From: a virus
Lineage: Duplodnaviria; Caudoviricetes
DNA: 58,995 nt
Reading direction: 5' to 3' (one strand)
IMG/VR virus record: IMGVR_UViG_3300025536_000017
Coordinates: 1 to 58,995 of that record
The notes under the pieces were generated by a model that searched no databases, was not told where the DNA came from, and worked only from the letters and a program-made list of their open reading frames with translations. The position numbers and the translations under genes were made by a program. This document shows, in pieces, positions 1-58,995 of the stretch (positions are counted from its first letter, which is position 1; every line of letters begins with the position of its first letter).

Positions 1-216
1 CAGGCGACCACCGAGATCGCCTTCGTTCCAACGCAGACGGACCCAATAGCCGGTCTGCTCGGGAACTTCCCCGACGACATTAAGGAACCAAGAGCCGCTG
101 GAGTTAGGCCAGCGACCAGTTGTGGCGATGTTTCCGTCAACGTCGGTGAACCCGAGCGCCTGAGCGGCAGCTTGGAACGTAGCGAGGTTAGGCGCATTGC
201 CGATGAAGTCGGTCAT
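1..216 (-). CDS. Hypothetical protein (partial, runs off window edge)
   Basis: ATG at 216 overlaps the upstream TAA (TAATG); reads MTDFIGNAPNLATFQAAAQALGF... open to position 1. Confidence 0.6.
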   Translation of the reverse strand, partial: MTDFIGNAPNLATFQAAAQALGFTDVDGNIATTGRWPNSSGSWFLNVVGEVPEQTGYWVRLRWNEGDLGGRL

Positions 217-1639
217 TAGTAGCTCCCATCAACTGTGAGTTTCGAAGCGAGTTGGGCGTCGCTGAGGTTCTGGTTGTAGAAGGCGAGGGATTGGACCAGC
301 ATGAAGTTAATACCAGTAGTTCCATTAGTAGAGCCAAGCCACTGGTTTGCACTAAGGGTTTGTGCAGTAGCGCTACTCTGTAAGGCGCCTCCTGTGAGTT
401 GAAGCCTCCGACTAGGTGTCAAAGTATCCCACGCAAAAGCGGCACGCTTAAATGCTCCGACTGTGCTAACACCAGAAACCAATGATGTCGCCCCATTATG
501 TGACGCAACTTGATTGGTAGAACTTGAAAGTAGGGTCTGATCATTAAGATTGTCTCCACTAACAATAGCCAGATTTCCAGCCGGAATAGCGATTGTTTTC
601 GCCTGAACAATCACAGCCCCATAATCGCTACCAAATACCGACAGGGCTGCTCCAGCGATCTGACAAATATCGCTTGCGCGGGCGACGGCGGCGGTCGTAA
701 CCCAGATTGGCGAGGAAGAGAAGATTCCATTCTCATTCTGGACAAAATCAATCGCAATAGCGTCTCCGCTTGTGGCTAGCCTAAAGCCCCAAGCCGGATT
801 AGCGATCGTCTGCGTCGGGATTGAAACTTTCGTCCAGTTGCTGGTGACAGTAATAGCTGTCCACGTAGTCCCGTTATCCATGGTCATTTCGACCACGCTT
901 GAACCTGTGATGCGCTTGACATAGGCGGATTGAGCGCGGGTAATCGATACCTGTGTGAGGGACTGGATGATGGTCCCATTATTAGCCGTTGCTGTGATCT
1001 TCGACGCCGAGTTTGCTACACCGTCAATGCCGGTTTGGTCTTTAAGAGGCGTGATGTTGGTATTTGTCCATACCGCGTTTGTTAGATCGCGGTTCCATCT
1101 AACATAATTAGTCTTAGCTCCCTCAAGCAGCAACCCAAGCGGAGCGAGCGTCGCCGGGTCATAGTCGAAGCGTGGGCCGTAGTAAGCGGCGGAAGTCGTG
1201 GGGTTGTAGGTGCGCGGGGTAGTTTCGTAGGTGACGCGCTCAATCTGAGCTAATGTAACACTACCACTGACAGTGAGAGTTAGCGTCCCGGCTGTCGGGT
1301 AAACTTTAAATAAACCCTATCTCCTACTCCAGTCCCCACAAGAGGGCCATCAGTAGACGTTCCCGATAGAGTAATAGTTCCTGTGCCAGTGAAGGAGACA
1401 ATGTAGTTGGTGACAATTGTCGTAATGTTCTGCGTCGAGAGTGTATCTGAATTGAGAAGGAGATTCTCAGGAGCCCACGTCAGCTTCCCCGTGCTGTCGA
1501 ACATCATCGCGCCACCAGCGCGGGAATGCGTCAGGAAGGATGGGAGCGCTGTTGAGCCGAGCAGCAACGCCATGGCGGCCGGGCCGGCGCGCTTATGCAC
1601 AGCCGCGAACCATGGTGATGCTCCCAATCCAAGAGACAT
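216..1639 (-). CDS. Head-spike fibre-like protein (RcGTA GhsB-like), split by a -1 frameshift near 1297-1310
   Basis: ORF 1280..1639 starts MSLGLG; the -1 frame is open from about 1300 into ORF 216..1133 and contains PRFDYDPATLAPLGLLLEGAKTN, typical of head-spike fibre/LamG-like proteins; follows a spike-base gene. Confidence 0.7.
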
Positions 1640-1648
1640 GCGCGTTCC

Positions 1649-1915
1649 TCAGTAATAAGGCCAAATGTCGTCGGCCGTGCCGCCGGTTTTCACGATCTTG
1701 ATGTTGCGAAGCGGGTTGTATCCCTGCTGTAGCGGCACGTTCTCTCGCGTGTTATCATCTGTGTCGATGAGATTTACGGTCCCTGCCGTTCCGACAAGAA
1801 ATCCTCGCGGAGCGCCTTCAGGTATAAGATTACTGTCGTTTTTCGTGATCTTCGCTCCCAAACGACCTGGGCTATCATATTGAATCGGATATTCAGCGAA
1901 CTCGCCCTTGGCCAT
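1649..1915 (-). CDS. Head-spike base protein (RcGTA Rcc01079/GhsA-like)
   Basis: 88 aa with SP..., RG.LVGTAGTV, PLR..K.V..GGTA..I...Y pattern of the spike-base family; AGGAG RBS. Confidence 0.75.
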   Translation of the reverse strand: MAKGEFAEYPIQYDSPGRLGAKITKNDSNLIPEGAPRGFLVGTAGTVNLIDTDDNTRENVPLQQGYNPLRNIKIVKTGGTADDIWPYY

Positions 1916-1971
1916 CGTCTTTCTCCTACTTTAGAATTTCAGGCTTCAAGCCAATTCCCGCAAGCCAGTGG

Positions 1972-2241
1972 TTAGTTATCTTCAGTCGGACGCCTTAACC
2001 GCTCTTTGGATATCTGCATCCAGACCAAGATAGTTTTTGATGCAACGAAAATCGCGGCGAGTGGCGGTCCGAGCCAAATAGCGGCGCTGTTAATCCCGTG
2101 AAGATAATCCGCCAAGACCGGCGCGCTCGTCAGACCACCGGCGGCAACCCAGGCGAGCTTGTCGGATGTGGTTTGAAACATGCTATCCACGATCATTCTG
2201 GAGAGGCTGTGACAAGTCGACGTTGGCATTGTGTGGCTCAT
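1972..2241 (-). CDS. Putative holin
   Basis: Small protein with hydrophobic segments and a basic C-terminus, coupled (ATGA) to the end of the lysis cassette; true start may be 2196 or 2181. Confidence 0.5.
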   Translation of the reverse strand: MSHTMPTSTCHSLSRMIVDSMFQTTSDKLAWVAAGGLTSAPVLADYLHGINSAAIWLGPPLAAIFVASKTILVWMQISKERLRRPTEDN

Positions 2242-2624
2242 TTATCAGTTGCGGGAGCGCCGAATAGACCGGCGATCGGGTTGATAAATGTTGACTCAAT
2301 GGGAGCTGGTTCTTCCGGCTCTTTTGGCGACTCCGGTAACGCCTGACCAGCAAGCCTGGCGTCCCGATTCCTACGCCAAGCGATCAGCGCGCCGTGTCGC
2401 GCCCCGCATTCGACCAGGGAAACGCGATCGCGTCCCCAATGGCGCTCTACAGCCCCGGCACTCAATGGCTTGCTGGTGAGTCGCACAGGCGCGGCGCACG
2501 GCCTTTCCAGCCCGGTGGTAGGTTGCGCGGCGGGCGTGGCCAGCTCACTTGGCCTTTTTGCGTCGAGCGCCGATTTTGTCGAGGCGCATGACGCCAGCAG
2601 CATCGATGCAAGGACTATGGTCAT
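2238..2624 (-). CDS. o-spanin (Rz1-like lipoprotein)
   Basis: MTIVLASMLLASC lipobox, Pro-rich, two further Cys; overlaps the 3' end of the i-spanin in another frame. Confidence 0.75.
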   Translation of the reverse strand: MTIVLASMLLASCASTKSALDAKRPSELATPAAQPTTGLERPCAAPVRLTSKPLSAGAVERHWGRDRVSLVECGARHGALIAWRRNRDARLAGQALPESPKEPEEPAPIESTFINPIAGLFGAPATDK

Positions 2625-3027
2625 TGGCCTTCGAAGCATCCTCGATCTCCCGCTGGAACCTTGCGTGTTCTTCCTGCTGCGATTTAAGCGCGATCTCCGC
2701 CAGCTCGGCCTCGCGGCGCGCTTTGGCGATCTCGTCATTGCGCCGTGCGTGCTCGATAAGCCCCAGGCGCACGCGCTCATTCTCGGCTACCGCCCATGCC
2801 TCGCGATCGATCGCCGCGCGATGAGAGTAGCCCCAATCAAAGCAGCCAAGGGCAACGGCGGCGACAAGCAGCAATTTCGCCGTCTGCGCGCCGACGGCCG
2901 GCAGATAGGCCCACGCAGCAACAGCAGCGACTAGCAACAAAACGGCGATCGATCCGTAGCGATGATCGCCGATGAAATGAAACAGCGGCAGGAGCGGCGC
3001 AAAAATCTTGGTGAGAAGCCAGATCAT
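2545..3027 (-). CDS. i-spanin (Rz-like)
   Basis: N-terminal TM segments, then a coiled coil and C-terminal Cys; directly after the endolysin. Confidence 0.75.
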   Translation of the reverse strand: MIWLLTKIFAPLLPLFHFIGDHRYGSIAVLLLVAAVAAWAYLPAVGAQTAKLLLVAAVALGCFDWGYSHRAAIDREAWAVAENERVRLGLIEHARRNDEIAKARREAELAEIALKSQQEEHARFQREIEDASKANDHSPCIDAAGVMRLDKIGARRKKAK

Positions 3028-3905
3028 TGCGCTTCCTCAAAGGCACCGCCAGCATCGTCTTCGAAGATCGCAAGCGCCTCATTCGTATCTTCTACCTTAG
3101 CGCGCGTGATGCGCCTCGCGCCGTCCCATGCGCGCCAGATGAAGTAGGCGCAGGCGCACACGAGAATCGCGATCACGATCCATTCCCAATGCGTCGTCAG
3201 CGTCGCCCACATGTCGGGAGCGGCCTGCGCCGCGTCGTGAATGTTCTTGGCCTGCTCTGCCGCGTCGCTCACCCTGGAAATGACATCGGACGGATCAACG
3301 CCTTTGTCGATAGCCGCCGTAACACCTACGCCAACGCCAGTTGTAATACCGCCAATGACACCTTTTTTGACATCGTCCGCCCCCGCCATCGTGTTCGAGC
3401 CGGCATTGCGAATGTCCTTTGCGGTCAGTTTATCTGGCGCGCCAGCCTCGCGCTTGCGCTCCGCGATCTGCGCATAGGTGGCTTGGATGAATTGCTGTTG
3501 CTCGCTACGTCGCCGTCCGATGATCGCTGGCGGCTTCTTGTAAAGCATAATCGCCCGTGCAGCGCCGGCGTAGTCGCGCTTATTTAGACACTTAACGATC
3601 GTTGATTTCGGCGACAATGCAACTTCGACATTGAAGCAAATCGACACGAGCGCATCAAATTGGCCCTGAGTCAGAGGCACACGCACATTGCGATTAACGA
3701 TGTTTTCATAGCGCACGAGATCGCGCGTGAAAATTTCTATCGCCTCTGCGCGCGTAATAGTCATGCCGGCGACAGGATGCGGTAGACCGGCGTTCTTGGT
3801 GTGACCAACGCCAATAGTCCACACGCCGACAGAATCCTTATAGGCCGTCGTTTTAAGGCCCTCGCGCTGGATTAGCTTCGCGCGGCCGTCAGCGCTCATT
3901 TTCAT
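3024..3905 (-). CDS. Endolysin, GH24 (T4-like) lysozyme with C-terminal hydrophobic extension
   Basis: E-x8-D-x5-T triad (EGLKTTAYKDSVGVWT), TIGVGH, QFDALVS..FN, RRRSE. Confidence 0.9.
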   Translation of the reverse strand: MKMSADGRAKLIQREGLKTTAYKDSVGVWTIGVGHTKNAGLPHPVAGMTITRAEAIEIFTRDLVRYENIVNRNVRVPLTQGQFDALVSICFNVEVALSPKSTIVKCLNKRDYAGAARAIMLYKKPPAIIGRRRSEQQQFIQATYAQIAERKREAGAPDKLTAKDIRNAGSNTMAGADDVKKGVIGGITTGVGVGVTAAIDKGVDPSDVISRVSDAAEQAKNIHDAAQAAPDMWATLTTHWEWIVIAILVCACAYFIWRAWDGARRITRAKVEDTNEALAIFEDDAGGAFEEAQ

Positions 3906-4141
3906 CCGAACACCTGCTCAATAAATGAAGGGAGCTCGTCACCGTAGCAACGAGCGCCCCATAATGGGGCTAAGCCAGCGCGCCCGCCCGATCGCCAATA
4001 AGCACGTTCTCTCAGGCGGGCAGCGTCGTCATGCCGGCGTTTGCTGATTTTCTGATTCGGAAAATCGACATGTGCGGCAGCGACAAACCCGAGATAAAAC
4101 ATGCAAATAGCGACCATTTGGCGCACGGCGAGAGCCTCCAT
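3902..4141 (-). CDS. Small hypothetical membrane protein upstream of the endolysin
   Basis: 79 aa, N-terminal hydrophobic stretch, stop overlaps the endolysin ATG (ATGA). Confidence 0.45.
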   Translation of the reverse strand: MEALAVRQMVAICMFYLGFVAAAHVDFPNQKISKRRHDDAARLRERAYWRSGGRAGLAPLWGARCYGDELPSFIEQVFG

Positions 4142-4177
4142 TCGCCGAGCATAGCATCAGAGAAATCTGACGAGCAA

Positions 4178-7100
4178 TCAGTAAATCGTGCCGGATGTTG
4201 TTTCCTTGATAAGCGGCGCGAGTTTTGGGTTGAGATCGACGCCAAATTCCATGCGCCTACTGCGCGCATTTCTAGCCTTTACAGACTGAGTAATCGTCTT
4301 CCCGGTAATTCTGAATGACGGATATTTTTCATTGAAGGCGTCAACCTTACGACGCGCTGCGTCATCATCGCCTTGTCCCATGCGCGCTCTCGCCGCAGCA
4401 GCGAGAGCTTGTGAGCGCTCATTGGTGATGCGGCGCTGCTTGTTTCGCTGAGAATTGTTGCGGTCCATGCGCTCTTTGATCTGCGCTGGGCCTAACCCCA
4501 TAGCTTGCTTTATAATGTCTTCGATTGGAACATACTCGACGATCGGATTGCCGTCCTTGTCGGTTACGCCTTGCGCAGCATAGCGATATGCCTTCAGGAG
4601 ATTGCGGATGAATGCTGGAGCGACTCTTTCTCCAAGCCGCACGTCCTTTCCTTCGGCATAATCATTCGCGGCAACAAAACCTTGATGTAAGATACCAACT
4701 CCTGGGCCGCCGAGTTGGTCAATCAAATACATCCATTTCTGGTCTGGATTCATGTCGCGATCAACGCTTCGGAACCACATATCCGCCATGCCGATTCGAT
4801 CCGAAAGCGCCGTCCCTGTCACGTATCCCGGAACGCCATCAAGCAGCATTCCCGCAACCGCTAGAGAAAGCATGTTGTCGCCGGCCGCGTCTACGATCGC
4901 CTTGCGCAGCTTTTCATCAAGATCATCGTCATCTCCACCCGCAAGACCATAAAGGAAGCTCGCAATCGCCATAACCGTTGAATATGCGAACATTCCCCTA
5001 ACGCCAGCCATAGGTAGCGACATTAGAACCATCGTCGTGAAGCGACCTAGCGCCATCTTTCTTTCTTCTGGCGTCGCTCCTTTGATCGATTGATTAAAGT
5101 CCCAAAATGCACGGAAAAGCACATTCGCCTGATAGCTCTTTAGCGCAAATGCAACGCGAGCAAGATTACCGCGCATAAATCGTGGTTTGGCGCTTGATTG
5201 CGTTTCGTAATGCGTTGCAAACGTCAGATCGGACGCTTTCACGAAAGCATTTGCGTCATTCATTCCGGCCTTCTTGGCAAGGCGGAATGCCGCAAGGAAT
5301 GTCACTTCTCGGTTGAAGCGCTCCGTGTGGTGCATTGGAAGGCCAGCGACCTTCATTACAGATTGCCACATTGGGCTGTAGCCAACGCCGCTTTCTGCAA
5401 TCGCGGCAAGTTCGTGCGCCTGCGTTCTATCGATGACGCCGCTATCATATCCCTTGGCGATAGCATCGCGCTCAGCATCGGTAAGATTCGACGAGTCTGA
5501 AATCCTTCCCTTACCGCGCATGAAGTCGGCGGTCGCCTTAGCGAGTTCGCTAGCGGCGTTTTTGATGCCGGCATTGGTTTCCAGATCAAATGCGAGAATG
5601 CCAAGTCCCTTGCTGATGGTCTGATCGATGTTGACCAAGGCGCTAGATAAATTGAAAGCCATCGTCCAAAGGAACGACATACTCGATGCGTTATATGACC
5701 AAGCCTTGCCGTCAGGATTCATTGCATATTCGTGCGCAAAGTTCATTTCATTGTGCAGAGCTGCGGCGCGCTTCTTATCTGGCGCATCCTTAGCCTCTCT
5801 GGCAATATTTTCCATGTGCTCAGTTAGGTCGAGTCCATATTTGAGTCTGGCCATCTGATGGCCAGCATGAAACATCTGCTTGGCGAACGCGCGCATCGCA
5901 TCCTTGTTGAATCCGGCTGTTCCCTTACGATGAATGCTATGCTTACGGATCGACAAGTCAGGGAGCGTTCGCAGATAGCTCTGCCAGATTTGATCGCGGA
6001 CGCCATCGCCGATATTGTTGTCGGTAAGGATGTCGTCCAGCCCAACGATAAAGTTGGGGTCAATCTGGTCCTTCCATTCCTTGTCGTTGAGATCGTGGCC
6101 CTCGCTAACGTCAAGATTCGGGTCGGCGCTCATTTCCTTTGCAAATTTGCTAGACTCCGACGACCTCTCGAACTTAGAGAACGACACGATAGCTTTCGAC
6201 GCCTTGTCGCGCACAATGACGTAATAGCTACCAAAGCGAGCGAGCGGGAAATATGGCTCCTGAATCTTGTTGCTCTCGAATTGCTGGCGAAGGCGACGAA
6301 GACGTGCGCCTTTAGTGCGATTAGCTCGTCCGCGAACGCTACTGAGCTTCTTATCGGCAGCATCTATCGCTCTTTCGCGCTCATCACCCTCAAGTCCGTC
6401 GTCATTAATTCTCTGCATTTCATCAGCATGTGCGCGCTCAGCCCTCGTAATTGCAGCCTGCATCGCGCGGGCAACATTGTCGATCACAAGCTCCTGAGCC
6501 TCGTCATACATTTTCTTGTAGTAGTCACGCACCTCTCGATAAAGCTCCTGCGCAATCTGCGGCATGGCGTCGTAACGCTTCTTTAGATCACCATAGGCTG
6601 CGCGCCGCGTTTGGTCTCGCGCTTGGCGCTCGGCCGCAATCTGATATTGCCTCGATGACGGGTCAGCATCAGCAAGCGCTTCATGATCTCCCGGCGTCAT
6701 GATCTGCTTAAATGGCATGCTAGGATCAACGCCTACAAGCGTCGTTTCGTGCATCATGTCCATAAGATTTTTGTTCGCATCGCGGTTTGCGCGACGCGGC
6801 GTTGCGCCTTGAATCTTGACCTTGTTTGCCCATTTGAACCACTTCTGCAAAATGGCGTCTGTCGATATCGCCATATCATTGCGCATCGTATCCATAAGGC
6901 CCTTGGTCGCAAGATACCTACGCGCAGATGGCAACCCCTTCGCCATTTCGAGAAACAGCGGTCGAACAGGAACGAAAGCCAAAATACTGCGCGACGGCTC
7001 GGCAAACTTCGATCCGGTCATGAAGTCTGTGATGTGATCCGACATCCAATTTCGTGCGCTCTCAACATGTCCCTTCGCGTCATTGGCGAGCGAGAAGCGG

Positions 7101-10100
7101 TAGCCGCCAGAGCCGCCATCGGTCGGCGGGGATGGCATATTAGCGTCGCGGAGCGCCGCAAGCGCGAGCGCGCGGACCTCGCCAGGAGTGACCGCGCCGA
7201 ACTGCCGCCCGAAGAAGCGCAGCGCCCATGCCTTCACAGCGCCAAGGATGTTGTCGACGATCTCCCGAATGCCCGCAGGAGCCTGCTCACGGTTCTCAAT
7301 GGCGTAGGCGGCCACTTCCTCCGCCGACGGCGCTCCCGCCTCTCCAGCCCGCCTTAGAGCCTCCGCCCACCATCCAGACTTGTCGCCCCTGTCGATCGCG
7401 GCCTCGGTCGCGCCCTGGATGCGGCCAAGCAGCGCCTCAAACTGACGAGAGCCAATCAGCGGCTCGACCGCAGAGTGAAATGCCTCGTGAAGCAGAACGG
7501 CGCGAGCGTTCGCTGGCGTCAAATTGGCGGCAACAAGATGAATGACACCATCTGGCGTCGTTACACCCTGAATCCGCATGCCATCTGGTGCCGATGGCGC
7601 TCCGGCTGGAATTGTGCTCGCGTCGTCGTGAATCACGACGCGGCCGGAGCTTATTGCGCTATCAATAATGTCGCTGTCTTTACCGACAGACATGCGCTTT
7701 TTCAGCGCCGCTGCCGTCATTCCGAGATTGCCAGAACCCATGGACGCCTTTGGCGCGTCCTGCTCGATGACGCCGCGAGCGGCACTTTGCTCTTTCGTCG
7801 TCTCGAAAATAGCGTCCACAGACATGAGCGCTTCGACGAGACGTTGCGCAAGCGCTCTGTCGTCAATCCTCGCGACCATCATTCCTTGGCGTTTTTCCCA
7901 TGAATCATAAACCGCGCGAACACGGTGATCGGCGTAATATTTGCCGCCAGTCCTCTTTGATCCCATGGCCGTGAAGATGTAGCCATGATAGCTCTTGTTT
8001 ACAGAAACTATACCATCAGATGATTTGAGCGATGGTTGATGCGCTACATCAAGAAACTTCATGACTTGCGATCCGGTTTTGAACCTAACCGACATTTTTG
8101 CCATAAAGTCTTTCGGAGCGAACTTGCGACCCATGAGGATAGCCGGCCGAACGCTTCCATCCTCCATAGAGTGGTTGATAATCTGGCCGCCGCCCTTCAC
8201 CTGATCGAACGCCGCAAGAATGTTGCCTGTGAACATATAGCGAGTCTCGCGACCCTCGGCGCGCGCCTTCTCGAATTGTTCGGCGATCTGCTCCTGCGTA
8301 ATGCGCATGCCGCCGGAATTTCTCTGCACAAGAGAAGCGCCAGCCTTTGCTGTTGTATCGTTCTCTGTCTTCAACCACGTAAACGACTGCTGAACCGTGC
8401 GGCGACTATCTGGAAGCGCAAACACAGCCGCCCATTTTGAAAGAGCAATGGGGCTACCAGACTTTCCGCCAACATCCCTGACATCCAAAACAATCGCCGG
8501 AGTCATCTCACCGTCATCAAGTTCGATATGAACGATTTGGCCTGGAGAAAGAATGTCGACAAGCGAGCGCCAACGGCGCATGTTGTTTTCAAATTCCTCC
8601 CTGTGGCGCTGCTTCGCGCCATCATCCTTAAGAAGGCTCCAAACCGTATTGTTGTATGCCCTAGCGCTCTCTGTGATTTTTTCAATTCTCTCGCTTGTCT
8701 CTTTTCGAGCCTCATCGGCCATATCAGATAGATTGTCGCTGGTCACGCGCGCAGCCGGCGACCATTTCTTAATCTGCTCGACGATATCGCCAATCGTCAT
8801 GGCGCGACCTTGCGACTTGACCGATACCTTTTCGAGATTCACGGCGCTCTCAAATGGCGACAGACCTGTTCCGGGCTTCGTCACCTGAGATTCAAGCGTG
8901 CGCGCCTGTAGATCGACGTATTTTGCCTCAAGATCGTTCTTGCCTTCGGCGTCAAGTTTTTCAATGAGCGCCTTATAGCGACCAACGATATTGTCAATGA
9001 ACTCTTGCTGCTCCGCTGGCTCAAGAAGTGTCAGACGACCCGTGACCTTGGCGGCATATCCATGCGGAATTTCATCGCCTGGAATTTCGACATTCAAAAG
9101 GTCAGCGATATCGGCGCTCTCGTTCAAAACATCGGCAACAACATCATCGCCATACTTATTCATGAAGTCCACGGCGTCGGCCGAGAACTTGCTTTTCGCT
9201 GAGCCTGTCGTGTTGGCGTTAAGCGACGCCATTTTGCGCATTAGAACTGCGGTAGGACGCACGGTCGCAGGAATATCGGCGACAAGTTGCGAATAATTTG
9301 GCGTGACTACCTGTCCGGTGCGATGCACGCGGCCGAGCATCTGCATGTGCGTGTCGATATTTGGGTCCGCCTCGACAAGAATCATGCGACGACGGCGCTT
9401 GTCCTTCACCTTCGGGTCTTTCGAGGCGTGCATTGATACGCCGGTAGAGCCAGACCTGTTCAAGATAAGCACGTCAAGTTCGCCATTATTGAACTTGCGA
9501 ATGCTCACCTTCTTGCCGGCCGGTCCGCGCTCGGTCTTCGGGCGCTGCGAAAGCGTTGCTGACTTTTGCGAGTAATCAAGCATGATGTCACGGCCAGTGA
9601 CCTCAGCTACCGAGTATCCTGCCTTTTGTATTTCGTTGCGAATTGCGTCGATTGGCGAAATCGGAAGATCGCCAAGGTTTAATTGATTCAGGAAGCTCAT
9701 AGCCTCATTGTATTTGGCGACAGTCTCCGGGTCCATTTGATTGAAGTCGATCATAATTCGATGCTTCGTTTCCTTATCGATCTTCACGGTAATGCGGCGA
9801 GTCCGCTCCAGATACCGCTTGAGCATATCGACAAAGGAAAGATCGACAATATCGCCGACCTTCAAACCTTCCGAATCCACAAAGTCAGAAAGAAACGCCT
9901 CGTTAGTTTTTGACAGCGCAATAACCGGGCGCTCGCCGGCTTTGATGGCTGCAATAGCGCGCTTTCCGGCCTCTTGCGACGTAATCGACAAAATCATCTG
10001 CCCAATGATGTTGTGCATGACTGATGAAAATGTCGTAGAAGAAGCCCCGCCTTCACCTACGCTTCCGTCTCTCTGACTACCGGCTCCCATCTCTGCGGCG

Positions 10101-13100
10101 ATATCATCAGCAATTTCTGATCGCTCTTTCGCAAAAGCTCGATCAAAGTCAAAAACCGCGCGTAGCCCTTTGGTGAAATTACCGTAAGCAGCCTCGTCAA
10201 CTGCAACCGGCTCCATATCGTAGTTGACGCCTTCGAAGGACCGCTCGCGGCGCAAATACTGGCCTGCGGCTGCAAGCATGTTCGACACGACTTGCTGTAG
10301 AGGAATGCCGCCGCGCTGAATAAGCTCCGGCAACTGCGACGGCTTATCAACGGCCTTGGCGATATCAGTTCGCGAAAACAACGTCATGACGCGCGGCGAC
10401 TTGGCGTATGTGGCCGATGAATAGACGACTGCGCGCACCTTATCTGCCTGCCCAGGCAGACCGATTACCTCACGGAACAGCTCAGAGCGCGGCGGAGCCT
10501 TGTCCTTTTCCTCGAACATCGGCTCGCTTTCGCCAGCCGCTCCGCCTGCATTATGCGTCTCGTCCATAATGAGGAACGCTTTTGGCGCAATGCGACGAAG
10601 GAAATTGCGACGCGGCGTCTCCTGTCCTTTAACGCTATTCATCTGATCGTATGTCGTGAAAACAACATCCGGCTCAGAATCGCCATTGACGATTGCATTA
10701 AGGTTTGCGGTAGCCTTCTCTAAATTCTGCGCCTTAGAGAACGCACCATATCTTTCTGGAGGCTTTTCACCAATCTCGTTCGCTGCGTCGCGCTCCGCAA
10801 CCCACGTCACAGCGTCATCATCAAGCGGAACACTAACGCCAGAATTGGTCATCGCCATATTGATCGGGCGACCAAGCTGCTTGTCCCAACCAATATCATG
10901 AAGATCGCGCCACATATCGCCGTAAAGATCGGGCTTTTCGGTCACAAAGACAGGGATTGCGCCGTTCTTTTTGGCGTAGGTGATAAAGGCGGCAACGCAG
11001 TTGTGCGTCACAATGAAATCATCGGTAACGTAAAGATGAGCAGGATCGTCAACCGTAACACATTGACATTCCTCACGCCCGACAAATTTGATGCTCTTGA
11101 TGTAACGAGTAGGTGGATATTTGGCCCACTCTTTAACTCGCCCAGACTTACGGGAAAGCCTGAACGGCGAAACTCCTGATGGCATTCTTATAAATACGAC
11201 ATGGCAATCCTTATGAGTGGTTTTCTTAATCGACCTAGTTGCGGTCCCCCCAAGCGACCTAACTATAAACACAACATCGTCAGCCAGCGACGATGAAACA
11301 GAATAATAAACACTAGCTCCACTCTTATTAATGGTCCCGTCGGTATCCATTAGACCCTGGAGAACAGCCAATCGCACATTTGTAGAATTCCACTTATAAA
11401 TCTCTGGCACAAACTTGTTATCTGCTACAACTCCAGCCAAGCCAATTGAGCGCATTTTGGCAGGAATCGCATCAGGTTGATTCCTGCGGCCAGTTCTAAC
11501 TTCGCGAACTATATTTCTATGCGTATCTCGACCAGATTTACGCAACACAAATCCTACAGGAATTGCCGCCTCAACAAGATCGGCCATTTCTTGTTCGGCT
11601 ACAACTATCTGCGTGTCTCCATTCTTCCTGATATGTCCATCTCCGAGGCACGCTCCAACAAGGTATGGATCAAGAGGAGTATCGCGATGTGGAATCGAAA
11701 TAGGACTAACAAGCGGAACAGAATAAATGCGCGTGATGTTTTTTGCTATTTCACTCGTCGTCAGAATCTTATAGTCAGCATAAATGCTCCACGGAGTATG
11801 TTTTGCTGCATATCTTGAATTGCGTGTGCGAGTAGCCCACAGATGATCTGCCGACGCTCTTGTTTTGCTACCGTCGCTAAATTCAATCTCAAATACGTCA
11901 ATTACGCCTTGCGGATGCAGATGCGTAACTTTAGTTGGGCGACCATTGAGAGCAATAACTTCATCTCCTATCCTAATATCCCCCATCAGAGTCCATCCGT
12001 TCGGAGTTAAAAGTTTAGCACTTAACGGCTGACTCCTTCCTTTCCCAATACCAGTTTGATCGCCAATGATAAATCCGTCGCCCTTCTCAATATTCCAGAT
12101 ACCCATTGCGATAGCGTCGATCTGCTCACCAGAAAAATATTTACCTAGTTCTTCCGGCTTACGATCAAGCGCCCGCGCAACATATTCGTCTATGTCTCCG
12201 ACCTCTTGCTGAATGCGCCCAAACGCACTGTAAATCGCATCCTTCAAATTGGCTGGAACAAGCGTATTCAACGAATCGCCTTCGCGAGACGCCGGCTCGT
12301 AGGATGACTGTCCGTCCTGATTGCGTTCTACAGTCCGCTTTCCATTGGAATCAGCGCGAGTATCAGCTCGCTTACGCTGTCCGCTCTCCACGGTTGGCTT
12401 TCGTGGTTCAGCGCCCACGGAAGGCCCTCCTGTAGCAGATTCGCGTTGTCCGCTATCAGGCTTTGCGCCCACATCTTTGGGTTGCTGCGGCTTGGCTTCG
12501 ACATTGGGCCGAGACTCGCTTGTTCCAGTTGATCCTCTGCCCACATCATCGTTTGTTGCGGGTTTGGATCGCGCTGAAGTAGCGTTTCCAGTCGGAGCGC
12601 CACCTTCTGTAGAAGCTGCTTGTGTGACGCCATTTAGTTTATCTCCTATTTCACTCCACGACTGAAGCAGCGTCGGCGGCGTTTTAGTTAGCGGATCACG
12701 CTTGCCCCATGGCTCGCCAGATGTATTCTTTCCATCGATAACCACAACGTCAACCGGCCACTGAGCGCCCTGTTTTGCATACAGCTTGCCGTCAACGGTA
12801 AACACGTCTGTCACATTATATTGTGTGAACAGCTTGTGATAGAAAGACCTCTTTGCGGGAGCGGTATATCCCTTGGCGCGCTCTTTCGGGTCCATGCCCT
12901 TGACGCCGCCGAGAATAAGCACGGCGCGGCCATCTGGAGCCATCGCCTTCAGCGCATTCAGCGCAATGGCATGGTCAATTTGATCTGTGCGGTAGCCGTC
13001 AATCTTCCACGACTTCTTTCTGCCGCCATCGGTCACCGTTCCAAATGGCGGATTGGCGATGACGGCCGCCATCTTTCCGACTTGCTGCTTGAACATCTCC

Positions 13101-16100
13101 GGCTTTGTGGCGTCATCCATAATCGGCGAGAAACCAAGATCGTCGAGCGCCTTGGCGCGCGTCGGATTGATCTCGGCAACTGTAGCGTTGTCTGGTTCAA
13201 CGTCAATCAGTAGCATGCCGTTGCCGGCTGACGGCTCCAGAACATCAGCTCTCGGCTCAATACCGGCGAGGCGCGAGGCGACATAGGCAAGCGGGGCAGG
13301 GGTAGAATAGGCTTGCTCAGAAATGCTTGCCGACGTGCGCGCAGACAGGTTTGGCTGCTTATTGTAGAGCCGAACAAGCTGCTCAAATGTCGCTACTGAC
13401 GACTCGCCAGCCTCACGATTGATTGCAACGATGTTACGGGCGCTTTGCACGACGGCGCGCTCGACAAGCTCATCGACAAATTTATTGAACGGGACACCTT
13501 CGGGCGCTTTAGCACCTACCTCATCAGCGAGCTTTCGCGCCTCCATAATATTGCGGAATGCCTTTTGATCACTATCGCCTTCAAGCATGCCGCGCACATG
13601 CGCGATGAATGCGGAGTCGCCTTTGGTTGAGTCTGGCGCTTGCGTGGTGTTGTTTGGCTCCGCAGCGGGCTTCTCATTCTTCGAAAGATTATTGGCGATA
13701 AGGTCTTCGATGATCGCCACATTCACTTCGTGCTGCTTAAGTGTTTGCCGCAATCCAATTAAGGCAATAGAAGCCTCACCAAGCCGCCTATCCTTAACTT
13801 GTGGGTCGTAACCAAGCTCCAGCGTCTTCTCGATGCGCTTCTTCATGCGCTCGACGGCCTCCTTAGCTTTCGGAAGCTGCGATTCGTATTCCTCCCGATA
13901 GCGGCGCTTGTTCAACTCACCGAGCGCGTTGCGCGAACCATCGATGTAATGATCATCAAACCGCTCGATTTTCTCCGAAGCCTCGGCCGGCTTCTTATCT
14001 TCCGTCGCCTTCGTGCCAGACTCACTCGCCGCAACCTCATCGGCCGTCTTGTATTCAGGATGCAAGTCGCGGTTTGTCGAAATTCCCATGCCGCCGCGAG
14101 ATGGAACCATTCCGACCGGCTCTGTTTTTACAATGCCGTCTTCCTTGATACTGCGGACGCCGCGAGAGTCTTCCCAAAGGTCTTTGCCTTCGGCGTTCTG
14201 CCCGACAAGTTTACGACCCTTGGCGTCACTTACACCGCCATCCGATTCATCGGCAGGCTTTGAATCAGGAACAGCTTTTGCGCCATCGGAACTAGCCTCT
14301 GAGGAACCGTCGCGTTCTCCAACAGAAGTGCCTCGAACGCTTCCCTGTCCACCTGCGGCGTCTCCGGCTCCAGGCGATACAGCTCCAGCAGCGCTTCCCA
14401 CCCCGTCATTAGAAACAGATGGTCTGCTGGCAGATACATCGGGTTGTTGCTCGACATTATCGCCACCCTTCGGAACGATCTGAAATTTGCGGTCTTTTGT
14501 ATTTTTGACTTCATGGGTTTCAGCAAGCCATGTGTTCTGCCTCATGTAGGAGTTTGCAGCCGCCGCAGCTCCCCAAAAATTGTTTTTGATATGAGCTAGA
14601 ACTTGCTTGCGCTTCTCGTCGCTCGGCTGATTGACGTTTTCTGTCGCCGCAGTCGGAGCCTCTTGCTTTGTTGGCTTCTGCGGCGCACTTGGCGCGGGCG
14701 CTTGCGTGGCATTAGCTGGAGCCTTGTTGATGGCCGCGAAAAGATTGTCTCTTTCTTCCTTGCGCAGATACGGCCACGGAGTATTAACGCGCTCGGGATC
14801 AACGCCGGCTTCCTTGGCGTATCCAATCTTGTCTGCGATCGTCAGATCATTCCAGAATTTGGTTGTTTCGCTGATTTTAGGTGTCGCTGTCTGCGCTTCT
14901 TCTTTCGTATCAGCGCTATAGATTCCTCCTACATTCAACTTACCCGGCTTAGCGTCGCGCGCTTGCGCCTTGATAGCGTCTCGGACCTTCGCGCCATGCG
15001 CGCGCACCTGATCCTCGCTCATGCCGGTAGCATCAGAAACAAACTTCACATAATCAGAGTCGCGCTTCGATGGCGTCTTTTGCGCAGCGATATATGCTGC
15101 CTTGTCGATATCGTTATCGAACGAAAGATCGAACTGCTTTGCGCCGAACGAATAGCGCGGCTTCGCGCCAGCAAGGTCTGCGCCAAGTGATTTAGGTTTC
15201 TCCGTTGACTTTTGAACCTTTGGTTCTTCCGCCTTTGTGGCATTGGCAAACTCAGGATCACCATTCGCAAATCGACGAAGATCATCCGGTGACTTAATTC
15301 TTCCAGTGTCGAAAAGCGGCTTAGCCGCCTTCAAAACCGGGTCATCAACGCCCGCGAACTTCGTCTTTCCATCCGAAAGCGCCTTAAAGAGACCGTCGTA
15401 GAGATTGCCGGTAATAGCTTTGCCAATTTCGCCACCAGCCCCAGACAAGCCGGTAGCTGACGGTTCCTTGACACCGCGCCTCGCAAGCTCATCATCGATA
15501 CGCGCGATCTGTTGCCAAATCTTCGGAGCGATGTTCTCGGAAGCGCGGCGCGCTTGCGCAACAAGATCGGCGCGACGCTTGACAAGCAAGTCGTCTTCCT
15601 GATCTTCGAGCGCCGGCGGTCCGGGCTTCGGCTTCCGCGTGACCGTCTGTTGCGCCGCCTCAGAAAGCGATTCAGCCTGCGCAGGAGCGCCCGTTCTCGG
15701 CTGTGGCGCTTCAACACCACCCTGTTGAGCGTCCTGCGCAGTCGGCTCGACCGCCCCCATAGCTGCCGGCGAAGGTTCCTCGGATTGGGGAGGGGCTGCT
15801 ACGGGAGCGGTCGATTGCGTCGGCGCATCGAGAAGCTCGACCGCGCCAGATGTGACATCTTGATTGGTGATGAGCATTTCCTGCCCATCATCCGTTTTGA
15901 ACACGAAGTCGTCGGCGGTTTGCTCGACAACAGTTCCTTCAACCTCACCATCATCGTCTCGAACGACAATGCGCTTGCCGCCCAACTCAGCGAGAGAACC
16001 GCCGGCCGGCGATCCAGCGCGCAGCGCGCCTGTCAGACCGCCGCCCTGCGGCGTCGGAGGCGTCTCTGGACCACGCGGAGGAGGCTGCGGAGCTGGCGGA

Positions 16101-17743
16101 GCGCCGGTGTCATCAAGCGTCGTGACGCTACCATGAATATCGCCGTCGGCTGGCTGCACTACATCAGACGCAGGCGGCGCGCCTGCGTCTTCAGCCTGCG
16201 GAGGCATTCCAGCGGGCGCGGCGCTGCCGGCGGTATCGACGCGGTAATCAGGCGGAGCCTCCAACATGGGCTTCTGTGCGGCCTTGGCGTCAGCGACGAA
16301 TTGATCGATCTTAGCGGTCGATGACGGCCCCTGACGCTGCATCGCGCCGCCGGCGGCGGCCGGCGCGCCGCCGCCCATAGCGCCAGCAATGAAGTCGCCG
16401 AAAGTCTGCTCGGCAACGTCAGTCTGCGCGCCGGTCGCCTGATTCAGGCCAGCGCGCTGCGTGACGCCTTCGGCCGCTTCCTGTGTTCCTTCTTCAAGTG
16501 CGCCGAGCGATCCACGACCAAGCACGCGACCGGGTAGGCCGCTGCGCTCCAAAATGCCGCTCGCAGGAGATACGAGCTTCGAAGTGGCCGCGCCACCAAG
16601 CGCAGACACAGGCAGCGTGAACAGAAACGCCATACGACCAGCGGCGCTCTTTGTGATCCGCAACGCCTGATCTGGCGTCTTTCCTTCCTTGATGGCCTCT
16701 TTATAGATAGGGAGCTGCTCGCGCTCTTGCGGCGACATGGCGTCAATCGTCTTGCGCGCATCGTCTGCGGCAGCACCGCCACCCTGCAATCCACCAATTG
16801 CAGCGCCAGCGATCGCCGACCCGCGCGAAGCAACGCCGCCAGCGACAACAGGAAGCATCTGCCCGAAGATATCGAGACCGAGATACGCATAACCGCGCAG
16901 CGACGGATTCTTGCCGAGCGTCCATGTGCCCGGCTTCAAAATATTCCCGCCAGGAGACGAATCAGCAATTGCCTGCTTTGTTTCAGGTGAGACACCTTCT
17001 TGAACGCCGGCTCCCCATTTATTGAAAGCCTCGGCGAGCGCATCGCCCATAGAGCGATATTCAGGAATGCCGGCGGCATGTCTTACTGCTTGCGAGACCT
17101 CGGCAGCGCCCTGAATCGTTGCGCCGGCACCCTTTGCTGCGCCGCCAACGACTTGCAGACCTACATCACCAATTTCGCTATTTTGCTGCGCTGCTTGCGG
17201 CGCATCCTGAGATGGCGCTACCGACGGATCGACAGGATAATATTGATCCGCCAAGCGCTTCGAGCGCGACAAAATATCCTGCAAATATTCGTCGGTCTGC
17301 GGTCCCCACTGACCCCTATCCGGCCCGCCGACATACGCCTTAATGGCGTCGTCAACAGATAGCCCTTGATCCATGTAGTTCTTGATCTTTTTAGCGGCGC
17401 TATCAATGGCTTGCGATGGAATGTAGGGGTTGATGCCGTCGCGCGCAACGTCGTCATCAGACATTGCGATGATGCCACGGCGACGCGATCCGACGCCTTG
17501 CGATCTCGCAAGAGGATTGAAGTTCGAATCCTTCTCGGCCATGCCGAGAAGGACATCGACCGGCACGCCGTATTTGTCGGCCGCACCCTCGAACATCGAG
17601 AGTCGCTTAGCGTCCGCTGATGGCTGCGATGGCGGCGCGACTGATGGCGATTCTGGCCTTCCGCTATTGGCAAACTCGATCGCCGCATTCAGGCGATCTT
17701 GAGCGTTTAATTTCGCGTATTCGCCTAAATCAGGGCCAGCCAT
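4178..17743 (-). CDS. Giant DarB-like polyvalent virion/ejection protein (SLT-like, N6-adenine MTase, strawberry-notch SF2 helicase with intein, HExxH, PLxRFG domain)
   Basis: 4521 aa; N-terminal SLT-like fold; LEPSAGNG and NPPF MTase motifs (about 13.0-13.25 kb); GDQTGIGKG, DETH, SSAT, QMLGRVHRTGQ helicase motifs; HEAFH (about 7.48 kb); FPLARFG (about 6.24 kb). Confidence 0.9.
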   Translation of the reverse strand: MAGPDLGEYAKLNAQDRLNAAIEFANSGRPESPSVAPPSQPSADAKRLSMFEGAADKYGVPVDVLLGMAEKDSNFNPLARSQGVGSRRRGIIAMSDDDVARDGINPYIPSQAIDSAAKKIKNYMDQGLSVDDAIKAYVGGPDRGQWGPQTDEYLQDILSRSKRLADQYYPVDPSVAPSQDAPQAAQQNSEIGDVGLQVVGGAAKGAGATIQGAAEVSQAVRHAAGIPEYRSMGDALAEAFNKWGAGVQEGVSPETKQAIADSSPGGNILKPGTWTLGKNPSLRGYAYLGLDIFGQMLPVVAGGVASRGSAIAGAAIGGLQGGGAAADDARKTIDAMSPQEREQLPIYKEAIKEGKTPDQALRITKSAAGRMAFLFTLPVSALGGAATSKLVSPASGILERSGLPGRVLGRGSLGALEEGTQEAAEGVTQRAGLNQATGAQTDVAEQTFGDFIAGAMGGGAPAAAGGAMQRQGPSSTAKIDQFVADAKAAQKPMLEAPPDYRVDTAGSAAPAGMPPQAEDAGAPPASDVVQPADGDIHGSVTTLDDTGAPPAPQPPPRGPETPPTPQGGGLTGALRAGSPAGGSLAELGGKRIVVRDDDGEVEGTVVEQTADDFVFKTDDGQEMLITNQDVTSGAVELLDAPTQSTAPVAAPPQSEEPSPAAMGAVEPTAQDAQQGGVEAPQPRTGAPAQAESLSEAAQQTVTRKPKPGPPALEDQEDDLLVKRRADLVAQARRASENIAPKIWQQIARIDDELARRGVKEPSATGLSGAGGEIGKAITGNLYDGLFKALSDGKTKFAGVDDPVLKAAKPLFDTGRIKSPDDLRRFANGDPEFANATKAEEPKVQKSTEKPKSLGADLAGAKPRYSFGAKQFDLSFDNDIDKAAYIAAQKTPSKRDSDYVKFVSDATGMSEDQVRAHGAKVRDAIKAQARDAKPGKLNVGGIYSADTKEEAQTATPKISETTKFWNDLTIADKIGYAKEAGVDPERVNTPWPYLRKEERDNLFAAINKAPANATQAPAPSAPQKPTKQEAPTAATENVNQPSDEKRKQVLAHIKNNFWGAAAAANSYMRQNTWLAETHEVKNTKDRKFQIVPKGGDNVEQQPDVSASRPSVSNDGVGSAAGAVSPGAGDAAGGQGSVRGTSVGERDGSSEASSDGAKAVPDSKPADESDGGVSDAKGRKLVGQNAEGKDLWEDSRGVRSIKEDGIVKTEPVGMVPSRGGMGISTNRDLHPEYKTADEVAASESGTKATEDKKPAEASEKIERFDDHYIDGSRNALGELNKRRYREEYESQLPKAKEAVERMKKRIEKTLELGYDPQVKDRRLGEASIALIGLRQTLKQHEVNVAIIEDLIANNLSKNEKPAAEPNNTTQAPDSTKGDSAFIAHVRGMLEGDSDQKAFRNIMEARKLADEVGAKAPEGVPFNKFVDELVERAVVQSARNIVAINREAGESSVATFEQLVRLYNKQPNLSARTSASISEQAYSTPAPLAYVASRLAGIEPRADVLEPSAGNGMLLIDVEPDNATVAEINPTRAKALDDLGFSPIMDDATKPEMFKQQVGKMAAVIANPPFGTVTDGGRKKSWKIDGYRTDQIDHAIALNALKAMAPDGRAVLILGGVKGMDPKERAKGYTAPAKRSFYHKLFTQYNVTDVFTVDGKLYAKQGAQWPVDVVVIDGKNTSGEPWGKRDPLTKTPPTLLQSWSEIGDKLNGVTQAASTEGGAPTGNATSARSKPATNDDVGRGSTGTSESRPNVEAKPQQPKDVGAKPDSGQRESATGGPSVGAEPRKPTVESGQRKRADTRADSNGKRTVERNQDGQSSYEPASREGDSLNTLVPANLKDAIYSAFGRIQQEVGDIDEYVARALDRKPEELGKYFSGEQIDAIAMGIWNIEKGDGFIIGDQTGIGKGRSQPLSAKLLTPNGWTLMGDIRIGDEVIALNGRPTKVTHLHPQGVIDVFEIEFSDGSKTRASADHLWATRTRNSRYAAKHTPWSIYADYKILTTSEIAKNITRIYSVPLVSPISIPHRDTPLDPYLVGACLGDGHIRKNGDTQIVVAEQEMADLVEAAIPVGFVLRKSGRDTHRNIVREVRTGRRNQPDAIPAKMRSIGLAGVVADNKFVPEIYKWNSTNVRLAVLQGLMDTDGTINKSGASVYYSVSSSLADDVVFIVRSLGGTATRSIKKTTHKDCHVVFIRMPSGVSPFRLSRKSGRVKEWAKYPPTRYIKSIKFVGREECQCVTVDDPAHLYVTDDFIVTHNCVAAFITYAKKNGAIPVFVTEKPDLYGDMWRDLHDIGWDKQLGRPINMAMTNSGVSVPLDDDAVTWVAERDAANEIGEKPPERYGAFSKAQNLEKATANLNAIVNGDSEPDVVFTTYDQMNSVKGQETPRRNFLRRIAPKAFLIMDETHNAGGAAGESEPMFEEKDKAPPRSELFREVIGLPGQADKVRAVVYSSATYAKSPRVMTLFSRTDIAKAVDKPSQLPELIQRGGIPLQQVVSNMLAAAGQYLRRERSFEGVNYDMEPVAVDEAAYGNFTKGLRAVFDFDRAFAKERSEIADDIAAEMGAGSQRDGSVGEGGASSTTFSSVMHNIIGQMILSITSQEAGKRAIAAIKAGERPVIALSKTNEAFLSDFVDSEGLKVGDIVDLSFVDMLKRYLERTRRITVKIDKETKHRIMIDFNQMDPETVAKYNEAMSFLNQLNLGDLPISPIDAIRNEIQKAGYSVAEVTGRDIMLDYSQKSATLSQRPKTERGPAGKKVSIRKFNNGELDVLILNRSGSTGVSMHASKDPKVKDKRRRRMILVEADPNIDTHMQMLGRVHRTGQVVTPNYSQLVADIPATVRPTAVLMRKMASLNANTTGSAKSKFSADAVDFMNKYGDDVVADVLNESADIADLLNVEIPGDEIPHGYAAKVTGRLTLLEPAEQQEFIDNIVGRYKALIEKLDAEGKNDLEAKYVDLQARTLESQVTKPGTGLSPFESAVNLEKVSVKSQGRAMTIGDIVEQIKKWSPAARVTSDNLSDMADEARKETSERIEKITESARAYNNTVWSLLKDDGAKQRHREEFENNMRRWRSLVDILSPGQIVHIELDDGEMTPAIVLDVRDVGGKSGSPIALSKWAAVFALPDSRRTVQQSFTWLKTENDTTAKAGASLVQRNSGGMRITQEQIAEQFEKARAEGRETRYMFTGNILAAFDQVKGGGQIINHSMEDGSVRPAILMGRKFAPKDFMAKMSVRFKTGSQVMKFLDVAHQPSLKSSDGIVSVNKSYHGYIFTAMGSKRTGGKYYADHRVRAVYDSWEKRQGMMVARIDDRALAQRLVEALMSVDAIFETTKEQSAARGVIEQDAPKASMGSGNLGMTAAALKKRMSVGKDSDIIDSAISSGRVVIHDDASTIPAGAPSAPDGMRIQGVTTPDGVIHLVAANLTPANARAVLLHEAFHSAVEPLIGSRQFEALLGRIQGATEAAIDRGDKSGWWAEALRRAGEAGAPSAEEVAAYAIENREQAPAGIREIVDNILGAVKAWALRFFGRQFGAVTPGEVRALALAALRDANMPSPPTDGGSGGYRFSLANDAKGHVESARNWMSDHITDFMTGSKFAEPSRSILAFVPVRPLFLEMAKGLPSARRYLATKGLMDTMRNDMAISTDAILQKWFKWANKVKIQGATPRRANRDANKNLMDMMHETTLVGVDPSMPFKQIMTPGDHEALADADPSSRQYQIAAERQARDQTRRAAYGDLKKRYDAMPQIAQELYREVRDYYKKMYDEAQELVIDNVARAMQAAITRAERAHADEMQRINDDGLEGDERERAIDAADKKLSSVRGRANRTKGARLRRLRQQFESNKIQEPYFPLARFGSYYVIVRDKASKAIVSFSKFERSSESSKFAKEMSADPNLDVSEGHDLNDKEWKDQIDPNFIVGLDDILTDNNIGDGVRDQIWQSYLRTLPDLSIRKHSIHRKGTAGFNKDAMRAFAKQMFHAGHQMARLKYGLDLTEHMENIAREAKDAPDKKRAAALHNEMNFAHEYAMNPDGKAWSYNASSMSFLWTMAFNLSSALVNIDQTISKGLGILAFDLETNAGIKNAASELAKATADFMRGKGRISDSSNLTDAERDAIAKGYDSGVIDRTQAHELAAIAESGVGYSPMWQSVMKVAGLPMHHTERFNREVTFLAAFRLAKKAGMNDANAFVKASDLTFATHYETQSSAKPRFMRGNLARVAFALKSYQANVLFRAFWDFNQSIKGATPEERKMALGRFTTMVLMSLPMAGVRGMFAYSTVMAIASFLYGLAGGDDDDLDEKLRKAIVDAAGDNMLSLAVAGMLLDGVPGYVTGTALSDRIGMADMWFRSVDRDMNPDQKWMYLIDQLGGPGVGILHQGFVAANDYAEGKDVRLGERVAPAFIRNLLKAYRYAAQGVTDKDGNPIVEYVPIEDIIKQAMGLGPAQIKERMDRNNSQRNKQRRITNERSQALAAAARARMGQGDDDAARRKVDAFNEKYPSFRITGKTITQSVKARNARSRRMEFGVDLNPKLAPLIKETTSGTIY
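11000..12034 (-). mobile_element. Intein with LAGLIDADG homing endonuclease in the DarB-like helicase
   Basis: GIGKGR|SQPLSAKLLTPNGW...DDFIVTHN|C; ASADHLW block B; GACLGDG and QGLMDTDG; 345 aa; lower GC than flanks. Confidence 0.92.
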
Positions 17744-17807
17744 TCCCGCCTCGCGTCCTGTCAGAATCGTCTGATCTTATAAACCCAAAGCGTCAGAAAA
17801 TAAAATC

Positions 17808-19046
17808 TCACATCGCGCGAGAGATGCCGGGATTAAACGGCTTCACTGGCTGAGCACCCATATCACGCCGAAGCACGCGACCTGGATTAACCATACCGCC
17901 CTGCGGCGTTGATCCAGTAGCGGCGCTTTGCTGATTGGAGATACTGCGCCTTGTTTCGATCACCTTATCGGTAGCGAGGCGCAGCGCTTCACCTCCGCTT
18001 GGCGGAACAATCTTGCCATCCTTGCCTCTCGTTCCAAGAATAGGATTGCCATTCTCCATATCTGTCTTTAGGAGATTAAGTGCTTGGTTGGTAACTTCCT
18101 TTGGATCGAACCCATCGCGCTTCGCGCTTTCTTCTATAATTTTAAGCGCTGAATCCTGCTCTCGCTCATCCATTTTATAATGTGAGCGCATCCTGTCGAG
18201 AACGATATCGTTCGCGAGCTTGCTGGTTGACTTGTTGGTTTCCGCCTGTTCAGCAACCTTGCGATCGTAGGCGCTCTTAGCAAACTCATACGCCGTATGG
18301 GGCGAAAGCATTGACATGCTTTTAACGGAAGCGTCGCCCGCGTCCGTAATATCAGCTCCGCCGGTTTTGTTGCCGTCTGGACTGGTTGACGTGAAGCGCA
18401 TTCCAACAGTCTTGCCATCCTTGTCCTTCACAGGCTCGGCGGCGCGCTTCCATCCCGTATCGAAAATATAATCCTTATTATTAAACGTTGAATTGATATT
18501 ATTTATAGCCTTATCCCAATCGCCAACGGTAAGGGCTTGACTGATTCCGCCAACTGTTTTCACAGCGTCCTTAACTTCTTTCTTATCGGTCCATGCCGTA
18601 AAAGCATCAGCATTCGCTGTGTCTCCCTTAGACAGATAGAATTGCCTGACCTTTGGGACGTAAACAGAATTAAAGGCTTCATCGAAGTTGTTGTTATATT
18701 TTGCTGGATTCTCACTGAATGCCTTATTGGCCTCCGCTCCAGCGGACTTCTTGGCTTCCTTTTCCGCCTCAACGTCAGCAAGCCCACTCAAAATGGACCT
18801 ACTCTGCGCAGCAATAACCGGCGTCTTAATAGCGCGGTCTTCAGCCGCCCATTGGCGATCCTGAGCGTCATTCGCCGCGTCGCGAGCGTCCTTGGACTCT
18901 GCTCGCTTGTTGGCGCTTTCAAGAATACCAAGCTGCCGCTCTTTAAACCTTTGTTCCTGATCCTGCTTATCCCACTGGCGAGCGACATTAGCGCCACTGG
19001 CAAGACCATTGATGAAAGCACCGATGCCTGCGCCGTATGAAGCCAT
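17808..19046 (-). CDS. Internal virion (ejection) protein
   Basis: MASYGAGIGAFINGLASG start after AGAGGA RBS; helical composition; upstream of the DarB-like gene. Confidence 0.65.
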   Translation of the reverse strand: MASYGAGIGAFINGLASGANVARQWDKQDQEQRFKERQLGILESANKRAESKDARDAANDAQDRQWAAEDRAIKTPVIAAQSRSILSGLADVEAEKEAKKSAGAEANKAFSENPAKYNNNFDEAFNSVYVPKVRQFYLSKGDTANADAFTAWTDKKEVKDAVKTVGGISQALTVGDWDKAINNINSTFNNKDYIFDTGWKRAAEPVKDKDGKTVGMRFTSTSPDGNKTGGADITDAGDASVKSMSMLSPHTAYEFAKSAYDRKVAEQAETNKSTSKLANDIVLDRMRSHYKMDEREQDSALKIIEESAKRDGFDPKEVTNQALNLLKTDMENGNPILGTRGKDGKIVPPSGGEALRLATDKVIETRRSISNQQSAATGSTPQGGMVNPGRVLRRDMGAQPVKPFNPGISRAM

Positions 19047-19168
19047 GTCAAGTCCTCTTTCGCGAAAGTCGCTTGTCGTATTCAACGCATTCAGAAATCA
19101 CAACCGTCACCAAACCAAGAATGACGACTGCGCATAGCTGAAGGATTCCAAAATCATCAACTCTCATG

Positions 19169-19921
19169 TCACAGCCCCCTTGGAATCGGAAACCTCGAAC
19201 TCATGAAGTCCATGATGCCATCAGACCGCATGCCATTCTGTGGGCGCGTCACAACACGCTCGATCGACGGCAGGAATCCGGTGCGCTTTGCGATAGCTTG
19301 CCGCGCGTCCTTTGGCTTTTCGAATTGCTCAACGAATCCGGCCGTCGCCTCTGATCCGTCTTTATATTTGGTCCCGAGATACTTCTGCGTTTCGCGTTCA
19401 CCAAGCGCATAATCAATCTGGCCCTTCCAGTTCGTTTTCCAATCTGGAACGGCTTTCTCCATTGCCGACAGTCGGCCCTTGTGATGCTGGAACAGCCCGC
19501 CAGATGGTGCGCCAAGATCGTTTGGATTATATGCAGCGGGATTGAATCCGCTTTCGCCTTGCATGTTCGTAATCATGCCAAGCGCGTGCTCGTGACTAAC
19601 GCCCCTTGAAACGATGTAGTCATACATCTCTTTCGCTGCGTTCGGATTCGACACGGCACGCGACGTAATTGCTGGCCCTGGCGTTGTCGGCGCGATGACT
19701 CCGCGTGGCGTCATCGGCGTTGCTGATGCTTGAGTCGTTGCAGAAGGAATAGCCGCCGGCGTCGTCGGTCCTGGCGTAGCCACCGGAGTCGTCGCAGGGT
19801 TGGAGATAGAACGCCCACTCAAGAGCTTGTCTATCTCGGCCTGCCTGTCGATCTGACGCGCGGCGCTGTAACCACCGAACGCGCCTTCCATGAAGGCTCC
19901 AATTCCACCGCCGGTGCTCAC
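19169..19921 (-). CDS. Internal virion protein with phage tail lysozyme (Phage_lysozyme2-like) domain
   Basis: ALGMITNMQGESGFNP...GGLFQH...QIDY...FEKP; N-terminus GGGIGAFMEG resembles the neighbouring ejection protein. Confidence 0.8.
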   Translation of the reverse strand: MSTGGGIGAFMEGAFGGYSAARQIDRQAEIDKLLSGRSISNPATTPVATPGPTTPAAIPSATTQASATPMTPRGVIAPTTPGPAITSRAVSNPNAAKEMYDYIVSRGVSHEHALGMITNMQGESGFNPAAYNPNDLGAPSGGLFQHHKGRLSAMEKAVPDWKTNWKGQIDYALGERETQKYLGTKYKDGSEATAGFVEQFEKPKDARQAIAKRTGFLPSIERVVTRPQNGMRSDGIMDFMSSRFPIPRGL

Positions 19922-20469
19922 GCCGCAACCCCATCAAAACGAGCGAACTCTCCATAAAATTCAATTGCCGCCTTCTTGTATGCTAATGCGGCCTCGGCCT
20001 TGGTAATGAAATATCCCAAGTGCCTGTAAGAGCCATCTACCTGGATTCTTGCGTGCCACTTTTTTGTTTGGCGAAACCAGTAAACGCCTTTGATTCCAGA
20101 AGTGTTGTTGCGCTGCGCCATCCTATTTGCACCGTTTTGAGAATGGGATGCCTCGCGTAAGTTAATCCAACGATTGTCTGATCCATCTAAGTTGTAATGG
20201 TCAACTATTCGATTTGGCCACTCACCAATCATGTATATCCATGCAATACGCTGCGCTAAATAATAGCGATAATCTATGCAAATATGGATATAACCATCAT
20301 TTCTCAATGATCCAGCACAACGCCCGCAAAATCGCGCATTCCAAGCCTTACATGCTCGATCACTCTTAAAATGCTCGCAAGGGCGGAGCTTCCATATGAA
20401 CGCGCCTGTCTCAACATTATAGTCAAGACATTCGCGAACATAGGCCGCTGTCAATTCTATTCTGCTCAT
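19918..20469 (-). CDS. HNH-AP2 homing endonuclease
   Basis: LDYNVETG, VDHYNLDGSDNRWINLREA, NNTSGIKGV...W.ARI...HLGYF AP2 domain; low GC. Confidence 0.9.
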   Translation of the reverse strand: MSRIELTAAYVRECLDYNVETGAFIWKLRPCEHFKSDRACKAWNARFCGRCAGSLRNDGYIHICIDYRYYLAQRIAWIYMIGEWPNRIVDHYNLDGSDNRWINLREASHSQNGANRMAQRNNTSGIKGVYWFRQTKKWHARIQVDGSYRHLGYFITKAEAALAYKKAAIEFYGEFARFDGVAA

Positions 20470-20470
20470 A

Positions 20471-21637
20471 TCAGGCGGCCTTTTTCATGATGCTACGTGG
20501 TTGCAGACGACGCGCGGCTTTCTTGCCGCTATCGAGAGATTCGACCTTCTCGGCAAGCTCCTTCACCGCACCCATCGTGATGCCAATTGCGCTGATCGCA
20601 TCAATTGATTTACCATCACCAAGCCCGGTTGCCGCATTCCAATCTTGCGCCATCGGCCCCACATGAACCTCGCGATCCGGTCCTTCGCCTTCCTTGTAGC
20701 GCCAAGATTCAATCGGTATTTTCTTGATCGCGTCGAGAACTCCGCGAGCTTCTTTGCGGTCCTCTTTAGCATCACGATCGCTCTTGTAGATGCCGAAACC
20801 AAGCCCAACTGCGCTGCCAAGACCGCCGAGAAGCGCGTTTTGATTAGCAGCGTTCGTCTGATTTTGCTGGTTAATAAGACCAACCTGACTGTTGTAGATG
20901 TTGCCCCATTGCTGACCGGCCTGACCATAGAGACCGCCAGCACCCTGGTAGCCAGTGTTCATGATATTTTGGTTTGCGAGCCAGCTGTTCTGCGCGCCGA
21001 GCGCGTTGCCGGCGGCGCTCGATCCAGCCCCAACGCCAGCGCCGAGCGCCGAGAGCGACTGGCTCGGAAGGTTAGCGCCGATATTGAGCGCGTCGCCCTG
21101 CAACCCCATAGCCTGCGTGCGGAGCGTGCTGCGAGCGTTATTGGCCGCTCCAGCGGCCCCTAGCGCGGTCTGCGTCGCCTGAGCGCGGTCGATGCCATGA
21201 TATGCCCCCGACGCCGGATTGATGCCCCTGGCGGCCATGCTGCGGTCTGTGGCGGCCTTCTGGATCGCCGCATTGCTGAGCACGTCGGCGCGGGCTTCTT
21301 CCGCAGCCTTCGCCTGCGACGCGGCGCTGTCCCAATTATTGGCCTTGTCGATATATTTGTCTTGGAGCGGCTGGAAAACGCTCTTGTAGCGCGCGCGATC
21401 TTCGCTCGCCCACTGGCTCGCCTGAGTCATCGAATCAAGCTGCGCCTGCGTCACCTTGCCGGTCAGTTCATCGATGCCGGCTTGACGCTCATTCCCGACG
21501 GCGAATTGCTCTTTGGCGAAATTGAGCCAATCCTGCCCGAGTGCGGTTTGCTGCTGAGCGGCCTGCGCCTGCTGCATCGCCGAGAACATAGCGAACGGGT
21601 CGCTTGAAGCTGAGGAACTACCGCCGAAAAGTGACAT
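20471..21637 (-). CDS. Virion/ejection protein with C-terminal peptidase S74 (intramolecular chaperone) domain
   Basis: Gln/Ala/Gly-rich body, then SDRDAKE...WRYK...HVGPMAQD...AVKEL. Confidence 0.8.
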   Translation of the reverse strand: MSLFGGSSSASSDPFAMFSAMQQAQAAQQQTALGQDWLNFAKEQFAVGNERQAGIDELTGKVTQAQLDSMTQASQWASEDRARYKSVFQPLQDKYIDKANNWDSAASQAKAAEEARADVLSNAAIQKAATDRSMAARGINPASGAYHGIDRAQATQTALGAAGAANNARSTLRTQAMGLQGDALNIGANLPSQSLSALGAGVGAGSSAAGNALGAQNSWLANQNIMNTGYQGAGGLYGQAGQQWGNIYNSQVGLINQQNQTNAANQNALLGGLGSAVGLGFGIYKSDRDAKEDRKEARGVLDAIKKIPIESWRYKEGEGPDREVHVGPMAQDWNAATGLGDGKSIDAISAIGITMGAVKELAEKVESLDSGKKAARRLQPRSIMKKAA

Positions 21638-21699
21638 ATCAGAATCCTCTGAGCTTCGTCTGATTTTTACCTTACATCATCAGAAATTCTACGACAACG

Positions 21700-21951
21700 C
21701 TACAGCGCCGAGAGGATAGCCACGAGCACGCGCCTGAGAGCCGCCACGTCAGCCACCAAAGCATCGTGCTCCGCCGCTGTTGGGTTGGCTCCAGCCGCAT
21801 TCGCCGCCGTGATTTCTGGAACTAAAATCCGCCTGATCGCATCGAAGTCAGACCGCAAGAGCGCCCGGCGCGCGCCGTTCGCGCGCTCCCCGGTCAGCCT
21901 TTCCAGCTTCTCAATGGCAAGGCCAATTCTACGCTCTGCTGCGGTCGTCAC
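21700..21951 (-). CDS. Hypothetical virion protein
   Basis: Coupled to the tail gene; PTAAEHDALVADV motif. Confidence 0.55.
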   Translation of the reverse strand: MTTAAERRIGLAIEKLERLTGERANGARRALLRSDFDAIRRILVPEITAANAAGANPTAAEHDALVADVAALRRVLVAILSAL

Positions 21952-23975
21952 TTGATCTCACCCTGCATAAGTTCGCTCGGCGACATGGCCAGATAAATTG
22001 CGTCGATCTGCCTTTGTCCCTCGATCTGTATTTCCCATTTGCGCGCCAAGAATCCAGACGGCAAGCGAGCAACTTGATTGAAGTCTGTCAATGTTCGTTT
22101 CAGCGCACTGTCTGAATAGACCTTGCACTGAAATGGCGTAACGGAACCAGGAGACGACGCTTCGCTACCAACTACCGTAGATGAGAATGCGGCGTTAACG
22201 AGCGTTGCATCCTCGACCATAACAAACGGCGGCGAAGAACTATCCAGTCCATCATCAAGAACCTCGCCATCAACCCGGATAGCGCCGTAATTTGAATCTG
22301 CTGGCAACATGAACGGTTTAGATTTCCATGTCATGGACATGAATTGCTGGCGATCGGAATCCCATTCCTGCGCCATATGGTCATCGTTAAGCACGTATAG
22401 CTTACCAGCTCCAATCTCAAAGAACATGAAATCATATTTCAAATCAGTTCGACTTAAAAATGGCTGCTCGCCGGTAAGGTCGATAATAAGCGTTCCTTCT
22501 TGGGTTTCACCAGACGTATCCTCGTATGAATACGAAGCAATATATCGTCCATCGTATTGCGCAGAAACCCACGTCTCCGGCGACATTTCGCGCCACTGGT
22601 CGATCGTCCAAAGATTACGCGAGACCATTTGCGCGCCACCTGAGCCTATCACGGCAAGGCCATTTGGCGACGGATACGCAACCGAATAGCCAAGATCAAC
22701 AATCCCATACTTATTGATGCACGGTAGGTTGAACTCCAAGCGCTCAAGCGTCATCGAGTCAGGAGATATTCCTGTGCAAACATATGGCTGACCTTCGGTC
22801 ATGATGGCGATTGATGAGCCGAATGCGCCAAGGCCGACGATATCAAAATCGACAGTCTGGACATACTTCTCGGGCCAAGCATGAGGAATCCACGGCTCGG
22901 TAAGATATAGCTTCTTGCCGACAAACCCGGCCAGCATGCCATTGGGTAGCGCGATGATGCCGCTTAGATCGTCCGGCGGCGGATTATAATCAGTCGATGG
23001 AATCACCTCCTGAATTGGGTTGTCTGCTAGGACATCCTCCCAACTCGGCGTCGGAACCGGTAGCGCCTGTTCGTTGATTAAGAAAAGCTCGGTAACCCCA
23101 AGCGCGCTTGTTTGTGAGCGATAAATACGAATGCGATTGTAGTTGCGATCTGTCGGCGGATCGACGAAATTGCTCAACGTAATATTTAGTGTTGGATCGG
23201 TAAGAACTTCATCGCTAACCGGGGACGGCTCAGATTCCTCGTCATATGCAGTTACATAAGTGTAGACATATATGACTGAATATTGTGTTTGCGGATTTGG
23301 TTCTTCGCCAATGGATAGTTTGAACGTCCCGCCGGTAGGCGTGCCACTGATGGTTAAATCCTGCTCGTCATTGGCGGAGATTGTTCCTGGCGTCGTGTGG
23401 GCAACTGAAACATCAGGACTCGTCCCGCCAGTGAGCGCGTTCGCGCCTTTGGTGAGCTTGGCGACATATCGCAGTGCGAGATCGTTCGTAAATTCGATGT
23501 TGATCGGCGTGCCTGGCAGCGGCCCGCCAGTGCAGACGACATTGCCGGAACCGATGCTAGATAGCGATTCAAGCGCTGTTTGAACTTCTCCAGCGGTGGC
23601 GTCGAAATCAAGATTCCCAGTCGTCTGTATCGCTGTCGCTACAAGTTGGTCGACAGGCGCGGCGACTTTAAGCGGATAAACCGTTGAAGTGTCCACTACG
23701 ATCTTGGGAACGCCGTCGCCGGTCATATAAAGGCGATCCTCGGCGATAGGGGCCGGAACTACATCGACAACTACGTTCCATTCAAGCCATGTCGCGCCAC
23801 GCTTGTAAAACATCACATCGCCATCGGCGAGAGCGCGATAGTCATTCGGATAGCGCAATGGAATAATTGAGCCATCTTGCAGCTTGCAATTGCTCGCGAT
23901 CTGCGCGGCCCCATTAGGAAGCAGGCGCGGCGTTATTTTCGGAATTTCTCCAGCAAAGCCCATAAGTGATATCAT
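21948..23975 (-). CDS. Tail (nozzle/stabilisation) protein
   Basis: F.GEIPKITPRLLP..AAQ.A.N, YVYTYVT..DEES.PSP, PHAWP motifs; position in the podoviral tail module. Confidence 0.75.
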   Translation of the reverse strand: MISLMGFAGEIPKITPRLLPNGAAQIASNCKLQDGSIIPLRYPNDYRALADGDVMFYKRGATWLEWNVVVDVVPAPIAEDRLYMTGDGVPKIVVDTSTVYPLKVAAPVDQLVATAIQTTGNLDFDATAGEVQTALESLSSIGSGNVVCTGGPLPGTPINIEFTNDLALRYVAKLTKGANALTGGTSPDVSVAHTTPGTISANDEQDLTISGTPTGGTFKLSIGEEPNPQTQYSVIYVYTYVTAYDEESEPSPVSDEVLTDPTLNITLSNFVDPPTDRNYNRIRIYRSQTSALGVTELFLINEQALPVPTPSWEDVLADNPIQEVIPSTDYNPPPDDLSGIIALPNGMLAGFVGKKLYLTEPWIPHAWPEKYVQTVDFDIVGLGAFGSSIAIMTEGQPYVCTGISPDSMTLERLEFNLPCINKYGIVDLGYSVAYPSPNGLAVIGSGGAQMVSRNLWTIDQWREMSPETWVSAQYDGRYIASYSYEDTSGETQEGTLIIDLTGEQPFLSRTDLKYDFMFFEIGAGKLYVLNDDHMAQEWDSDRQQFMSMTWKSKPFMLPADSNYGAIRVDGEVLDDGLDSSSPPFVMVEDATLVNAAFSSTVVGSEASSPGSVTPFQCKVYSDSALKRTLTDFNQVARLPSGFLARKWEIQIEGQRQIDAIYLAMSPSELMQGEIK

Positions 23976-23984
23976 GATCGGTCC

Positions 23985-24788
23985 TCAGAACTGAATTGTC
24001 GTCGAACCGACGAATCCGGATTTTGCTGTATCATATGCTGGCGTATAGAGATTATATTTTGTTGTCACATTTGATGCGGCCGTATCAGCGGCGCTCTGAG
24101 CGCTGTTTTTTGCAGTTAATGAGTTGTCCTTAGCTGTCTGCGCGTCGTTTTTTGCGGTAGTTGCTCTATTAACCCAATCCTGATCCGCGTTTTTTTGATC
24201 GTTCCATGTATTATAATTACTCAAATCAGACATAGCAGCAGCATAATACGCTGGATTTTTTGTCAAATAATAAGCCGCAAGATTATTATTATAACTATTC
24301 CAATAGTTATTTGTATTAGTTGTCGATGTATTTAGAGCCGCATTTGCGTTGTTCAGATCGGTAGTTGCCGCATCGTATGCCGCCACAGCATTATTGTAAG
24401 CAGTTGTTGCTGATGATAAAGCTGAATCTGCTGAAGCTTTGGTGGATAGCGCATCTTCATAATCGTTGAGCTTGCTTTGCGCATCAGCAACAAGCGCAAC
24501 TAGTGCGTTGTCAGCTTTAATCTCGCATCGCGCAAAATTAGCCGTAGTCAGTTTCGCATTGATGGGATTCGACATCTTCAGTTTGAAGAACAGCGAGCGA
24601 TCAGATACCGCATGAACAGTTACATTGACTGATTTTGTAACTTCACTAGGCGCATAATGTAGCGTCCCTAGCGCTTGTGAAAAATCACTACCAGACTTCG
24701 CCGATTCATTGACCGTCTGATAACTAACATACACGTCTTCAGCGCTCTCTTGCGTGAGGTTGACGACGAATGTAGCTGTTCTGCTCAT
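23985..24788 (-). CDS. Calx-beta domain protein with long Ala/Asn/Thr-rich coiled coil
   Basis: V.VSYQTVNESAKSGSDFSQALGTLHYAPSEVTKSVNVTV Calx-beta signature; heptad repeats. Confidence 0.7.
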   Translation of the reverse strand: MSRTATFVVNLTQESAEDVYVSYQTVNESAKSGSDFSQALGTLHYAPSEVTKSVNVTVHAVSDRSLFFKLKMSNPINAKLTTANFARCEIKADNALVALVADAQSKLNDYEDALSTKASADSALSSATTAYNNAVAAYDAATTDLNNANAALNTSTTNTNNYWNSYNNNLAAYYLTKNPAYYAAAMSDLSNYNTWNDQKNADQDWVNRATTAKNDAQTAKDNSLTAKNSAQSAADTAASNVTTKYNLYTPAYDTAKSGFVGSTTIQF

Positions 24789-25123
24789 GCCGATAGCACC
24801 ACTATGTTTTCAACCACGACAGAAGGCTCAGAATCAACCGCCACCTCAGACAACTCACACAGTCCGGTATCGCGACGTATCGAGCAAGAGACTGTGGATG
24901 ATAAAACAAGCTTAAATTGTTCAGCAGAACTGCCTGGAATATCGTCTCTCACAGGAACAATTATCTGCTTAACCGTCTCTCCTGGCGCAAATATTAGTGT
25001 TCCAGATACAGAAGTGTAATCGCCTGGCTCGGTAGCCGAATCGTCAATAGTCGCATAGTCGACTTGCACGGCAACATCGCTTGGCCGCGATAATGGAACA
25101 CGAAAGACCGCCGACCTTGCCAT
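24785..25123 (-). CDS. Stand-alone Calx-beta domain protein
   Basis: VQVDYATIDDSATEPGDYTSVSGTLIFAPGETVKQIIVPVRDD...EQFKLVLS. Confidence 0.85.
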   Translation of the reverse strand: MARSAVFRVPLSRPSDVAVQVDYATIDDSATEPGDYTSVSGTLIFAPGETVKQIIVPVRDDIPGSSAEQFKLVLSSTVSCSIRRDTGLCELSEVAVDSEPSVVVENIVVLSA

Positions 25124-25124
25124 A

Positions 25125-25892
25125 TCAAGCCTCTGTATACCAAGTCAAAACGATAAGACCTTGCGCGCCGTTGCCGCCAGTAGAGCCGCCAGACCCTCCA
25201 GCGCCGCCGCCGCCGCCATATAAACCGCCATCTCCGCCAGTTGACGCGACATTATCTAAAGCGCGCGATCCTCCGCCTCCGCCGCATCCATGCGACGCAT
25301 CGTATTCTGCCCCAGGGGAGCCATCGGTAGGTGTTGCTAGATCACCACCAACCCCGCCGAAACCAGCATCGCCATTACCGCCTTGAACACTCGAAGAATC
25401 GAACGCAGCGTCACCGCCATCTCCATATGGGCCTCCAGCTCCGCCGCCGCCGCCGTAATAAGCTTCGCCACCACTGTATTTAACATCGCCGATACCAGAC
25501 GCAGCGTCTCCACCTAGACGTTTAAATAATCCACCTTCGCCACCCTTTGCTCCGCAAAATGAAGACCCATAGTCAGAACCACCAAACCATGTATCTCCAC
25601 CGCCATTCTTAGATGAACCGTTAGTTCCTGCGCCTCCGGCGCCAATGCCGTAGTTTACGGAGCTAGATGGTGTTAATGTGACGTTATTCTTTTTAGAATA
25701 CCCACCACCTCCACCACCATATGCAAGTTGGGTTCCACCTCCAGCTCCGCCACCAATGCATTCGATGGTGTTATTTGCACTGTTCCACGTCGCATCAACC
25801 GACCAAGATGATCTAGACACAAGGAAGACGCGATTCAGCGTGAGCGATGAGAAGCTCGCCATCATCAGCGGATTGAACATTCCGGGGAGCAT
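25125..25892 (-). CDS. Glycine-rich tail-fibre adhesin-like protein
   Basis: IECIGGGAGGG, GGGGGGYSKK, GGDTWF, G.G..GLIVLTW; coupled to the tail fibre stop. Confidence 0.75.
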   Translation of the reverse strand: MLPGMFNPLMMASFSSLTLNRVFLVSRSSWSVDATWNSANNTIECIGGGAGGGTQLAYGGGGGGYSKKNNVTLTPSSSVNYGIGAGGAGTNGSSKNGGGDTWFGGSDYGSSFCGAKGGEGGLFKRLGGDAASGIGDVKYSGGEAYYGGGGGAGGPYGDGGDAAFDSSSVQGGNGDAGFGGVGGDLATPTDGSPGAEYDASHGCGGGGGSRALDNVASTGGDGGLYGGGGGAGGSGGSTGGNGAQGLIVLTWYTEA

Positions 25893-27706
25893 TACGCAAC
25901 CGCCTTTGATAGCGAATATTCAATCATCGTCGACGTGATGACCTTGTAGTGCATCAGGTCGGTTGAGTTTCCCGCAGTCGAAAGTGGCGTCGCCGAGCCT
26001 CCACCCGCCTTCTTCCAGTTGCTTCCGAGCGTCCATGTGCGACCGCCGGTCGCGTCCTGTACGATGCGGATCGTGCCCGCTTGTCCAACCTTCGCGTTTG
26101 TTGGGTTCGCTAAAGTGAAGTTGCCAGTCTGCGTCGTGCCGAGAATGAAATTGCTTCCGAGCGCGAAGTTCGGTGTATATGTCGTCGTCGATATCGTGAC
26201 GGTCTTTTCTTCAGCATCCGCCCATACGGCGGCAGGCGTTAGTAGTTTACTCGCCGTGTTAGCGATGAACTCGCCCGACGCCGTGAAGGCGGCAGTTGCC
26301 ATCTTGGCGAAGGTGATGACGCTATTGGCAATCGAAGTAGCAACCTCTCCCTCAGAAGTCGTCACGTCGCCAGTGAGATTCGGCATACGTGCGTCTGGAA
26401 GAATGCCGGTCGAAAGATTGGCCGCAGATGCTGATGTAGCGACGGTAGCGAGTCCCAATAGTGTCCGCACCTGTGATGCAGTCAAGGCAAGCGGAGTCGC
26501 CGGTGATCCGGTGTTATTGCCAATGATGCTGTTCGCCGCAAGGTTCGCCATCTTGGCGAGACTGACGGCGGCATTGGCTATGGTTGTCGCCACCGCTCTT
26601 TCTGAAGTTGTCACATCGCCGGTGAGCGCCGGCATACGTCCAGCCGGAAGCGTGCCCGTCGATAAATCGGCGGCTGATGCCGACGCCGCGACTGCGGCCA
26701 GTCCAAGATTCGTTCGCGCTGTTGATGCGCTGGCAAGATCGGAAAGATTGCTCGCCTTCTGCGCCGCGCCGGTGATGCGTGAGTCGTCGCCAGCCGCCAA
26801 CGTGCCGGCCGTGGTTCCGGTGTTCTTTACCGCCGCGTCGCCGAGACCTGATACGTCGGAGGCAGCGCCGGTTGATGCAACCGCAACAAGTCCTAAATTG
26901 CTACGCGCTGTAGTGGCGCTGGTTATTTCAGAAAGATTGTTGGCCCCAACCATATCGCCGGCACCAAGGCCGTCTGCGCCCTTCTGAGCAATCTTGGTGA
27001 ACTTGCTCGCGTCGAACGCCCCACCAGATGTGTGCGGCGTGTGGCAAACAAATGTCTCACCGTTATTGGTGACAACGTCGGCGGGAGCAACATTCGTGTA
27101 ATCTGTCGCCGGAGCCCATGCGGCAACCGGACCCCACGCAGCGGGTCCAACATCTCCTTCTGGTCCAGGGTCGCCTTGATCGCCCTGATACCCCTGATCC
27201 CCCTGTAATCCAGTTGGTCCAGAAGGTAGAACAAGATTCAAAACCTGATTAGGAGCGTCGCCGGTGATTTCCGCCTCTGCAAGCGATCCTGGCGCGCCTG
27301 TCTCAACGGTCCCTATCGACAGTTCATTCCAAATAGATTCAAACGCCGCCGATGGCGAGGCGCTGCCAACACTCAACCTTAGCGTATCGATCTTTACCTG
27401 ACCGTTGCTCGTCGTAATCTCGATACGAATTTCATATCGAGAACCTTCTCTGCCTTCGCTGACCTTGAATAGAACCTTATTGTCGTCGAGCAGCTCATCG
27501 GCTGAAATCACAAGGTCTGGCGTTGTCGCGTCGCTATGTGTCACAACAGCAGATGAAATGGTTTCATCGACCGCCAGCCACCTCGAATAGTCCACAAGAT
27601 AGGCGACTTCCTCCAACGCACTCTGCTTGACGCGACCGATATCATCGCCTCCAACTTCGGAGGCCCACATATATTGGTCGCTATTGCGATTTACAGCGAG
27701 AGGCAT
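25892..27706 (-). CDS. Tail fibre protein
   Basis: N-terminal fibre-adaptor-like domain, collagen-like GXY run, CBM5/12-like WAPATDY...HTS, repeated NLS...ARTNLGL and LTGDVTTS units, C-terminal QDATGGRT domain. Confidence 0.85.
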   Translation of the reverse strand: MPLAVNRNSDQYMWASEVGGDDIGRVKQSALEEVAYLVDYSRWLAVDETISSAVVTHSDATTPDLVISADELLDDNKVLFKVSEGREGSRYEIRIEITTSNGQVKIDTLRLSVGSASPSAAFESIWNELSIGTVETGAPGSLAEAEITGDAPNQVLNLVLPSGPTGLQGDQGYQGDQGDPGPEGDVGPAAWGPVAAWAPATDYTNVAPADVVTNNGETFVCHTPHTSGGAFDASKFTKIAQKGADGLGAGDMVGANNLSEITSATTARSNLGLVAVASTGAASDVSGLGDAAVKNTGTTAGTLAAGDDSRITGAAQKASNLSDLASASTARTNLGLAAVAASASAADLSTGTLPAGRMPALTGDVTTSERAVATTIANAAVSLAKMANLAANSIIGNNTGSPATPLALTASQVRTLLGLATVATSASAANLSTGILPDARMPNLTGDVTTSEGEVATSIANSVITFAKMATAAFTASGEFIANTASKLLTPAAVWADAEEKTVTISTTTYTPNFALGSNFILGTTQTGNFTLANPTNAKVGQAGTIRIVQDATGGRTWTLGSNWKKAGGGSATPLSTAGNSTDLMHYKVITSTMIEYSLSKAVA

Positions 27707-27718
27707 TGTTCCGCCCTA

Positions 27719-28363
27719 TCAAAGAAACGACGAGCGCGTTCTTACTCGCGCTCTTTGCTGACCACGCATGTTCTGATTAAACTTCGCGTCGCAGATTGCC
27801 TTAAACATCGCCTCTTTCGCAACGCCGAGATTTGGATTCGTGTATGGCTGACCAGGGGTCAGAAGCAAGCCAGCTAGTGCGCCATCAGCAATGTCCTGCG
27901 CATAGTTTTCAAACAAAAAATCATCACAGTCCTCGGCCGTGTGCGACGGCGTAAGGAACATGCTGATGCGCAGCGTTCCTGTCGCGAGTGGGACAATGAT
28001 GATTTTGTCGTGGCTGATTTGCGAAATATATTCAGGCGGAGACGTGCCGGGAGTGTCGCCTTCCTGTGGAAGATCGTTAGGTTCAATCTCTTTGAACGGA
28101 ACGCGCTTCAGCTTATTTCCCCATCGCTCCGCATCAGTTAGCTTAAACCAAGCCTCTTCGATTTCGAAAAGAGAAGACTGAGCAGGAACAGGAACAATCT
28201 CGTATTCATCTCCTACAACGTCTATTTCCTCCAAGCGCCGCCATGAGCGCGTTCTCTCGCAAAACTCAATTGCAGCGTTGCGCAACGCCTGGATTGCAAG
28301 CGGCTCTGGTACAGACGGCGCTGACGGGAGCACATAGGAGAGGAAGTCAGTGAACGGCGTCAC
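27719..28363 (-). CDS. Head-tail adaptor/tail tube protein
   Basis: ALRNAAIEFCERTRSW...IADGALAGLLLTPGQPYTNP pattern; position. Confidence 0.7.
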   Translation of the reverse strand: MTPFTDFLSYVLPSAPSVPEPLAIQALRNAAIEFCERTRSWRRLEEIDVVGDEYEIVPVPAQSSLFEIEEAWFKLTDAERWGNKLKRVPFKEIEPNDLPQEGDTPGTSPPEYISQISHDKIIIVPLATGTLRISMFLTPSHTAEDCDDFLFENYAQDIADGALAGLLLTPGQPYTNPNLGVAKEAMFKAICDAKFNQNMRGQQRARVRTRSSFL

Positions 28364-29079
28364 GCTGCATTCTCCTGTTCCGTAGACGGCTTGACGTTGG
28401 GATTCTTCATCCCGTCATTGGTGAGCATGACGCCGATAGAGCCTGCGAATTGCTGAAAATATGCCGCCGCCTTCTGTCCGCTTCCGGCATATTCAGCATC
28501 CTTGGAAAATGCTCGATACGCCACGTAATCGACTATGGCGTTTGTATAGATATCCGATCCGCTGATATTCACATCGTAGCTATTGATATCGTCCTCATTG
28601 GACGCTGGAATTGGAATGCCTGACGGAACTTGCGAAACGACGACCTCGACGATTCCGGTTCCATCGTTTGGCGGGTAGACCCAAAAAATGTTCTTTTCTT
28701 TTGCGTCGAACGCAGCATTTCGAACGATCTTAGCCGCCTGAGTCAGTGACGTGTCGTGCCAATAAATATTTGATGCGTCCAACATTTCCATATCGACAGT
28801 GCGAACCGCCTGCGCGCCGAGACGTGGAGATTCGCCTGTCGTCTTTAGGTTGCGCGTGATCTTCAGGAAATGAGGATATGTCGCCGGAATCGCTTGCCGC
28901 GTTCCGACAGCCAGCGCCAGAACAATCGATGTTGAAAAGGCGGTTGGCTTTAGAGCGACAATCTCGCGAAGCGCGTCATTAAACCAGAGTCGCAATTCAG
29001 GAAGCGTCCATCGAACGCTTTCTTCGTCCTGAAGGACGATACGAACTCTTTCAAGAACACCCTTTGCTGCGATTGGCAT
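28360..29079 (-). CDS. Adaptor protein (DUF6682-like)
   Basis: LQDE..VRWT..EL..W.NDA, GTRQ.IP, FWVYPP, YRAFSKDAEYA. Confidence 0.75.
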   Translation of the reverse strand: MPIAAKGVLERVRIVLQDEESVRWTLPELRLWFNDALREIVALKPTAFSTSIVLALAVGTRQAIPATYPHFLKITRNLKTTGESPRLGAQAVRTVDMEMLDASNIYWHDTSLTQAAKIVRNAAFDAKEKNIFWVYPPNDGTGIVEVVVSQVPSGIPIPASNEDDINSYDVNISGSDIYTNAIVDYVAYRAFSKDAEYAGSGQKAAAYFQQFAGSIGVMLTNDGMKNPNVKPSTEQENAA

Positions 29080-29405
29080 TATTCACCCCGAACAACCTTC
29101 GGCCGAAATTTCGACTTGCTCAGACTAACAGCGCGCAGCACTACGGCACCCTGCACATCTTTCTGCATTGGACTAGGCATGCCATTGGGGGGTAGCGGCG
29201 CTGGCGCGGGCTGCGCTTCAACCACCCTCGGCTGGACCTTGTAGATTCGAAACGTGCTGACGTTCAGAAACCAATCGATATGGTCCAGGTTCACAACCTC
29301 GGCGACGTGATCGCCAGATTCGTTCGGCATGAAGTGATACACGGTTCCGTCCATCATCTTCGGATGCGAACCATTGGGCCGCTTGATTGTGTGCTCGATG
29401 ATCAT
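29079..29405 (-). CDS. Hypothetical protein
   Basis: RBS GAGGA; Y.F.P...GDHVAEV motif; head module. Confidence 0.65.
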   Translation of the reverse strand: MIIEHTIKRPNGSHPKMMDGTVYHFMPNESGDHVAEVVNLDHIDWFLNVSTFRIYKVQPRVVEAQPAPAPLPPNGMPSPMQKDVQGAVVLRAVSLSKSKFRPKVVRGE

Positions 29406-29416
29406 CTTGTCCTCAC

Positions 29417-29449
29417 ATAAAATAGGCGTGGCACATGTAGCGCCACGCC
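29417..29449 (-). terminator. Probable intrinsic terminator after the capsid genes
   Basis: GGCGTGGC-9 nt-GCCACGCC stem followed by TATTTTAT on the minus strand. Confidence 0.55.
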
Positions 29450-29465
29450 ATAATCATGCAGACGA

Positions 29466-29936
29466 TTACTCGCCAGCGTTCATGCGATACCAGACGCCAA
29501 GATGGATGATCTTGCCGGCTCCGACTTCGATATCGGTTCCAACTTCAAGACCGATTGAACGATCGGATTCGCTTGCCGCGATCTTCAAGCCGGTAACAAG
29601 CGCGCCGCGCACAATGCTGGTTTCGCCAGTGTCGATTGACGCGGCGCTGAACAGTTCAGTGCCGAGCACTCGCACACTAACATCGTCGCCAATTTCGCCA
29701 GCAAGAATGCCGGCCGTGAGCGTGATGTTTCCAACGTCAGCCTCGCACCACGCATACCAATCAACGATCTCGCAGCGCGCCGGAAGAATGCCGATGTCAA
29801 CGATATCGTCAGCGTCAAGCCGCTCGCCGACAACCGAATACCAGAAGTCGGCAAACATAATCTCGCCAGAGCAATGCGGCATGGGAGTCGGACGACGATG
29901 TGAAAGCTTCGTCCATTCAGAAAGTTTGGTAGCCAT
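29466..29936 (-). CDS. Virion structural (capsid decoration/cement-like) protein
   Basis: Directly downstream of MCP; DIVDIGILPA...DRSIGL beta-rich pattern. Confidence 0.65.
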   Translation of the reverse strand: MATKLSEWTKLSHRRPTPMPHCSGEIMFADFWYSVVGERLDADDIVDIGILPARCEIVDWYAWCEADVGNITLTAGILAGEIGDDVSVRVLGTELFSAASIDTGETSIVRGALVTGLKIAASESDRSIGLEVGTDIEVGAGKIIHLGVWYRMNAGE

Positions 29937-29979
29937 TTTCGTGCCTCTCTATGAGAGCGAGAAGAATGATGCGCGCCGC

Positions 29980-31068
29980 TTAGAGCGGCGCGCTCGCGGT
30001 ATCGATGGCGATTACGCCGAAGTCCTTGGAGTTGAACCGCGTCTTCTTCACACCGATGATGGTGCCGGAGCCGAAAATCGGCTCGTTTTTGAAGTCGATC
30101 AGCTCCTCCTCCCAGGGGAAGGTGAGGCCGCCAGCCATTCCGAAGGCGACGACGCCTGCCTGCTTGCCAAGGAACAGCGCGCGCGCCGCCTCAACCGCGC
30201 CAGCGCCGTAATCGTTGAAGCGGATGACGCTTTCGTGCGAGTGCAGGATGACGTTGTTGATCATCCCCAAGCCTCCCTTGAAGATCGGGTTGTCGCGACC
30301 CTCGGCCGAAGCAGCCGCCTTCTGGATTTCGAGCCAACCAGCCGAGTCAGAAACACGCAGATCGCGCTCCTGATGCGGCGTCATGACCAGAACATAACGA
30401 CCCTCGCCAGATGTCATAACCGGGCACATATTGGCCGTGCTCGGGTCGAGGGAGCGCATCATGCGCGCCTCGGCGACGATGTTCTCGATGTTGTTCCGCG
30501 TCAGCTTGTCGCCGGTGTCAACGTCCGACTTCTGCGTGGCGTTGCCGCCGTAGAATAGATGGCCGGTATCGGGAGCCGTGATCGCGTTGCCAGCGTGACC
30601 AGTCCAACTCGTCGGCTCAAGGAAGTCCTCGTTGATGCCGCGCGCGCCGGAGAGGTAGATGAAAAACAGCTCGTCCATATACTGCTTCCAGTAATCGGAC
30701 AGGCGTGCCAGCGCGACCTCGCGAAGATTGTGCAGCGTGCGCTTGCGAGTCATTTTGCCGCCGGCCGACACGCTCTTGCGGGTCTGGTCGATGTAGACCT
30801 CATCGGTGAAGAAGCGCAGATTTTCCTCATTGCCGAGCAGGCGATCGTCGCCGACGGTCGGCCGGCCGCGCAGCGTCACGGAAAGGTCGAACGAAACCTT
30901 GTCGCCCGCGTCGCCTTCCAGGTCGCTCTTGCGCTGAATGATGGAATTTTCGTCCTCGCCGATGAACTTACGGGCGAAATAGGACTTCTTCTGAACCTCG
31001 GTAACGAGCTTGGCAGACCAGCGCTTTACGGCTTTGGCGTCTGACGTGGTGATGACGGTGCGAGTCAT
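29980..31068 (-). CDS. Major capsid protein, N4-gp56 family (DUF4043)
   Basis: AVKRWS, GDKVSFDL, IDQ.RKSV..GGKMTRKRT.H.LR, NPIFKGGLG, KKTRFN.KDFGVIAIDT; strong codon bias. Confidence 0.93.
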   Translation of the reverse strand: MTRTVITTSDAKAVKRWSAKLVTEVQKKSYFARKFIGEDENSIIQRKSDLEGDAGDKVSFDLSVTLRGRPTVGDDRLLGNEENLRFFTDEVYIDQTRKSVSAGGKMTRKRTLHNLREVALARLSDYWKQYMDELFFIYLSGARGINEDFLEPTSWTGHAGNAITAPDTGHLFYGGNATQKSDVDTGDKLTRNNIENIVAEARMMRSLDPSTANMCPVMTSGEGRYVLVMTPHQERDLRVSDSAGWLEIQKAAASAEGRDNPIFKGGLGMINNVILHSHESVIRFNDYGAGAVEAARALFLGKQAGVVAFGMAGGLTFPWEEELIDFKNEPIFGSGTIIGVKKTRFNSKDFGVIAIDTASAPL

Positions 31069-31078
31069 GGTCGCAATT

Positions 31079-31162
31079 CTCCTGATGGTGAAAAATCACA
31101 GCATCAGGCACGTGCAGCGCCGTCAGACTTGGATATGCTTAGCCTCGGACACGTGCAGCGTC
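31079..31162 (-). promoter_or_regulatory. Structured MCP leader: two UGCAC-loop hairpins plus an SD-sequestering stem
   Basis: GACGC-TGCAC-GTGTC (31162-31148), GGCGC-TGCAC-GTGCC (31121-31107), CCTGATG/CATCAGG stem (31108-31081) overlapping AGGAG. Confidence 0.6.
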
Positions 31163-31196
31163 GTCACTATCGGAATCAGTAATATCTGATTGCTAC

Positions 31197-31394
31197 CTAG
31201 CCCGCAAGTGGAGGGAATATCGATTTTTCGCGCGCCTTGCTCAAAGCTACATCTACGGCGCGGATGGCCTCAACCGACTTGCTGGATGGCTTGTCGATCG
31301 CGATACGAGCCTTCACCCCTTTTTTCACCTTAAGGGTAAAAGACACGTCGCCCACGACAACCTTATCGCCGACAGCAAGATCAATGATAAACAT
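31197..31394 (-). CDS. CsrA/RsmA-like (carbon storage regulator fold) protein, divergent
   Basis: 65 aa; MFIIDLAVGDKVVVGDVSFT...KG..ARIAIDKP aligns by eye with CsrA MLILTRRVGETLMIGD...VKG..VRIG..AP; Bcep22-like phages are known to encode CsrA-like genes. Confidence 0.65.
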   Translation of the reverse strand: MFIIDLAVGDKVVVGDVSFTLKVKKGVKARIAIDKPSSKSVEAIRAVDVALSKAREKSIFPPLAG

Positions 31395-31441
31395 CCGCGC
31401 TATCTCTCTACCAGTTTGTGCAAAACCGCCGCGCGACGAGT

Positions 31442-31552
31442 TCAGTTGCAGCGGTTAGAATGCACGACGCATTTCGCGACAGAGCACCCTGAAAGCGTCG
31501 CAGCGCCGACAAGGACCGCCAGCATGGACGCGACGAAGATCAGCGCGCGCAT
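31442..31552 (-). CDS. Very small lipoprotein (36 aa)
   Basis: MRALIFVASMLAVLVGAATLSGC-SVAKCVVHSNRCN; LSGC lipobox; starts 2 nt after the upstream stop; below ORF-track cutoff. Confidence 0.6.
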   Translation of the reverse strand: MRALIFVASMLAVLVGAATLSGCSVAKCVVHSNRCN

Positions 31553-31554
31553 TT

Positions 31555-31872
31555 TTATAGCCCATCCAATGTTTTTCGAAGATCGTGCAGGGCCGCGTTT
31601 GCATCGTTTATGTTTCTGGGCAGATCAACAAGCGCCCACGCGCATTCAACGCGGCACCAGCGGCGACTAGACGAGAAGATAACAAATTCTCTGCCCGCAA
31701 GCGTTCGCCTCTCACCAGCCACCGGATGAAGCCACTGGTGAGATCTGAGCTGCGCGCCGAATCCTCCAATCCATGTGTAGAGCCGTCCAGAGAGCCAATA
31801 GAAATGACTGTCATGATAAGGCGACTTCATTCCATTGCCGTTGCCGAAGATGATATGGTCAATTTCAAACAT
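31555..31872 (-). CDS. Hypothetical protein
   Basis: 105-aa ORF with GAGGG RBS in operon orientation. Confidence 0.55.
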   Translation of the reverse strand: MFEIDHIIFGNGNGMKSPYHDSHFYWLSGRLYTWIGGFGAQLRSHQWLHPVAGERRTLAGREFVIFSSSRRWCRVECAWALVDLPRNINDANAALHDLRKTLDGL

Positions 31873-31898
31873 TGCTGACCCTCATAGTGTTGCGCGCA

Positions 31899-31979
31899 TC
31901 ATTCGCCTATCCAACGCATAAACGCATCGATGATGTGCAGCGCGATGAAGATCAGCGCGATGTATAGAAACAGTTCCAT
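31899..31979 (-). CDS. Small membrane peptide (26 aa)
   Basis: GGGAGGG RBS; MELFLYIALIFIALHIIDAFMRWIGE. Confidence 0.5.
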   Translation of the reverse strand: MELFLYIALIFIALHIIDAFMRWIGE

Positions 31980-31998
31980 CGCGCCGCCCTCCCTGGGT

Positions 31999-32928
31999 TT
32001 AATTAGCTTCGAGATACGCCTGCTGCTGCGACGCCGACAGCTTGGCGAACGCCTTCTCGAACTTAACTGGGTTCGATTCGGCCAAGCGGTCGAGCGCGGC
32101 GAACTCGCCGCCGTCTGCGGACTCAATCTCCGCTGAAGGCACATTGGCGAGCGTAGGAGGGGCCTGGACGCGGCGAGGCTGTTTCCCGGCCTCCTTCGTC
32201 GTCCCTGACTTCTGCGGCGCTTCCTTGCCGCCCGTCAGCGCGGCGATGTCGCTCGTGAAAATCCGATGCGCCTTATCGAGCATCTGCCGATCCGAAAGGT
32301 TCTGATTGTTGGCGTCGGCCGTGACCTTACGAACAACGGAATCAAACGCGAGCTTCATGCTCTCGGATGCAGTAATCGCCTTTCCGGGTCCGTTCATGAA
32401 GCGGCCGACTTCCGCAAACCATGCGTTGTCGCGGGCCTGCGCCGTCATCTCCTCGGCCAGCTCGTTCTTGCGCATCTGCCATTCGATCTCGCCGCGATTC
32501 TTGGCGATCTCCTTCAGGCCGCTCGCAAGTTCGCCGGAAGTGATATCTCCCTCGTCAAACCTCGTCTGTAGATCGGCTTCCTTGTCGTCGAGCACGGCGA
32601 GCGCCGCCTTCGCTTGATCGACTGGCGCGGCCCGCAGCGGAGCGTCTACGACCGTAGGGCCTTCTCCACCGTCGTCATCGCCGGCTCCCGCATCATCGCC
32701 AGAACCGTTTCCGTCGTCGCCAGCGTCGGCGTTGGCGCTTGCATCAGTATTTTCTGACGAAGCAGACGCAGGCTTTCCGTCCTGTGCGCTCTCTGCATCA
32801 TCATCATCGCCAGCTTCGATGTCCCCATCATCGCCTTCGTCCGCACCATCGTCATCTCCTTCAAGAGCGGCGCGTTCCTCGTCCGACAGTATCGGCTCGA
32901 ACTTGTCGTCATCTTTTTCATCGGCCAT
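31999..32928 (-). CDS. Capsid scaffolding protein
   Basis: Acidic N-terminus, coiled coil, PPTLANVP.A...FAALDRL C-terminus; between portal and MCP. Confidence 0.75.
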   Translation of the reverse strand: MADEKDDDKFEPILSDEERAALEGDDDGADEGDDGDIEAGDDDDAESAQDGKPASASSENTDASANADAGDDGNGSGDDAGAGDDDGGEGPTVVDAPLRAAPVDQAKAALAVLDDKEADLQTRFDEGDITSGELASGLKEIAKNRGEIEWQMRKNELAEEMTAQARDNAWFAEVGRFMNGPGKAITASESMKLAFDSVVRKVTADANNQNLSDRQMLDKAHRIFTSDIAALTGGKEAPQKSGTTKEAGKQPRRVQAPPTLANVPSAEIESADGGEFAALDRLAESNPVKFEKAFAKLSASQQQAYLEAN

Positions 32929-33271
32929 TGATATTCTCCTTCTCCTGTAGTTCTTCGATCAATAGAAATCCAGCCGACGCATAAACGATGATGCCCAACA
33001 TCTCCGCTTTCGCCGCCTCGAACTCATTTCGAGAAGCCATCGATGTGGCTTCCTGCGCTTTCTTGCACACCTGGTAGGTGTGGCCGCCGAGCCCGACCAT
33101 GCGGGCAATTTCCATGATCGGCTGCTCAAGGAACGGCTTGTTGTTCGCGTGCCGCTCGCGGCCCTTGCCGCTGGCGGATTGCGAGAAGGCCGACCCAAGC
33201 ACGCGCCGGAGCGGCCCATAGAGATCGCCGTCTAAAGGCTCGCCGTCGTGGATGAGCTTGTGGGGCGTCAT
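32918..33271 (-). CDS. Conserved phage hypothetical protein
   Basis: GKGRERHAN..PF.EQPI...KKAQEA motif; coupled ORF. Confidence 0.6.
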   Translation of the reverse strand: MTPHKLIHDGEPLDGDLYGPLRRVLGSAFSQSASGKGRERHANNKPFLEQPIMEIARMVGLGGHTYQVCKKAQEATSMASRNEFEAAKAEMLGIIVYASAGFLLIEELQEKENINGR

Positions 33272-33501
33272 CAAACGCGCTCCGGCCAAGCCCAATAACG
33301 GCCAAGGCAATCATCCTTGTGTGAGACACTACCCTCGTCATAGACGCCGCCCCAATGCAGCACCTTTAGGTTTACATAAGGACCGTCAAAGCATTGCGTG
33401 ACGATCGCCGGATAAGGTCCGATGCCCTGTCCATTGAAATGCTTCGATGTATCTTCCGTGTAGAAGTGGACGATGCGTCCAACGCTCGGTTTCTGGATCA
33501 T
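33271..33501 (-). CDS. Conserved phage hypothetical protein
   Basis: KPSVGRIVHF...PAIVT...VNLKV...W.WPERV pattern. Confidence 0.7.
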   Translation of the reverse strand: MIQKPSVGRIVHFYTEDTSKHFNGQGIGPYPAIVTQCFDGPYVNLKVLHWGGVYDEGSVSHKDDCLGRYWAWPERV

Positions 33502-33504
33502 TTG

Positions 33505-33753
33505 CTATGCTCCGCCTTCTGCTCGTTTCTTTTGGCTCGCCGTATCAACGATGGAATGCTTGAATTTTCCTCTAATGTTTTGTCCAAAGAATTTTCCTTG
33601 GCTTTCCGACTTGTCGAAGTCGTCGTAGAGCGCCTGCGTCGTTTCGAAATAGACATAGTGCTTTCCGTTCTTGAACTTCACATGCAGCGCCTGCGCCGCA
33701 TTGTCGTAGCCGATTGACTCAATGAGCGACGACTTGATCGATTTAAGAATCAT
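33505..33753 (-). CDS. KTSC domain protein
   Basis: SSLIESIGYD...LHVKFKNG..Y.Y...S.GKFF..NIRGKF. Confidence 0.85.
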   Translation of the reverse strand: MILKSIKSSLIESIGYDNAAQALHVKFKNGKHYVYFETTQALYDDFDKSESQGKFFGQNIRGKFKHSIVDTASQKKRAEGGA

Positions 33754-33886
33754 GTTTCATCCTACAGTGAATGCCAGACCAACCTGACGATGCGCACCGC
33801 AAATACAGAGGCGCAAATCACCACGCCCCACATAATTGCGCGTCTCACAAGATCGTATTGGTCTGGCGGGAACATCATTCGACAAA

Positions 33887-34444
33887 TTATCCGTAGTTGG
33901 CCGCAGCGAGCGTCGCGAGAACAACGGCCTTGCCGTTGATCGAGGCACAGACCTTGAACGCAGTCTTTGCGGAGTCGGTGATCTCCAGAATGAAGATACC
34001 CGTCTTGAGCGTCTGCACGCGGATGGCCTTTTTGGCAGAGTAAATCTGAAGCACCGTTCCAGACGCCGATTTATTAGTGACGGTTCCCGACGCAGACGTG
34101 GCGGTAAGACCCTGGCCATCCGCATCATCGGAAAGCCAAACGTCCAGGTGATGCACCTTCGCAACAGCGTCGCCGTTTTCATCGGTCACAGTGATCGTGA
34201 CTTCAGACACGTTCGCAGCCGCGTCGGCCGCAACGCCGGTGACGTTGCGCGCCTCGCCGCCGGGTCCGCTCATCGCAGCGCCTTCAGCAACCAGACCGTC
34301 GGTCGTGATGCCGCGAACAGCGCCAAGATTGTTCTCGTCCATATCGACCATGACGCCCAACAGCGGAACGGGCGATGAGTTGACCTCGATCGTCCAGCCG
34401 GGAGGGGCCGAAACGAGCTGGTTGTTTTCCGGTAGAGCCGACAT
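33887..34444 (-). CDS. Hypothetical (probably virion) protein
   Basis: 185-aa beta-rich ORF directly downstream of the portal. Confidence 0.65.
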   Translation of the reverse strand: MSALPENNQLVSAPPGWTIEVNSSPVPLLGVMVDMDENNLGAVRGITTDGLVAEGAAMSGPGGEARNVTGVAADAAANVSEVTITVTDENGDAVAKVHHLDVWLSDDADGQGLTATSASGTVTNKSASGTVLQIYSAKKAIRVQTLKTGIFILEITDSAKTAFKVCASINGKAVVLATLAAANYG

Positions 34445-34445
34445 A

Positions 34446-36776
34446 TCAAATCACTCCCATGGGTTGAGCAGTCGGCGCTGAACCTTCTGCTGCTTGCTGT
34501 GCGGCTTGCTGCTCTTGCATAGCCGCTTCTTCTTGCAGCGCTTGCTGCTCGAACTCTTGCGTTTGCATCTGTCTGGCTTCTTCAAACGCCTCATCATCCT
34601 CATGCTCTGTGCGGCTCTTGAATCCAGCTTCATGCAGCACGCCATCTGCTACTGGAACCGCAGGCGGAGCGGACAACATGGCGATAGCTGTTTCGAGCGC
34701 AGCCTTTTGCGCGGCGACATTTTGGTTCGCGATCTCGGCGAGGATTTTGCGCGCGGCGTTCTTGGCGTCGCCGTCCGCCTTTGCTGCCTGCGCGCCCTTT
34801 AGAGCCGCGCTGGCTTGCTTTTCGGCGATCTCGGCCCGCTGTAGCGCCTTGGCCATTTCGGCCTGCTCCTGGGCCTCCTGCGCCTTGGCGATCTCCTGCG
34901 GCGTCGGCTCCTCTGCATCCGGGTCTCGCATGCCAGTTTGTTGCCGGATGCGGTTCACGATCTCGTCGCGGTTTGGAATATCCATTCCTTCGACAAGCAG
35001 ATCGAGCATGATGATAGCCATCTGCGGCGCGACAGGCGCGAGCTGCTGCAACAACTGCAACAGCTCCTCGCTCTGCGCTTGCCGCACGGATGCGCGCCAG
35101 TCGTCTTCCGATATGACGTAATCCGCCTTGGTGCGAATGATATCGTTCTCTGGAAGTCCGTCATTGACCGTGATGTATTCCGGCGTGCCGCGCATATTGG
35201 TTATGCGAAAGCTTTTTTCCTCAGTGAAAAACTGCTCGATGAGAGACAGCTTCTTTTCGCCATGGACCTGCTTCGCGTAGCGCAAATTGTCGAACACATT
35301 GGCGAGCGCTGTGGTTGACTGCTCCTGCCGCTTGCCAATGGCGACGCCGCTATTGGCGTTGGTTTGCCGACCCATGTATTCGTCTGTGACGCCCGACACC
35401 GATTGAATCATCGCGATGTTGCGACTCATCAATTCAAGATGCGCGGGCGCAAGCTCTCGGTCGGCATTCAGTTCAAGACTCTTGTTGGCTTTTTTGACGA
35501 TGATTGCGTTAGGATTCGCAACTTCTTCCGCCAGTTCATCCAGGTCATCAACAGCGCCTTCGTCCATAATGACCTTGTTGGACGACAAGATCGCCAGCGC
35601 CTTCGAAGCGCGCTTGTTGATATCGACCTGAATGTCGCGCAGCACGCGAATAATGCCGTATGGCAGGCCGTTCTTGCCGCGCCTGTTGCACCAGATTGGC
35701 GTGAAGGGGAACTTGTTGTGCCGATATGGAGACTGCGAAATGTAGAGTAGACCCTTCACGCACATGATTGCGACATGCACGCGCATATCTACCTTTTCGA
35801 CAATCGCAGCGCGACCAGCTCTAATTTCATCCTCGTGCGCTTCGTGGCCTTCCTCATAGGCTTGGCCGCTAAAGTCGCCGCCGCGTAGTTTCTTGACCTT
35901 GGTTGGATGGCGGAACCAGATTTCAATCAGTCGCACGCGGCGACGATTGTATTCAAACTCAACGTCCGATCGATCGAATACACCTCCCTCGAACATCTCG
36001 ATAGAGTCCATCGGCTCATCGCCGTAAATTCCATCGACCAACAAGCTATCGGTTTCGTAGGCGGCAAGCTGGATCAATTTGGCGCGCTGCGGGAACATCG
36101 CCTCGGCGATATCCTCATCAACCCATTTAGTTCGAATCTGGTAGCGGCCGTCCTCAAGAGCGCGATGCGTCGATGCTGAGTCCCAAAGCATATTGCGCCA
36201 GGATTCATGTCGATCATAGACCGGCTCGCCGTCATCGCCTTCGCTAAGCCCGCACTCCAACCAGCCGACGCCGACCTTAATCGCATCCTCGAACGCCGAC
36301 GACGTTGCGAACTGCGACATGTTCACATCGTCAATGTATTTCATTAGCTGCGTTTTGCGCTCTGCCGGCTTCGATCCATCCTTGCGGCGAGGCAGAATGC
36401 GGAAATCAGAACGCGCACGTTTCTCCGTGCCTGTGATTACATCGAGCGTCGGCTTGAGAACGTTGTAGACGATCGGAATCTGGCCTCTATCAGTGAGAAT
36501 TTCGGCGTCCGTCGTATCCCATTGGATGTTGTCGTAGTTGTCTTCGTCAATGTCCATTTCTCGGCGATTGTCGCTCTGTCGTCCAAGTTCACGGCGACAC
36601 ATGCCCATGAGTTTCTTGAAAAGCGCTCGGTTTTTATCGTTGTCCAACTCGCTGCGCTGCGGTTTAGCCGTGGCCTTTTCTGCGGTCGGAAGCCTGTTAA
36701 TTGCTGCCTCAGTCGTGCGACGGCCTTCGTTCAAATCCATGCCGGAGTGATCGGGATAATCGTCAGGTATCATCAC
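34446..36776 (-). CDS. Portal protein
   Basis: 776 aa; YDN.QW, RGQ.P.VYN, FPFTPIW..R...GLPYG.IR..RDIQ.DINKRASKAL, SGVAI..RQEQ. Confidence 0.9.
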   Translation of the reverse strand: MMIPDDYPDHSGMDLNEGRRTTEAAINRLPTAEKATAKPQRSELDNDKNRALFKKLMGMCRRELGRQSDNRREMDIDEDNYDNIQWDTTDAEILTDRGQIPIVYNVLKPTLDVITGTEKRARSDFRILPRRKDGSKPAERKTQLMKYIDDVNMSQFATSSAFEDAIKVGVGWLECGLSEGDDGEPVYDRHESWRNMLWDSASTHRALEDGRYQIRTKWVDEDIAEAMFPQRAKLIQLAAYETDSLLVDGIYGDEPMDSIEMFEGGVFDRSDVEFEYNRRRVRLIEIWFRHPTKVKKLRGGDFSGQAYEEGHEAHEDEIRAGRAAIVEKVDMRVHVAIMCVKGLLYISQSPYRHNKFPFTPIWCNRRGKNGLPYGIIRVLRDIQVDINKRASKALAILSSNKVIMDEGAVDDLDELAEEVANPNAIIVKKANKSLELNADRELAPAHLELMSRNIAMIQSVSGVTDEYMGRQTNANSGVAIGKRQEQSTTALANVFDNLRYAKQVHGEKKLSLIEQFFTEEKSFRITNMRGTPEYITVNDGLPENDIIRTKADYVISEDDWRASVRQAQSEELLQLLQQLAPVAPQMAIIMLDLLVEGMDIPNRDEIVNRIRQQTGMRDPDAEEPTPQEIAKAQEAQEQAEMAKALQRAEIAEKQASAALKGAQAAKADGDAKNAARKILAEIANQNVAAQKAALETAIAMLSAPPAVPVADGVLHEAGFKSRTEHEDDEAFEEARQMQTQEFEQQALQEEAAMQEQQAAQQAAEGSAPTAQPMGVI

Positions 36777-37206
36777 GAATCTCCGCGTGTTTCTGCTTGC
36801 CGTGCTCGTCGGTCATAACCAAATCCGCCAGAACGCGCTGCTCAGACTTTTCTGACCTCATAGGCGGAATTGCGAGCAGATCGCCGATGTGATCCTGAAT
36901 CAGAAAGCTGATCTTTACCACATTGCGTGGATTTCTCACATCTAGCCCCAAACATTCGCAGGCTTTTGCCGATTGCTCCACGATATGCGCCGGGTCTGCG
37001 TGCTCATCTGACCAGAGATAGGCGTTATCGATATGGACGACAAACGGAATCGTCCGCTTGCCAATGATCTGGAAGCGCGAGAGCAGGGCGAGACACGGCC
37101 GCTTGTCGGGTCCGCACCACGCGCCGTAAATCCTCACGTCGCCAATGGTTCGAACGAAGTGGTATTTATTCAAGTCAAGAAATGGTTTTTCGACCTGCAT
37201 CCTCAA
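36763..37206 (-). CDS. Conserved hypothetical protein upstream of the portal
   Basis: LDL....FVRT.GD...IQDH.GDLLAIPP; coupled to the portal. Confidence 0.65.
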   Translation of the reverse strand: MRMQVEKPFLDLNKYHFVRTIGDVRIYGAWCGPDKRPCLALLSRFQIIGKRTIPFVVHIDNAYLWSDEHADPAHIVEQSAKACECLGLDVRNPRNVVKISFLIQDHIGDLLAIPPMRSEKSEQRVLADLVMTDEHGKQKHAEIRDDT

Positions 37207-37483
37207 CCCCCTGCGCGCGGCTCTGAAATTCTTCGCGGCTCATGCCGTCGATCACGTAGTAAACGCGCCATGTCAACGATCCTGTGCCGGCGTCAACCCA
37301 TATCGTCTTGCGCTTGTAGACGGCGTTGACGCCTTGATCATTCATCAGAGCTATCTGATCGAACACACGACCAAATTCAAATTGAACATCATCGCCATCG
37401 CGCGGTCCTCCGATGATTCGATATTGCACTGAATTAGGCTCCATCATCCAAGCCTTCGTCGCCTTCTTCTCCGCTATCGACAA
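37175..37483 (-). CDS. Hypothetical protein
   Basis: IIGGPRDG motif; probable start near 37447. Confidence 0.5.
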   Translation of the reverse strand: MSIAEKKATKAWMMEPNSVQYRIIGGPRDGDDVQFEFGRVFDQIALMNDQGVNAVYKRKTIWVDAGTGSLTWRVYYVIDGMSREEFQSRAQGVEDAGRKTIS

Positions 37484-37730
37484 TCTCTCGTGCGATACGA
37501 TGTTGAAGCATCATCACTCCGCTTGCGATATCGTGCTTATAATCACCAGGATCATACCATTGCGTCCCAACATTATGGTTTGCGCCAACTGTAACGATCG
37601 CGAACGCGACAATCTCTCCGCTCCCTACTTTCTCAAAATGATGCGCCATTAGCTTAACGCAACCTTCAATCGGTTCTTGGCCAGTTACGATTGCGTCGCC
37701 GTGTAGGCTCACGATCTTGTTGTCACTCAT
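37434..37730 (-). CDS. Hypothetical protein
   Basis: MSDNKIVSLHG start overlapping the upstream stop (ATGA). Confidence 0.55.
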   Translation of the reverse strand: MSDNKIVSLHGDAIVTGQEPIEGCVKLMAHHFEKVGSGEIVAFAIVTVGANHNVGTQWYDPGDYKHDIASGVMMLQHRIAREIVDSGEEGDEGLDDGA

Positions 37731-37837
37731 TGCTGCACACTCGTCAGCATCGCGCCAGCCGCAGCGAGCGCACCAATGAAATGAATCGCGCATCCAATAA
37801 TGATGATGCGCACTAATCCATCTGGTAGATTCTTCAT
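37727..37837 (-). CDS. Small membrane peptide (36 aa)
   Basis: MKNLPDGLVRIIIIGCAIHFIGALAAAGAMLTSVQQ; ATGA-coupled at both ends. Confidence 0.55.
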   Translation of the reverse strand: MKNLPDGLVRIIIIGCAIHFIGALAAAGAMLTSVQQ

Positions 37838-39441
37838 ATCGACATTCCAGTCCTGCGAACGCGCTTCGACGGACGCCGCAAGCCATATTGTGGGTTCATC
37901 AGCACAGCTCCGAAGCGGTCAACGTCTTCGAATGCCTGGGCGAACTGGCGCAGCGCGTCTGCTGCTTCTGAGTGCTCATCATGTCGTGGCTGGTCTTTCC
38001 AAACGCCGAGCCGATCATTCCATTCACGGCGATACATTGACAGATGCGCTAGACCTTCCTTGCAGTTGGTTTCGTCAAACCAAAGCTGCGAGAATATCGA
38101 GCGCACACGTTCAATGCCGTGTTGAATCTCCTGCACGCGATCAACGGTTTCAAACCGCCATTGCGGCGCAAGCTCTTGCAGCATTTCGAGCGGCGAGGCG
38201 ACGCGATGCTCTTGCTGGCGCTTATGCAGCGCATCATGTGGTAGATAGTGACGGCCGAAGATGTATTGCGTCTCGGTCAGCGCGCGAATGAAATATTCAT
38301 ACGGCTCGAACCACGCTTCGATGTAGCCAATGAAACGATGCTCTTTGCCTATCTGCTGATGCAACCAAATGCCTGTCCCGTCGCGATTGCCAATATCCCA
38401 AAAGGTGTTGACTGGCACATTCGATACATGAGGAACATTTCCAATATGTCCAGCCTTCCGCGCTGCCGCCAACTGCTTCGCATAGAATGTCCCCTCCATC
38501 GATTGCTGAAAGGCTTCGCTTGGCGTTGACGGATATTCCTGCCACATGCGCTCCGCATCGCCGATCATTTCGCCTTCGCGCGTCGCGATATACCAAGCGC
38601 GCTTTCGCAACGACAGCTTGCGGCTTGTCTCGCCTTCGATCTTGTCGAAATACTCATGATCGGTCGGCGTAATCACGACGCCTTGCGGGTCCATCTCGTA
38701 TTCATTGTTGTCGTGCCACGCATAGAAATGAAATGCGTAGTCGCGCTTCGTCAACGTCTTGTTCTGCTCGAACAACTCCTGGGCGCGCTTCGTCATCTTG
38801 TAGAAGTCGCCGCTTTGGCCTTCAGCCGTCGATTCAATGATCGTGATGCCGTCGATTGGCACAGCCTGCAACGATCCGGTGACGACCTCTCGCGCCTTAT
38901 CTGGATATTTGGCGCATATCTTCCCAAACTCAGAGACATGCAACCGATTGATCGTGCCAGATCGCATAGATGTTGCAACGCGGATCGACGAATTGTTGTG
39001 ACCGAATAGCAGCTCATCTGCACTCTCGCGATGCAACGGCATTGTCACGCGAATCTCATCGGGAATATTCTCGTAGGCGAACTTCACCTTGTCGCGAAAG
39101 ATCACAGCCGCCGAATCGCGATCATGCGCGACGATGCCGCAACGCTGGTTTGGATTGAACAACGCATGGTCGAGCCACATGATGCAGATGAGCGTCGAGA
39201 ATCCTAGCTGACGCGCCTTGAGGATGATGTTGCGATTGTGCAGTCGCTTGAGCAACCGACGCTGCGCGCGATTGGGAACAAACGGAACGACCGAATGTTC
39301 GCTCTCGCGCTGTGGCGACTTGATGATGATCTTGTAGAGGTGGCCTGAGCAGATGCGCGCAACAGGATCGGCGAGCAGCGCATTCCATTCAGCGGCGCAT
39401 GTTGGGATTGGATATTGGCTCAAGCTGTCACCGCAAGCCAT
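37834..39441 (-). CDS. terL: Terminase large subunit
   Basis: ILKARQLGFST Walker A, LHVSE Walker B, ESTAEG, FWDIG..D, HDEHSEAADA nuclease motifs. Confidence 0.93.
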   Translation of the reverse strand: MACGDSLSQYPIPTCAAEWNALLADPVARICSGHLYKIIIKSPQRESEHSVVPFVPNRAQRRLLKRLHNRNIILKARQLGFSTLICIMWLDHALFNPNQRCGIVAHDRDSAAVIFRDKVKFAYENIPDEIRVTMPLHRESADELLFGHNNSSIRVATSMRSGTINRLHVSEFGKICAKYPDKAREVVTGSLQAVPIDGITIIESTAEGQSGDFYKMTKRAQELFEQNKTLTKRDYAFHFYAWHDNNEYEMDPQGVVITPTDHEYFDKIEGETSRKLSLRKRAWYIATREGEMIGDAERMWQEYPSTPSEAFQQSMEGTFYAKQLAAARKAGHIGNVPHVSNVPVNTFWDIGNRDGTGIWLHQQIGKEHRFIGYIEAWFEPYEYFIRALTETQYIFGRHYLPHDALHKRQQEHRVASPLEMLQELAPQWRFETVDRVQEIQHGIERVRSIFSQLWFDETNCKEGLAHLSMYRREWNDRLGVWKDQPRHDEHSEAADALRQFAQAFEDVDRFGAVLMNPQYGLRRPSKRVRRTGMSI

Positions 39442-39536
39442 AGTCTGCGCGCCCCATGGGCGACGACTCGTACGGCGACAAAAACCGCGAGCGCGACGAG
39501 CAGGGCGCGCGAAAATCCGTCTGGAAGACTACTCAT
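39420..39536 (-). CDS. Small membrane peptide (38 aa)
   Basis: MSSLPDGFSRALLVALAVFVAVRVVAHGARRLWLAVTA; overlaps terS end and terL start. Confidence 0.5.
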   Translation of the reverse strand: MSSLPDGFSRALLVALAVFVAVRVVAHGARRLWLAVTA

Positions 39537-40233
39537 CGTCGATTTCCGAGAAATCCCCATCAATAACCGAGTCAGGAGCGTCACTGGCTGCGTTTTTAGG
39601 GTCGGGTAGGGCCTTGGTAGTCGGGCGCAGCGCATAGCCCTGGGCGCGCTCCACAATGGCCGCAAACGGGTTGACCTCGATCTTGGCGTCCAAGTCGACT
39701 TTGATCGACGCCTTGCAGCCGATCGCGCCAGCCATTTGGTCGAGCGCTGCGAGCCGCGATGGAATTTCCACCTGAGTCTTGGTTTCGACGTGACAACCGT
39801 CCTTGTCGTAGCGCTGCGTGACGATGACCTTCTGAACGATGCGGCGCGCCGACTCAGGCATGTCAATCACAGGCAGCGGATTGCCAACATCGTCGAACAA
39901 TTCGGCGATGTCGAAGAATGCGATCTTGGCGTAGTGCTCGACAATCGCATCCTTGCGCGCACCAACTCGTTCCAGGCGATGCTCGCGTTCCTCGATGATG
40001 CGCTTCTTGATGGCCGGCGAGGCGAGCATGGAGTTGCCATGCCAAAGCGCGTCGGTGTGACGACAGCCGGCATGGATCGCCGCCTTACGCACGTCGCCAT
40101 AGATCGCGTAGTGCTCGATGAAAGCCTCTTGCCGAGCCTTGATCGTCCATCGCCGATTGCCAGACCGCATCTTGCCGCCAAACGAATGCGGCGTAATGCG
40201 CTGCTCGGGACCAAAATCAGAATCCATCGTCAT
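39529..40233 (-). CDS. terS: Terminase small subunit
   Basis: QEAFIEHY...AAIHAG HTH, IAFFDIAELFDD.GN..P, RLAALD; upstream of terL; start uncertain. Confidence 0.8.
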   Translation of the reverse strand: MTMDSDFGPEQRITPHSFGGKMRSGNRRWTIKARQEAFIEHYAIYGDVRKAAIHAGCRHTDALWHGNSMLASPAIKKRIIEEREHRLERVGARKDAIVEHYAKIAFFDIAELFDDVGNPLPVIDMPESARRIVQKVIVTQRYDKDGCHVETKTQVEIPSRLAALDQMAGAIGCKASIKVDLDAKIEVNPFAAIVERAQGYALRPTTKALPDPKNAASDAPDSVIDGDFSEIDDE

Positions 40234-40311
40234 GCAGCAGAAGCTATCAGATAAATCTGATTCAACAAGCGGCGAGAGGGAACATCCATAGGTTGTATTT
40301 TTGGAGCACAA

Positions 40312-40830
40312 CCAAAAAATCGCAAATTCGACGTTTTACGTTAAGCGTAAGCCCTAGCGTCCTAAATAAGCTAGTTGGTCAGGAAATGGGGTCTGAGGGG
40401 GTATATAAATCTACGAACCCACGGTATTAAATATATATAATCATTACGTTTTATTGTCGAATTTAGGCATGATTGTAACTATTCCCAAATCGGGAATCTT
40501 TTAAAAACAATAACTTGTCCTAATTAGAAATTCCACACCGATTGCAGTTTAATTTCAAATTATGGCTTCTGAGCACGTTTCGCGCAAAAGTTAATAACAC
40601 ATGTTTCAGTGGGTAAATTAAACTTTCCCAGACGCCACAATCACAATTCAAACTCAGAACTTTTTTGAAAACCCCTCTCTATAAATTACAATGAGTTATG
40701 AATAGCCGGAATCGCTAGAAAACGAATTTTTTTCCTGATTTTGCTCTCGATGTTCAGATCGACAGATTTTCAAAAACAGGGATTTAAAACAGTAAAATCT
40801 GTGCTATATCACCTAAAGCAGAAAATTCTG
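40312..40830. promoter_or_regulatory. AT-rich divergent control/packaging region
   Basis: About 500-bp non-coding AT-rich gap between divergent terS and the rightward genes; several IHF-like WAWCAR-N4-TTR matches. Confidence 0.55.
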
Positions 40831-40845
40831 ATGGAGGTTTATGCC

Positions 40846-41352
40846 ATGCCTAGGTTTCTAAAGCGCAAAATGCGCAATCTGGCCGTCAAATATCACAACG
40901 GAACATACAATCTTTCATGTGATTATGAAGGATCAAGATACACGGCATGGGTAGATGAGAATCTAAACAATGATAATTATTTCATTTACAAAAACACCAT
41001 TGCCGATGGTCGCGGCAATCCAAAGACGCGCAAGATTGATACGTCATGCTTATTCGGCGGATCATTGTTCGAGGCGATGAAATCCGAGGCCAGCAAGAAT
41101 CTTATGATGTTTAAAGCGCGACGCGCTAATGCTGAGCTGCTAGATGAGAGAAGGATAAAGATCGCCAAGCTATCCATGGCTTGCGATCTTTATGACATGG
41201 CCATGTGGATGGTCCACAAGATCAAGAACGGCGGCGTGTTTAGCGCCGACGAGATTGCATCAATCGACACGATATTAAACATTGCGAACGGCAATCAAAA
41301 AATGCCGATTGCAAAGTCAGAAAATTCTGATAGTGTCGTTACTGAGCAATGA
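40846..41352 (+). CDS. Hypothetical early protein
   Basis: GGAGG RBS at 40833 before ATG 40846. Confidence 0.6.
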   Translation: MPRFLKRKMRNLAVKYHNGTYNLSCDYEGSRYTAWVDENLNNDNYFIYKNTIADGRGNPKTRKIDTSCLFGGSLFEAMKSEASKNLMMFKARRANAELLDERRIKIAKLSMACDLYDMAMWMVHKIKNGGVFSADEIASIDTILNIANGNQKMPIAKSENSDSVVTEQ

Positions 41353-41372
41353 AGCTCATGGAGCTAATGCAC

Positions 41373-41498
41373 ATGAAACAATATCGCTTCTATGCCAGCA
41401 ATGGCGACTACCTAGGGCGCTACACGTTTCGACCCGATCAGGTTCGGCTGCTGTTTCAGTTTGCGGCTGTGAAGCGTGGTAGTGTGTATCTGGTTTGA
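41373..41498 (+). CDS. Small hypothetical protein
   Basis: GGAG RBS; MKQYRFYASNGDYLGRYTF... Confidence 0.4.
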   Translation: MKQYRFYASNGDYLGRYTFRPDQVRLLFQFAAVKRGSVYLV

Positions 41499-41557
41499 CC
41501 GCTGCTTTATGCGCGTCGCGAGGCGCGCATATTGGAACGATCACAGGAGCAACAGCG

Positions 41558-41701
41558 ATGATCTTCTATTCAATCTTATGGAACGGCCAGGGATATGGCG
41601 TCACAACGTATGTTTTGCCACACCAGATAGGCCGCGAGCATTACTATGCAGAAGATCGGTCGTGGTGGCTGATTCCAGGCACGTTCGATCTTAACGCTTG
41701 A
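41558..41701 (+). CDS. Small hypothetical protein
   Basis: AGGAG RBS; MIFYSILWNGQGYG... Confidence 0.45.
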   Translation: MIFYSILWNGQGYGVTTYVLPHQIGREHYYAEDRSWWLIPGTFDLNA

Positions 41702-41726
41702 CACCAAAATCAGAAAAATCTAATTT
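41698..41726 (+). promoter_or_regulatory. Sigma70-type promoter overlapped by the palindromic operator
   Basis: TTGACA-17 bp-TAATTT with TCAGAAAAATCTAA at 41710-41723. Confidence 0.6.
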
Positions 41727-41747
41727 CCCCCTGACTAGGAAACCGAC

Positions 41748-42008
41748 ATGAATGACGCAATGCGCTACGACTATCTGAAAATCTACGACGCGGCCATGAA
41801 AGCCGACGCGGCGTGGCAGGCTGAGCTTGTGCGCCTCTTTGGCAAGAAGGCCGGCGACGTGCGCTACCAGCCAGCAGGGAAGGGCCAGGAAGGCTCCGAG
41901 TTGCGCCGGCTGTATCTCGAATTTCGCCGCACGAGCGACGCGCTCCAGGCGGCGTGGGAGGCGGTGTGGGACGAGGCGCGCGCGAAGCGCAAGGCTGGAG
42001 CGCTCTAA
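41748..42008 (+). CDS. Hypothetical protein
   Basis: AGGA RBS; ADAAWQAELVRLFGKKAGDVRY pattern. Confidence 0.65.
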   Translation: MNDAMRYDYLKIYDAAMKADAAWQAELVRLFGKKAGDVRYQPAGKGQEGSELRRLYLEFRRTSDALQAAWEAVWDEARAKRKAGAL

Positions 42009-42009
42009 C

Positions 42010-42294
42010 ATGGCTTGCAAACTCAAGATCGGCGACACAGTCGCCTACACGGCAAAATTCTTGAAAAATACCGGCCAGTTTACCGGCAACGCTGGATTCC
42101 GGCGCGGCGAGTTGCTTTCATTCGACCATCAATACGCACGCGTGCGTTGGAATGATTGGAGCGAATCATATCGCGCCGCGTTGGCTGATCGATATGGAGA
42201 GGACTACGCCGAAGACGCAGAGAAAAATGGGCAGATGGTGGCGCTGGTAAATATCTGCGCCGCTAGACCCTCAACGCAATTCTGCGCCTGCTGA
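42010..42294 (+). CDS. Hypothetical protein (SH3/KOW-like)
   Basis: GGAG RBS; KIGDTVAY...RG....ARVRW. Confidence 0.55.
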   Translation: MACKLKIGDTVAYTAKFLKNTGQFTGNAGFRRGELLSFDHQYARVRWNDWSESYRAALADRYGEDYAEDAEKNGQMVALVNICAARPSTQFCAC

Positions 42295-42323
42295 ATCAGA
42301 AATATCTAACCGGAGCTAATGCA

Positions 42324-42869
42324 ATGACGATCACCACAACACTGAATCGCATCCGCGAGCATGGCCCCTGCGAAGACGGCTGGCGCAAACTGCTTGCCGG
42401 CCTTGGTAAGACCCAAGCCGACGACGAGCCGCTGCCATACGCGCGCATTGTCGAGATCAACGGTATCAATGATGCGCTTTGGGCGTGCCGCGCTGAGCCG
42501 CAGCATGCCAAGGAATGGCGGCTGTTCGCCGTGTGGTGTGCGCGACAAGTCGAACATCTGATGGAAGACGATCGCTCTTGCGCGGCGCTGAACGTCGCCG
42601 AACGATACGCTAACGGGCAAGCGACAGACGAAGAATTGGCTGCTGCGAGGGCTGCTGCGTGGGATGCTGCGTGGGATGCTGCGAGGGCTGCTGCGAGGGC
42701 TGCTGCGGGGGCTGCTGCGTGGGATGCTGCGAGGGCTGCTGCGTGGGATGCTGCGAGGGCTGCTGCGTGGGATGCTGCGTGGGATGCTGCGTGGGCTGCT
42801 GCGAGGGCTGCTGCGTGGGATGCTGCGGGGGCCGCGCAAACCAAAAAGTTTCTCGAAATTGTTGGGTGA
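42324..42869 (+). CDS. Conserved phage protein with AAWD/AAAR repeats
   Basis: TTLNRIREHGPCEDGWRKLL...NGINDALW...RLFAVWCAR; GGAG RBS. Confidence 0.75.
   Translation: MTITTTLNRIREHGPCEDGWRKLLAGLGKTQADDEPLPYARIVEINGINDALWACRAEPQHAKEWRLFAVWCARQVEHLMEDDRSCAALNVAERYANGQATDEELAAARAAAWDAAWDAARAAARAAAGAAAWDAARAAAWDAARAAAWDAAWDAAWAAARAAAWDAAGAAQTKKFLEIVG
42639..42830 (+). repeat. 16 x 12-bp tandem repeat GMTGCTGCGDGG
   Basis: Counted directly; only positions 2 and 10 of the unit vary. Confidence 0.95.
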
Positions 42870-42873
42870 CACA

Positions 42874-43143
42874 ATGTCCACAATACTATTCGACACTAAG
42901 ACGTTTCGCCTCATCAGCTACGGGCATGGCATGGCCTATGCGCTACGTCATAAGGCCAATGAAGCTACCGCCTTTATGCAGGGCGACGACGCCACACAAT
43001 TCGACAACGATCTTGAAAGCGCCTCACTCGCCAATCCAAAGGAGGGGCCAGAACAATGGTTGCGCCGCTTGTGGTGCGACTATGAATATTGCCTCGCCGC
43101 TCAACGCGACGACGACGTAGCTGCTTTAGGGGAGGAAGTGTAA
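42874..43143 (+). CDS. Hypothetical protein
   Basis: SYGHGMAYAL...FMQGDDA..F motif. Confidence 0.6.
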   Translation: MSTILFDTKTFRLISYGHGMAYALRHKANEATAFMQGDDATQFDNDLESASLANPKEGPEQWLRRLWCDYEYCLAAQRDDDVAALGEEV

Positions 43144-43373
43144 TGACACGCGGCGCGCGCCAACTCTACCGAGCAATCCGCTGGCGACTTCCGTTTAGAG
43201 AATGGCCTCTCCCAGGCCGATGCAATTGCTGCGGCGCGTGGACGCTCCTGCGGACCAATGAGAGGCCGGCCTATTCAGCCTACGACGGAGCCTATCTGTG
43301 CGAGCCATGCGCTGAGCAGAACGACAAAGAGACGGAAATTGCGTGGCAGGAATATTATCGTGGGCTCCTATGA
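43143..43373 (+). CDS. Hypothetical Zn-finger-like protein
   Basis: GGAGG RBS; CNCC...CEPC...WQEYY. Confidence 0.55.
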   Translation: MTRGARQLYRAIRWRLPFREWPLPGRCNCCGAWTLLRTNERPAYSAYDGAYLCEPCAEQNDKETEIAWQEYYRGLL

Positions 43374-43465
43374 ACGACATCATCGAAATCATTGCGACAT
43401 GCGCTTGTGCAGTTGTCGCTGGAGCCGCAATCGCAGCTTCCGCTGCATGGATTATTTTCTCTTAG
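43370..43465 (+). CDS. Small membrane peptide (31 aa)
   Basis: ATGA-coupled; MNDIIEIIATCACAVVAGAAIAASAAWIIFS. Confidence 0.45.
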   Translation: MNDIIEIIATCACAVVAGAAIAASAAWIIFS

Positions 43466-43474
43466 GAGAGAGCC

Positions 43475-43735
43475 ATGTCTTTGCATGACGGTTACACGCC
43501 TCGCCGCCGACCGCCTCGCACAAGCGACGAGGCGCGAGCCTTCACGCTGGAGCGCATATCGCGGCGAAGATTTGCACAAGAGCTAATGAGCCGCGCAGCG
43601 TCGCGCCATGGCAGTCAGAAAAAGCTGATAGCGGCGCGCGCCACGCAAACAAAGCGCAACAATGCCAATCGCGGAAAGGTGACGCTGCCAACCCTTTCGT
43701 TTCTACAAGGCGCAGCAATGGAGAGTGATGAATGA
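43475..43735 (+). CDS. Hypothetical basic protein
   Basis: AGGAG RBS; Arg-rich, ends KVTLPTLSFL. Confidence 0.55.
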   Translation: MSLHDGYTPRRRPPRTSDEARAFTLERISRRRFAQELMSRAASRHGSQKKLIAARATQTKRNNANRGKVTLPTLSFLQGAAMESDE

Positions 43736-43920
43736 GTAATTTTGATTTTGTGACTATCGTGTTTCTGATTCCTGGCGCAGTTGGAGCGCTCGTGATTCAG
43801 AACATCGCCATGCGATCCGATGCTGCGCTGGCGCTACGCAAGGCGACGCGACCAGTATTCAATGTCGAATTTCGCATTGTTGGCGACAACGCGCCGTGGT
43901 GGAAATTTTGGGGTAGCTGA
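43732..43920 (+). CDS. Small membrane protein
   Basis: One TM segment; PWWKFW C-terminus. Confidence 0.55.
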   Translation: MSNFDFVTIVFLIPGAVGALVIQNIAMRSDAALALRKATRPVFNVEFRIVGDNAPWWKFWGS

Positions 43921-44222
43921 TGAGCGAATATCCGCCACCGGGATTCGTTAGTGAGGCTTTCCGCCTCGCTAACCCCAACACAAATGAGTTTGTGTTGATC
44001 GCAATCGAGTCGATAGCTACGCGCGATCGATCGGCGCAGGCTATCCACGACGATCCAATGAACGAGGAATGGTCGTTGGTGAACGCGATTATTACCGAAT
44101 GGGATTGTAACGGAGAAATTGAAGGCGGAGACGGGTGGGGAATGTGGTTCTCAGAATACGAATGGTATGGCCAAACATCGATCTGTGTCAGTGGAATGGA
44201 GGAAGATGACGATGATTACTGA
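43920..44222 (+). CDS. Hypothetical acidic protein
   Basis: TGATG-coupled ORF. Confidence 0.5.
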   Translation: MSEYPPPGFVSEAFRLANPNTNEFVLIAIESIATRDRSAQAIHDDPMNEEWSLVNAIITEWDCNGEIEGGDGWGMWFSEYEWYGQTSICVSGMEEDDDDY

Positions 44223-44529
44223 AATCGGACTAGCGGCACTGGCTGTGTCGCCTGTTATTGGGCTGATGATCTCTGGTGAAATCAGAACAAAGAAAGACGC
44301 CTACGAATCCGCGTTTCGAGAAGGTGAAAAATGCGGATCGGAGTTGGCGATGCTGACGGCGCGCATCACGATAAAATCTCTCCAAAGGAAAAACAAAAAT
44401 CTGGTTGATGAACTCGATGGAGTGCAATCGCGACTTGATGATTTGCAGATGGAGCTGAACGAGTTGCACAAACCGTATCCTACCGCCGAAGCCTACATGG
44501 CTTGCATGAATTGGGGAGCGCGCCAGTGA
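44206..44529 (+). CDS. Hypothetical membrane-anchored coiled-coil protein
   Basis: GGAGG RBS; N-terminal hydrophobic segment plus heptads. Confidence 0.55.
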   Translation: MTMITEIGLAALAVSPVIGLMISGEIRTKKDAYESAFREGEKCGSELAMLTARITIKSLQRKNKNLVDELDGVQSRLDDLQMELNELHKPYPTAEAYMACMNWGARQ

Positions 44530-45527
44530 CAACGATTTCGGCGACAAGTATCCTCGCGTCGAAGCACGCGATCACCGGCGACCGTATCGACACGCTGCTG
44601 CTGCGCTATCCGCGCTGGATTCACGCCGAAGGGCGCACGCATCGTCTGATGAAGATCGGCGAGGGTGTCGAGATATTGGTTCCGACGCCGAGCCTGATGG
44701 AAGACGAAAACCTTTCACGCAACGCCTCGTCGTCACGCGCTATCCCCGTCGAAAAGCTGATCCAAGACGTTCTCGACGATCCGGCCGTGCCGTTGTTCTG
44801 GGGCGCGAACCAGAAGGGGATGCAGGCCGACGAGGAGTGCGATAGCACCGTTTTAATTGCGGAGGGCGACGACGATCTGAATGGTGAACCCTTGGTTATG
44901 GACCGTGACGAAGCCTGGCATGCAGCTATGGAGGACGCCGTCGAGTGGGCGAAGCGGTTTTCCAGCGCCGGCTATCATAAGCAGATCGTCAACCGGCTGC
45001 TCGAACCGTTCTCGCATATCACCGTCGTTGCGACCGCGACGAACTGGTCAAACTTCCTGGCGCTGCGCGATCACCCCGACGCCGAGCCGCACATTCAAAT
45101 GTTGGCGGCGGAGATTCGGACAGCGCTCGACGACGCGATTGTGCAAGAGTTGCAGCCAGGCGAGTGGCATCTGCCGTTTGTAACAAGCGAAGATTGGAGA
45201 TGCTTTCCGCAAGACCTTGTCGTGGGCGGAGACGGATATTCCCACGACGAAGCAATCGATAGCTTGATGAAGGTTTCCGCCGCACGCTGCGCCAGCGCGT
45301 CCTACAAGACGGTCGACGGCTTCGACATGACGATCGAACGTGCGGTGGCGCTCGTCGACAAGCTGATCGGATCAACGCCGCTCCACGCCAGTCCGTTTGA
45401 ACACGTCGCGCAGGCTGACCGCATCTCGGAAATTCGCGGGTGGAGAGAATACGAGCACCACAAGCAGCACGGGAATTTCACTGGATTTCGTCAATGGCGG
45501 AAGATGTTGCCTAACGAGTGCCAGTAA
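44526..45527 (+). CDS. thyX: FAD-dependent thymidylate synthase (phage ThyX-like)
   Basis: YPRWIHAE..THR, SRNASSSRAIP, HKQIVNRLLEPF, HASPFEH; GTG start with GGGGAG RBS. Confidence 0.85.
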   Translation: MTTISATSILASKHAITGDRIDTLLLRYPRWIHAEGRTHRLMKIGEGVEILVPTPSLMEDENLSRNASSSRAIPVEKLIQDVLDDPAVPLFWGANQKGMQADEECDSTVLIAEGDDDLNGEPLVMDRDEAWHAAMEDAVEWAKRFSSAGYHKQIVNRLLEPFSHITVVATATNWSNFLALRDHPDAEPHIQMLAAEIRTALDDAIVQELQPGEWHLPFVTSEDWRCFPQDLVVGGDGYSHDEAIDSLMKVSAARCASASYKTVDGFDMTIERAVALVDKLIGSTPLHASPFEHVAQADRISEIRGWREYEHHKQHGNFTGFRQWRKMLPNECQ

Positions 45528-45541
45528 TCAGATTGCGACGG

Positions 45542-45570
45542 TTGACAAGTCAGAAAAATCTGACTTTAAT
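45542..45570 (+). promoter_or_regulatory. Sigma70-type promoter with palindromic operator in the spacer
   Basis: TTGACA-17 bp-TTTAAT; the spacer holds TCAGAAAAATCTGA, extending to AAGTCAGA-AAAA-TCTGACTT. Confidence 0.75.
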
Positions 45571-45604
45571 TAGCCGTCGCAATCTTGCGAATCAACCAAG
45601 GCCA

Positions 45605-46099
45605 ATGCAGATGCAAATGTGGGTTCAGGCTTATGGGTGGCCAAAATACGAGGTTAGCAATCTTGGCTCTGTGCGTAGAAAATCCAGCGGTCGAATCCTA
45701 AAACCAACCTTTGATAAAGGATATCCAAGGGTTTGCCTATGTGAGAATTGCAAATCAAAAATGGTTTTTGTTCATGTTATTGTTTGCAGAACATTTCACG
45801 GCCCACCACCGTCTGATTTACACGAGGTAGCCCATAACGATGGCGACCGTGAAAATCCATCCGCCGACAATCTTCGATGGGCTACTCGCTCAGAAAACCA
45901 CGCAGACAAGAAGTTGCACGGAACATCTCAACATGGGACCGCAAATGGATCGTCTGTATTGACGGATGAAGATGTTATCACAATTAGGGCTGAGTATATT
46001 CCGCGTAAAAACAGCATGGATAAATTGGCCAAGAAATTCGGTGTCAATAAGAGAACGATTCATAAGATCATCAACAACAAGTTGTGGAGGCACATATGA
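45605..46099 (+). CDS. NUMOD4-HNH homing endonuclease
   Basis: YEVSNLGSVR, VHVIVCRTFHG, VAHNDGDRENPSADNLRWAT..EN; C-terminal HTH. Confidence 0.9.
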   Translation: MQMQMWVQAYGWPKYEVSNLGSVRRKSSGRILKPTFDKGYPRVCLCENCKSKMVFVHVIVCRTFHGPPPSDLHEVAHNDGDRENPSADNLRWATRSENHADKKLHGTSQHGTANGSSVLTDEDVITIRAEYIPRKNSMDKLAKKFGVNKRTIHKIINNKLWRHI

Positions 46100-46233
46100 C
46101 CAGCGCCGACGCTGGCAGGGCCGCCGGCGACCGCGCGAGCTTCTCCAGGCCGGTTGGTGGGTCGAACGGAATTGGCGGCCTGTTGGGGCGCTAACGCGAA
46201 AGAAAGTCACAAACAATAGATAGCGAGAATAAA

Positions 46234-47166
46234 ATGAACAACGCAATCAACGAAACACACAACACCAAACATCCAACTAAAGAATTAACATCACCAATAC
46301 GTTGTGAGATTAACAGTATACAAAAACTTATTCTTAATAGATTTAAGCTGCAAGGGCTAACATCTGAGGTTGTAAGGATTACTCCGGCGATGGCGGAATA
46401 TATCCTTTTTAATTATAATGATGGAAACAGACCAAGAACTAAGAATCATGTTGATCGTCTCGCGAAAATTATAAAAAGCGGGGAGTTTATTACAACATCT
46501 CAAGGTATCTCATTTTCATCTAATAGAAAACTATTAGATGGGCAGCATCGCTTAGCTGCAATTGCTCAATCAGGTGTCGCTGTTGAAATTTACGTTACGT
46601 TTGGAGTGCATCCAAGTGCGTTTTCTGTCTATGACACTGGAAAAAAACGCGGCGCAGCAGATGCTTTTCATATTGCAGGACTAAAGAACACAAAACCACT
46701 CGCCGCAGCCGCGCGCCTATTGGAGGCGGTTGAACTAGGAAAGTGCAATGGTGATTTAACAATATCAAATCAAAGAGCGTTAGAGATTGTTTCAGAGCAT
46801 CCATACTTGGATGAAGCGGCATCTATTGGTGGGGCGATTGCAAAAAAACTAAAATTTCAGGAATCCGCTGCAATTGTTGGTATTTATTCGATACTGCATC
46901 ACTCAAAAATAGCCAATAAACTTGATGAATTTGTTGGTAAGTTAACCGTTGGGGATAATCTCGAAAAAAATTCTCCAATTTTAACCCTCAGAAACGGACT
47001 TATTGGCATTAAGGGACGACGCTCGTTTGAGGGTGACTTACGCGGCGGTATCCCGCGAGCCGCGTCTACGGCGGCTCATATAATCTTAGCATGGAACGCT
47101 TGGGTTAATGGGAGAAAAACATTCATTAAATGGAATCACACTAACGATTTCCCTGAAGCTGAGTAA
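46234..47166 (+). CDS. ParB-like N-terminal (DGQHR-type) domain protein
   Basis: ITP.MAE...NRP......RLA......F......I.F....LLDGQHRLAAI...D.GKKR; low GC. Confidence 0.65.
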   Translation: MNNAINETHNTKHPTKELTSPIRCEINSIQKLILNRFKLQGLTSEVVRITPAMAEYILFNYNDGNRPRTKNHVDRLAKIIKSGEFITTSQGISFSSNRKLLDGQHRLAAIAQSGVAVEIYVTFGVHPSAFSVYDTGKKRGAADAFHIAGLKNTKPLAAAARLLEAVELGKCNGDLTISNQRALEIVSEHPYLDEAASIGGAIAKKLKFQESAAIVGIYSILHHSKIANKLDEFVGKLTVGDNLEKNSPILTLRNGLIGIKGRRSFEGDLRGGIPRAASTAAHIILAWNAWVNGRKTFIKWNHTNDFPEAE

Positions 47167-47223
47167 TGTTAAGGGCTACCACTACCCCCGATGGCTTGCA
47201 TTTGTGAAATAGAGGGAAACCAA

Positions 47224-47760
47224 ATGAACATCATGCTTGATCTTGAAACACTATCATCGCGGCACGATGCGGCTATCGTCGCGATTGGAGCGTGCACCTT
47301 TGATAAGTATATTGAAGGTTGGTATATGCACAGAGCAACATTCTACATTCCGGTGATTCCATCTAGCTCGCAGGCGCTTGGGTTCCACGTTGATGCTAAG
47401 ACTGTGCAATGGTGGGTTAAGCAGTCTGACGAGGCGCGAGCTGTTCTCAACGATTCTGAAGCTGTTACGTTGGTGGAAGCCCTAGAAAAATTTGCTTCCT
47501 TCTGCCACGCAAACGGCCCGGCGGTTGTATGGGGGAACGGCGCTACCTTCGACAATGTGATATTGCGCAACGCTTACGATCGCGCCGGGATCGCAGCTCC
47601 GTGGTCCTATCGTAGCGACATGTGCTACCGCACGCTGAAGAACCTGCGGCCCGACATCTCTTTCGAGCCGCATGGAACAGCACACAACGCGCTCGACGAC
47701 GCAGTAGCTCAGGCGCGCCACGCCGAGCGCATTGTGGCAGCTATGAACAACCAAGGATAA
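47224..47760 (+). CDS. 3'-5' exonuclease (DEDDh/DnaQ-like)
   Basis: MLDLETL, WGNGATFD, HNALDDA. Confidence 0.85.
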   Translation: MNIMLDLETLSSRHDAAIVAIGACTFDKYIEGWYMHRATFYIPVIPSSSQALGFHVDAKTVQWWVKQSDEARAVLNDSEAVTLVEALEKFASFCHANGPAVVWGNGATFDNVILRNAYDRAGIAAPWSYRSDMCYRTLKNLRPDISFEPHGTAHNALDDAVAQARHAERIVAAMNNQG

Positions 47761-47949
47761 CGCCTCCCTGCATTTGAGGGCGACGTGGGGAATCCCAACA
47801 ACGGCAAGCTAGGATCGGTGGGAGGCGGGCGCACCAAACCGCGTCGAATGTTGAACCGCACAATCCATAAGCGATCCCCACAATAAACTTATAGGTGAAT
47901 CAGATGAAAAAGTTTCGCGAAAATACAAGCAGAATGAAAGGAAAAACAA

Positions 47950-48345
47950 ATGAGTGACTTCACAGTTACAACATATGCGAAAACCAAGGACGAGCTTGGA
48001 CGACTCGTCGCCACGCTAGCGAGCGACGGATTCAGTTTCGTCGTGGAGGCAAATGGCAGCAAGTCTGGAGCTGCCTTTGTCGAGCCGGTGAAGGCAAAGC
48101 GCTATGACGTGGAAAAGAATGGTCATTGCGTCTACAAGAGCGAGCCTAAACCAGACGCTAAGCACACATTCAATGCGTTTCGAAACACGTTTGGAATCGG
48201 AAACAGCTTCACGCTTCACGATTTTGTCAAAGCCTTGGAGGCAAATGGCTACAAGGCTTCGTCGGCGTCGCCGTCGCTCTCGCGACTGAGGTTCGGAGGC
48301 TATATCATCGCCAACGACCAGGGGAGCTACACGCGCGTCAAGTGA
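47950..48345 (+). CDS. Hypothetical protein, possible C-terminal winged helix
   Basis: AAGGA RBS; FTLHDFVKALEANGYKASSASPSLSRL...GYI....GSY. Confidence 0.55.
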   Translation: MSDFTVTTYAKTKDELGRLVATLASDGFSFVVEANGSKSGAAFVEPVKAKRYDVEKNGHCVYKSEPKPDAKHTFNAFRNTFGIGNSFTLHDFVKALEANGYKASSASPSLSRLRFGGYIIANDQGSYTRVK

Positions 48346-48381
48346 TGTGCTACCATGAGGCGTTAGATAGGAGACAATGCC

Positions 48382-48648
48382 ATGACAAAGGGTGATAAAA
48401 ATTTAGTGTTTGTTCTTGCTGTAATCGCGATCAACGTCGCGATCATCATCGCCGGCGCTATTGCTCAAATGGCTCGTGCGGAAGACTACAACTCGCAGAC
48501 ATTTGGCAACCAGACGTATTACAACGGCAGCGACGGCTATAGTGGCAACTCGCAGACGTTCGGCAACCAAACATATTACCACGACAACCAAGGAAACAAC
48601 TGCACGACATCAAGATATGGAAGCACGTCCTACACGAATTGCGACTGA
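48382..48648 (+). CDS. Small exported/membrane protein with a duplicated NSQTFGNQTYY motif
   Basis: AGGAG RBS; N-terminal TM/signal, 2 repeats, 2 Cys. Confidence 0.65.
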   Translation: MTKGDKNLVFVLAVIAINVAIIIAGAIAQMARAEDYNSQTFGNQTYYNGSDGYSGNSQTFGNQTYYHDNQGNNCTTSRYGSTSYTNCD

Positions 48649-48668
48649 ATGCGTCGATCTCAACAAGC

Positions 48669-48695
48669 AAGCCGGCCTAGCGCCGGCTTTTTTTT
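48669..48695 (+). terminator. Intrinsic terminator at the convergence of the two arms
   Basis: AAGCCGGC-CTAGC-GCCGGCTT followed by a T tract. Confidence 0.85.
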
Positions 48696-51210
48696 ATTTC
48701 GCTCCGTCCCATTTCAACCCACGACCGTAAACTCGTTTAACTCGATGATTGCCTTTCCTAGCTTCTTCCTTCTCCTTGTCGCTTGTGCAGTCGCGGATGA
48801 TCTCTGCGTCAACCGCGCTACAGATCGCGTCGTCGATCTCGCGCGGCCGATATTTCTTATTGTTCCTCTGAATCTCGGCCCTAGAGATGCGACCTCTCTG
48901 CCCCTTCATTCCTAATTGCTCAACGATTCGGTTGATTAAAGCCTCGTGCTGGCTTCCAGAGATGTGTTTGCTTGCGCCGCTGTAAAGCGCTTGGGCTGAG
49001 TAGTTTGCAACACCAATGCCCCACAACATGTCCTCGCGAGAAACCTTCAGGCGACCGCAGCTAATGGCCATAATGGCGGCAAGTCGAACCGCCTGCTCTG
49101 GCGTGCGCTTAACGTATTCCTCAATCTTTGGGTGATCGGAAACATAATCAGCAATCATATTGCAATGCTTATTATATGTATTTAGCACCTCATCATCTTC
49201 CCAATCAACCAATATTGGATTTGCAATATCTTTATTGTCACTTGGACCATTGAGCCCAGGCAAATGTTCCGCACCAAATTCGCCGATATTAGTTAGCTGC
49301 TCTACTATGCTGTCACGCGGAATTGGAATCATGGTTGATTTACGATTTGCAATACTCTCGTTCTCATTCTTGCGGGTGATGTTAGACGGCATTTGAATTA
49401 CGAGAAATCGGTTTGCAAATCCGCTCTTGATATCAATACCAGAAAATGCGCTCCAAAATTTATCATGCGTAGACAATCCAACAATGCTAACTGCCGGGTG
49501 CTTGATTGTTGACGCCTCACCTTTGCCGACATCATCGACATATGCCGTCGCCTCATACTTTCCTGTGTTAATTCCCCACAAATCCATCAATATGGTTGAA
49601 ATCAATCTCATGTGCTCGGACGAGCGCGGTCCATTGAATGTTGATATAATGTCGCCGATCTCATCCATAAACAACATAGAGGCAGCGCCGCCTGTTTTAA
49701 TATGCCTTTCCAGTGTGCTTGCAGATGTATAGCGACCCGGCTTGATTCGTGACTTGAATTTATTATTCGCCTTTCTACCTTTTGGCGGATTGTCACAAAC
49801 ATAATCAGTGATCTCACGAATCCATCTATGGATGGAAGCCTTGCCTGAACCGGTGCCACCAAGAAACGCTATGTATGCGTGTAGCCCTGTGCCAGTCTCG
49901 CTCGGCCCGATGAAATGGCGTGCGGTAAAGTTTATCATTACGCCCAATGCGATCACGAATGCCGATGTTCGATTTGGCGTAAGCTTTTTTTCGAGCAACC
50001 AATCGATAATGTCGCCCATGACGCCGTATTGAATATCCGTCAGGTCTGACGGAAACGGTAATAGGCCCTCCACCTCGCTCAGATCGAACAGCCCTGGGAG
50101 AGGTTGCTGCTGCGGCTCTGCGGGCGTCGCCTGTGCGGACTCGGCTAGGGACTGGCCATCCGTGGGTCGATCTTCCTTTGGCGAATCCTGGGCGCTCTCT
50201 GCGGCGCGCTCCACCTCCTCGTCGCTGATCGGCGCAGGATCGTAATGGCGATCGTCGAGCGGGCCTCGTGGCGCTAGCCGACCCTTGCGCAGGCCGGAGC
50301 GGATCGACTTCCGGCATTGCGTCGGTCCGTCATCCTTCCATAAGCCGTTCTGGCGGCACGCGCCCTCGAACGCCGCAAAGATCGGCGCTTCCTCGATCCA
50401 ACCAGCTCCGACCATCGTTCCAAGATGATATGCCTTCGCATTTAGGAAGTTGTTTCGCATCTCCCTCTGTGCGGCGACTTCATCAGCGGCCTTGGTCAAC
50501 GATTCAAGCGCGTATTCGCGTTCGCGCTTTGTGATATCCGTCTTCGTCTTTGGTGGTTCGTTGTTTGGAACCCTCTCTGCGAACTCGGCTTCGAGAGTCC
50601 AGGCCTTGCGCTCATCTACCGTCGCCAGTTCCTCGCCGCGCCTGAATAGCGCCGCCATCAATATAGGAGCTGGATTTATGTCGTCAGATGAACCAGCGAC
50701 TTGTTTCCCAGTGACAGAAAAGTATCGCCTGCCGCGATAAATCTCGATGCGTGCGCCCTTGAAGATTCGCGAGCGCTTGCCGCCTAAGTCCCATTTTCCT
50801 TCGCACAGAAAGTGCAGCCCCTTGTTGCTCGGCGTGATCTCGCAATAGGTCTCCGCGAGCAGTGGCAAAATCCATTCATCGATCTCGCCTTTGTCATTGA
50901 TGCAGCCGTCGATATCGACTGCGGTTATGCCATCGCTCGTAACTCCGCACTCGGGATCGTCGTCTGTGAACGCATAGCCGAGTCCAGCAAGCTCGTTGAA
51001 GTGCGCGCGATAAAAATCCTTGGCAAATTCGTAGCTCGCCCATGAGGCCGGATCACTAGAGCTTCCAGCCCTGCCGGTGAACGGATTGATCGGAACCTTG
51101 CGCGCCTTCTTACCGTCGCCGGCATCGCGAAACTCCCACGCAAGCCATTGGGGGCGGCGCGCAAGTCTCTCAAGCGCCGGGGGTAGGCGCTGTTCATTTG
51201 AATCTGGCAT
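48694..51210 (-). CDS. Primase-polymerase (NrS-1-like AEP) with C-terminal DUF3987-like P-loop domain
   Basis: QWLAW...KVP.NP, VDIDGC, E.TPS.KGLH, IEIY...RYFSVTG; GGTGSGK and FMDEIG. Confidence 0.85.
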   Translation of the reverse strand: MPDSNEQRLPPALERLARRPQWLAWEFRDAGDGKKARKVPINPFTGRAGSSSDPASWASYEFAKDFYRAHFNELAGLGYAFTDDDPECGVTSDGITAVDIDGCINDKGEIDEWILPLLAETYCEITPSNKGLHFLCEGKWDLGGKRSRIFKGARIEIYRGRRYFSVTGKQVAGSSDDINPAPILMAALFRRGEELATVDERKAWTLEAEFAERVPNNEPPKTKTDITKREREYALESLTKAADEVAAQREMRNNFLNAKAYHLGTMVGAGWIEEAPIFAAFEGACRQNGLWKDDGPTQCRKSIRSGLRKGRLAPRGPLDDRHYDPAPISDEEVERAAESAQDSPKEDRPTDGQSLAESAQATPAEPQQQPLPGLFDLSEVEGLLPFPSDLTDIQYGVMGDIIDWLLEKKLTPNRTSAFVIALGVMINFTARHFIGPSETGTGLHAYIAFLGGTGSGKASIHRWIREITDYVCDNPPKGRKANNKFKSRIKPGRYTSASTLERHIKTGGAASMLFMDEIGDIISTFNGPRSSEHMRLISTILMDLWGINTGKYEATAYVDDVGKGEASTIKHPAVSIVGLSTHDKFWSAFSGIDIKSGFANRFLVIQMPSNITRKNENESIANRKSTMIPIPRDSIVEQLTNIGEFGAEHLPGLNGPSDNKDIANPILVDWEDDEVLNTYNKHCNMIADYVSDHPKIEEYVKRTPEQAVRLAAIMAISCGRLKVSREDMLWGIGVANYSAQALYSGASKHISGSQHEALINRIVEQLGMKGQRGRISRAEIQRNNKKYRPREIDDAICSAVDAEIIRDCTSDKEKEEARKGNHRVKRVYGRGLKWDGAK

Positions 51211-51243
51211 GTTCCGCCGGTGATGGGAGTCAGAAAGTTCTGA

Positions 51244-51627
51244 TTATCGGCCCGCGACCATAGGGCGCGTCAATCTCTTTTCTAGGTCCAAGCCGAATCC
51301 ATCGATAACCTCTTGTAAAAACTTAATCCACTGGTCGCGATCAAGCGCGGCAAGATCGGTTTTTCCGATGCGGTCGAGGTAAGCCCCGGCGCGATCTCCT
51401 GCGGCGATGAGCGCGTCCTGTTCTTGTTTTTCCCACTCTCTTGGGTGCATGCCTACAGCCTCCACCAGATGTTGTGTGTGCGCCTCGCAAGCCCAAGCGA
51501 TTCGCTTTACGCGCGGCGCGACGTGTCGCCCGAACGGCCCGGAGATGCGCCGGCAAACGCAGCAGATCGCAGTCGCCGTGCGATTTTCGGGGAACGATTT
51601 GAGTTTCGTGTTGGTGAGCTGACTCAA
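51244..51627 (-). CDS. DUF6511-like Zn-binding protein
   Basis: CCVC...C; AG.YL..IGKTDLA.L...QW..F. Confidence 0.65.
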   Translation of the reverse strand: MSQLTNTKLKSFPENRTATAICCVCRRISGPFGRHVAPRVKRIAWACEAHTQHLVEAVGMHPREWEKQEQDALIAAGDRAGAYLDRIGKTDLAALDRDQWIKFLQEVIDGFGLDLEKRLTRPMVAGR

Positions 51628-54572
51628 AACGGAATGTCCTCGTCCATCGTGTAGTAGGATCGGCCAACTTGCTCGTCTGTGATGCGATACTCGCGTTGAA
51701 TCTTTCGCGCCATCGCCATCGCCGATTCGGCCTCAGATGGCGTGCATCCATTGGCGACGGTCTTCAGGCGCAATGCTCGAACGTGATCTATTTTCTTCCC
51801 GCGCTCTGCCTCATATGATGCATTCGGCGGCTCATAAACATAGCTGTCGCGATCATCTGGATAATCTCCCATTTCGACAGAAACCACCTGAGGGTATTTG
51901 CCGTTCATGTGAATGAGCACGCCGGTAACGATTCTCAGCTCGTGCGGCGCGCGCGCAATTCCCTCAGCGACCGTCTTCGGCGCTGGCATTTTGCCGCCGC
52001 GCTGCTTCCACCACATGACGGCTTTGTTTTTGGCGTAGCCTGTATGCTCGAAGCACACCCATTCGCTTGCGCATGTGAAGCCATAGAAATATTCAGCGCG
52101 CATTGAATCGGTGCCGCCGCCAGTTTTGGCGTGGCGCGTGTAGATGGTTTTCGTTATCTGCTTAAATTTCGATTGAGTTTTTTCATTCGACAGGATCGGC
52201 GCGTCTTCGTCCGCGCGCGCTTCGTGTTTAGCTGGATCGTGTGGATAGACATAATTGCATTCAGGACACTCTCTGAGGCGTGACTGAATGTAGCTACGGC
52301 ACTGTGGGCATACCTTGTAGGTTGGCTCCACATCTTCCTGCTTTGATGATCCTGCCTTCTGACCGCGCTTAGGTTTAATCGCGTCTAGCGGACCATGTCG
52401 CGCAACATTTCCAGAGAAATCGAGAATGAGCGCATTCGGCTTTGGCCCTGCCGCAATAGCTGCATGACGGCCTTCCTCGGTCGACAGATCATATCCATCA
52501 GCATAGACGGGCCTGAACGCGCGACCAGTCATTTGCGCATACAGTGATGCAGATAGTGTAGGGCGAAGGTGTGCGAGTAGATCGACATGCGGCGCGTTAA
52601 ATCCGGTTGTGAGAACGCCGACGCTCGTTAGTGCTCGAATGTGACGCGCTTTGAATCCATTTATGAAGCTCGCGCGATCAGAATCGGAAATTCGGCTGTG
52701 GACACATTCACATGAGACGTTGTGGCGTTTGATCTCATCTCGAACCTGTTCGGCATGGTCGATACTAACGCAAAAGATGAGCCAACCTTGCCGGCTGTGC
52801 CCATATTCAACGATCTCCTTAACCGCAGCCTCTACGACCGTTGGGATGCGCGCGCGCTCGTCTAGCTGTTCTTCGTTGAACTCTCCACCTCGCTTGCCGA
52901 TACCGGCCGTGTCAATTTGCGTTAGTGTCGCCTTCGAAATTAGCGGCGACAGGTATCCTTGATTGATTAAGTCAAGCACATTGGCGTCGTAAACGATGTC
53001 ATTAAAGATCGCATCGTCACCTTTTACCAGCGAGCCTGAGTCCAGGCGGAACGGCGTCGCCGTGAATCCGGCGACACGCATATCTGGAACGGCGGTTTTA
53101 CACTCAGAGATGAAGCGCCCATACATGGTTTGCGAGCTGCGAGGAATCAAATGACACTCATCGACCAAGAGAAGATCGAAGCCACCAAGCATACTGACCT
53201 TTTTATAAACGCTTTGAATTGACATAAATAAAATTTGCGATTGACGATCGCGGCGATTAAGTCCAGCGGAGTAAATTCCAGCCGGAGCCTGATTCCATAC
53301 TGAAAAAAGTTCTGCAATATTCTGTCCAACCAGCTCTTTTACATGGGTTACTATCCCGATGCGAATATCAGGAAACGCCTCGATAAGTTCTTTACACAAT
53401 GAAGCGATAACTAAAGACTTTCCGCTGTTGTGGTGAACAACAAAATCCGATGTAAGATAAAGATGATCTCCATCAAGCTCGAATCCAAAAAAATCATCTT
53501 CTCCGATAGGGGATATATCGAATCCAGTAACAAGCGGATTCTTCTTTTGTTGCCTAGGTGACGCTTTTTTTCTTTTGACGCGAGTTGGTATTTGATCTAT
53601 ATCCCCGGATATATGAACGCGATAATATACACCACCAGCGCCAGTTTGGCAGAATTTTTCACACTCAGATACCGATCCAAACATACCAAGACTTCTAACG
53701 ATAAATACAACGTCTTCAGACAATGTTTTTGATTTTGAGATAAAATCGAAACCCTTTCCGTCATAATGCCCATCAGTATCCAATAGTCCGGCCAGAATTT
53801 CCAGTCGCGTGTAGCGCGATCCGGTCTTATATTCGTTAGGAACAAATTTATGCTCAGACCTACAGCCCCATATACCGAGAATCCTCAAGTCAGTTGTCAA
53901 CCTATTTGAACCATTAATCTTATTTGGATCAGAAAAATGAACAGTCCATGCTTTGTTGTCTGAATCCTTTGTTACTCGGTATCTCAGACCAATGCTTTCT
54001 GCATAGTCGCACACTTCATCTAAAACCTCAGCGTCAGCTTTTGTTATTGATGGCTGACCGTTAGTTAGACTGCCATCACCAATCAACGCACCCAATATCC
54101 ACGCCGGTATTATCGGTTCGTCTTTAGGTGAGAAGTTAACCGCAGATCGCCATAATTTACGTAGATGCTTCCAGCTCCTTGACTTACGAAGATAATCGTT
54201 AACAGATATTGATTCTATTCCGCCGGCTTTGGTTGATGATTGAAAATTCTTGCCTTCATTGGTTGTCTTTAGTGATAATATATGACCTTCATTTACAACA
54301 AATTGTTCTCCCTTCTTAGGAGAGATTCTATACATCATTTCTCGTCCACGATGAAGGCGATTAACTACTCTCGGTAGACTGTCTGGCCCAACAAGAGTAT
54401 CTCCAATAACAACGTCTTCAACAAGTTTTGTTGACCCATCAAGCATAATTACGCGAGTTCCTGGCGCGTGGCACCCGGTAGGAAGAACTAAAAGCCCATT
54501 CTTTCCACCATCACTCCAGTATGAGTAAAGCGCATCGATAGCGTCGCGCTGATACTGTCGGCACTGTTTCAT
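51624..54572 (-). CDS. SF2 (DEAD/DEAH-like) helicase with intein, Zn ribbon and C-terminal DUF2786-like tail
   Basis: RQYQ, PTG|intein|SGKS, DECH, TATP, QMTGRAFR, CPQC..CPEC, KIDHVRAL...GCTPSEAESAM..A. Confidence 0.9.
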   Translation of the reverse strand: MKQCRQYQRDAIDALYSYWSDGGKNGLLVLPTGCHAPGTRVIMLDGSTKLVEDVVIGDTLVGPDSLPRVVNRLHRGREMMYRISPKKGEQFVVNEGHILSLKTTNEGKNFQSSTKAGGIESISVNDYLRKSRSWKHLRKLWRSAVNFSPKDEPIIPAWILGALIGDGSLTNGQPSITKADAEVLDEVCDYAESIGLRYRVTKDSDNKAWTVHFSDPNKINGSNRLTTDLRILGIWGCRSEHKFVPNEYKTGSRYTRLEILAGLLDTDGHYDGKGFDFISKSKTLSEDVVFIVRSLGMFGSVSECEKFCQTGAGGVYYRVHISGDIDQIPTRVKRKKASPRQQKKNPLVTGFDISPIGEDDFFGFELDGDHLYLTSDFVVHHNSGKSLVIASLCKELIEAFPDIRIGIVTHVKELVGQNIAELFSVWNQAPAGIYSAGLNRRDRQSQILFMSIQSVYKKVSMLGGFDLLLVDECHLIPRSSQTMYGRFISECKTAVPDMRVAGFTATPFRLDSGSLVKGDDAIFNDIVYDANVLDLINQGYLSPLISKATLTQIDTAGIGKRGGEFNEEQLDERARIPTVVEAAVKEIVEYGHSRQGWLIFCVSIDHAEQVRDEIKRHNVSCECVHSRISDSDRASFINGFKARHIRALTSVGVLTTGFNAPHVDLLAHLRPTLSASLYAQMTGRAFRPVYADGYDLSTEEGRHAAIAAGPKPNALILDFSGNVARHGPLDAIKPKRGQKAGSSKQEDVEPTYKVCPQCRSYIQSRLRECPECNYVYPHDPAKHEARADEDAPILSNEKTQSKFKQITKTIYTRHAKTGGGTDSMRAEYFYGFTCASEWVCFEHTGYAKNKAVMWWKQRGGKMPAPKTVAEGIARAPHELRIVTGVLIHMNGKYPQVVSVEMGDYPDDRDSYVYEPPNASYEAERGKKIDHVRALRLKTVANGCTPSEAESAMAMARKIQREYRITDEQVGRSYYTMDEDIPF
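53427..54473 (-). mobile_element. Intein with LAGLIDADG homing endonuclease in the helicase Walker A
   Basis: PTG|CHAPGT...FVVHHN|SGKS; NEGHIL block B; GALIGDG and AGLLDTDG; 349 aa; low GC. Confidence 0.93.
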
Positions 54573-55090
54573 CTATATGCCTTCTTCAGCAAACGCTTAT
54601 CCATACCAGGTGTGGGTCTGTAAGCGACGCGCATGTGATATTTACAATACGGCAGGCCAATACTCGCAACATCGCATCCGCAAAAGGCGAAGTCTTCGCT
54701 CCTTGGGTCTCCAATCGGATAGTGGCAGTGCTGTGTTTGAAGATCGGCCAACACGATCATTTTTGGATTTTCATCCGGTAATTCATGGCTTTCTATTACA
54801 TCACAGCGCATTGAATAGCAATCAGAAAAATCTGATTTGAGCGGCGCGTTTTTTTTCAGAATTTTCTTGTTTGAATTAGCCTTTGCTGGCGGATGGCCGT
54901 TGCCTTTTCCGGTTAGCGAAACGTCAAACCCATGCCGGCGCAGCATGTGAACCTTGCCTATAATGGCGTTGCGGGACACACCTAAGCGCTCCACGCAATC
55001 GCTCGTTTTTGTTCCATCGTTCAGCAATCTAATTAGCTCATCGACCTTCTTCCTTGGCCATGATTTCGAATACGGATTACCTTCTCTCAT
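54569..55090 (-). CDS. gcrA: GcrA cell-cycle regulator homologue
   Basis: W....V..L......G......LGVSRNAIIGKVH.L HTH; L.DL....C.YPIGDP...FAFCG.......YC..H...AY. Confidence 0.88.
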   Translation of the reverse strand: MREGNPYSKSWPRKKVDELIRLLNDGTKTSDCVERLGVSRNAIIGKVHMLRRHGFDVSLTGKGNGHPPAKANSNKKILKKNAPLKSDFSDCYSMRCDVIESHELPDENPKMIVLADLQTQHCHYPIGDPRSEDFAFCGCDVASIGLPYCKYHMRVAYRPTPGMDKRLLKKAYR

Positions 55091-56021
55091 TGATCCACGT
55101 CGCTCCATTGTGCATACGGTAGGTGACTTTGTAAGCGGATTCGTCGGCATCGATCTGCTCACCAGGAATCAGAGCTGAAATGAAAAGGTGGTCATTGCAA
55201 GCCTCCTTCTGCTCATCTCTTGATATAGGCTTGCTGTGTTTATCGCAGACCCACTCGCCGCCACCGTTTTTTGTCGGCCTCGACCACATGCACGTTCTGC
55301 AATTGCGCTCAGGCATGCCGTTGTTGTGGCATATATCCTTGTGCTTGCACCAGCCGCAGACAAACGCCATCTTGCTGTTGACGTTCTCATGCAGCTTTGC
55401 CGGCGGATGCTCGGCGAATATGATTCGCTCAGCTTTGACGATTAGGCTTATAGAAAATGTCATGTCGTATTGGATGCGAGAGCAATCAATTTCATCGTCG
55501 TTTTTGTTGTGCATCATATAATAACCGCGATCCATGCCGAATAGGTGCATTCCTATTTGGATCTGACCGAAATGTTTTGGCTGTGCAATCTGAACGCCGT
55601 GTTTCTTGACGGCTCTAAAATTCTTTTCGTTGTGCGTCTTACACTCAACGATATGCGGCTTGTTCGGCGCTTCAGGCAATCCCTGCACAACACCGTCGAG
55701 GCGACACACGAAATGGCCTTCGACTTCGGTTTCCTCGAATTGCTTGCCGTTGTCGTCTTTAGTCCAGACATTCATTCCGGCATTGCGTAGATCATCCATC
55801 ATGCGATCTTCCTCGCGATCGCCCGTCTTGAATAATCGAAGCTTGCGGCCGTCAAAAACCTCCGGCGGCGAAACCCATCGAAAATCATAATAGAGTTTGC
55901 GCCAGCAATCCTCTGCGATCGTAGATGCGCCAAGCCGAACCGTGAAAGATGGTCGACGCGATTTCTCGTATGTTCGATAGATCGCCTTGATTGATTGTGG
56001 CGTTAGATCAATTGGAGCCAT
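55077..56021 (-). CDS. Cas4-like PD-(D/E)XK exonuclease
   Basis: LGAS.I..C.RKLYY.FRW, LDG, ECKT, Q.Q..M, CGWC.....C, CRTC. Confidence 0.82.
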   Translation of the reverse strand: MAPIDLTPQSIKAIYRTYEKSRRPSFTVRLGASTIAEDCWRKLYYDFRWVSPPEVFDGRKLRLFKTGDREEDRMMDDLRNAGMNVWTKDDNGKQFEETEVEGHFVCRLDGVVQGLPEAPNKPHIVECKTHNEKNFRAVKKHGVQIAQPKHFGQIQIGMHLFGMDRGYYMMHNKNDDEIDCSRIQYDMTFSISLIVKAERIIFAEHPPAKLHENVNSKMAFVCGWCKHKDICHNNGMPERNCRTCMWSRPTKNGGGEWVCDKHSKPISRDEQKEACNDHLFISALIPGEQIDADESAYKVTYRMHNGATWINERR

Positions 56022-56068
56022 GTCATGTCCTATCGCTGATCTGCCACGGCTTTGTCGGCTCGATCATT

Positions 56069-56599
56069 TCACGCTCCTGAGTAGTTGTCCTCAACCGCAT
56101 CATCGCTGATATGCGTCTGCTGCGCTGGCGCGTCGGCGGAGAGTTCTGAGAGCGAGTCATAGATCGTTCGTGTCGCAATTACGCGGTTGCCTTCACCAAG
56201 CTGAGTCCCGGCTCGCCGCAGCGCCTCTTTCGCTCTGTCGTTCTCGCGCAGCAGCGCATTCCTGTGGACGTTAATCCCAGCAAGAACCTTCTCCAACCTC
56301 TCCACCTCCGCCCCATAGAACGCGACGACTTCCTTCACGCTCGGGAAGCCGCTTGTCCGACCAGTTTCTGCGAAGATCGCCTTTGCGGCGCGCTGGTCTG
56401 CGGCGAAGCGATCGTCGAGGGCCTTTTGCAGCGTCGCGACGCGGCCTTGGAGGCGGGTGAGTTCGGTGGATTGGGATTCGAGAGCGTCGGCAAGAGACAG
56501 AATAAAGTCATAGTCGAACACGCTCATGTAGACGCTTTTGCCATAGTTTTGGTCTATATGCGCCGCATCGCGCAGTCGCTTCACAAGATTGTCACTCAC
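56069..56599 (-). CDS. Hypothetical coiled-coil protein
   Basis: AGGAG RBS, GTG start; SDNLVKRLR...ADALE. Confidence 0.6.
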   Translation of the reverse strand: MSDNLVKRLRDAAHIDQNYGKSVYMSVFDYDFILSLADALESQSTELTRLQGRVATLQKALDDRFAADQRAAKAIFAETGRTSGFPSVKEVVAFYGAEVERLEKVLAGINVHRNALLRENDRAKEALRRAGTQLGEGNRVIATRTIYDSLSELSADAPAQQTHISDDAVEDNYSGA

Positions 56600-56804
56600 T
56601 ATCGTTCTCCTTCTTGCTGTCGGCGAGAGGCAACAACTCGACACCAATGATTTCTCGCCCACCGAATTGAGGCTTGTTTGCTCGCATAAAAGCTTCTAAC
56701 TCGGCGGCCTCAATATCGAATGTCTGAAGCCCTTGTTCGACAGGAGCGTTAACGTGCGCGGCGGCGCTTGCATCAAATGTTCGGACAATTACGCGCAGCG
56801 TCAT
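56592..56804 (-). CDS. Hypothetical protein
   Basis: GGGGAG RBS; coupled ORF. Confidence 0.55.
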   Translation of the reverse strand: MTLRVIVRTFDASAAAHVNAPVEQGLQTFDIEAAELEAFMRANKPQFGGREIIGVELLPLADSKKENDSE

Positions 56805-57109
56805 CACTCCCCCTCCACAATATCCTTCAACGCGGCGATGATGGCGGCGCATGCAAGTTTCCCATGAACGCGCGATGCGTGCGCACATTGCTTTGGTTTA
56901 TTTCCTAAGCTATCCATGCAAATCATCGCACAGCGTCCTTCTCCGGTTTCGAATTTTCCGCTTTGACAAATCGAAAACGCCGCCTTCTCCACCGCGCTCT
57001 CAGGCAAGTCGCTCGCCAGCGCGAGGATGACGCGGCGGGCGCGAAGTTCTGGACTACAAGCGAAATCGTTCTTCTCCGCCGCTTTGATGCAGACTTCAGG
57101 AATGCTCAT
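56804..57109 (-). CDS. Hypothetical protein
   Basis: GAGGA RBS; ICQSGKFETGEGRCAMICMD motif. Confidence 0.55.
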   Translation of the reverse strand: MSIPEVCIKAAEKNDFACSPELRARRVILALASDLPESAVEKAAFSICQSGKFETGEGRCAMICMDSLGNKPKQCAHASRVHGKLACAAIIAALKDIVEGE

Positions 57110-57297
57110 TGCCGATTCCTCTGTTCCCATGCCCGCCGCCCGAGCGCCTCGTAAAACCCTGGAGACCAGCTCGGCTTGTCGTGATCCCACTTCGCGCGCA
57201 CCGGCCTGTATCCTGCGGGCGTCGTGTTGTAGAGCGCCGTGCCGACGCTCGTAAGCGCACGACCGATAGTCAGGAGAAGCTGCGCAAGGTAGAGCAT
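57106..57297 (-). CDS. Hypothetical protein
   Basis: Coupled ORF in operon orientation. Confidence 0.45.
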   Translation of the reverse strand: MLYLAQLLLTIGRALTSVGTALYNTTPAGYRPVRAKWDHDKPSWSPGFYEALGRRAWEQRNRQ

Positions 57298-57305
57298 CTA
57301 ACTGC

Positions 57306-58073
57306 CTAAATCTTCCGCTCCATCGATCGTACTACGCCAGCCGGCAATTCACCATGCTCTTTGCGATATTCACGCGCAAGCGTGCAAAGCAGATCATCGA
57401 TTCGTGACGGCAAAAGCCCACCATTAGCGTTGCAGAGGACGCCAATAGCGAGCATCCAATCTTCAACGTGGAGAACCTCCACATTCCGCAAGCCAGTGTT
57501 GCGACCTCCGCCAGAAACCTTCACATTGGCCGCGGCCTCGGCAGCCTTCTCTTGCTCGCGGAACTTCTCAAACTCAGCGAAAGCCGTATCGGCATTGCGC
57601 GTAGCTGCGCCAACATTGGTAAACTCACCATCAGAAGCGCCAGCAATGGCTTGTTGTTCAGCCAGTTCAGCAGCACGCGCCGCAGCTTCGGCTTTCTCGC
57701 TCGCTATTCTGGCAAGCTCTAATTTATACAATCGATCATGTTCTTCTTTTACCAAGAACGCCTGTAATCGCTCCTTAATGCGATCGATAAGTTTTTCGAG
57801 AGGCGTTCGCGCCGCCTTGAACTCGTCATTTGTCTTCTTGACGATATCATTCCACGGCCCGACCGCCGCCTTGCGCTCATCCTCTGCGGCCTTGATGATA
57901 TCCTTCGCAGCATCAAGATATTGCTTCGCCGATTCTGCGGCGTCTTTATTCTCAATGACGGGATACATGTTTAGAAAATCAGTAAGAGCGTCAAACGCCT
58001 CACGACATTCGTTGAGCGAATTGTAATTAGATTCAACTGGTGGTTTGTTGTCACCAATCTGCGCGTCGGTCAT
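57306..58073 (-). CDS. Conserved coiled-coil protein of phage replication/recombination modules
   Basis: IGDN.PP start, K..EDERK....P......N..FK pattern; AAGGA RBS. Confidence 0.65.
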   Translation of the reverse strand: MTDAQIGDNKPPVESNYNSLNECREAFDALTDFLNMYPVIENKDAAESAKQYLDAAKDIIKAAEDERKAAVGPWNDIVKKTNDEFKAARTPLEKLIDRIKERLQAFLVKEEHDRLYKLELARIASEKAEAAARAAELAEQQAIAGASDGEFTNVGAATRNADTAFAEFEKFREQEKAAEAAANVKVSGGGRNTGLRNVEVLHVEDWMLAIGVLCNANGGLLPSRIDDLLCTLAREYRKEHGELPAGVVRSMERKI

Positions 58074-58106
58074 TGCGCCAATCCTTTCGCGATTATGCTG
58101 GGAAAT

Positions 58107-58136
58107 GGCTAGAGCGCCTTCGACCTCGCTCTAGCC
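58107..58136 (-). terminator. Strong hairpin (possible terminator or processing site)
   Basis: GGCTAGAGCG-10 nt-CGCTCTAGCC; only a short U tract. Confidence 0.4.
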
Positions 58137-58337
58137 GCCAGTTGCCGTCTCTCCGCGCTGTCACGTCAGCGGCCGTCCCAGGGTTTCGCCTGCACGACGG
58201 TCTGTTACTCGCTAGTCTCTTTGGTCGACGTTCACCTAGTCATTCCACCTAGCGCCATGGCCCCGTCCTCTCGACCCCTTGCTAAGACGGGAATTGGAGC
58301 GGAGCCTTGCGGCAACGGGCCTCCCAAGAAGCTCACA

Positions 58338-58985
58338 TCAGGCGCTGCGCTGCGCTCCCCACGGACGCGACTTGCCGGCAAATGTGCCGGCAGGGCCGCT
58401 TGCGGCGGCGCGCTGCGATAGTGGGCGCTCGTCCTGCGGAGCGCCACGAACGGCGCTCTGCGCCCCGCCGTTGAATGTGCTGCGCGCCGTCGAACGGTCT
58501 GGCTGTTGCTCGACCTGCTTCATTTCCGTCTGTCCGCCGTTCTTTTCGTCAAATTCAGCGACAGATAGATAGGCGAGCTTACCTGGAATATTGTTCTGAT
58601 CGAAGCCCATTTTCTTCTCGCCAGTTCTGGCGTCAGTATATTCTGATCCAGGCTGCACGGTGACATGCGCATAGAACGGAATGCCGATAATCTGATCAAC
58701 ATCTTCGTATTGAGGATATCCGCAGGCGCGACCCAACGCGCGGAGATCGGCTAGGGCAAATTCGCGGACATTCGGTTTTTCATGTGCGAAGTTGTAGTTG
58801 ATGCTCAATTCGCAGCCTTCATACTCGCCAGCGGCAACCTGATAATCAACTTTCATGAAATCGTTGCCAGCTTTCGACTGCTTGATTTCAGAACTCACGA
58901 CGACGAGCAAATACCAATCGTCGGGAATAGCCCCGCCCTTGTCGTTTGCCGCGCTCGTATCGAGCACAAATCCAAATCCAGCCAT
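58338..58985 (-). CDS. DUF669 single-stranded DNA-binding protein
   Basis: IPDDWY...SEIKQSKAG....V.Y.V..GEY.G, L..L..ACG, N.I; flexible tail ending RPW. Confidence 0.8.
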   Translation of the reverse strand: MAGFGFVLDTSAANDKGGAIPDDWYLLVVVSSEIKQSKAGNDFMKVDYQVAAGEYEGCELSINYNFAHEKPNVREFALADLRALGRACGYPQYEDVDQIIGIPFYAHVTVQPGSEYTDARTGEKKMGFDQNNIPGKLAYLSVAEFDEKNGGQTEMKQVEQQPDRSTARSTFNGGAQSAVRGAPQDERPLSQRAAASGPAGTFAGKSRPWGAQRSA

Positions 58986-58995
58986 AACAGTTCTC

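Follow-up and report, generated by a model that had tools for sequence, protein, structure and literature searches.

Proteins of the CsrA family (CsrA/RsmA/RsmE, PF02599) are the closest described relatives of the regulator considered here, and canonical CsrA contacts RNA through basic residues that mutagenesis and structures place at positions 6, 7 and 44. Translation is activated by the opening of a sequestering helix in two known systems: Com of phage Mu, a zinc-finger protein unrelated to CsrA, acting on mom mRNA, and Escherichia coli CsrA acting on ymdA. The coat-protein operators of phages MS2 and PP7 and the RegA protein of T4 involve unrelated folds and serve repression, and MS2 and PP7 show that loop specificities can be re-tuned in nature to become mutually orthogonal. 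CsrA-like genes are also carried by Lessieviruses, where they are called morons of unknown role in the accessible portions of two reports (PMC9144972, PMC10269572); according to the available text of a third (PMC11879866), no test had yet addressed what phage csrA genes do for the life cycle of the phage.

The stretch of DNA that we analysed, hereafter the window, is the whole of IMG/VR record IMGVR_UViG_3300025536_000017, a Caudoviricetes virus of 58,995 nt. Its features of interest are collected in Table 1. The original prediction held that the gap between a CsrA-like gene and the major capsid protein gene contains two repeat copies 41 nt apart, and the ORF coordinates and a repeat search confirm both the copies and a gap of 128 nt, with all leader features on the minus strand. 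This arrangement matches the layout of a phage subfamily in which a small ORF (about 55-80 aa) of the head module lies upstream of an N4-gp56-type capsid gene (Phage_capsid_3). Bcep22 gp54, annotated as a 'CsrA-like regulator', occupies the equivalent place, as do JC1 gp47 and CSP3 orf23, and these Lessievirus proteins (phrog_8397) belong to the same subfamily; the window differs from them in a protein only about 20-30% identical and in a changed hairpin loop. The capsid gene is 57-68% identical to those of its relatives, and capsid-based scans of IMG/VR, GTDB genomes and JGI metagenomes returned no relative above 68% identity.

Table 1. Positions of the CsrA-like gene, the capsid gene and the elements around the capsid leader, numbered from the first letter of the window.
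Feature	Position	Strand	Basis
CsrA-like ORF, 65 aa, phage subfamily	31197-31394	minus	ORF list, PHROG, family profile, AF2, Foldseek
Major capsid protein gene, presumed regulated gene	29980-31068	minus	Pfam Phage_capsid_3, E 2.9e-66
Direct repeats, 26 nt each	31100-31125 and 31141-31166 (span 31100-31166)	minus	repeat search, 85% identity, spacing 41
Hairpin 1 (distal), GACGC-UGCAC-GUGUC	31148-31162	minus	5-bp stem; isolated fold -5.3 kcal/mol
Hairpin 2 (proximal), GGCGC-UGCAC-GUGCC	31107-31121	minus	5-bp stem; positional homologue of the family leader hairpin
Stem-loop CCUGAUG...CAUCAGG	31081-31108	minus	inverted repeat; 3' arm takes in the first three bases of the Shine-Dalgarno AGGAG
Shine-Dalgarno AGGAG	31079-31083	minus	partly inside the stem-loop above
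Third UGCAC-loop hairpin, CGGUUU-UGCAC-AAACUG	31412-31428	minus	6-bp stem; fold -3.6 kcal/mol
Palindrome ATCAG-N6-CTGAT	31175-31190		between CsrA-like stop codon and hairpin 1

As had been proposed from the sequence, the product of the small ORF is homologous to the CsrA family and is predicted to fold like CsrA. A family profile of 72 members, with the window protein as its first row, aligned with RsmE (2jpp_A, E 6.4e-13, positions 1-46 to 1-46) and with CsrA (E 5.8e-11), and matched nine CsrA-family PDB sequences in all (E 6.4e-13 to 6.5e-7). The Pfam CsrA model (PF02599) was hit by 45 of the 72 members at E <=0.01; the window protein by itself gave no Pfam match at E up to 1, and was assigned to phrog_8397, 'CsrA-like regulator', at E 1.2e-4. 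Its AF2 model (pLDDT 81, and above 90 for residues 1-40) contains strands at residues 11-14, 17-25 and 28-34 and a helix at 49-53. Foldseek ranks 1-11 were all CsrA/RsmA/RsmE structures (rmsd 0.6-0.8 A over 44 columns, E 0.014-0.1), and VIA gave Z scores of 4.5-6.0 for its top seven entries, with only CsrA-family entries among those listed. The protein thus resembles CsrA/RsmA/RsmE in its homology over residues 1-46, its predicted fold and its small size, and is presumably likewise dimeric. Unlike them it is phage-borne and fixed beside a capsid gene, and it lacks the canonical basic RNA-contact residues, as had also been predicted: in the alignment to the RsmE-matching profile, L6, A7 and A43 stand at the positions of R6, R7 and R44, with R45 present one position past A43. 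R6 is missing in the whole phage subfamily, and R7 and R44 are additionally missing in the window protein. Sequence searches with the protein turned up little: a tblastn search of phage records gave no match at E up to 10, a close-relative scan of IMG/VR found none, and a homologous-protein search returned a single match. It is 97% conserved in a second contig.

Both hairpins of the capsid leader read as originally claimed, and they lie in the sole direct-repeat family that the repeat search reported. Each contains one G-U pair, and over their 15 nt they differ solely in an A-U versus a G-C pair. The claim that this compensatory pair is the only difference stands for the hairpins; the longer 26-nt repeats differ further outside the stems. 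An exact 11-nt repeat core occurs at two places only in the window, both in the leader; with one mismatch allowed it gives 4 matches against 2.27 expected and is not enriched. The 151-nt leader folds only modestly better than its shuffles, 8 out of 200 of which do equally well (z -1.9). The free-RNA ensemble disfavours both small hairpins, at a pair probability of 0.02 or less, the exception being a mean of 0.135 for hairpin 2 in the shortest variant; the two repeats are predicted to pair with each other instead because GCACGUG is self-complementary. The stem that had been said to bury part of the Shine-Dalgarno sequence is real, with -13.9 kcal/mol in isolation and a mean pair probability of 0.84-0.98 in four transcript variants. 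An Rfam search of 30900-31700 gave two chance-level rows only (E 4.1 and 5.1), far under the gathering scores, and no sigma-70 promoter was detected by a scan of 30900-32100. A hand-picked -10-like GATAGT (31171-31166) was rejected, as it is not kept in X2, X3 or X4, contigs of near relatives.

A third hairpin with the UGCAC loop, which we identified 17 nt ahead of the start codon of the CsrA-like gene, has a stem unrelated to those of hairpins 1 and 2. Only four UGCAC-loop hairpins with stems of at least 4 bp occur on both strands of the whole window, and three of them fall within 31107-31428. Three same-loop hairpins within 400 nt are reached by 2 of the 1024 possible pentaloops, two of the three here being copies of one repeat. 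The third hairpin spans a breakpoint not found in close relatives: contigs X2, X3 and X4 all break at 31400/31424, where X4 has 312 other letters, and the relatives show no such site. The family as a whole shows no such element either: a hairpin precedes the CsrA-like gene in 12 of 80 loci, and 88 of 720 control windows contain one. This element may be a candidate autoregulatory site or a junction accident.

An iterated search for small ORFs just upstream of the capsid gene gave 117 ORF hits and 81 distinct protein-leader pairs from 171 sources. In 87 of 100 loci the coding strand carries GCGC-A-N-G-A-(N)-GUGC at 18-62 nt before the capsid ATG; the Bcep22 leader has this hairpin with the loop AGGAU. 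The pairing of a CsrA-like gene with a leader hairpin is therefore conserved over Bcep22-like phages and prophages, and it is new here: at family level no description appears in the available text of the literature searched. The gene stays beside the capsid gene over a wide divergence, down to about 45% capsid identity, and all 5 phages or contigs in which it is not adjacent encode one copy elsewhere. The predicted presence of the hairpin in homologous leaders was thus borne out, and its twinning was found outside the window at one locus only (L165). Among the 53 seed hairpins, which were chosen by a rule that requires the inner four pairs and rewards GA in the loop, so that the derived model favours GA, the loop G and A are invariant (53/53) and the G-U pair is retained in 49. 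Over 70 sites the first position of the GGA motif is U in 33, G in 23, A in 13 and C in 1, with N-GA in every one, and the family loop A-N-G-A retains the invariant part of the CsrA motif. The presumptive targets resemble those of CsrA/RsmA/RsmE as hairpin loops near a Shine-Dalgarno sequence, with GGA or N-GA loops in the relatives, and differ in their conserved GCGC/GUGC stem, in the variable first G of GGA and, in the window, in the UGCAC loop. An unsystematic look revealed no sponge sRNA. In some genomes, four or five late genes have the hairpin ahead of them: POI1126 has 5 sites, each in a late-gene leader, and Atu_ph08 has 4, every loop being AUGA. At 13 loci with a divergent gene there is a second site, oriented with that gene.

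By position, hairpin 2 is the window's counterpart of this family element. It aligns column for column with the hairpins of four relatives (L120, L045, L038 and L026), and its start, 56 nt before the end of the ATG, falls inside the family range; stem, position and flanks are conserved, and the loop differs. The canonical GGA target is absent from the loops of hairpins 1 and 2 and the third hairpin, all UGCAC, and GGA is present in the Shine-Dalgarno AGGAG; the window is the sole case seen in which the loop lacks GA. Because of this loop, the family model scores hairpin 2 at 10.7 bits (E 2.6), which is chance level, and it gives no listing for hairpin 1. Both results speak against a cognate operator in the window. 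The other matches of the model there (E 0.11-8.9) fall within coding sequence or on the non-coding strand.

Alternatively, the repeats might act at the DNA level, as a promoter element or operator that a polymerase or DNA-binding regulator would recognise. In favour of this, a TATAGT-like box precedes each POI1126 and Atu_ph08 site by about 10 nt, conservation is higher in sequence than in structure, and the window core GCACGTGC is palindromic, with its copies about four helical turns apart. However, the orientation of the sites always follows the downstream gene, also for divergent genes on the opposite strand, and the conserved G-T mismatch position makes sense only as a G-U pair. The outer pairs covary, with six pair types seen at the fifth pair, and the covariation score of 0.213 exceeds both the 0.137 of shuffles (0 of 500 reach it) and the 0.077-0.131 obtained when the alignment is slid; since the GCGC/GUGC stem is mostly invariant, most of this structural signal comes from a single pair and a handful of variant lineages. 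Whole stems have been swapped, unrelated ones carrying a similar loop in L007/L005 and L162/L143, the hairpin site covaries with the start-codon region, and the family motif is not palindromic. A better candidate for a DNA-level operator, distinct from the RNA hairpins, is the ATCAG-N6-CTGAT palindrome, which occurs 7 times in the window where 1.38 occurrences are expected, a count that none of 100 shuffles attains. Comparative sequence thus indicates, in line with the original prediction, that the family leader hairpin acts as RNA, and we regard the DNA reading as very improbable.

We consider it somewhat probable that the 65-aa protein is a phage CsrA-family member whose putative cognate RNA operator is formed by the capsid-leader hairpins. 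The comparative data suggest phage-private translational control of the capsid mRNA through such an operator, an idea that they strengthen considerably. We hypothesize that a dimer of the CsrA-like protein would bind the hairpin loop and hold the small hairpin, and that the held hairpin would open the start site and turn on translation of capsid and other late proteins, in the manner of Com on mom or CsrA on ymdA. The doubled operator of the window, with its 41-nt spacing, would match a dimer with its two RNA-binding faces, and we take the window protein and the UGCAC hairpins to be still cooperating on capsid translation.

Predicted folds of the relatives are consistent with such a switch. 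In these leaders the spacer and start codon can pair with the loop and 3' arm of the hairpin, so that the free leader is predicted to form one long start-burying helix. This complementarity is stronger within a leader than across leaders (-10.2 versus -7.9 kcal/mol) and ranks in the best tenth for 20 of 58 leaders; the pairing partners in POI1126 are CGUCAUG for the loop AUGAC and CAUCAUG for the loop AUGAU. The small hairpin has a probability of about 0 in 57 of 64 free leaders, and enforcing it raises start-site accessibility in 54 of 61 leaders, from 0.27 to 0.50. Competition between hairpin and long helix in the relatives thus suggests activation by anti-sequestration. The window lacks this start-region complementarity (-3.9 kcal/mol, rank 0.95), hairpin 2 overlaps the Shine-Dalgarno stem by 2 nt only, and its enforcement moves the predicted accessibility merely from 0.62 to 0.66. 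The proposed activation by freeing the Shine-Dalgarno sequence accordingly fits the relatives and fits the window poorly, where the coupling to the stem is weak and we lean only slightly towards activation over repression. The low predicted probability of the window hairpins in free RNA and the small effect of enforcing hairpin 2 both count against a cognate operator. The likeness to Com/mom and CsrA/ymdA, in which a small protein at a hairpin exposes a start hidden by a helix, is predicted for the relatives; Com differs in its unrelated fold, and the present system, with its weak coupling in the window, is known from sequence and predicted folds. As with MS2, PP7 and RegA, a putative phage-private protein would read a hairpin loop at a start site, here with a CsrA-type fold, unlike those repressors, and with a hypothesised orthogonality.

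That the long helix is predicted to dominate the relatives' folds without any protein (-19 to -34 kcal/mol) is also what would be expected of a purely cis-acting leader, such as an attenuator, a double-strand RNase site or a 5' stabiliser, with the CsrA-like protein targeting host mRNAs. The gene is treated as a moron or possible host-defence suppressor in the available portions of PMC9144972, PMC8450108 and PMC7366521. Set against this reading, the loop keeps precisely the GA of the CsrA motif, bases that could however have any pairing partner; gene and hairpin are found together also where they are unlinked (5/5); and the gene keeps its place beside strongly diverged capsid genes. Moreover, Burkholderia and Sinorhizobium hosts have no csrA of their own (PMC7366521, in the part available), and such hosts therefore offer no Csr network to hijack. 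We judge a leader independent of the protein to be quite unlikely.

The original prediction went further and proposed that protein and loop had co-evolved from GGA to GCA. For X2, X3 and X4 the comparison rests on the difference rows listed, which reach hairpin 1 in all three and, in the X2/X3 allele, the C-terminal half. X2 and X3, from two metagenome studies, have G rather than C at 31155 on the minus strand, giving hairpin 1 the loop UGGAC, and carry a CsrA-like allele different from that of the window; X4 and P0002 share the window's allele, and hairpin 1 of X4 is also UGCAC. The UGGAC relatives of the X2/X3 type have Thr, not Arg, at the R44 position, and L120, the nearest capsid relative, combines the loop UGGAU with R7 and R44. 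Family-wide, Arg or Lys at the R44 position accompanies GGA loops in 18 of 28 cases by raw count, against 5 of 43 for the other loops, and the link is not significant once relatedness is allowed for (about 6 independent contrasts, sign test median p 0.5); no link was seen between a GGA loop and a basic residue at position 7. Like the lack of conservation of the third hairpin, the non-significance of the Arg44 link weighs against a cognate operator in the window. With a single non-GA lineage, the comparison does not establish the co-evolution claim. A re-tuned loop specificity in the window is possible but unproven, since it is seen in one lineage only. In its full form, in which the A7/A43 protein of a late-translation-activating family would read GCA instead of GGA, with all operators converted and orthogonal to the GGA alleles of the X2/X3 type, we find it tentative and somewhat doubtful.

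The same loop change may instead mark an operator that is decaying or relaxed. The G-to-C substitution would have abolished recognition, the protein without R7 and R44 would have left the capsid leader for other targets or be on its way out, and the Shine-Dalgarno stem-loop alone would govern. CsrA proteins need the GGA-motif base that this substitution removes, and GA is invariant at every other site seen. Close relatives retain GGA in hairpin 1, and the change is therefore recent; the window has also lost the start-region complementarity, and the family model fails to recognise its sites. Decay sits less easily with two hairpins that share the changed loop on stems that still pair through the compensatory A-U/G-C difference, with a protein that is intact, confidently modelled in the CsrA fold and conserved in its second contig, and with the agreement of loop state and protein allele across the four near relatives observed, which amounts to one event. 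We regard decay as unlikely, and retain a protein that still works with its leader hairpins as the preferred reading.

The comparative data give phage CsrA proteins a testable job: as dedicated regulators, they would control the mRNAs of capsid and other late genes by way of a conserved leader hairpin in competition with a start-burying helix. If true, this would account for a gene fixed beside the capsid gene even where the host lacks CsrA, and would add a protein-operated RNA switch to the known controls of phage late genes. The natural loop variants GGA, UGA, AGA, CGA and GCA, with their matched proteins, would then allow specificity change to be studied in a tiny RNA-binding fold, and the protein-hairpin pairs could serve as orthogonal translational parts. 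Should the re-tuning also be true, the window would represent a natural case of specificity switching within the CsrA fold.

The capsid leaders of nearly all relatives contain a single hairpin of the form GCGC-A-N-G-A-(N)-GUGC. The relatives were retrieved through their capsid genes, with 31 loci from a first IMG/VR scan, 80 more from an IMG/VR profile scan, 55 from GTDB genomes, and 11 from JGI metagenomes (some contigs being shared). Prophages of Alphaproteobacteria and Burkholderiales account for most of them, and these scans yielded no capsid relative above 68% identity. In a 53-sequence seed alignment, built by requiring the inner four pairs and rewarding a loop GA, and giving a model that favours GA, the loop G and A are invariant. 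The G-U pair is retained in 49 of these hairpins, while the fifth stem pair takes six pair types and is paired in 36. The covariation score was 0.213, compared with 0.137 +/- 0.015 after shuffling (0 of 500 shuffles reached it) and 0.077-0.131 for slid partners. A covariance model trained with the window left out placed a site in 87 of 100 loci, on the coding strand and 18-62 nt ahead of the capsid ATG, and the loci that it missed mostly display, by eye, the same kind of loop on different stems.

Features of the window and of relatives' capsid leaders
Feature	Position	Strand	Details
Portal gene	34446-36776	minus	PHROG portal
Acidic 309-aa protein gene	31999-32928	minus	
36-aa lipoprotein-like ORF	31442-31552	minus	signal peptide and L-S-G-C lipobox; directly upstream of CsrA-like gene
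CsrA-like 65-aa ORF	31197-31394	minus	
Hairpin 1 (distal)	31162-31148	minus	
Hairpin 2 (proximal)	31121-31107	minus	
Major capsid gene	29980-31068	minus	Pfam Phage_capsid_3, E 2.9e-66
Best family-model match, inside capsid gene	30449-30471	minus	16.5 bits, E 0.11
Giant 4521-aa ORF	4178-17743	minus	
Palindrome ATCAG-N(3-20)-CTGAT	10106, 21638, 31175, 36899, 37344, 40246, 54821		
Twin hairpins, L165 (Luteimonas prophage)	818-839, 861-882		loops AAGA, AUGA; capsid identity 51% (distant)
Alternative stem, L007 and L005			GGCU-AUGAC-GGCC
Alternative stem, L162 and L143			GGGC-AUGGAA-GUCC
Alternative stem, L070, L076 and L111			GCAG-GAG-CUGC

The window, at 58,995 bases, looks like a complete virus record. 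Its late genes run on the minus strand in the order portal, acidic 309-aa protein, 36-aa ORF (below the ORF-list cut-off), 65-aa ORF, 128-nt gap, and capsid. This gap holds a single family of direct repeats, two 26-nt copies that are 85% identical at a spacing of 41 nt. Both copies contain a 5-bp hairpin with the loop UGCAC, the sole difference between the hairpins being an A-U versus a G-C pair, exactly as the original prediction had it. Hairpin 2 and its flanks align column for column with the family hairpin, and the distance from hairpin 2 to the ATG is typical of the family. Its score under the family model is low (10.7 bits, E 2.6) because its loop lacks GA, the sole such case among approximately 100 leaders. 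The expectation that homologous leaders would carry twin hairpins is upheld for the hairpin itself, which is family-wide, but not for its doubling, which recurs only in L165, with sites 43 nt apart.

Two side observations concern the capsid gene. The best family-model match in the window is a hairpin, GCGC-AUGAU-GCGC, made by codons of a conserved R-M-M-R motif; three relatives (L054, L042, and L117) have a match at the same capsid-gene offset of 597 nt and a fourth (L127) 6 nt earlier, which may reflect a coding coincidence or an internal site. In Agrobacterium phage Atu_ph08 (region 2377-2432), the annotated capsid start (2390) falls inside the leader hairpin, and the sequence points to a start about 40 nt downstream, behind a Shine-Dalgarno (SD) sequence.

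The 65-aa protein is a CsrA homologue, on the grounds of its PHROG and profile matches and of the structures that its model most resembles. As a single sequence it had no match in Pfam, nor by tblastn against phage records. It does match phrog_8397, 'CsrA-like regulator' (E 1.2e-4), and first-pass phmmer linked it to small ORFs at the same position in relatives, including Bcep22 gp54, annotated as 'CsrA-like regulator protein'. Iterated searching of 171 sources gave 117 ORF matches and 81 distinct protein-leader pairs. A 72-protein profile, with the window protein as first row, aligned residues 1-46 to 1-46 of RsmE (E 6.4e-13) and E. coli CsrA (5.8e-11), and 45 of the 72 proteins match Pfam CsrA individually. 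The AlphaFold model (pLDDT 81; >90 for residues 1-40) agrees with the proposed CsrA fold, as its best PDB matches are exclusively CsrA, RsmA, and RsmE chains (rmsd 0.6-0.8 A over 44 columns; Z 4.5-6.0 for the top seven entries). The canonical RNA-contact residues are absent, as had also been claimed. The profile alignment sets window D5, L6, and A7 against CsrA T5, R6, and R7, and V41, E42, A43, I44, and R45 against V, H, R44, E, and E, such that L6, A7, and A43 replace R6, R7, and R44. Across the phage subfamily R6 is absent throughout, while R or K occupies position 7 in most members and position 44 in some. While the protein belongs to the CsrA family and shares with CsrA/Rsm proteins a hairpin-loop operator, as proposed here, the window differs from canonical CsrA in two defining features, the basic contact residues and the GGA sites.

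Whole records were also scanned with the family model and the sites then read. The relative phage POI1126 has five sites, all in late-gene leaders (virion component, tail-fibre-type, giant DarB-like, endolysin-type, and capsid genes), and Atu_ph08 has four, every loop being AUGA. In 13 loci with a gene divergent from the capsid gene, the opposite strand holds a second site that points the same way as the divergent gene. Each such phage or contig (five of five) encodes exactly one CsrA-like protein elsewhere. The window also has a giant ORF, and the giant gene of Bcep22 carries the annotation DarB-like antirestriction protein; the window ORF's leader (17744-17807) lacks the family site, whereas the POI1126 giant-gene leader has one.

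The hairpin loop and 3' arm show complementarity to spacer and start codon in many leaders; POI1126 offers an example, with CAUGACGUG pairing to CACGUCAUG, and its single AUGAU-loop site has CAUCAUG. Leaders pair more strongly with their own spacer (-10.2 kcal/mol) than with the spacers of other phages (-7.9), and 20 of 58 rank within the best 10%. The small hairpin has a predicted probability near zero in 57 of 64 free leaders, and the minimum-energy fold in relatives is one long helix covering SD, spacer, and AUG. With the small hairpin enforced, 0.50 of the start region is unpaired instead of 0.27, the rise being seen in 54 of 61 leaders. CsrA-type proteins read single-stranded G-A in a loop, and the simplest reading of these folding predictions is a protein-operated switch, in which a CsrA-type protein would hold the small hairpin and thereby free the start site. 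This proposed mode resembles that of Mu Com and of CsrA on ymdA, which are anti-sequestration activators. The classical CsrA mode, repression by bridging loop and SD, is a possible alternative to such a switch.

In the window, the stem predicted to bury the SD is borne out: CCUGAUG...CAUCAGG, directly 3' of hairpin 2, folds at -13.9 kcal/mol (mean pair probability 0.84-0.98) and holds the first three bases of AGGAG. Each small hairpin has a predicted probability of at most 0.02 in naked RNA, in which the two repeats prefer mutual pairing because GCACGUG is self-complementary. Hairpin 2 overlaps the SD stem-loop by two bases only, enforcing it moves start-site accessibility from 0.62 to 0.66, and the start-region complementarity of the relatives is lost (-3.9 kcal/mol, rank 0.95). 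Activation through the SD stem in the window, as first proposed, is a hypothesis.

A third UGCAC hairpin, on an unrelated stem, precedes the CsrA-like gene and straddles a breakpoint at which every near relative differs; relatives' regions upstream of that gene contain no counterpart. Separately, a 15-nt stretch of the capsid SD stem region (31081-31095) is 87% complementary to CsrA-like codons ~20-25 (31321-31335), making long-range pairing or translational coupling possible. The palindrome ATCAG-N(3-20)-CTGAT, which may be a DNA operator or a promoter element, occurs seven times versus 1.38 expected (0 of 100 shuffles reach seven), with several copies just upstream of late genes; copy 31175-31190 precedes the capsid leader and copy 21638-21664 precedes gene 20471-21637.

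The proposed covariation of loop and CsrA residues is strong in raw counts but not significant on the capsid tree. Arg or Lys at position 44 accompanies 18 of 28 GGA loops versus 5 of 43 others (Fisher p 5e-6, uncorrected), yet the tree offers only about six independent contrasts, averaging 2.2 the same way, 0.0 opposite, and 3.8 without difference (sign test, median p 0.5). Position 7 had no link to loop type across the family. By capsid, the window is closest to L120 (branch support 91), whose UGGAU loop goes with R7 and R44. Contigs X2 and X3, from two other metagenome studies, have a nearly identical capsid gene and leader. Their hairpin 1 has the loop UGGAC, and their CsrA-like allele has Thr at position 44 and departs from the window's at ~30 of 99 listed positions. 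A third contig, X4 (~97% identical), matches the window both in its hairpin 1 loop (UGCAC) and in its CsrA-like allele, and a 97%-identical protein (P0002) likewise keeps that allele; for X3 and X4 the comparison of loops covers hairpin 1. These sequences fit co-inheritance of protein and loop; the association amounts to one event, however, and might simply reflect linkage across a recombination boundary around 31155-31194. We hypothesize that the window protein might have a re-tuned GCA specificity. As a separate matter, the mosaicism relative to X2 and X3 over 31155-31400 (capsid gene ~99% identical, ~30% of CsrA-like positions different, with its boundary near 31155-31194) looks like allelic replacement of the regulator. 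At 31400-31424, 23 letters of the window are replaced in X4 by 312 others, and X2 and X3 break at the same two places, consistent with a deletion in the window or an insertion in the relatives.

Previous studies describe the Lessievirus gene as a moron of unknown role (PMC9144972, PMC10269572, PMC7366521), note the absence of a native csrA from Burkholderia and Sinorhizobium (PMC7366521), and propose host manipulation for the phage csrA-like gene (PMC8450108). According to PMC11879866, no test had been made of what such genes do in the phage life cycle, and knockdown in another phage led to smaller plaques. In full-text article searches, no paper among the matches listed ties the gene to a capsid-leader hairpin. 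More generally, comparative evidence across the family gives good support to the idea of a private CsrA-like regulator acting on capsid translation, an interpretation that, at the level of the family, appears new.
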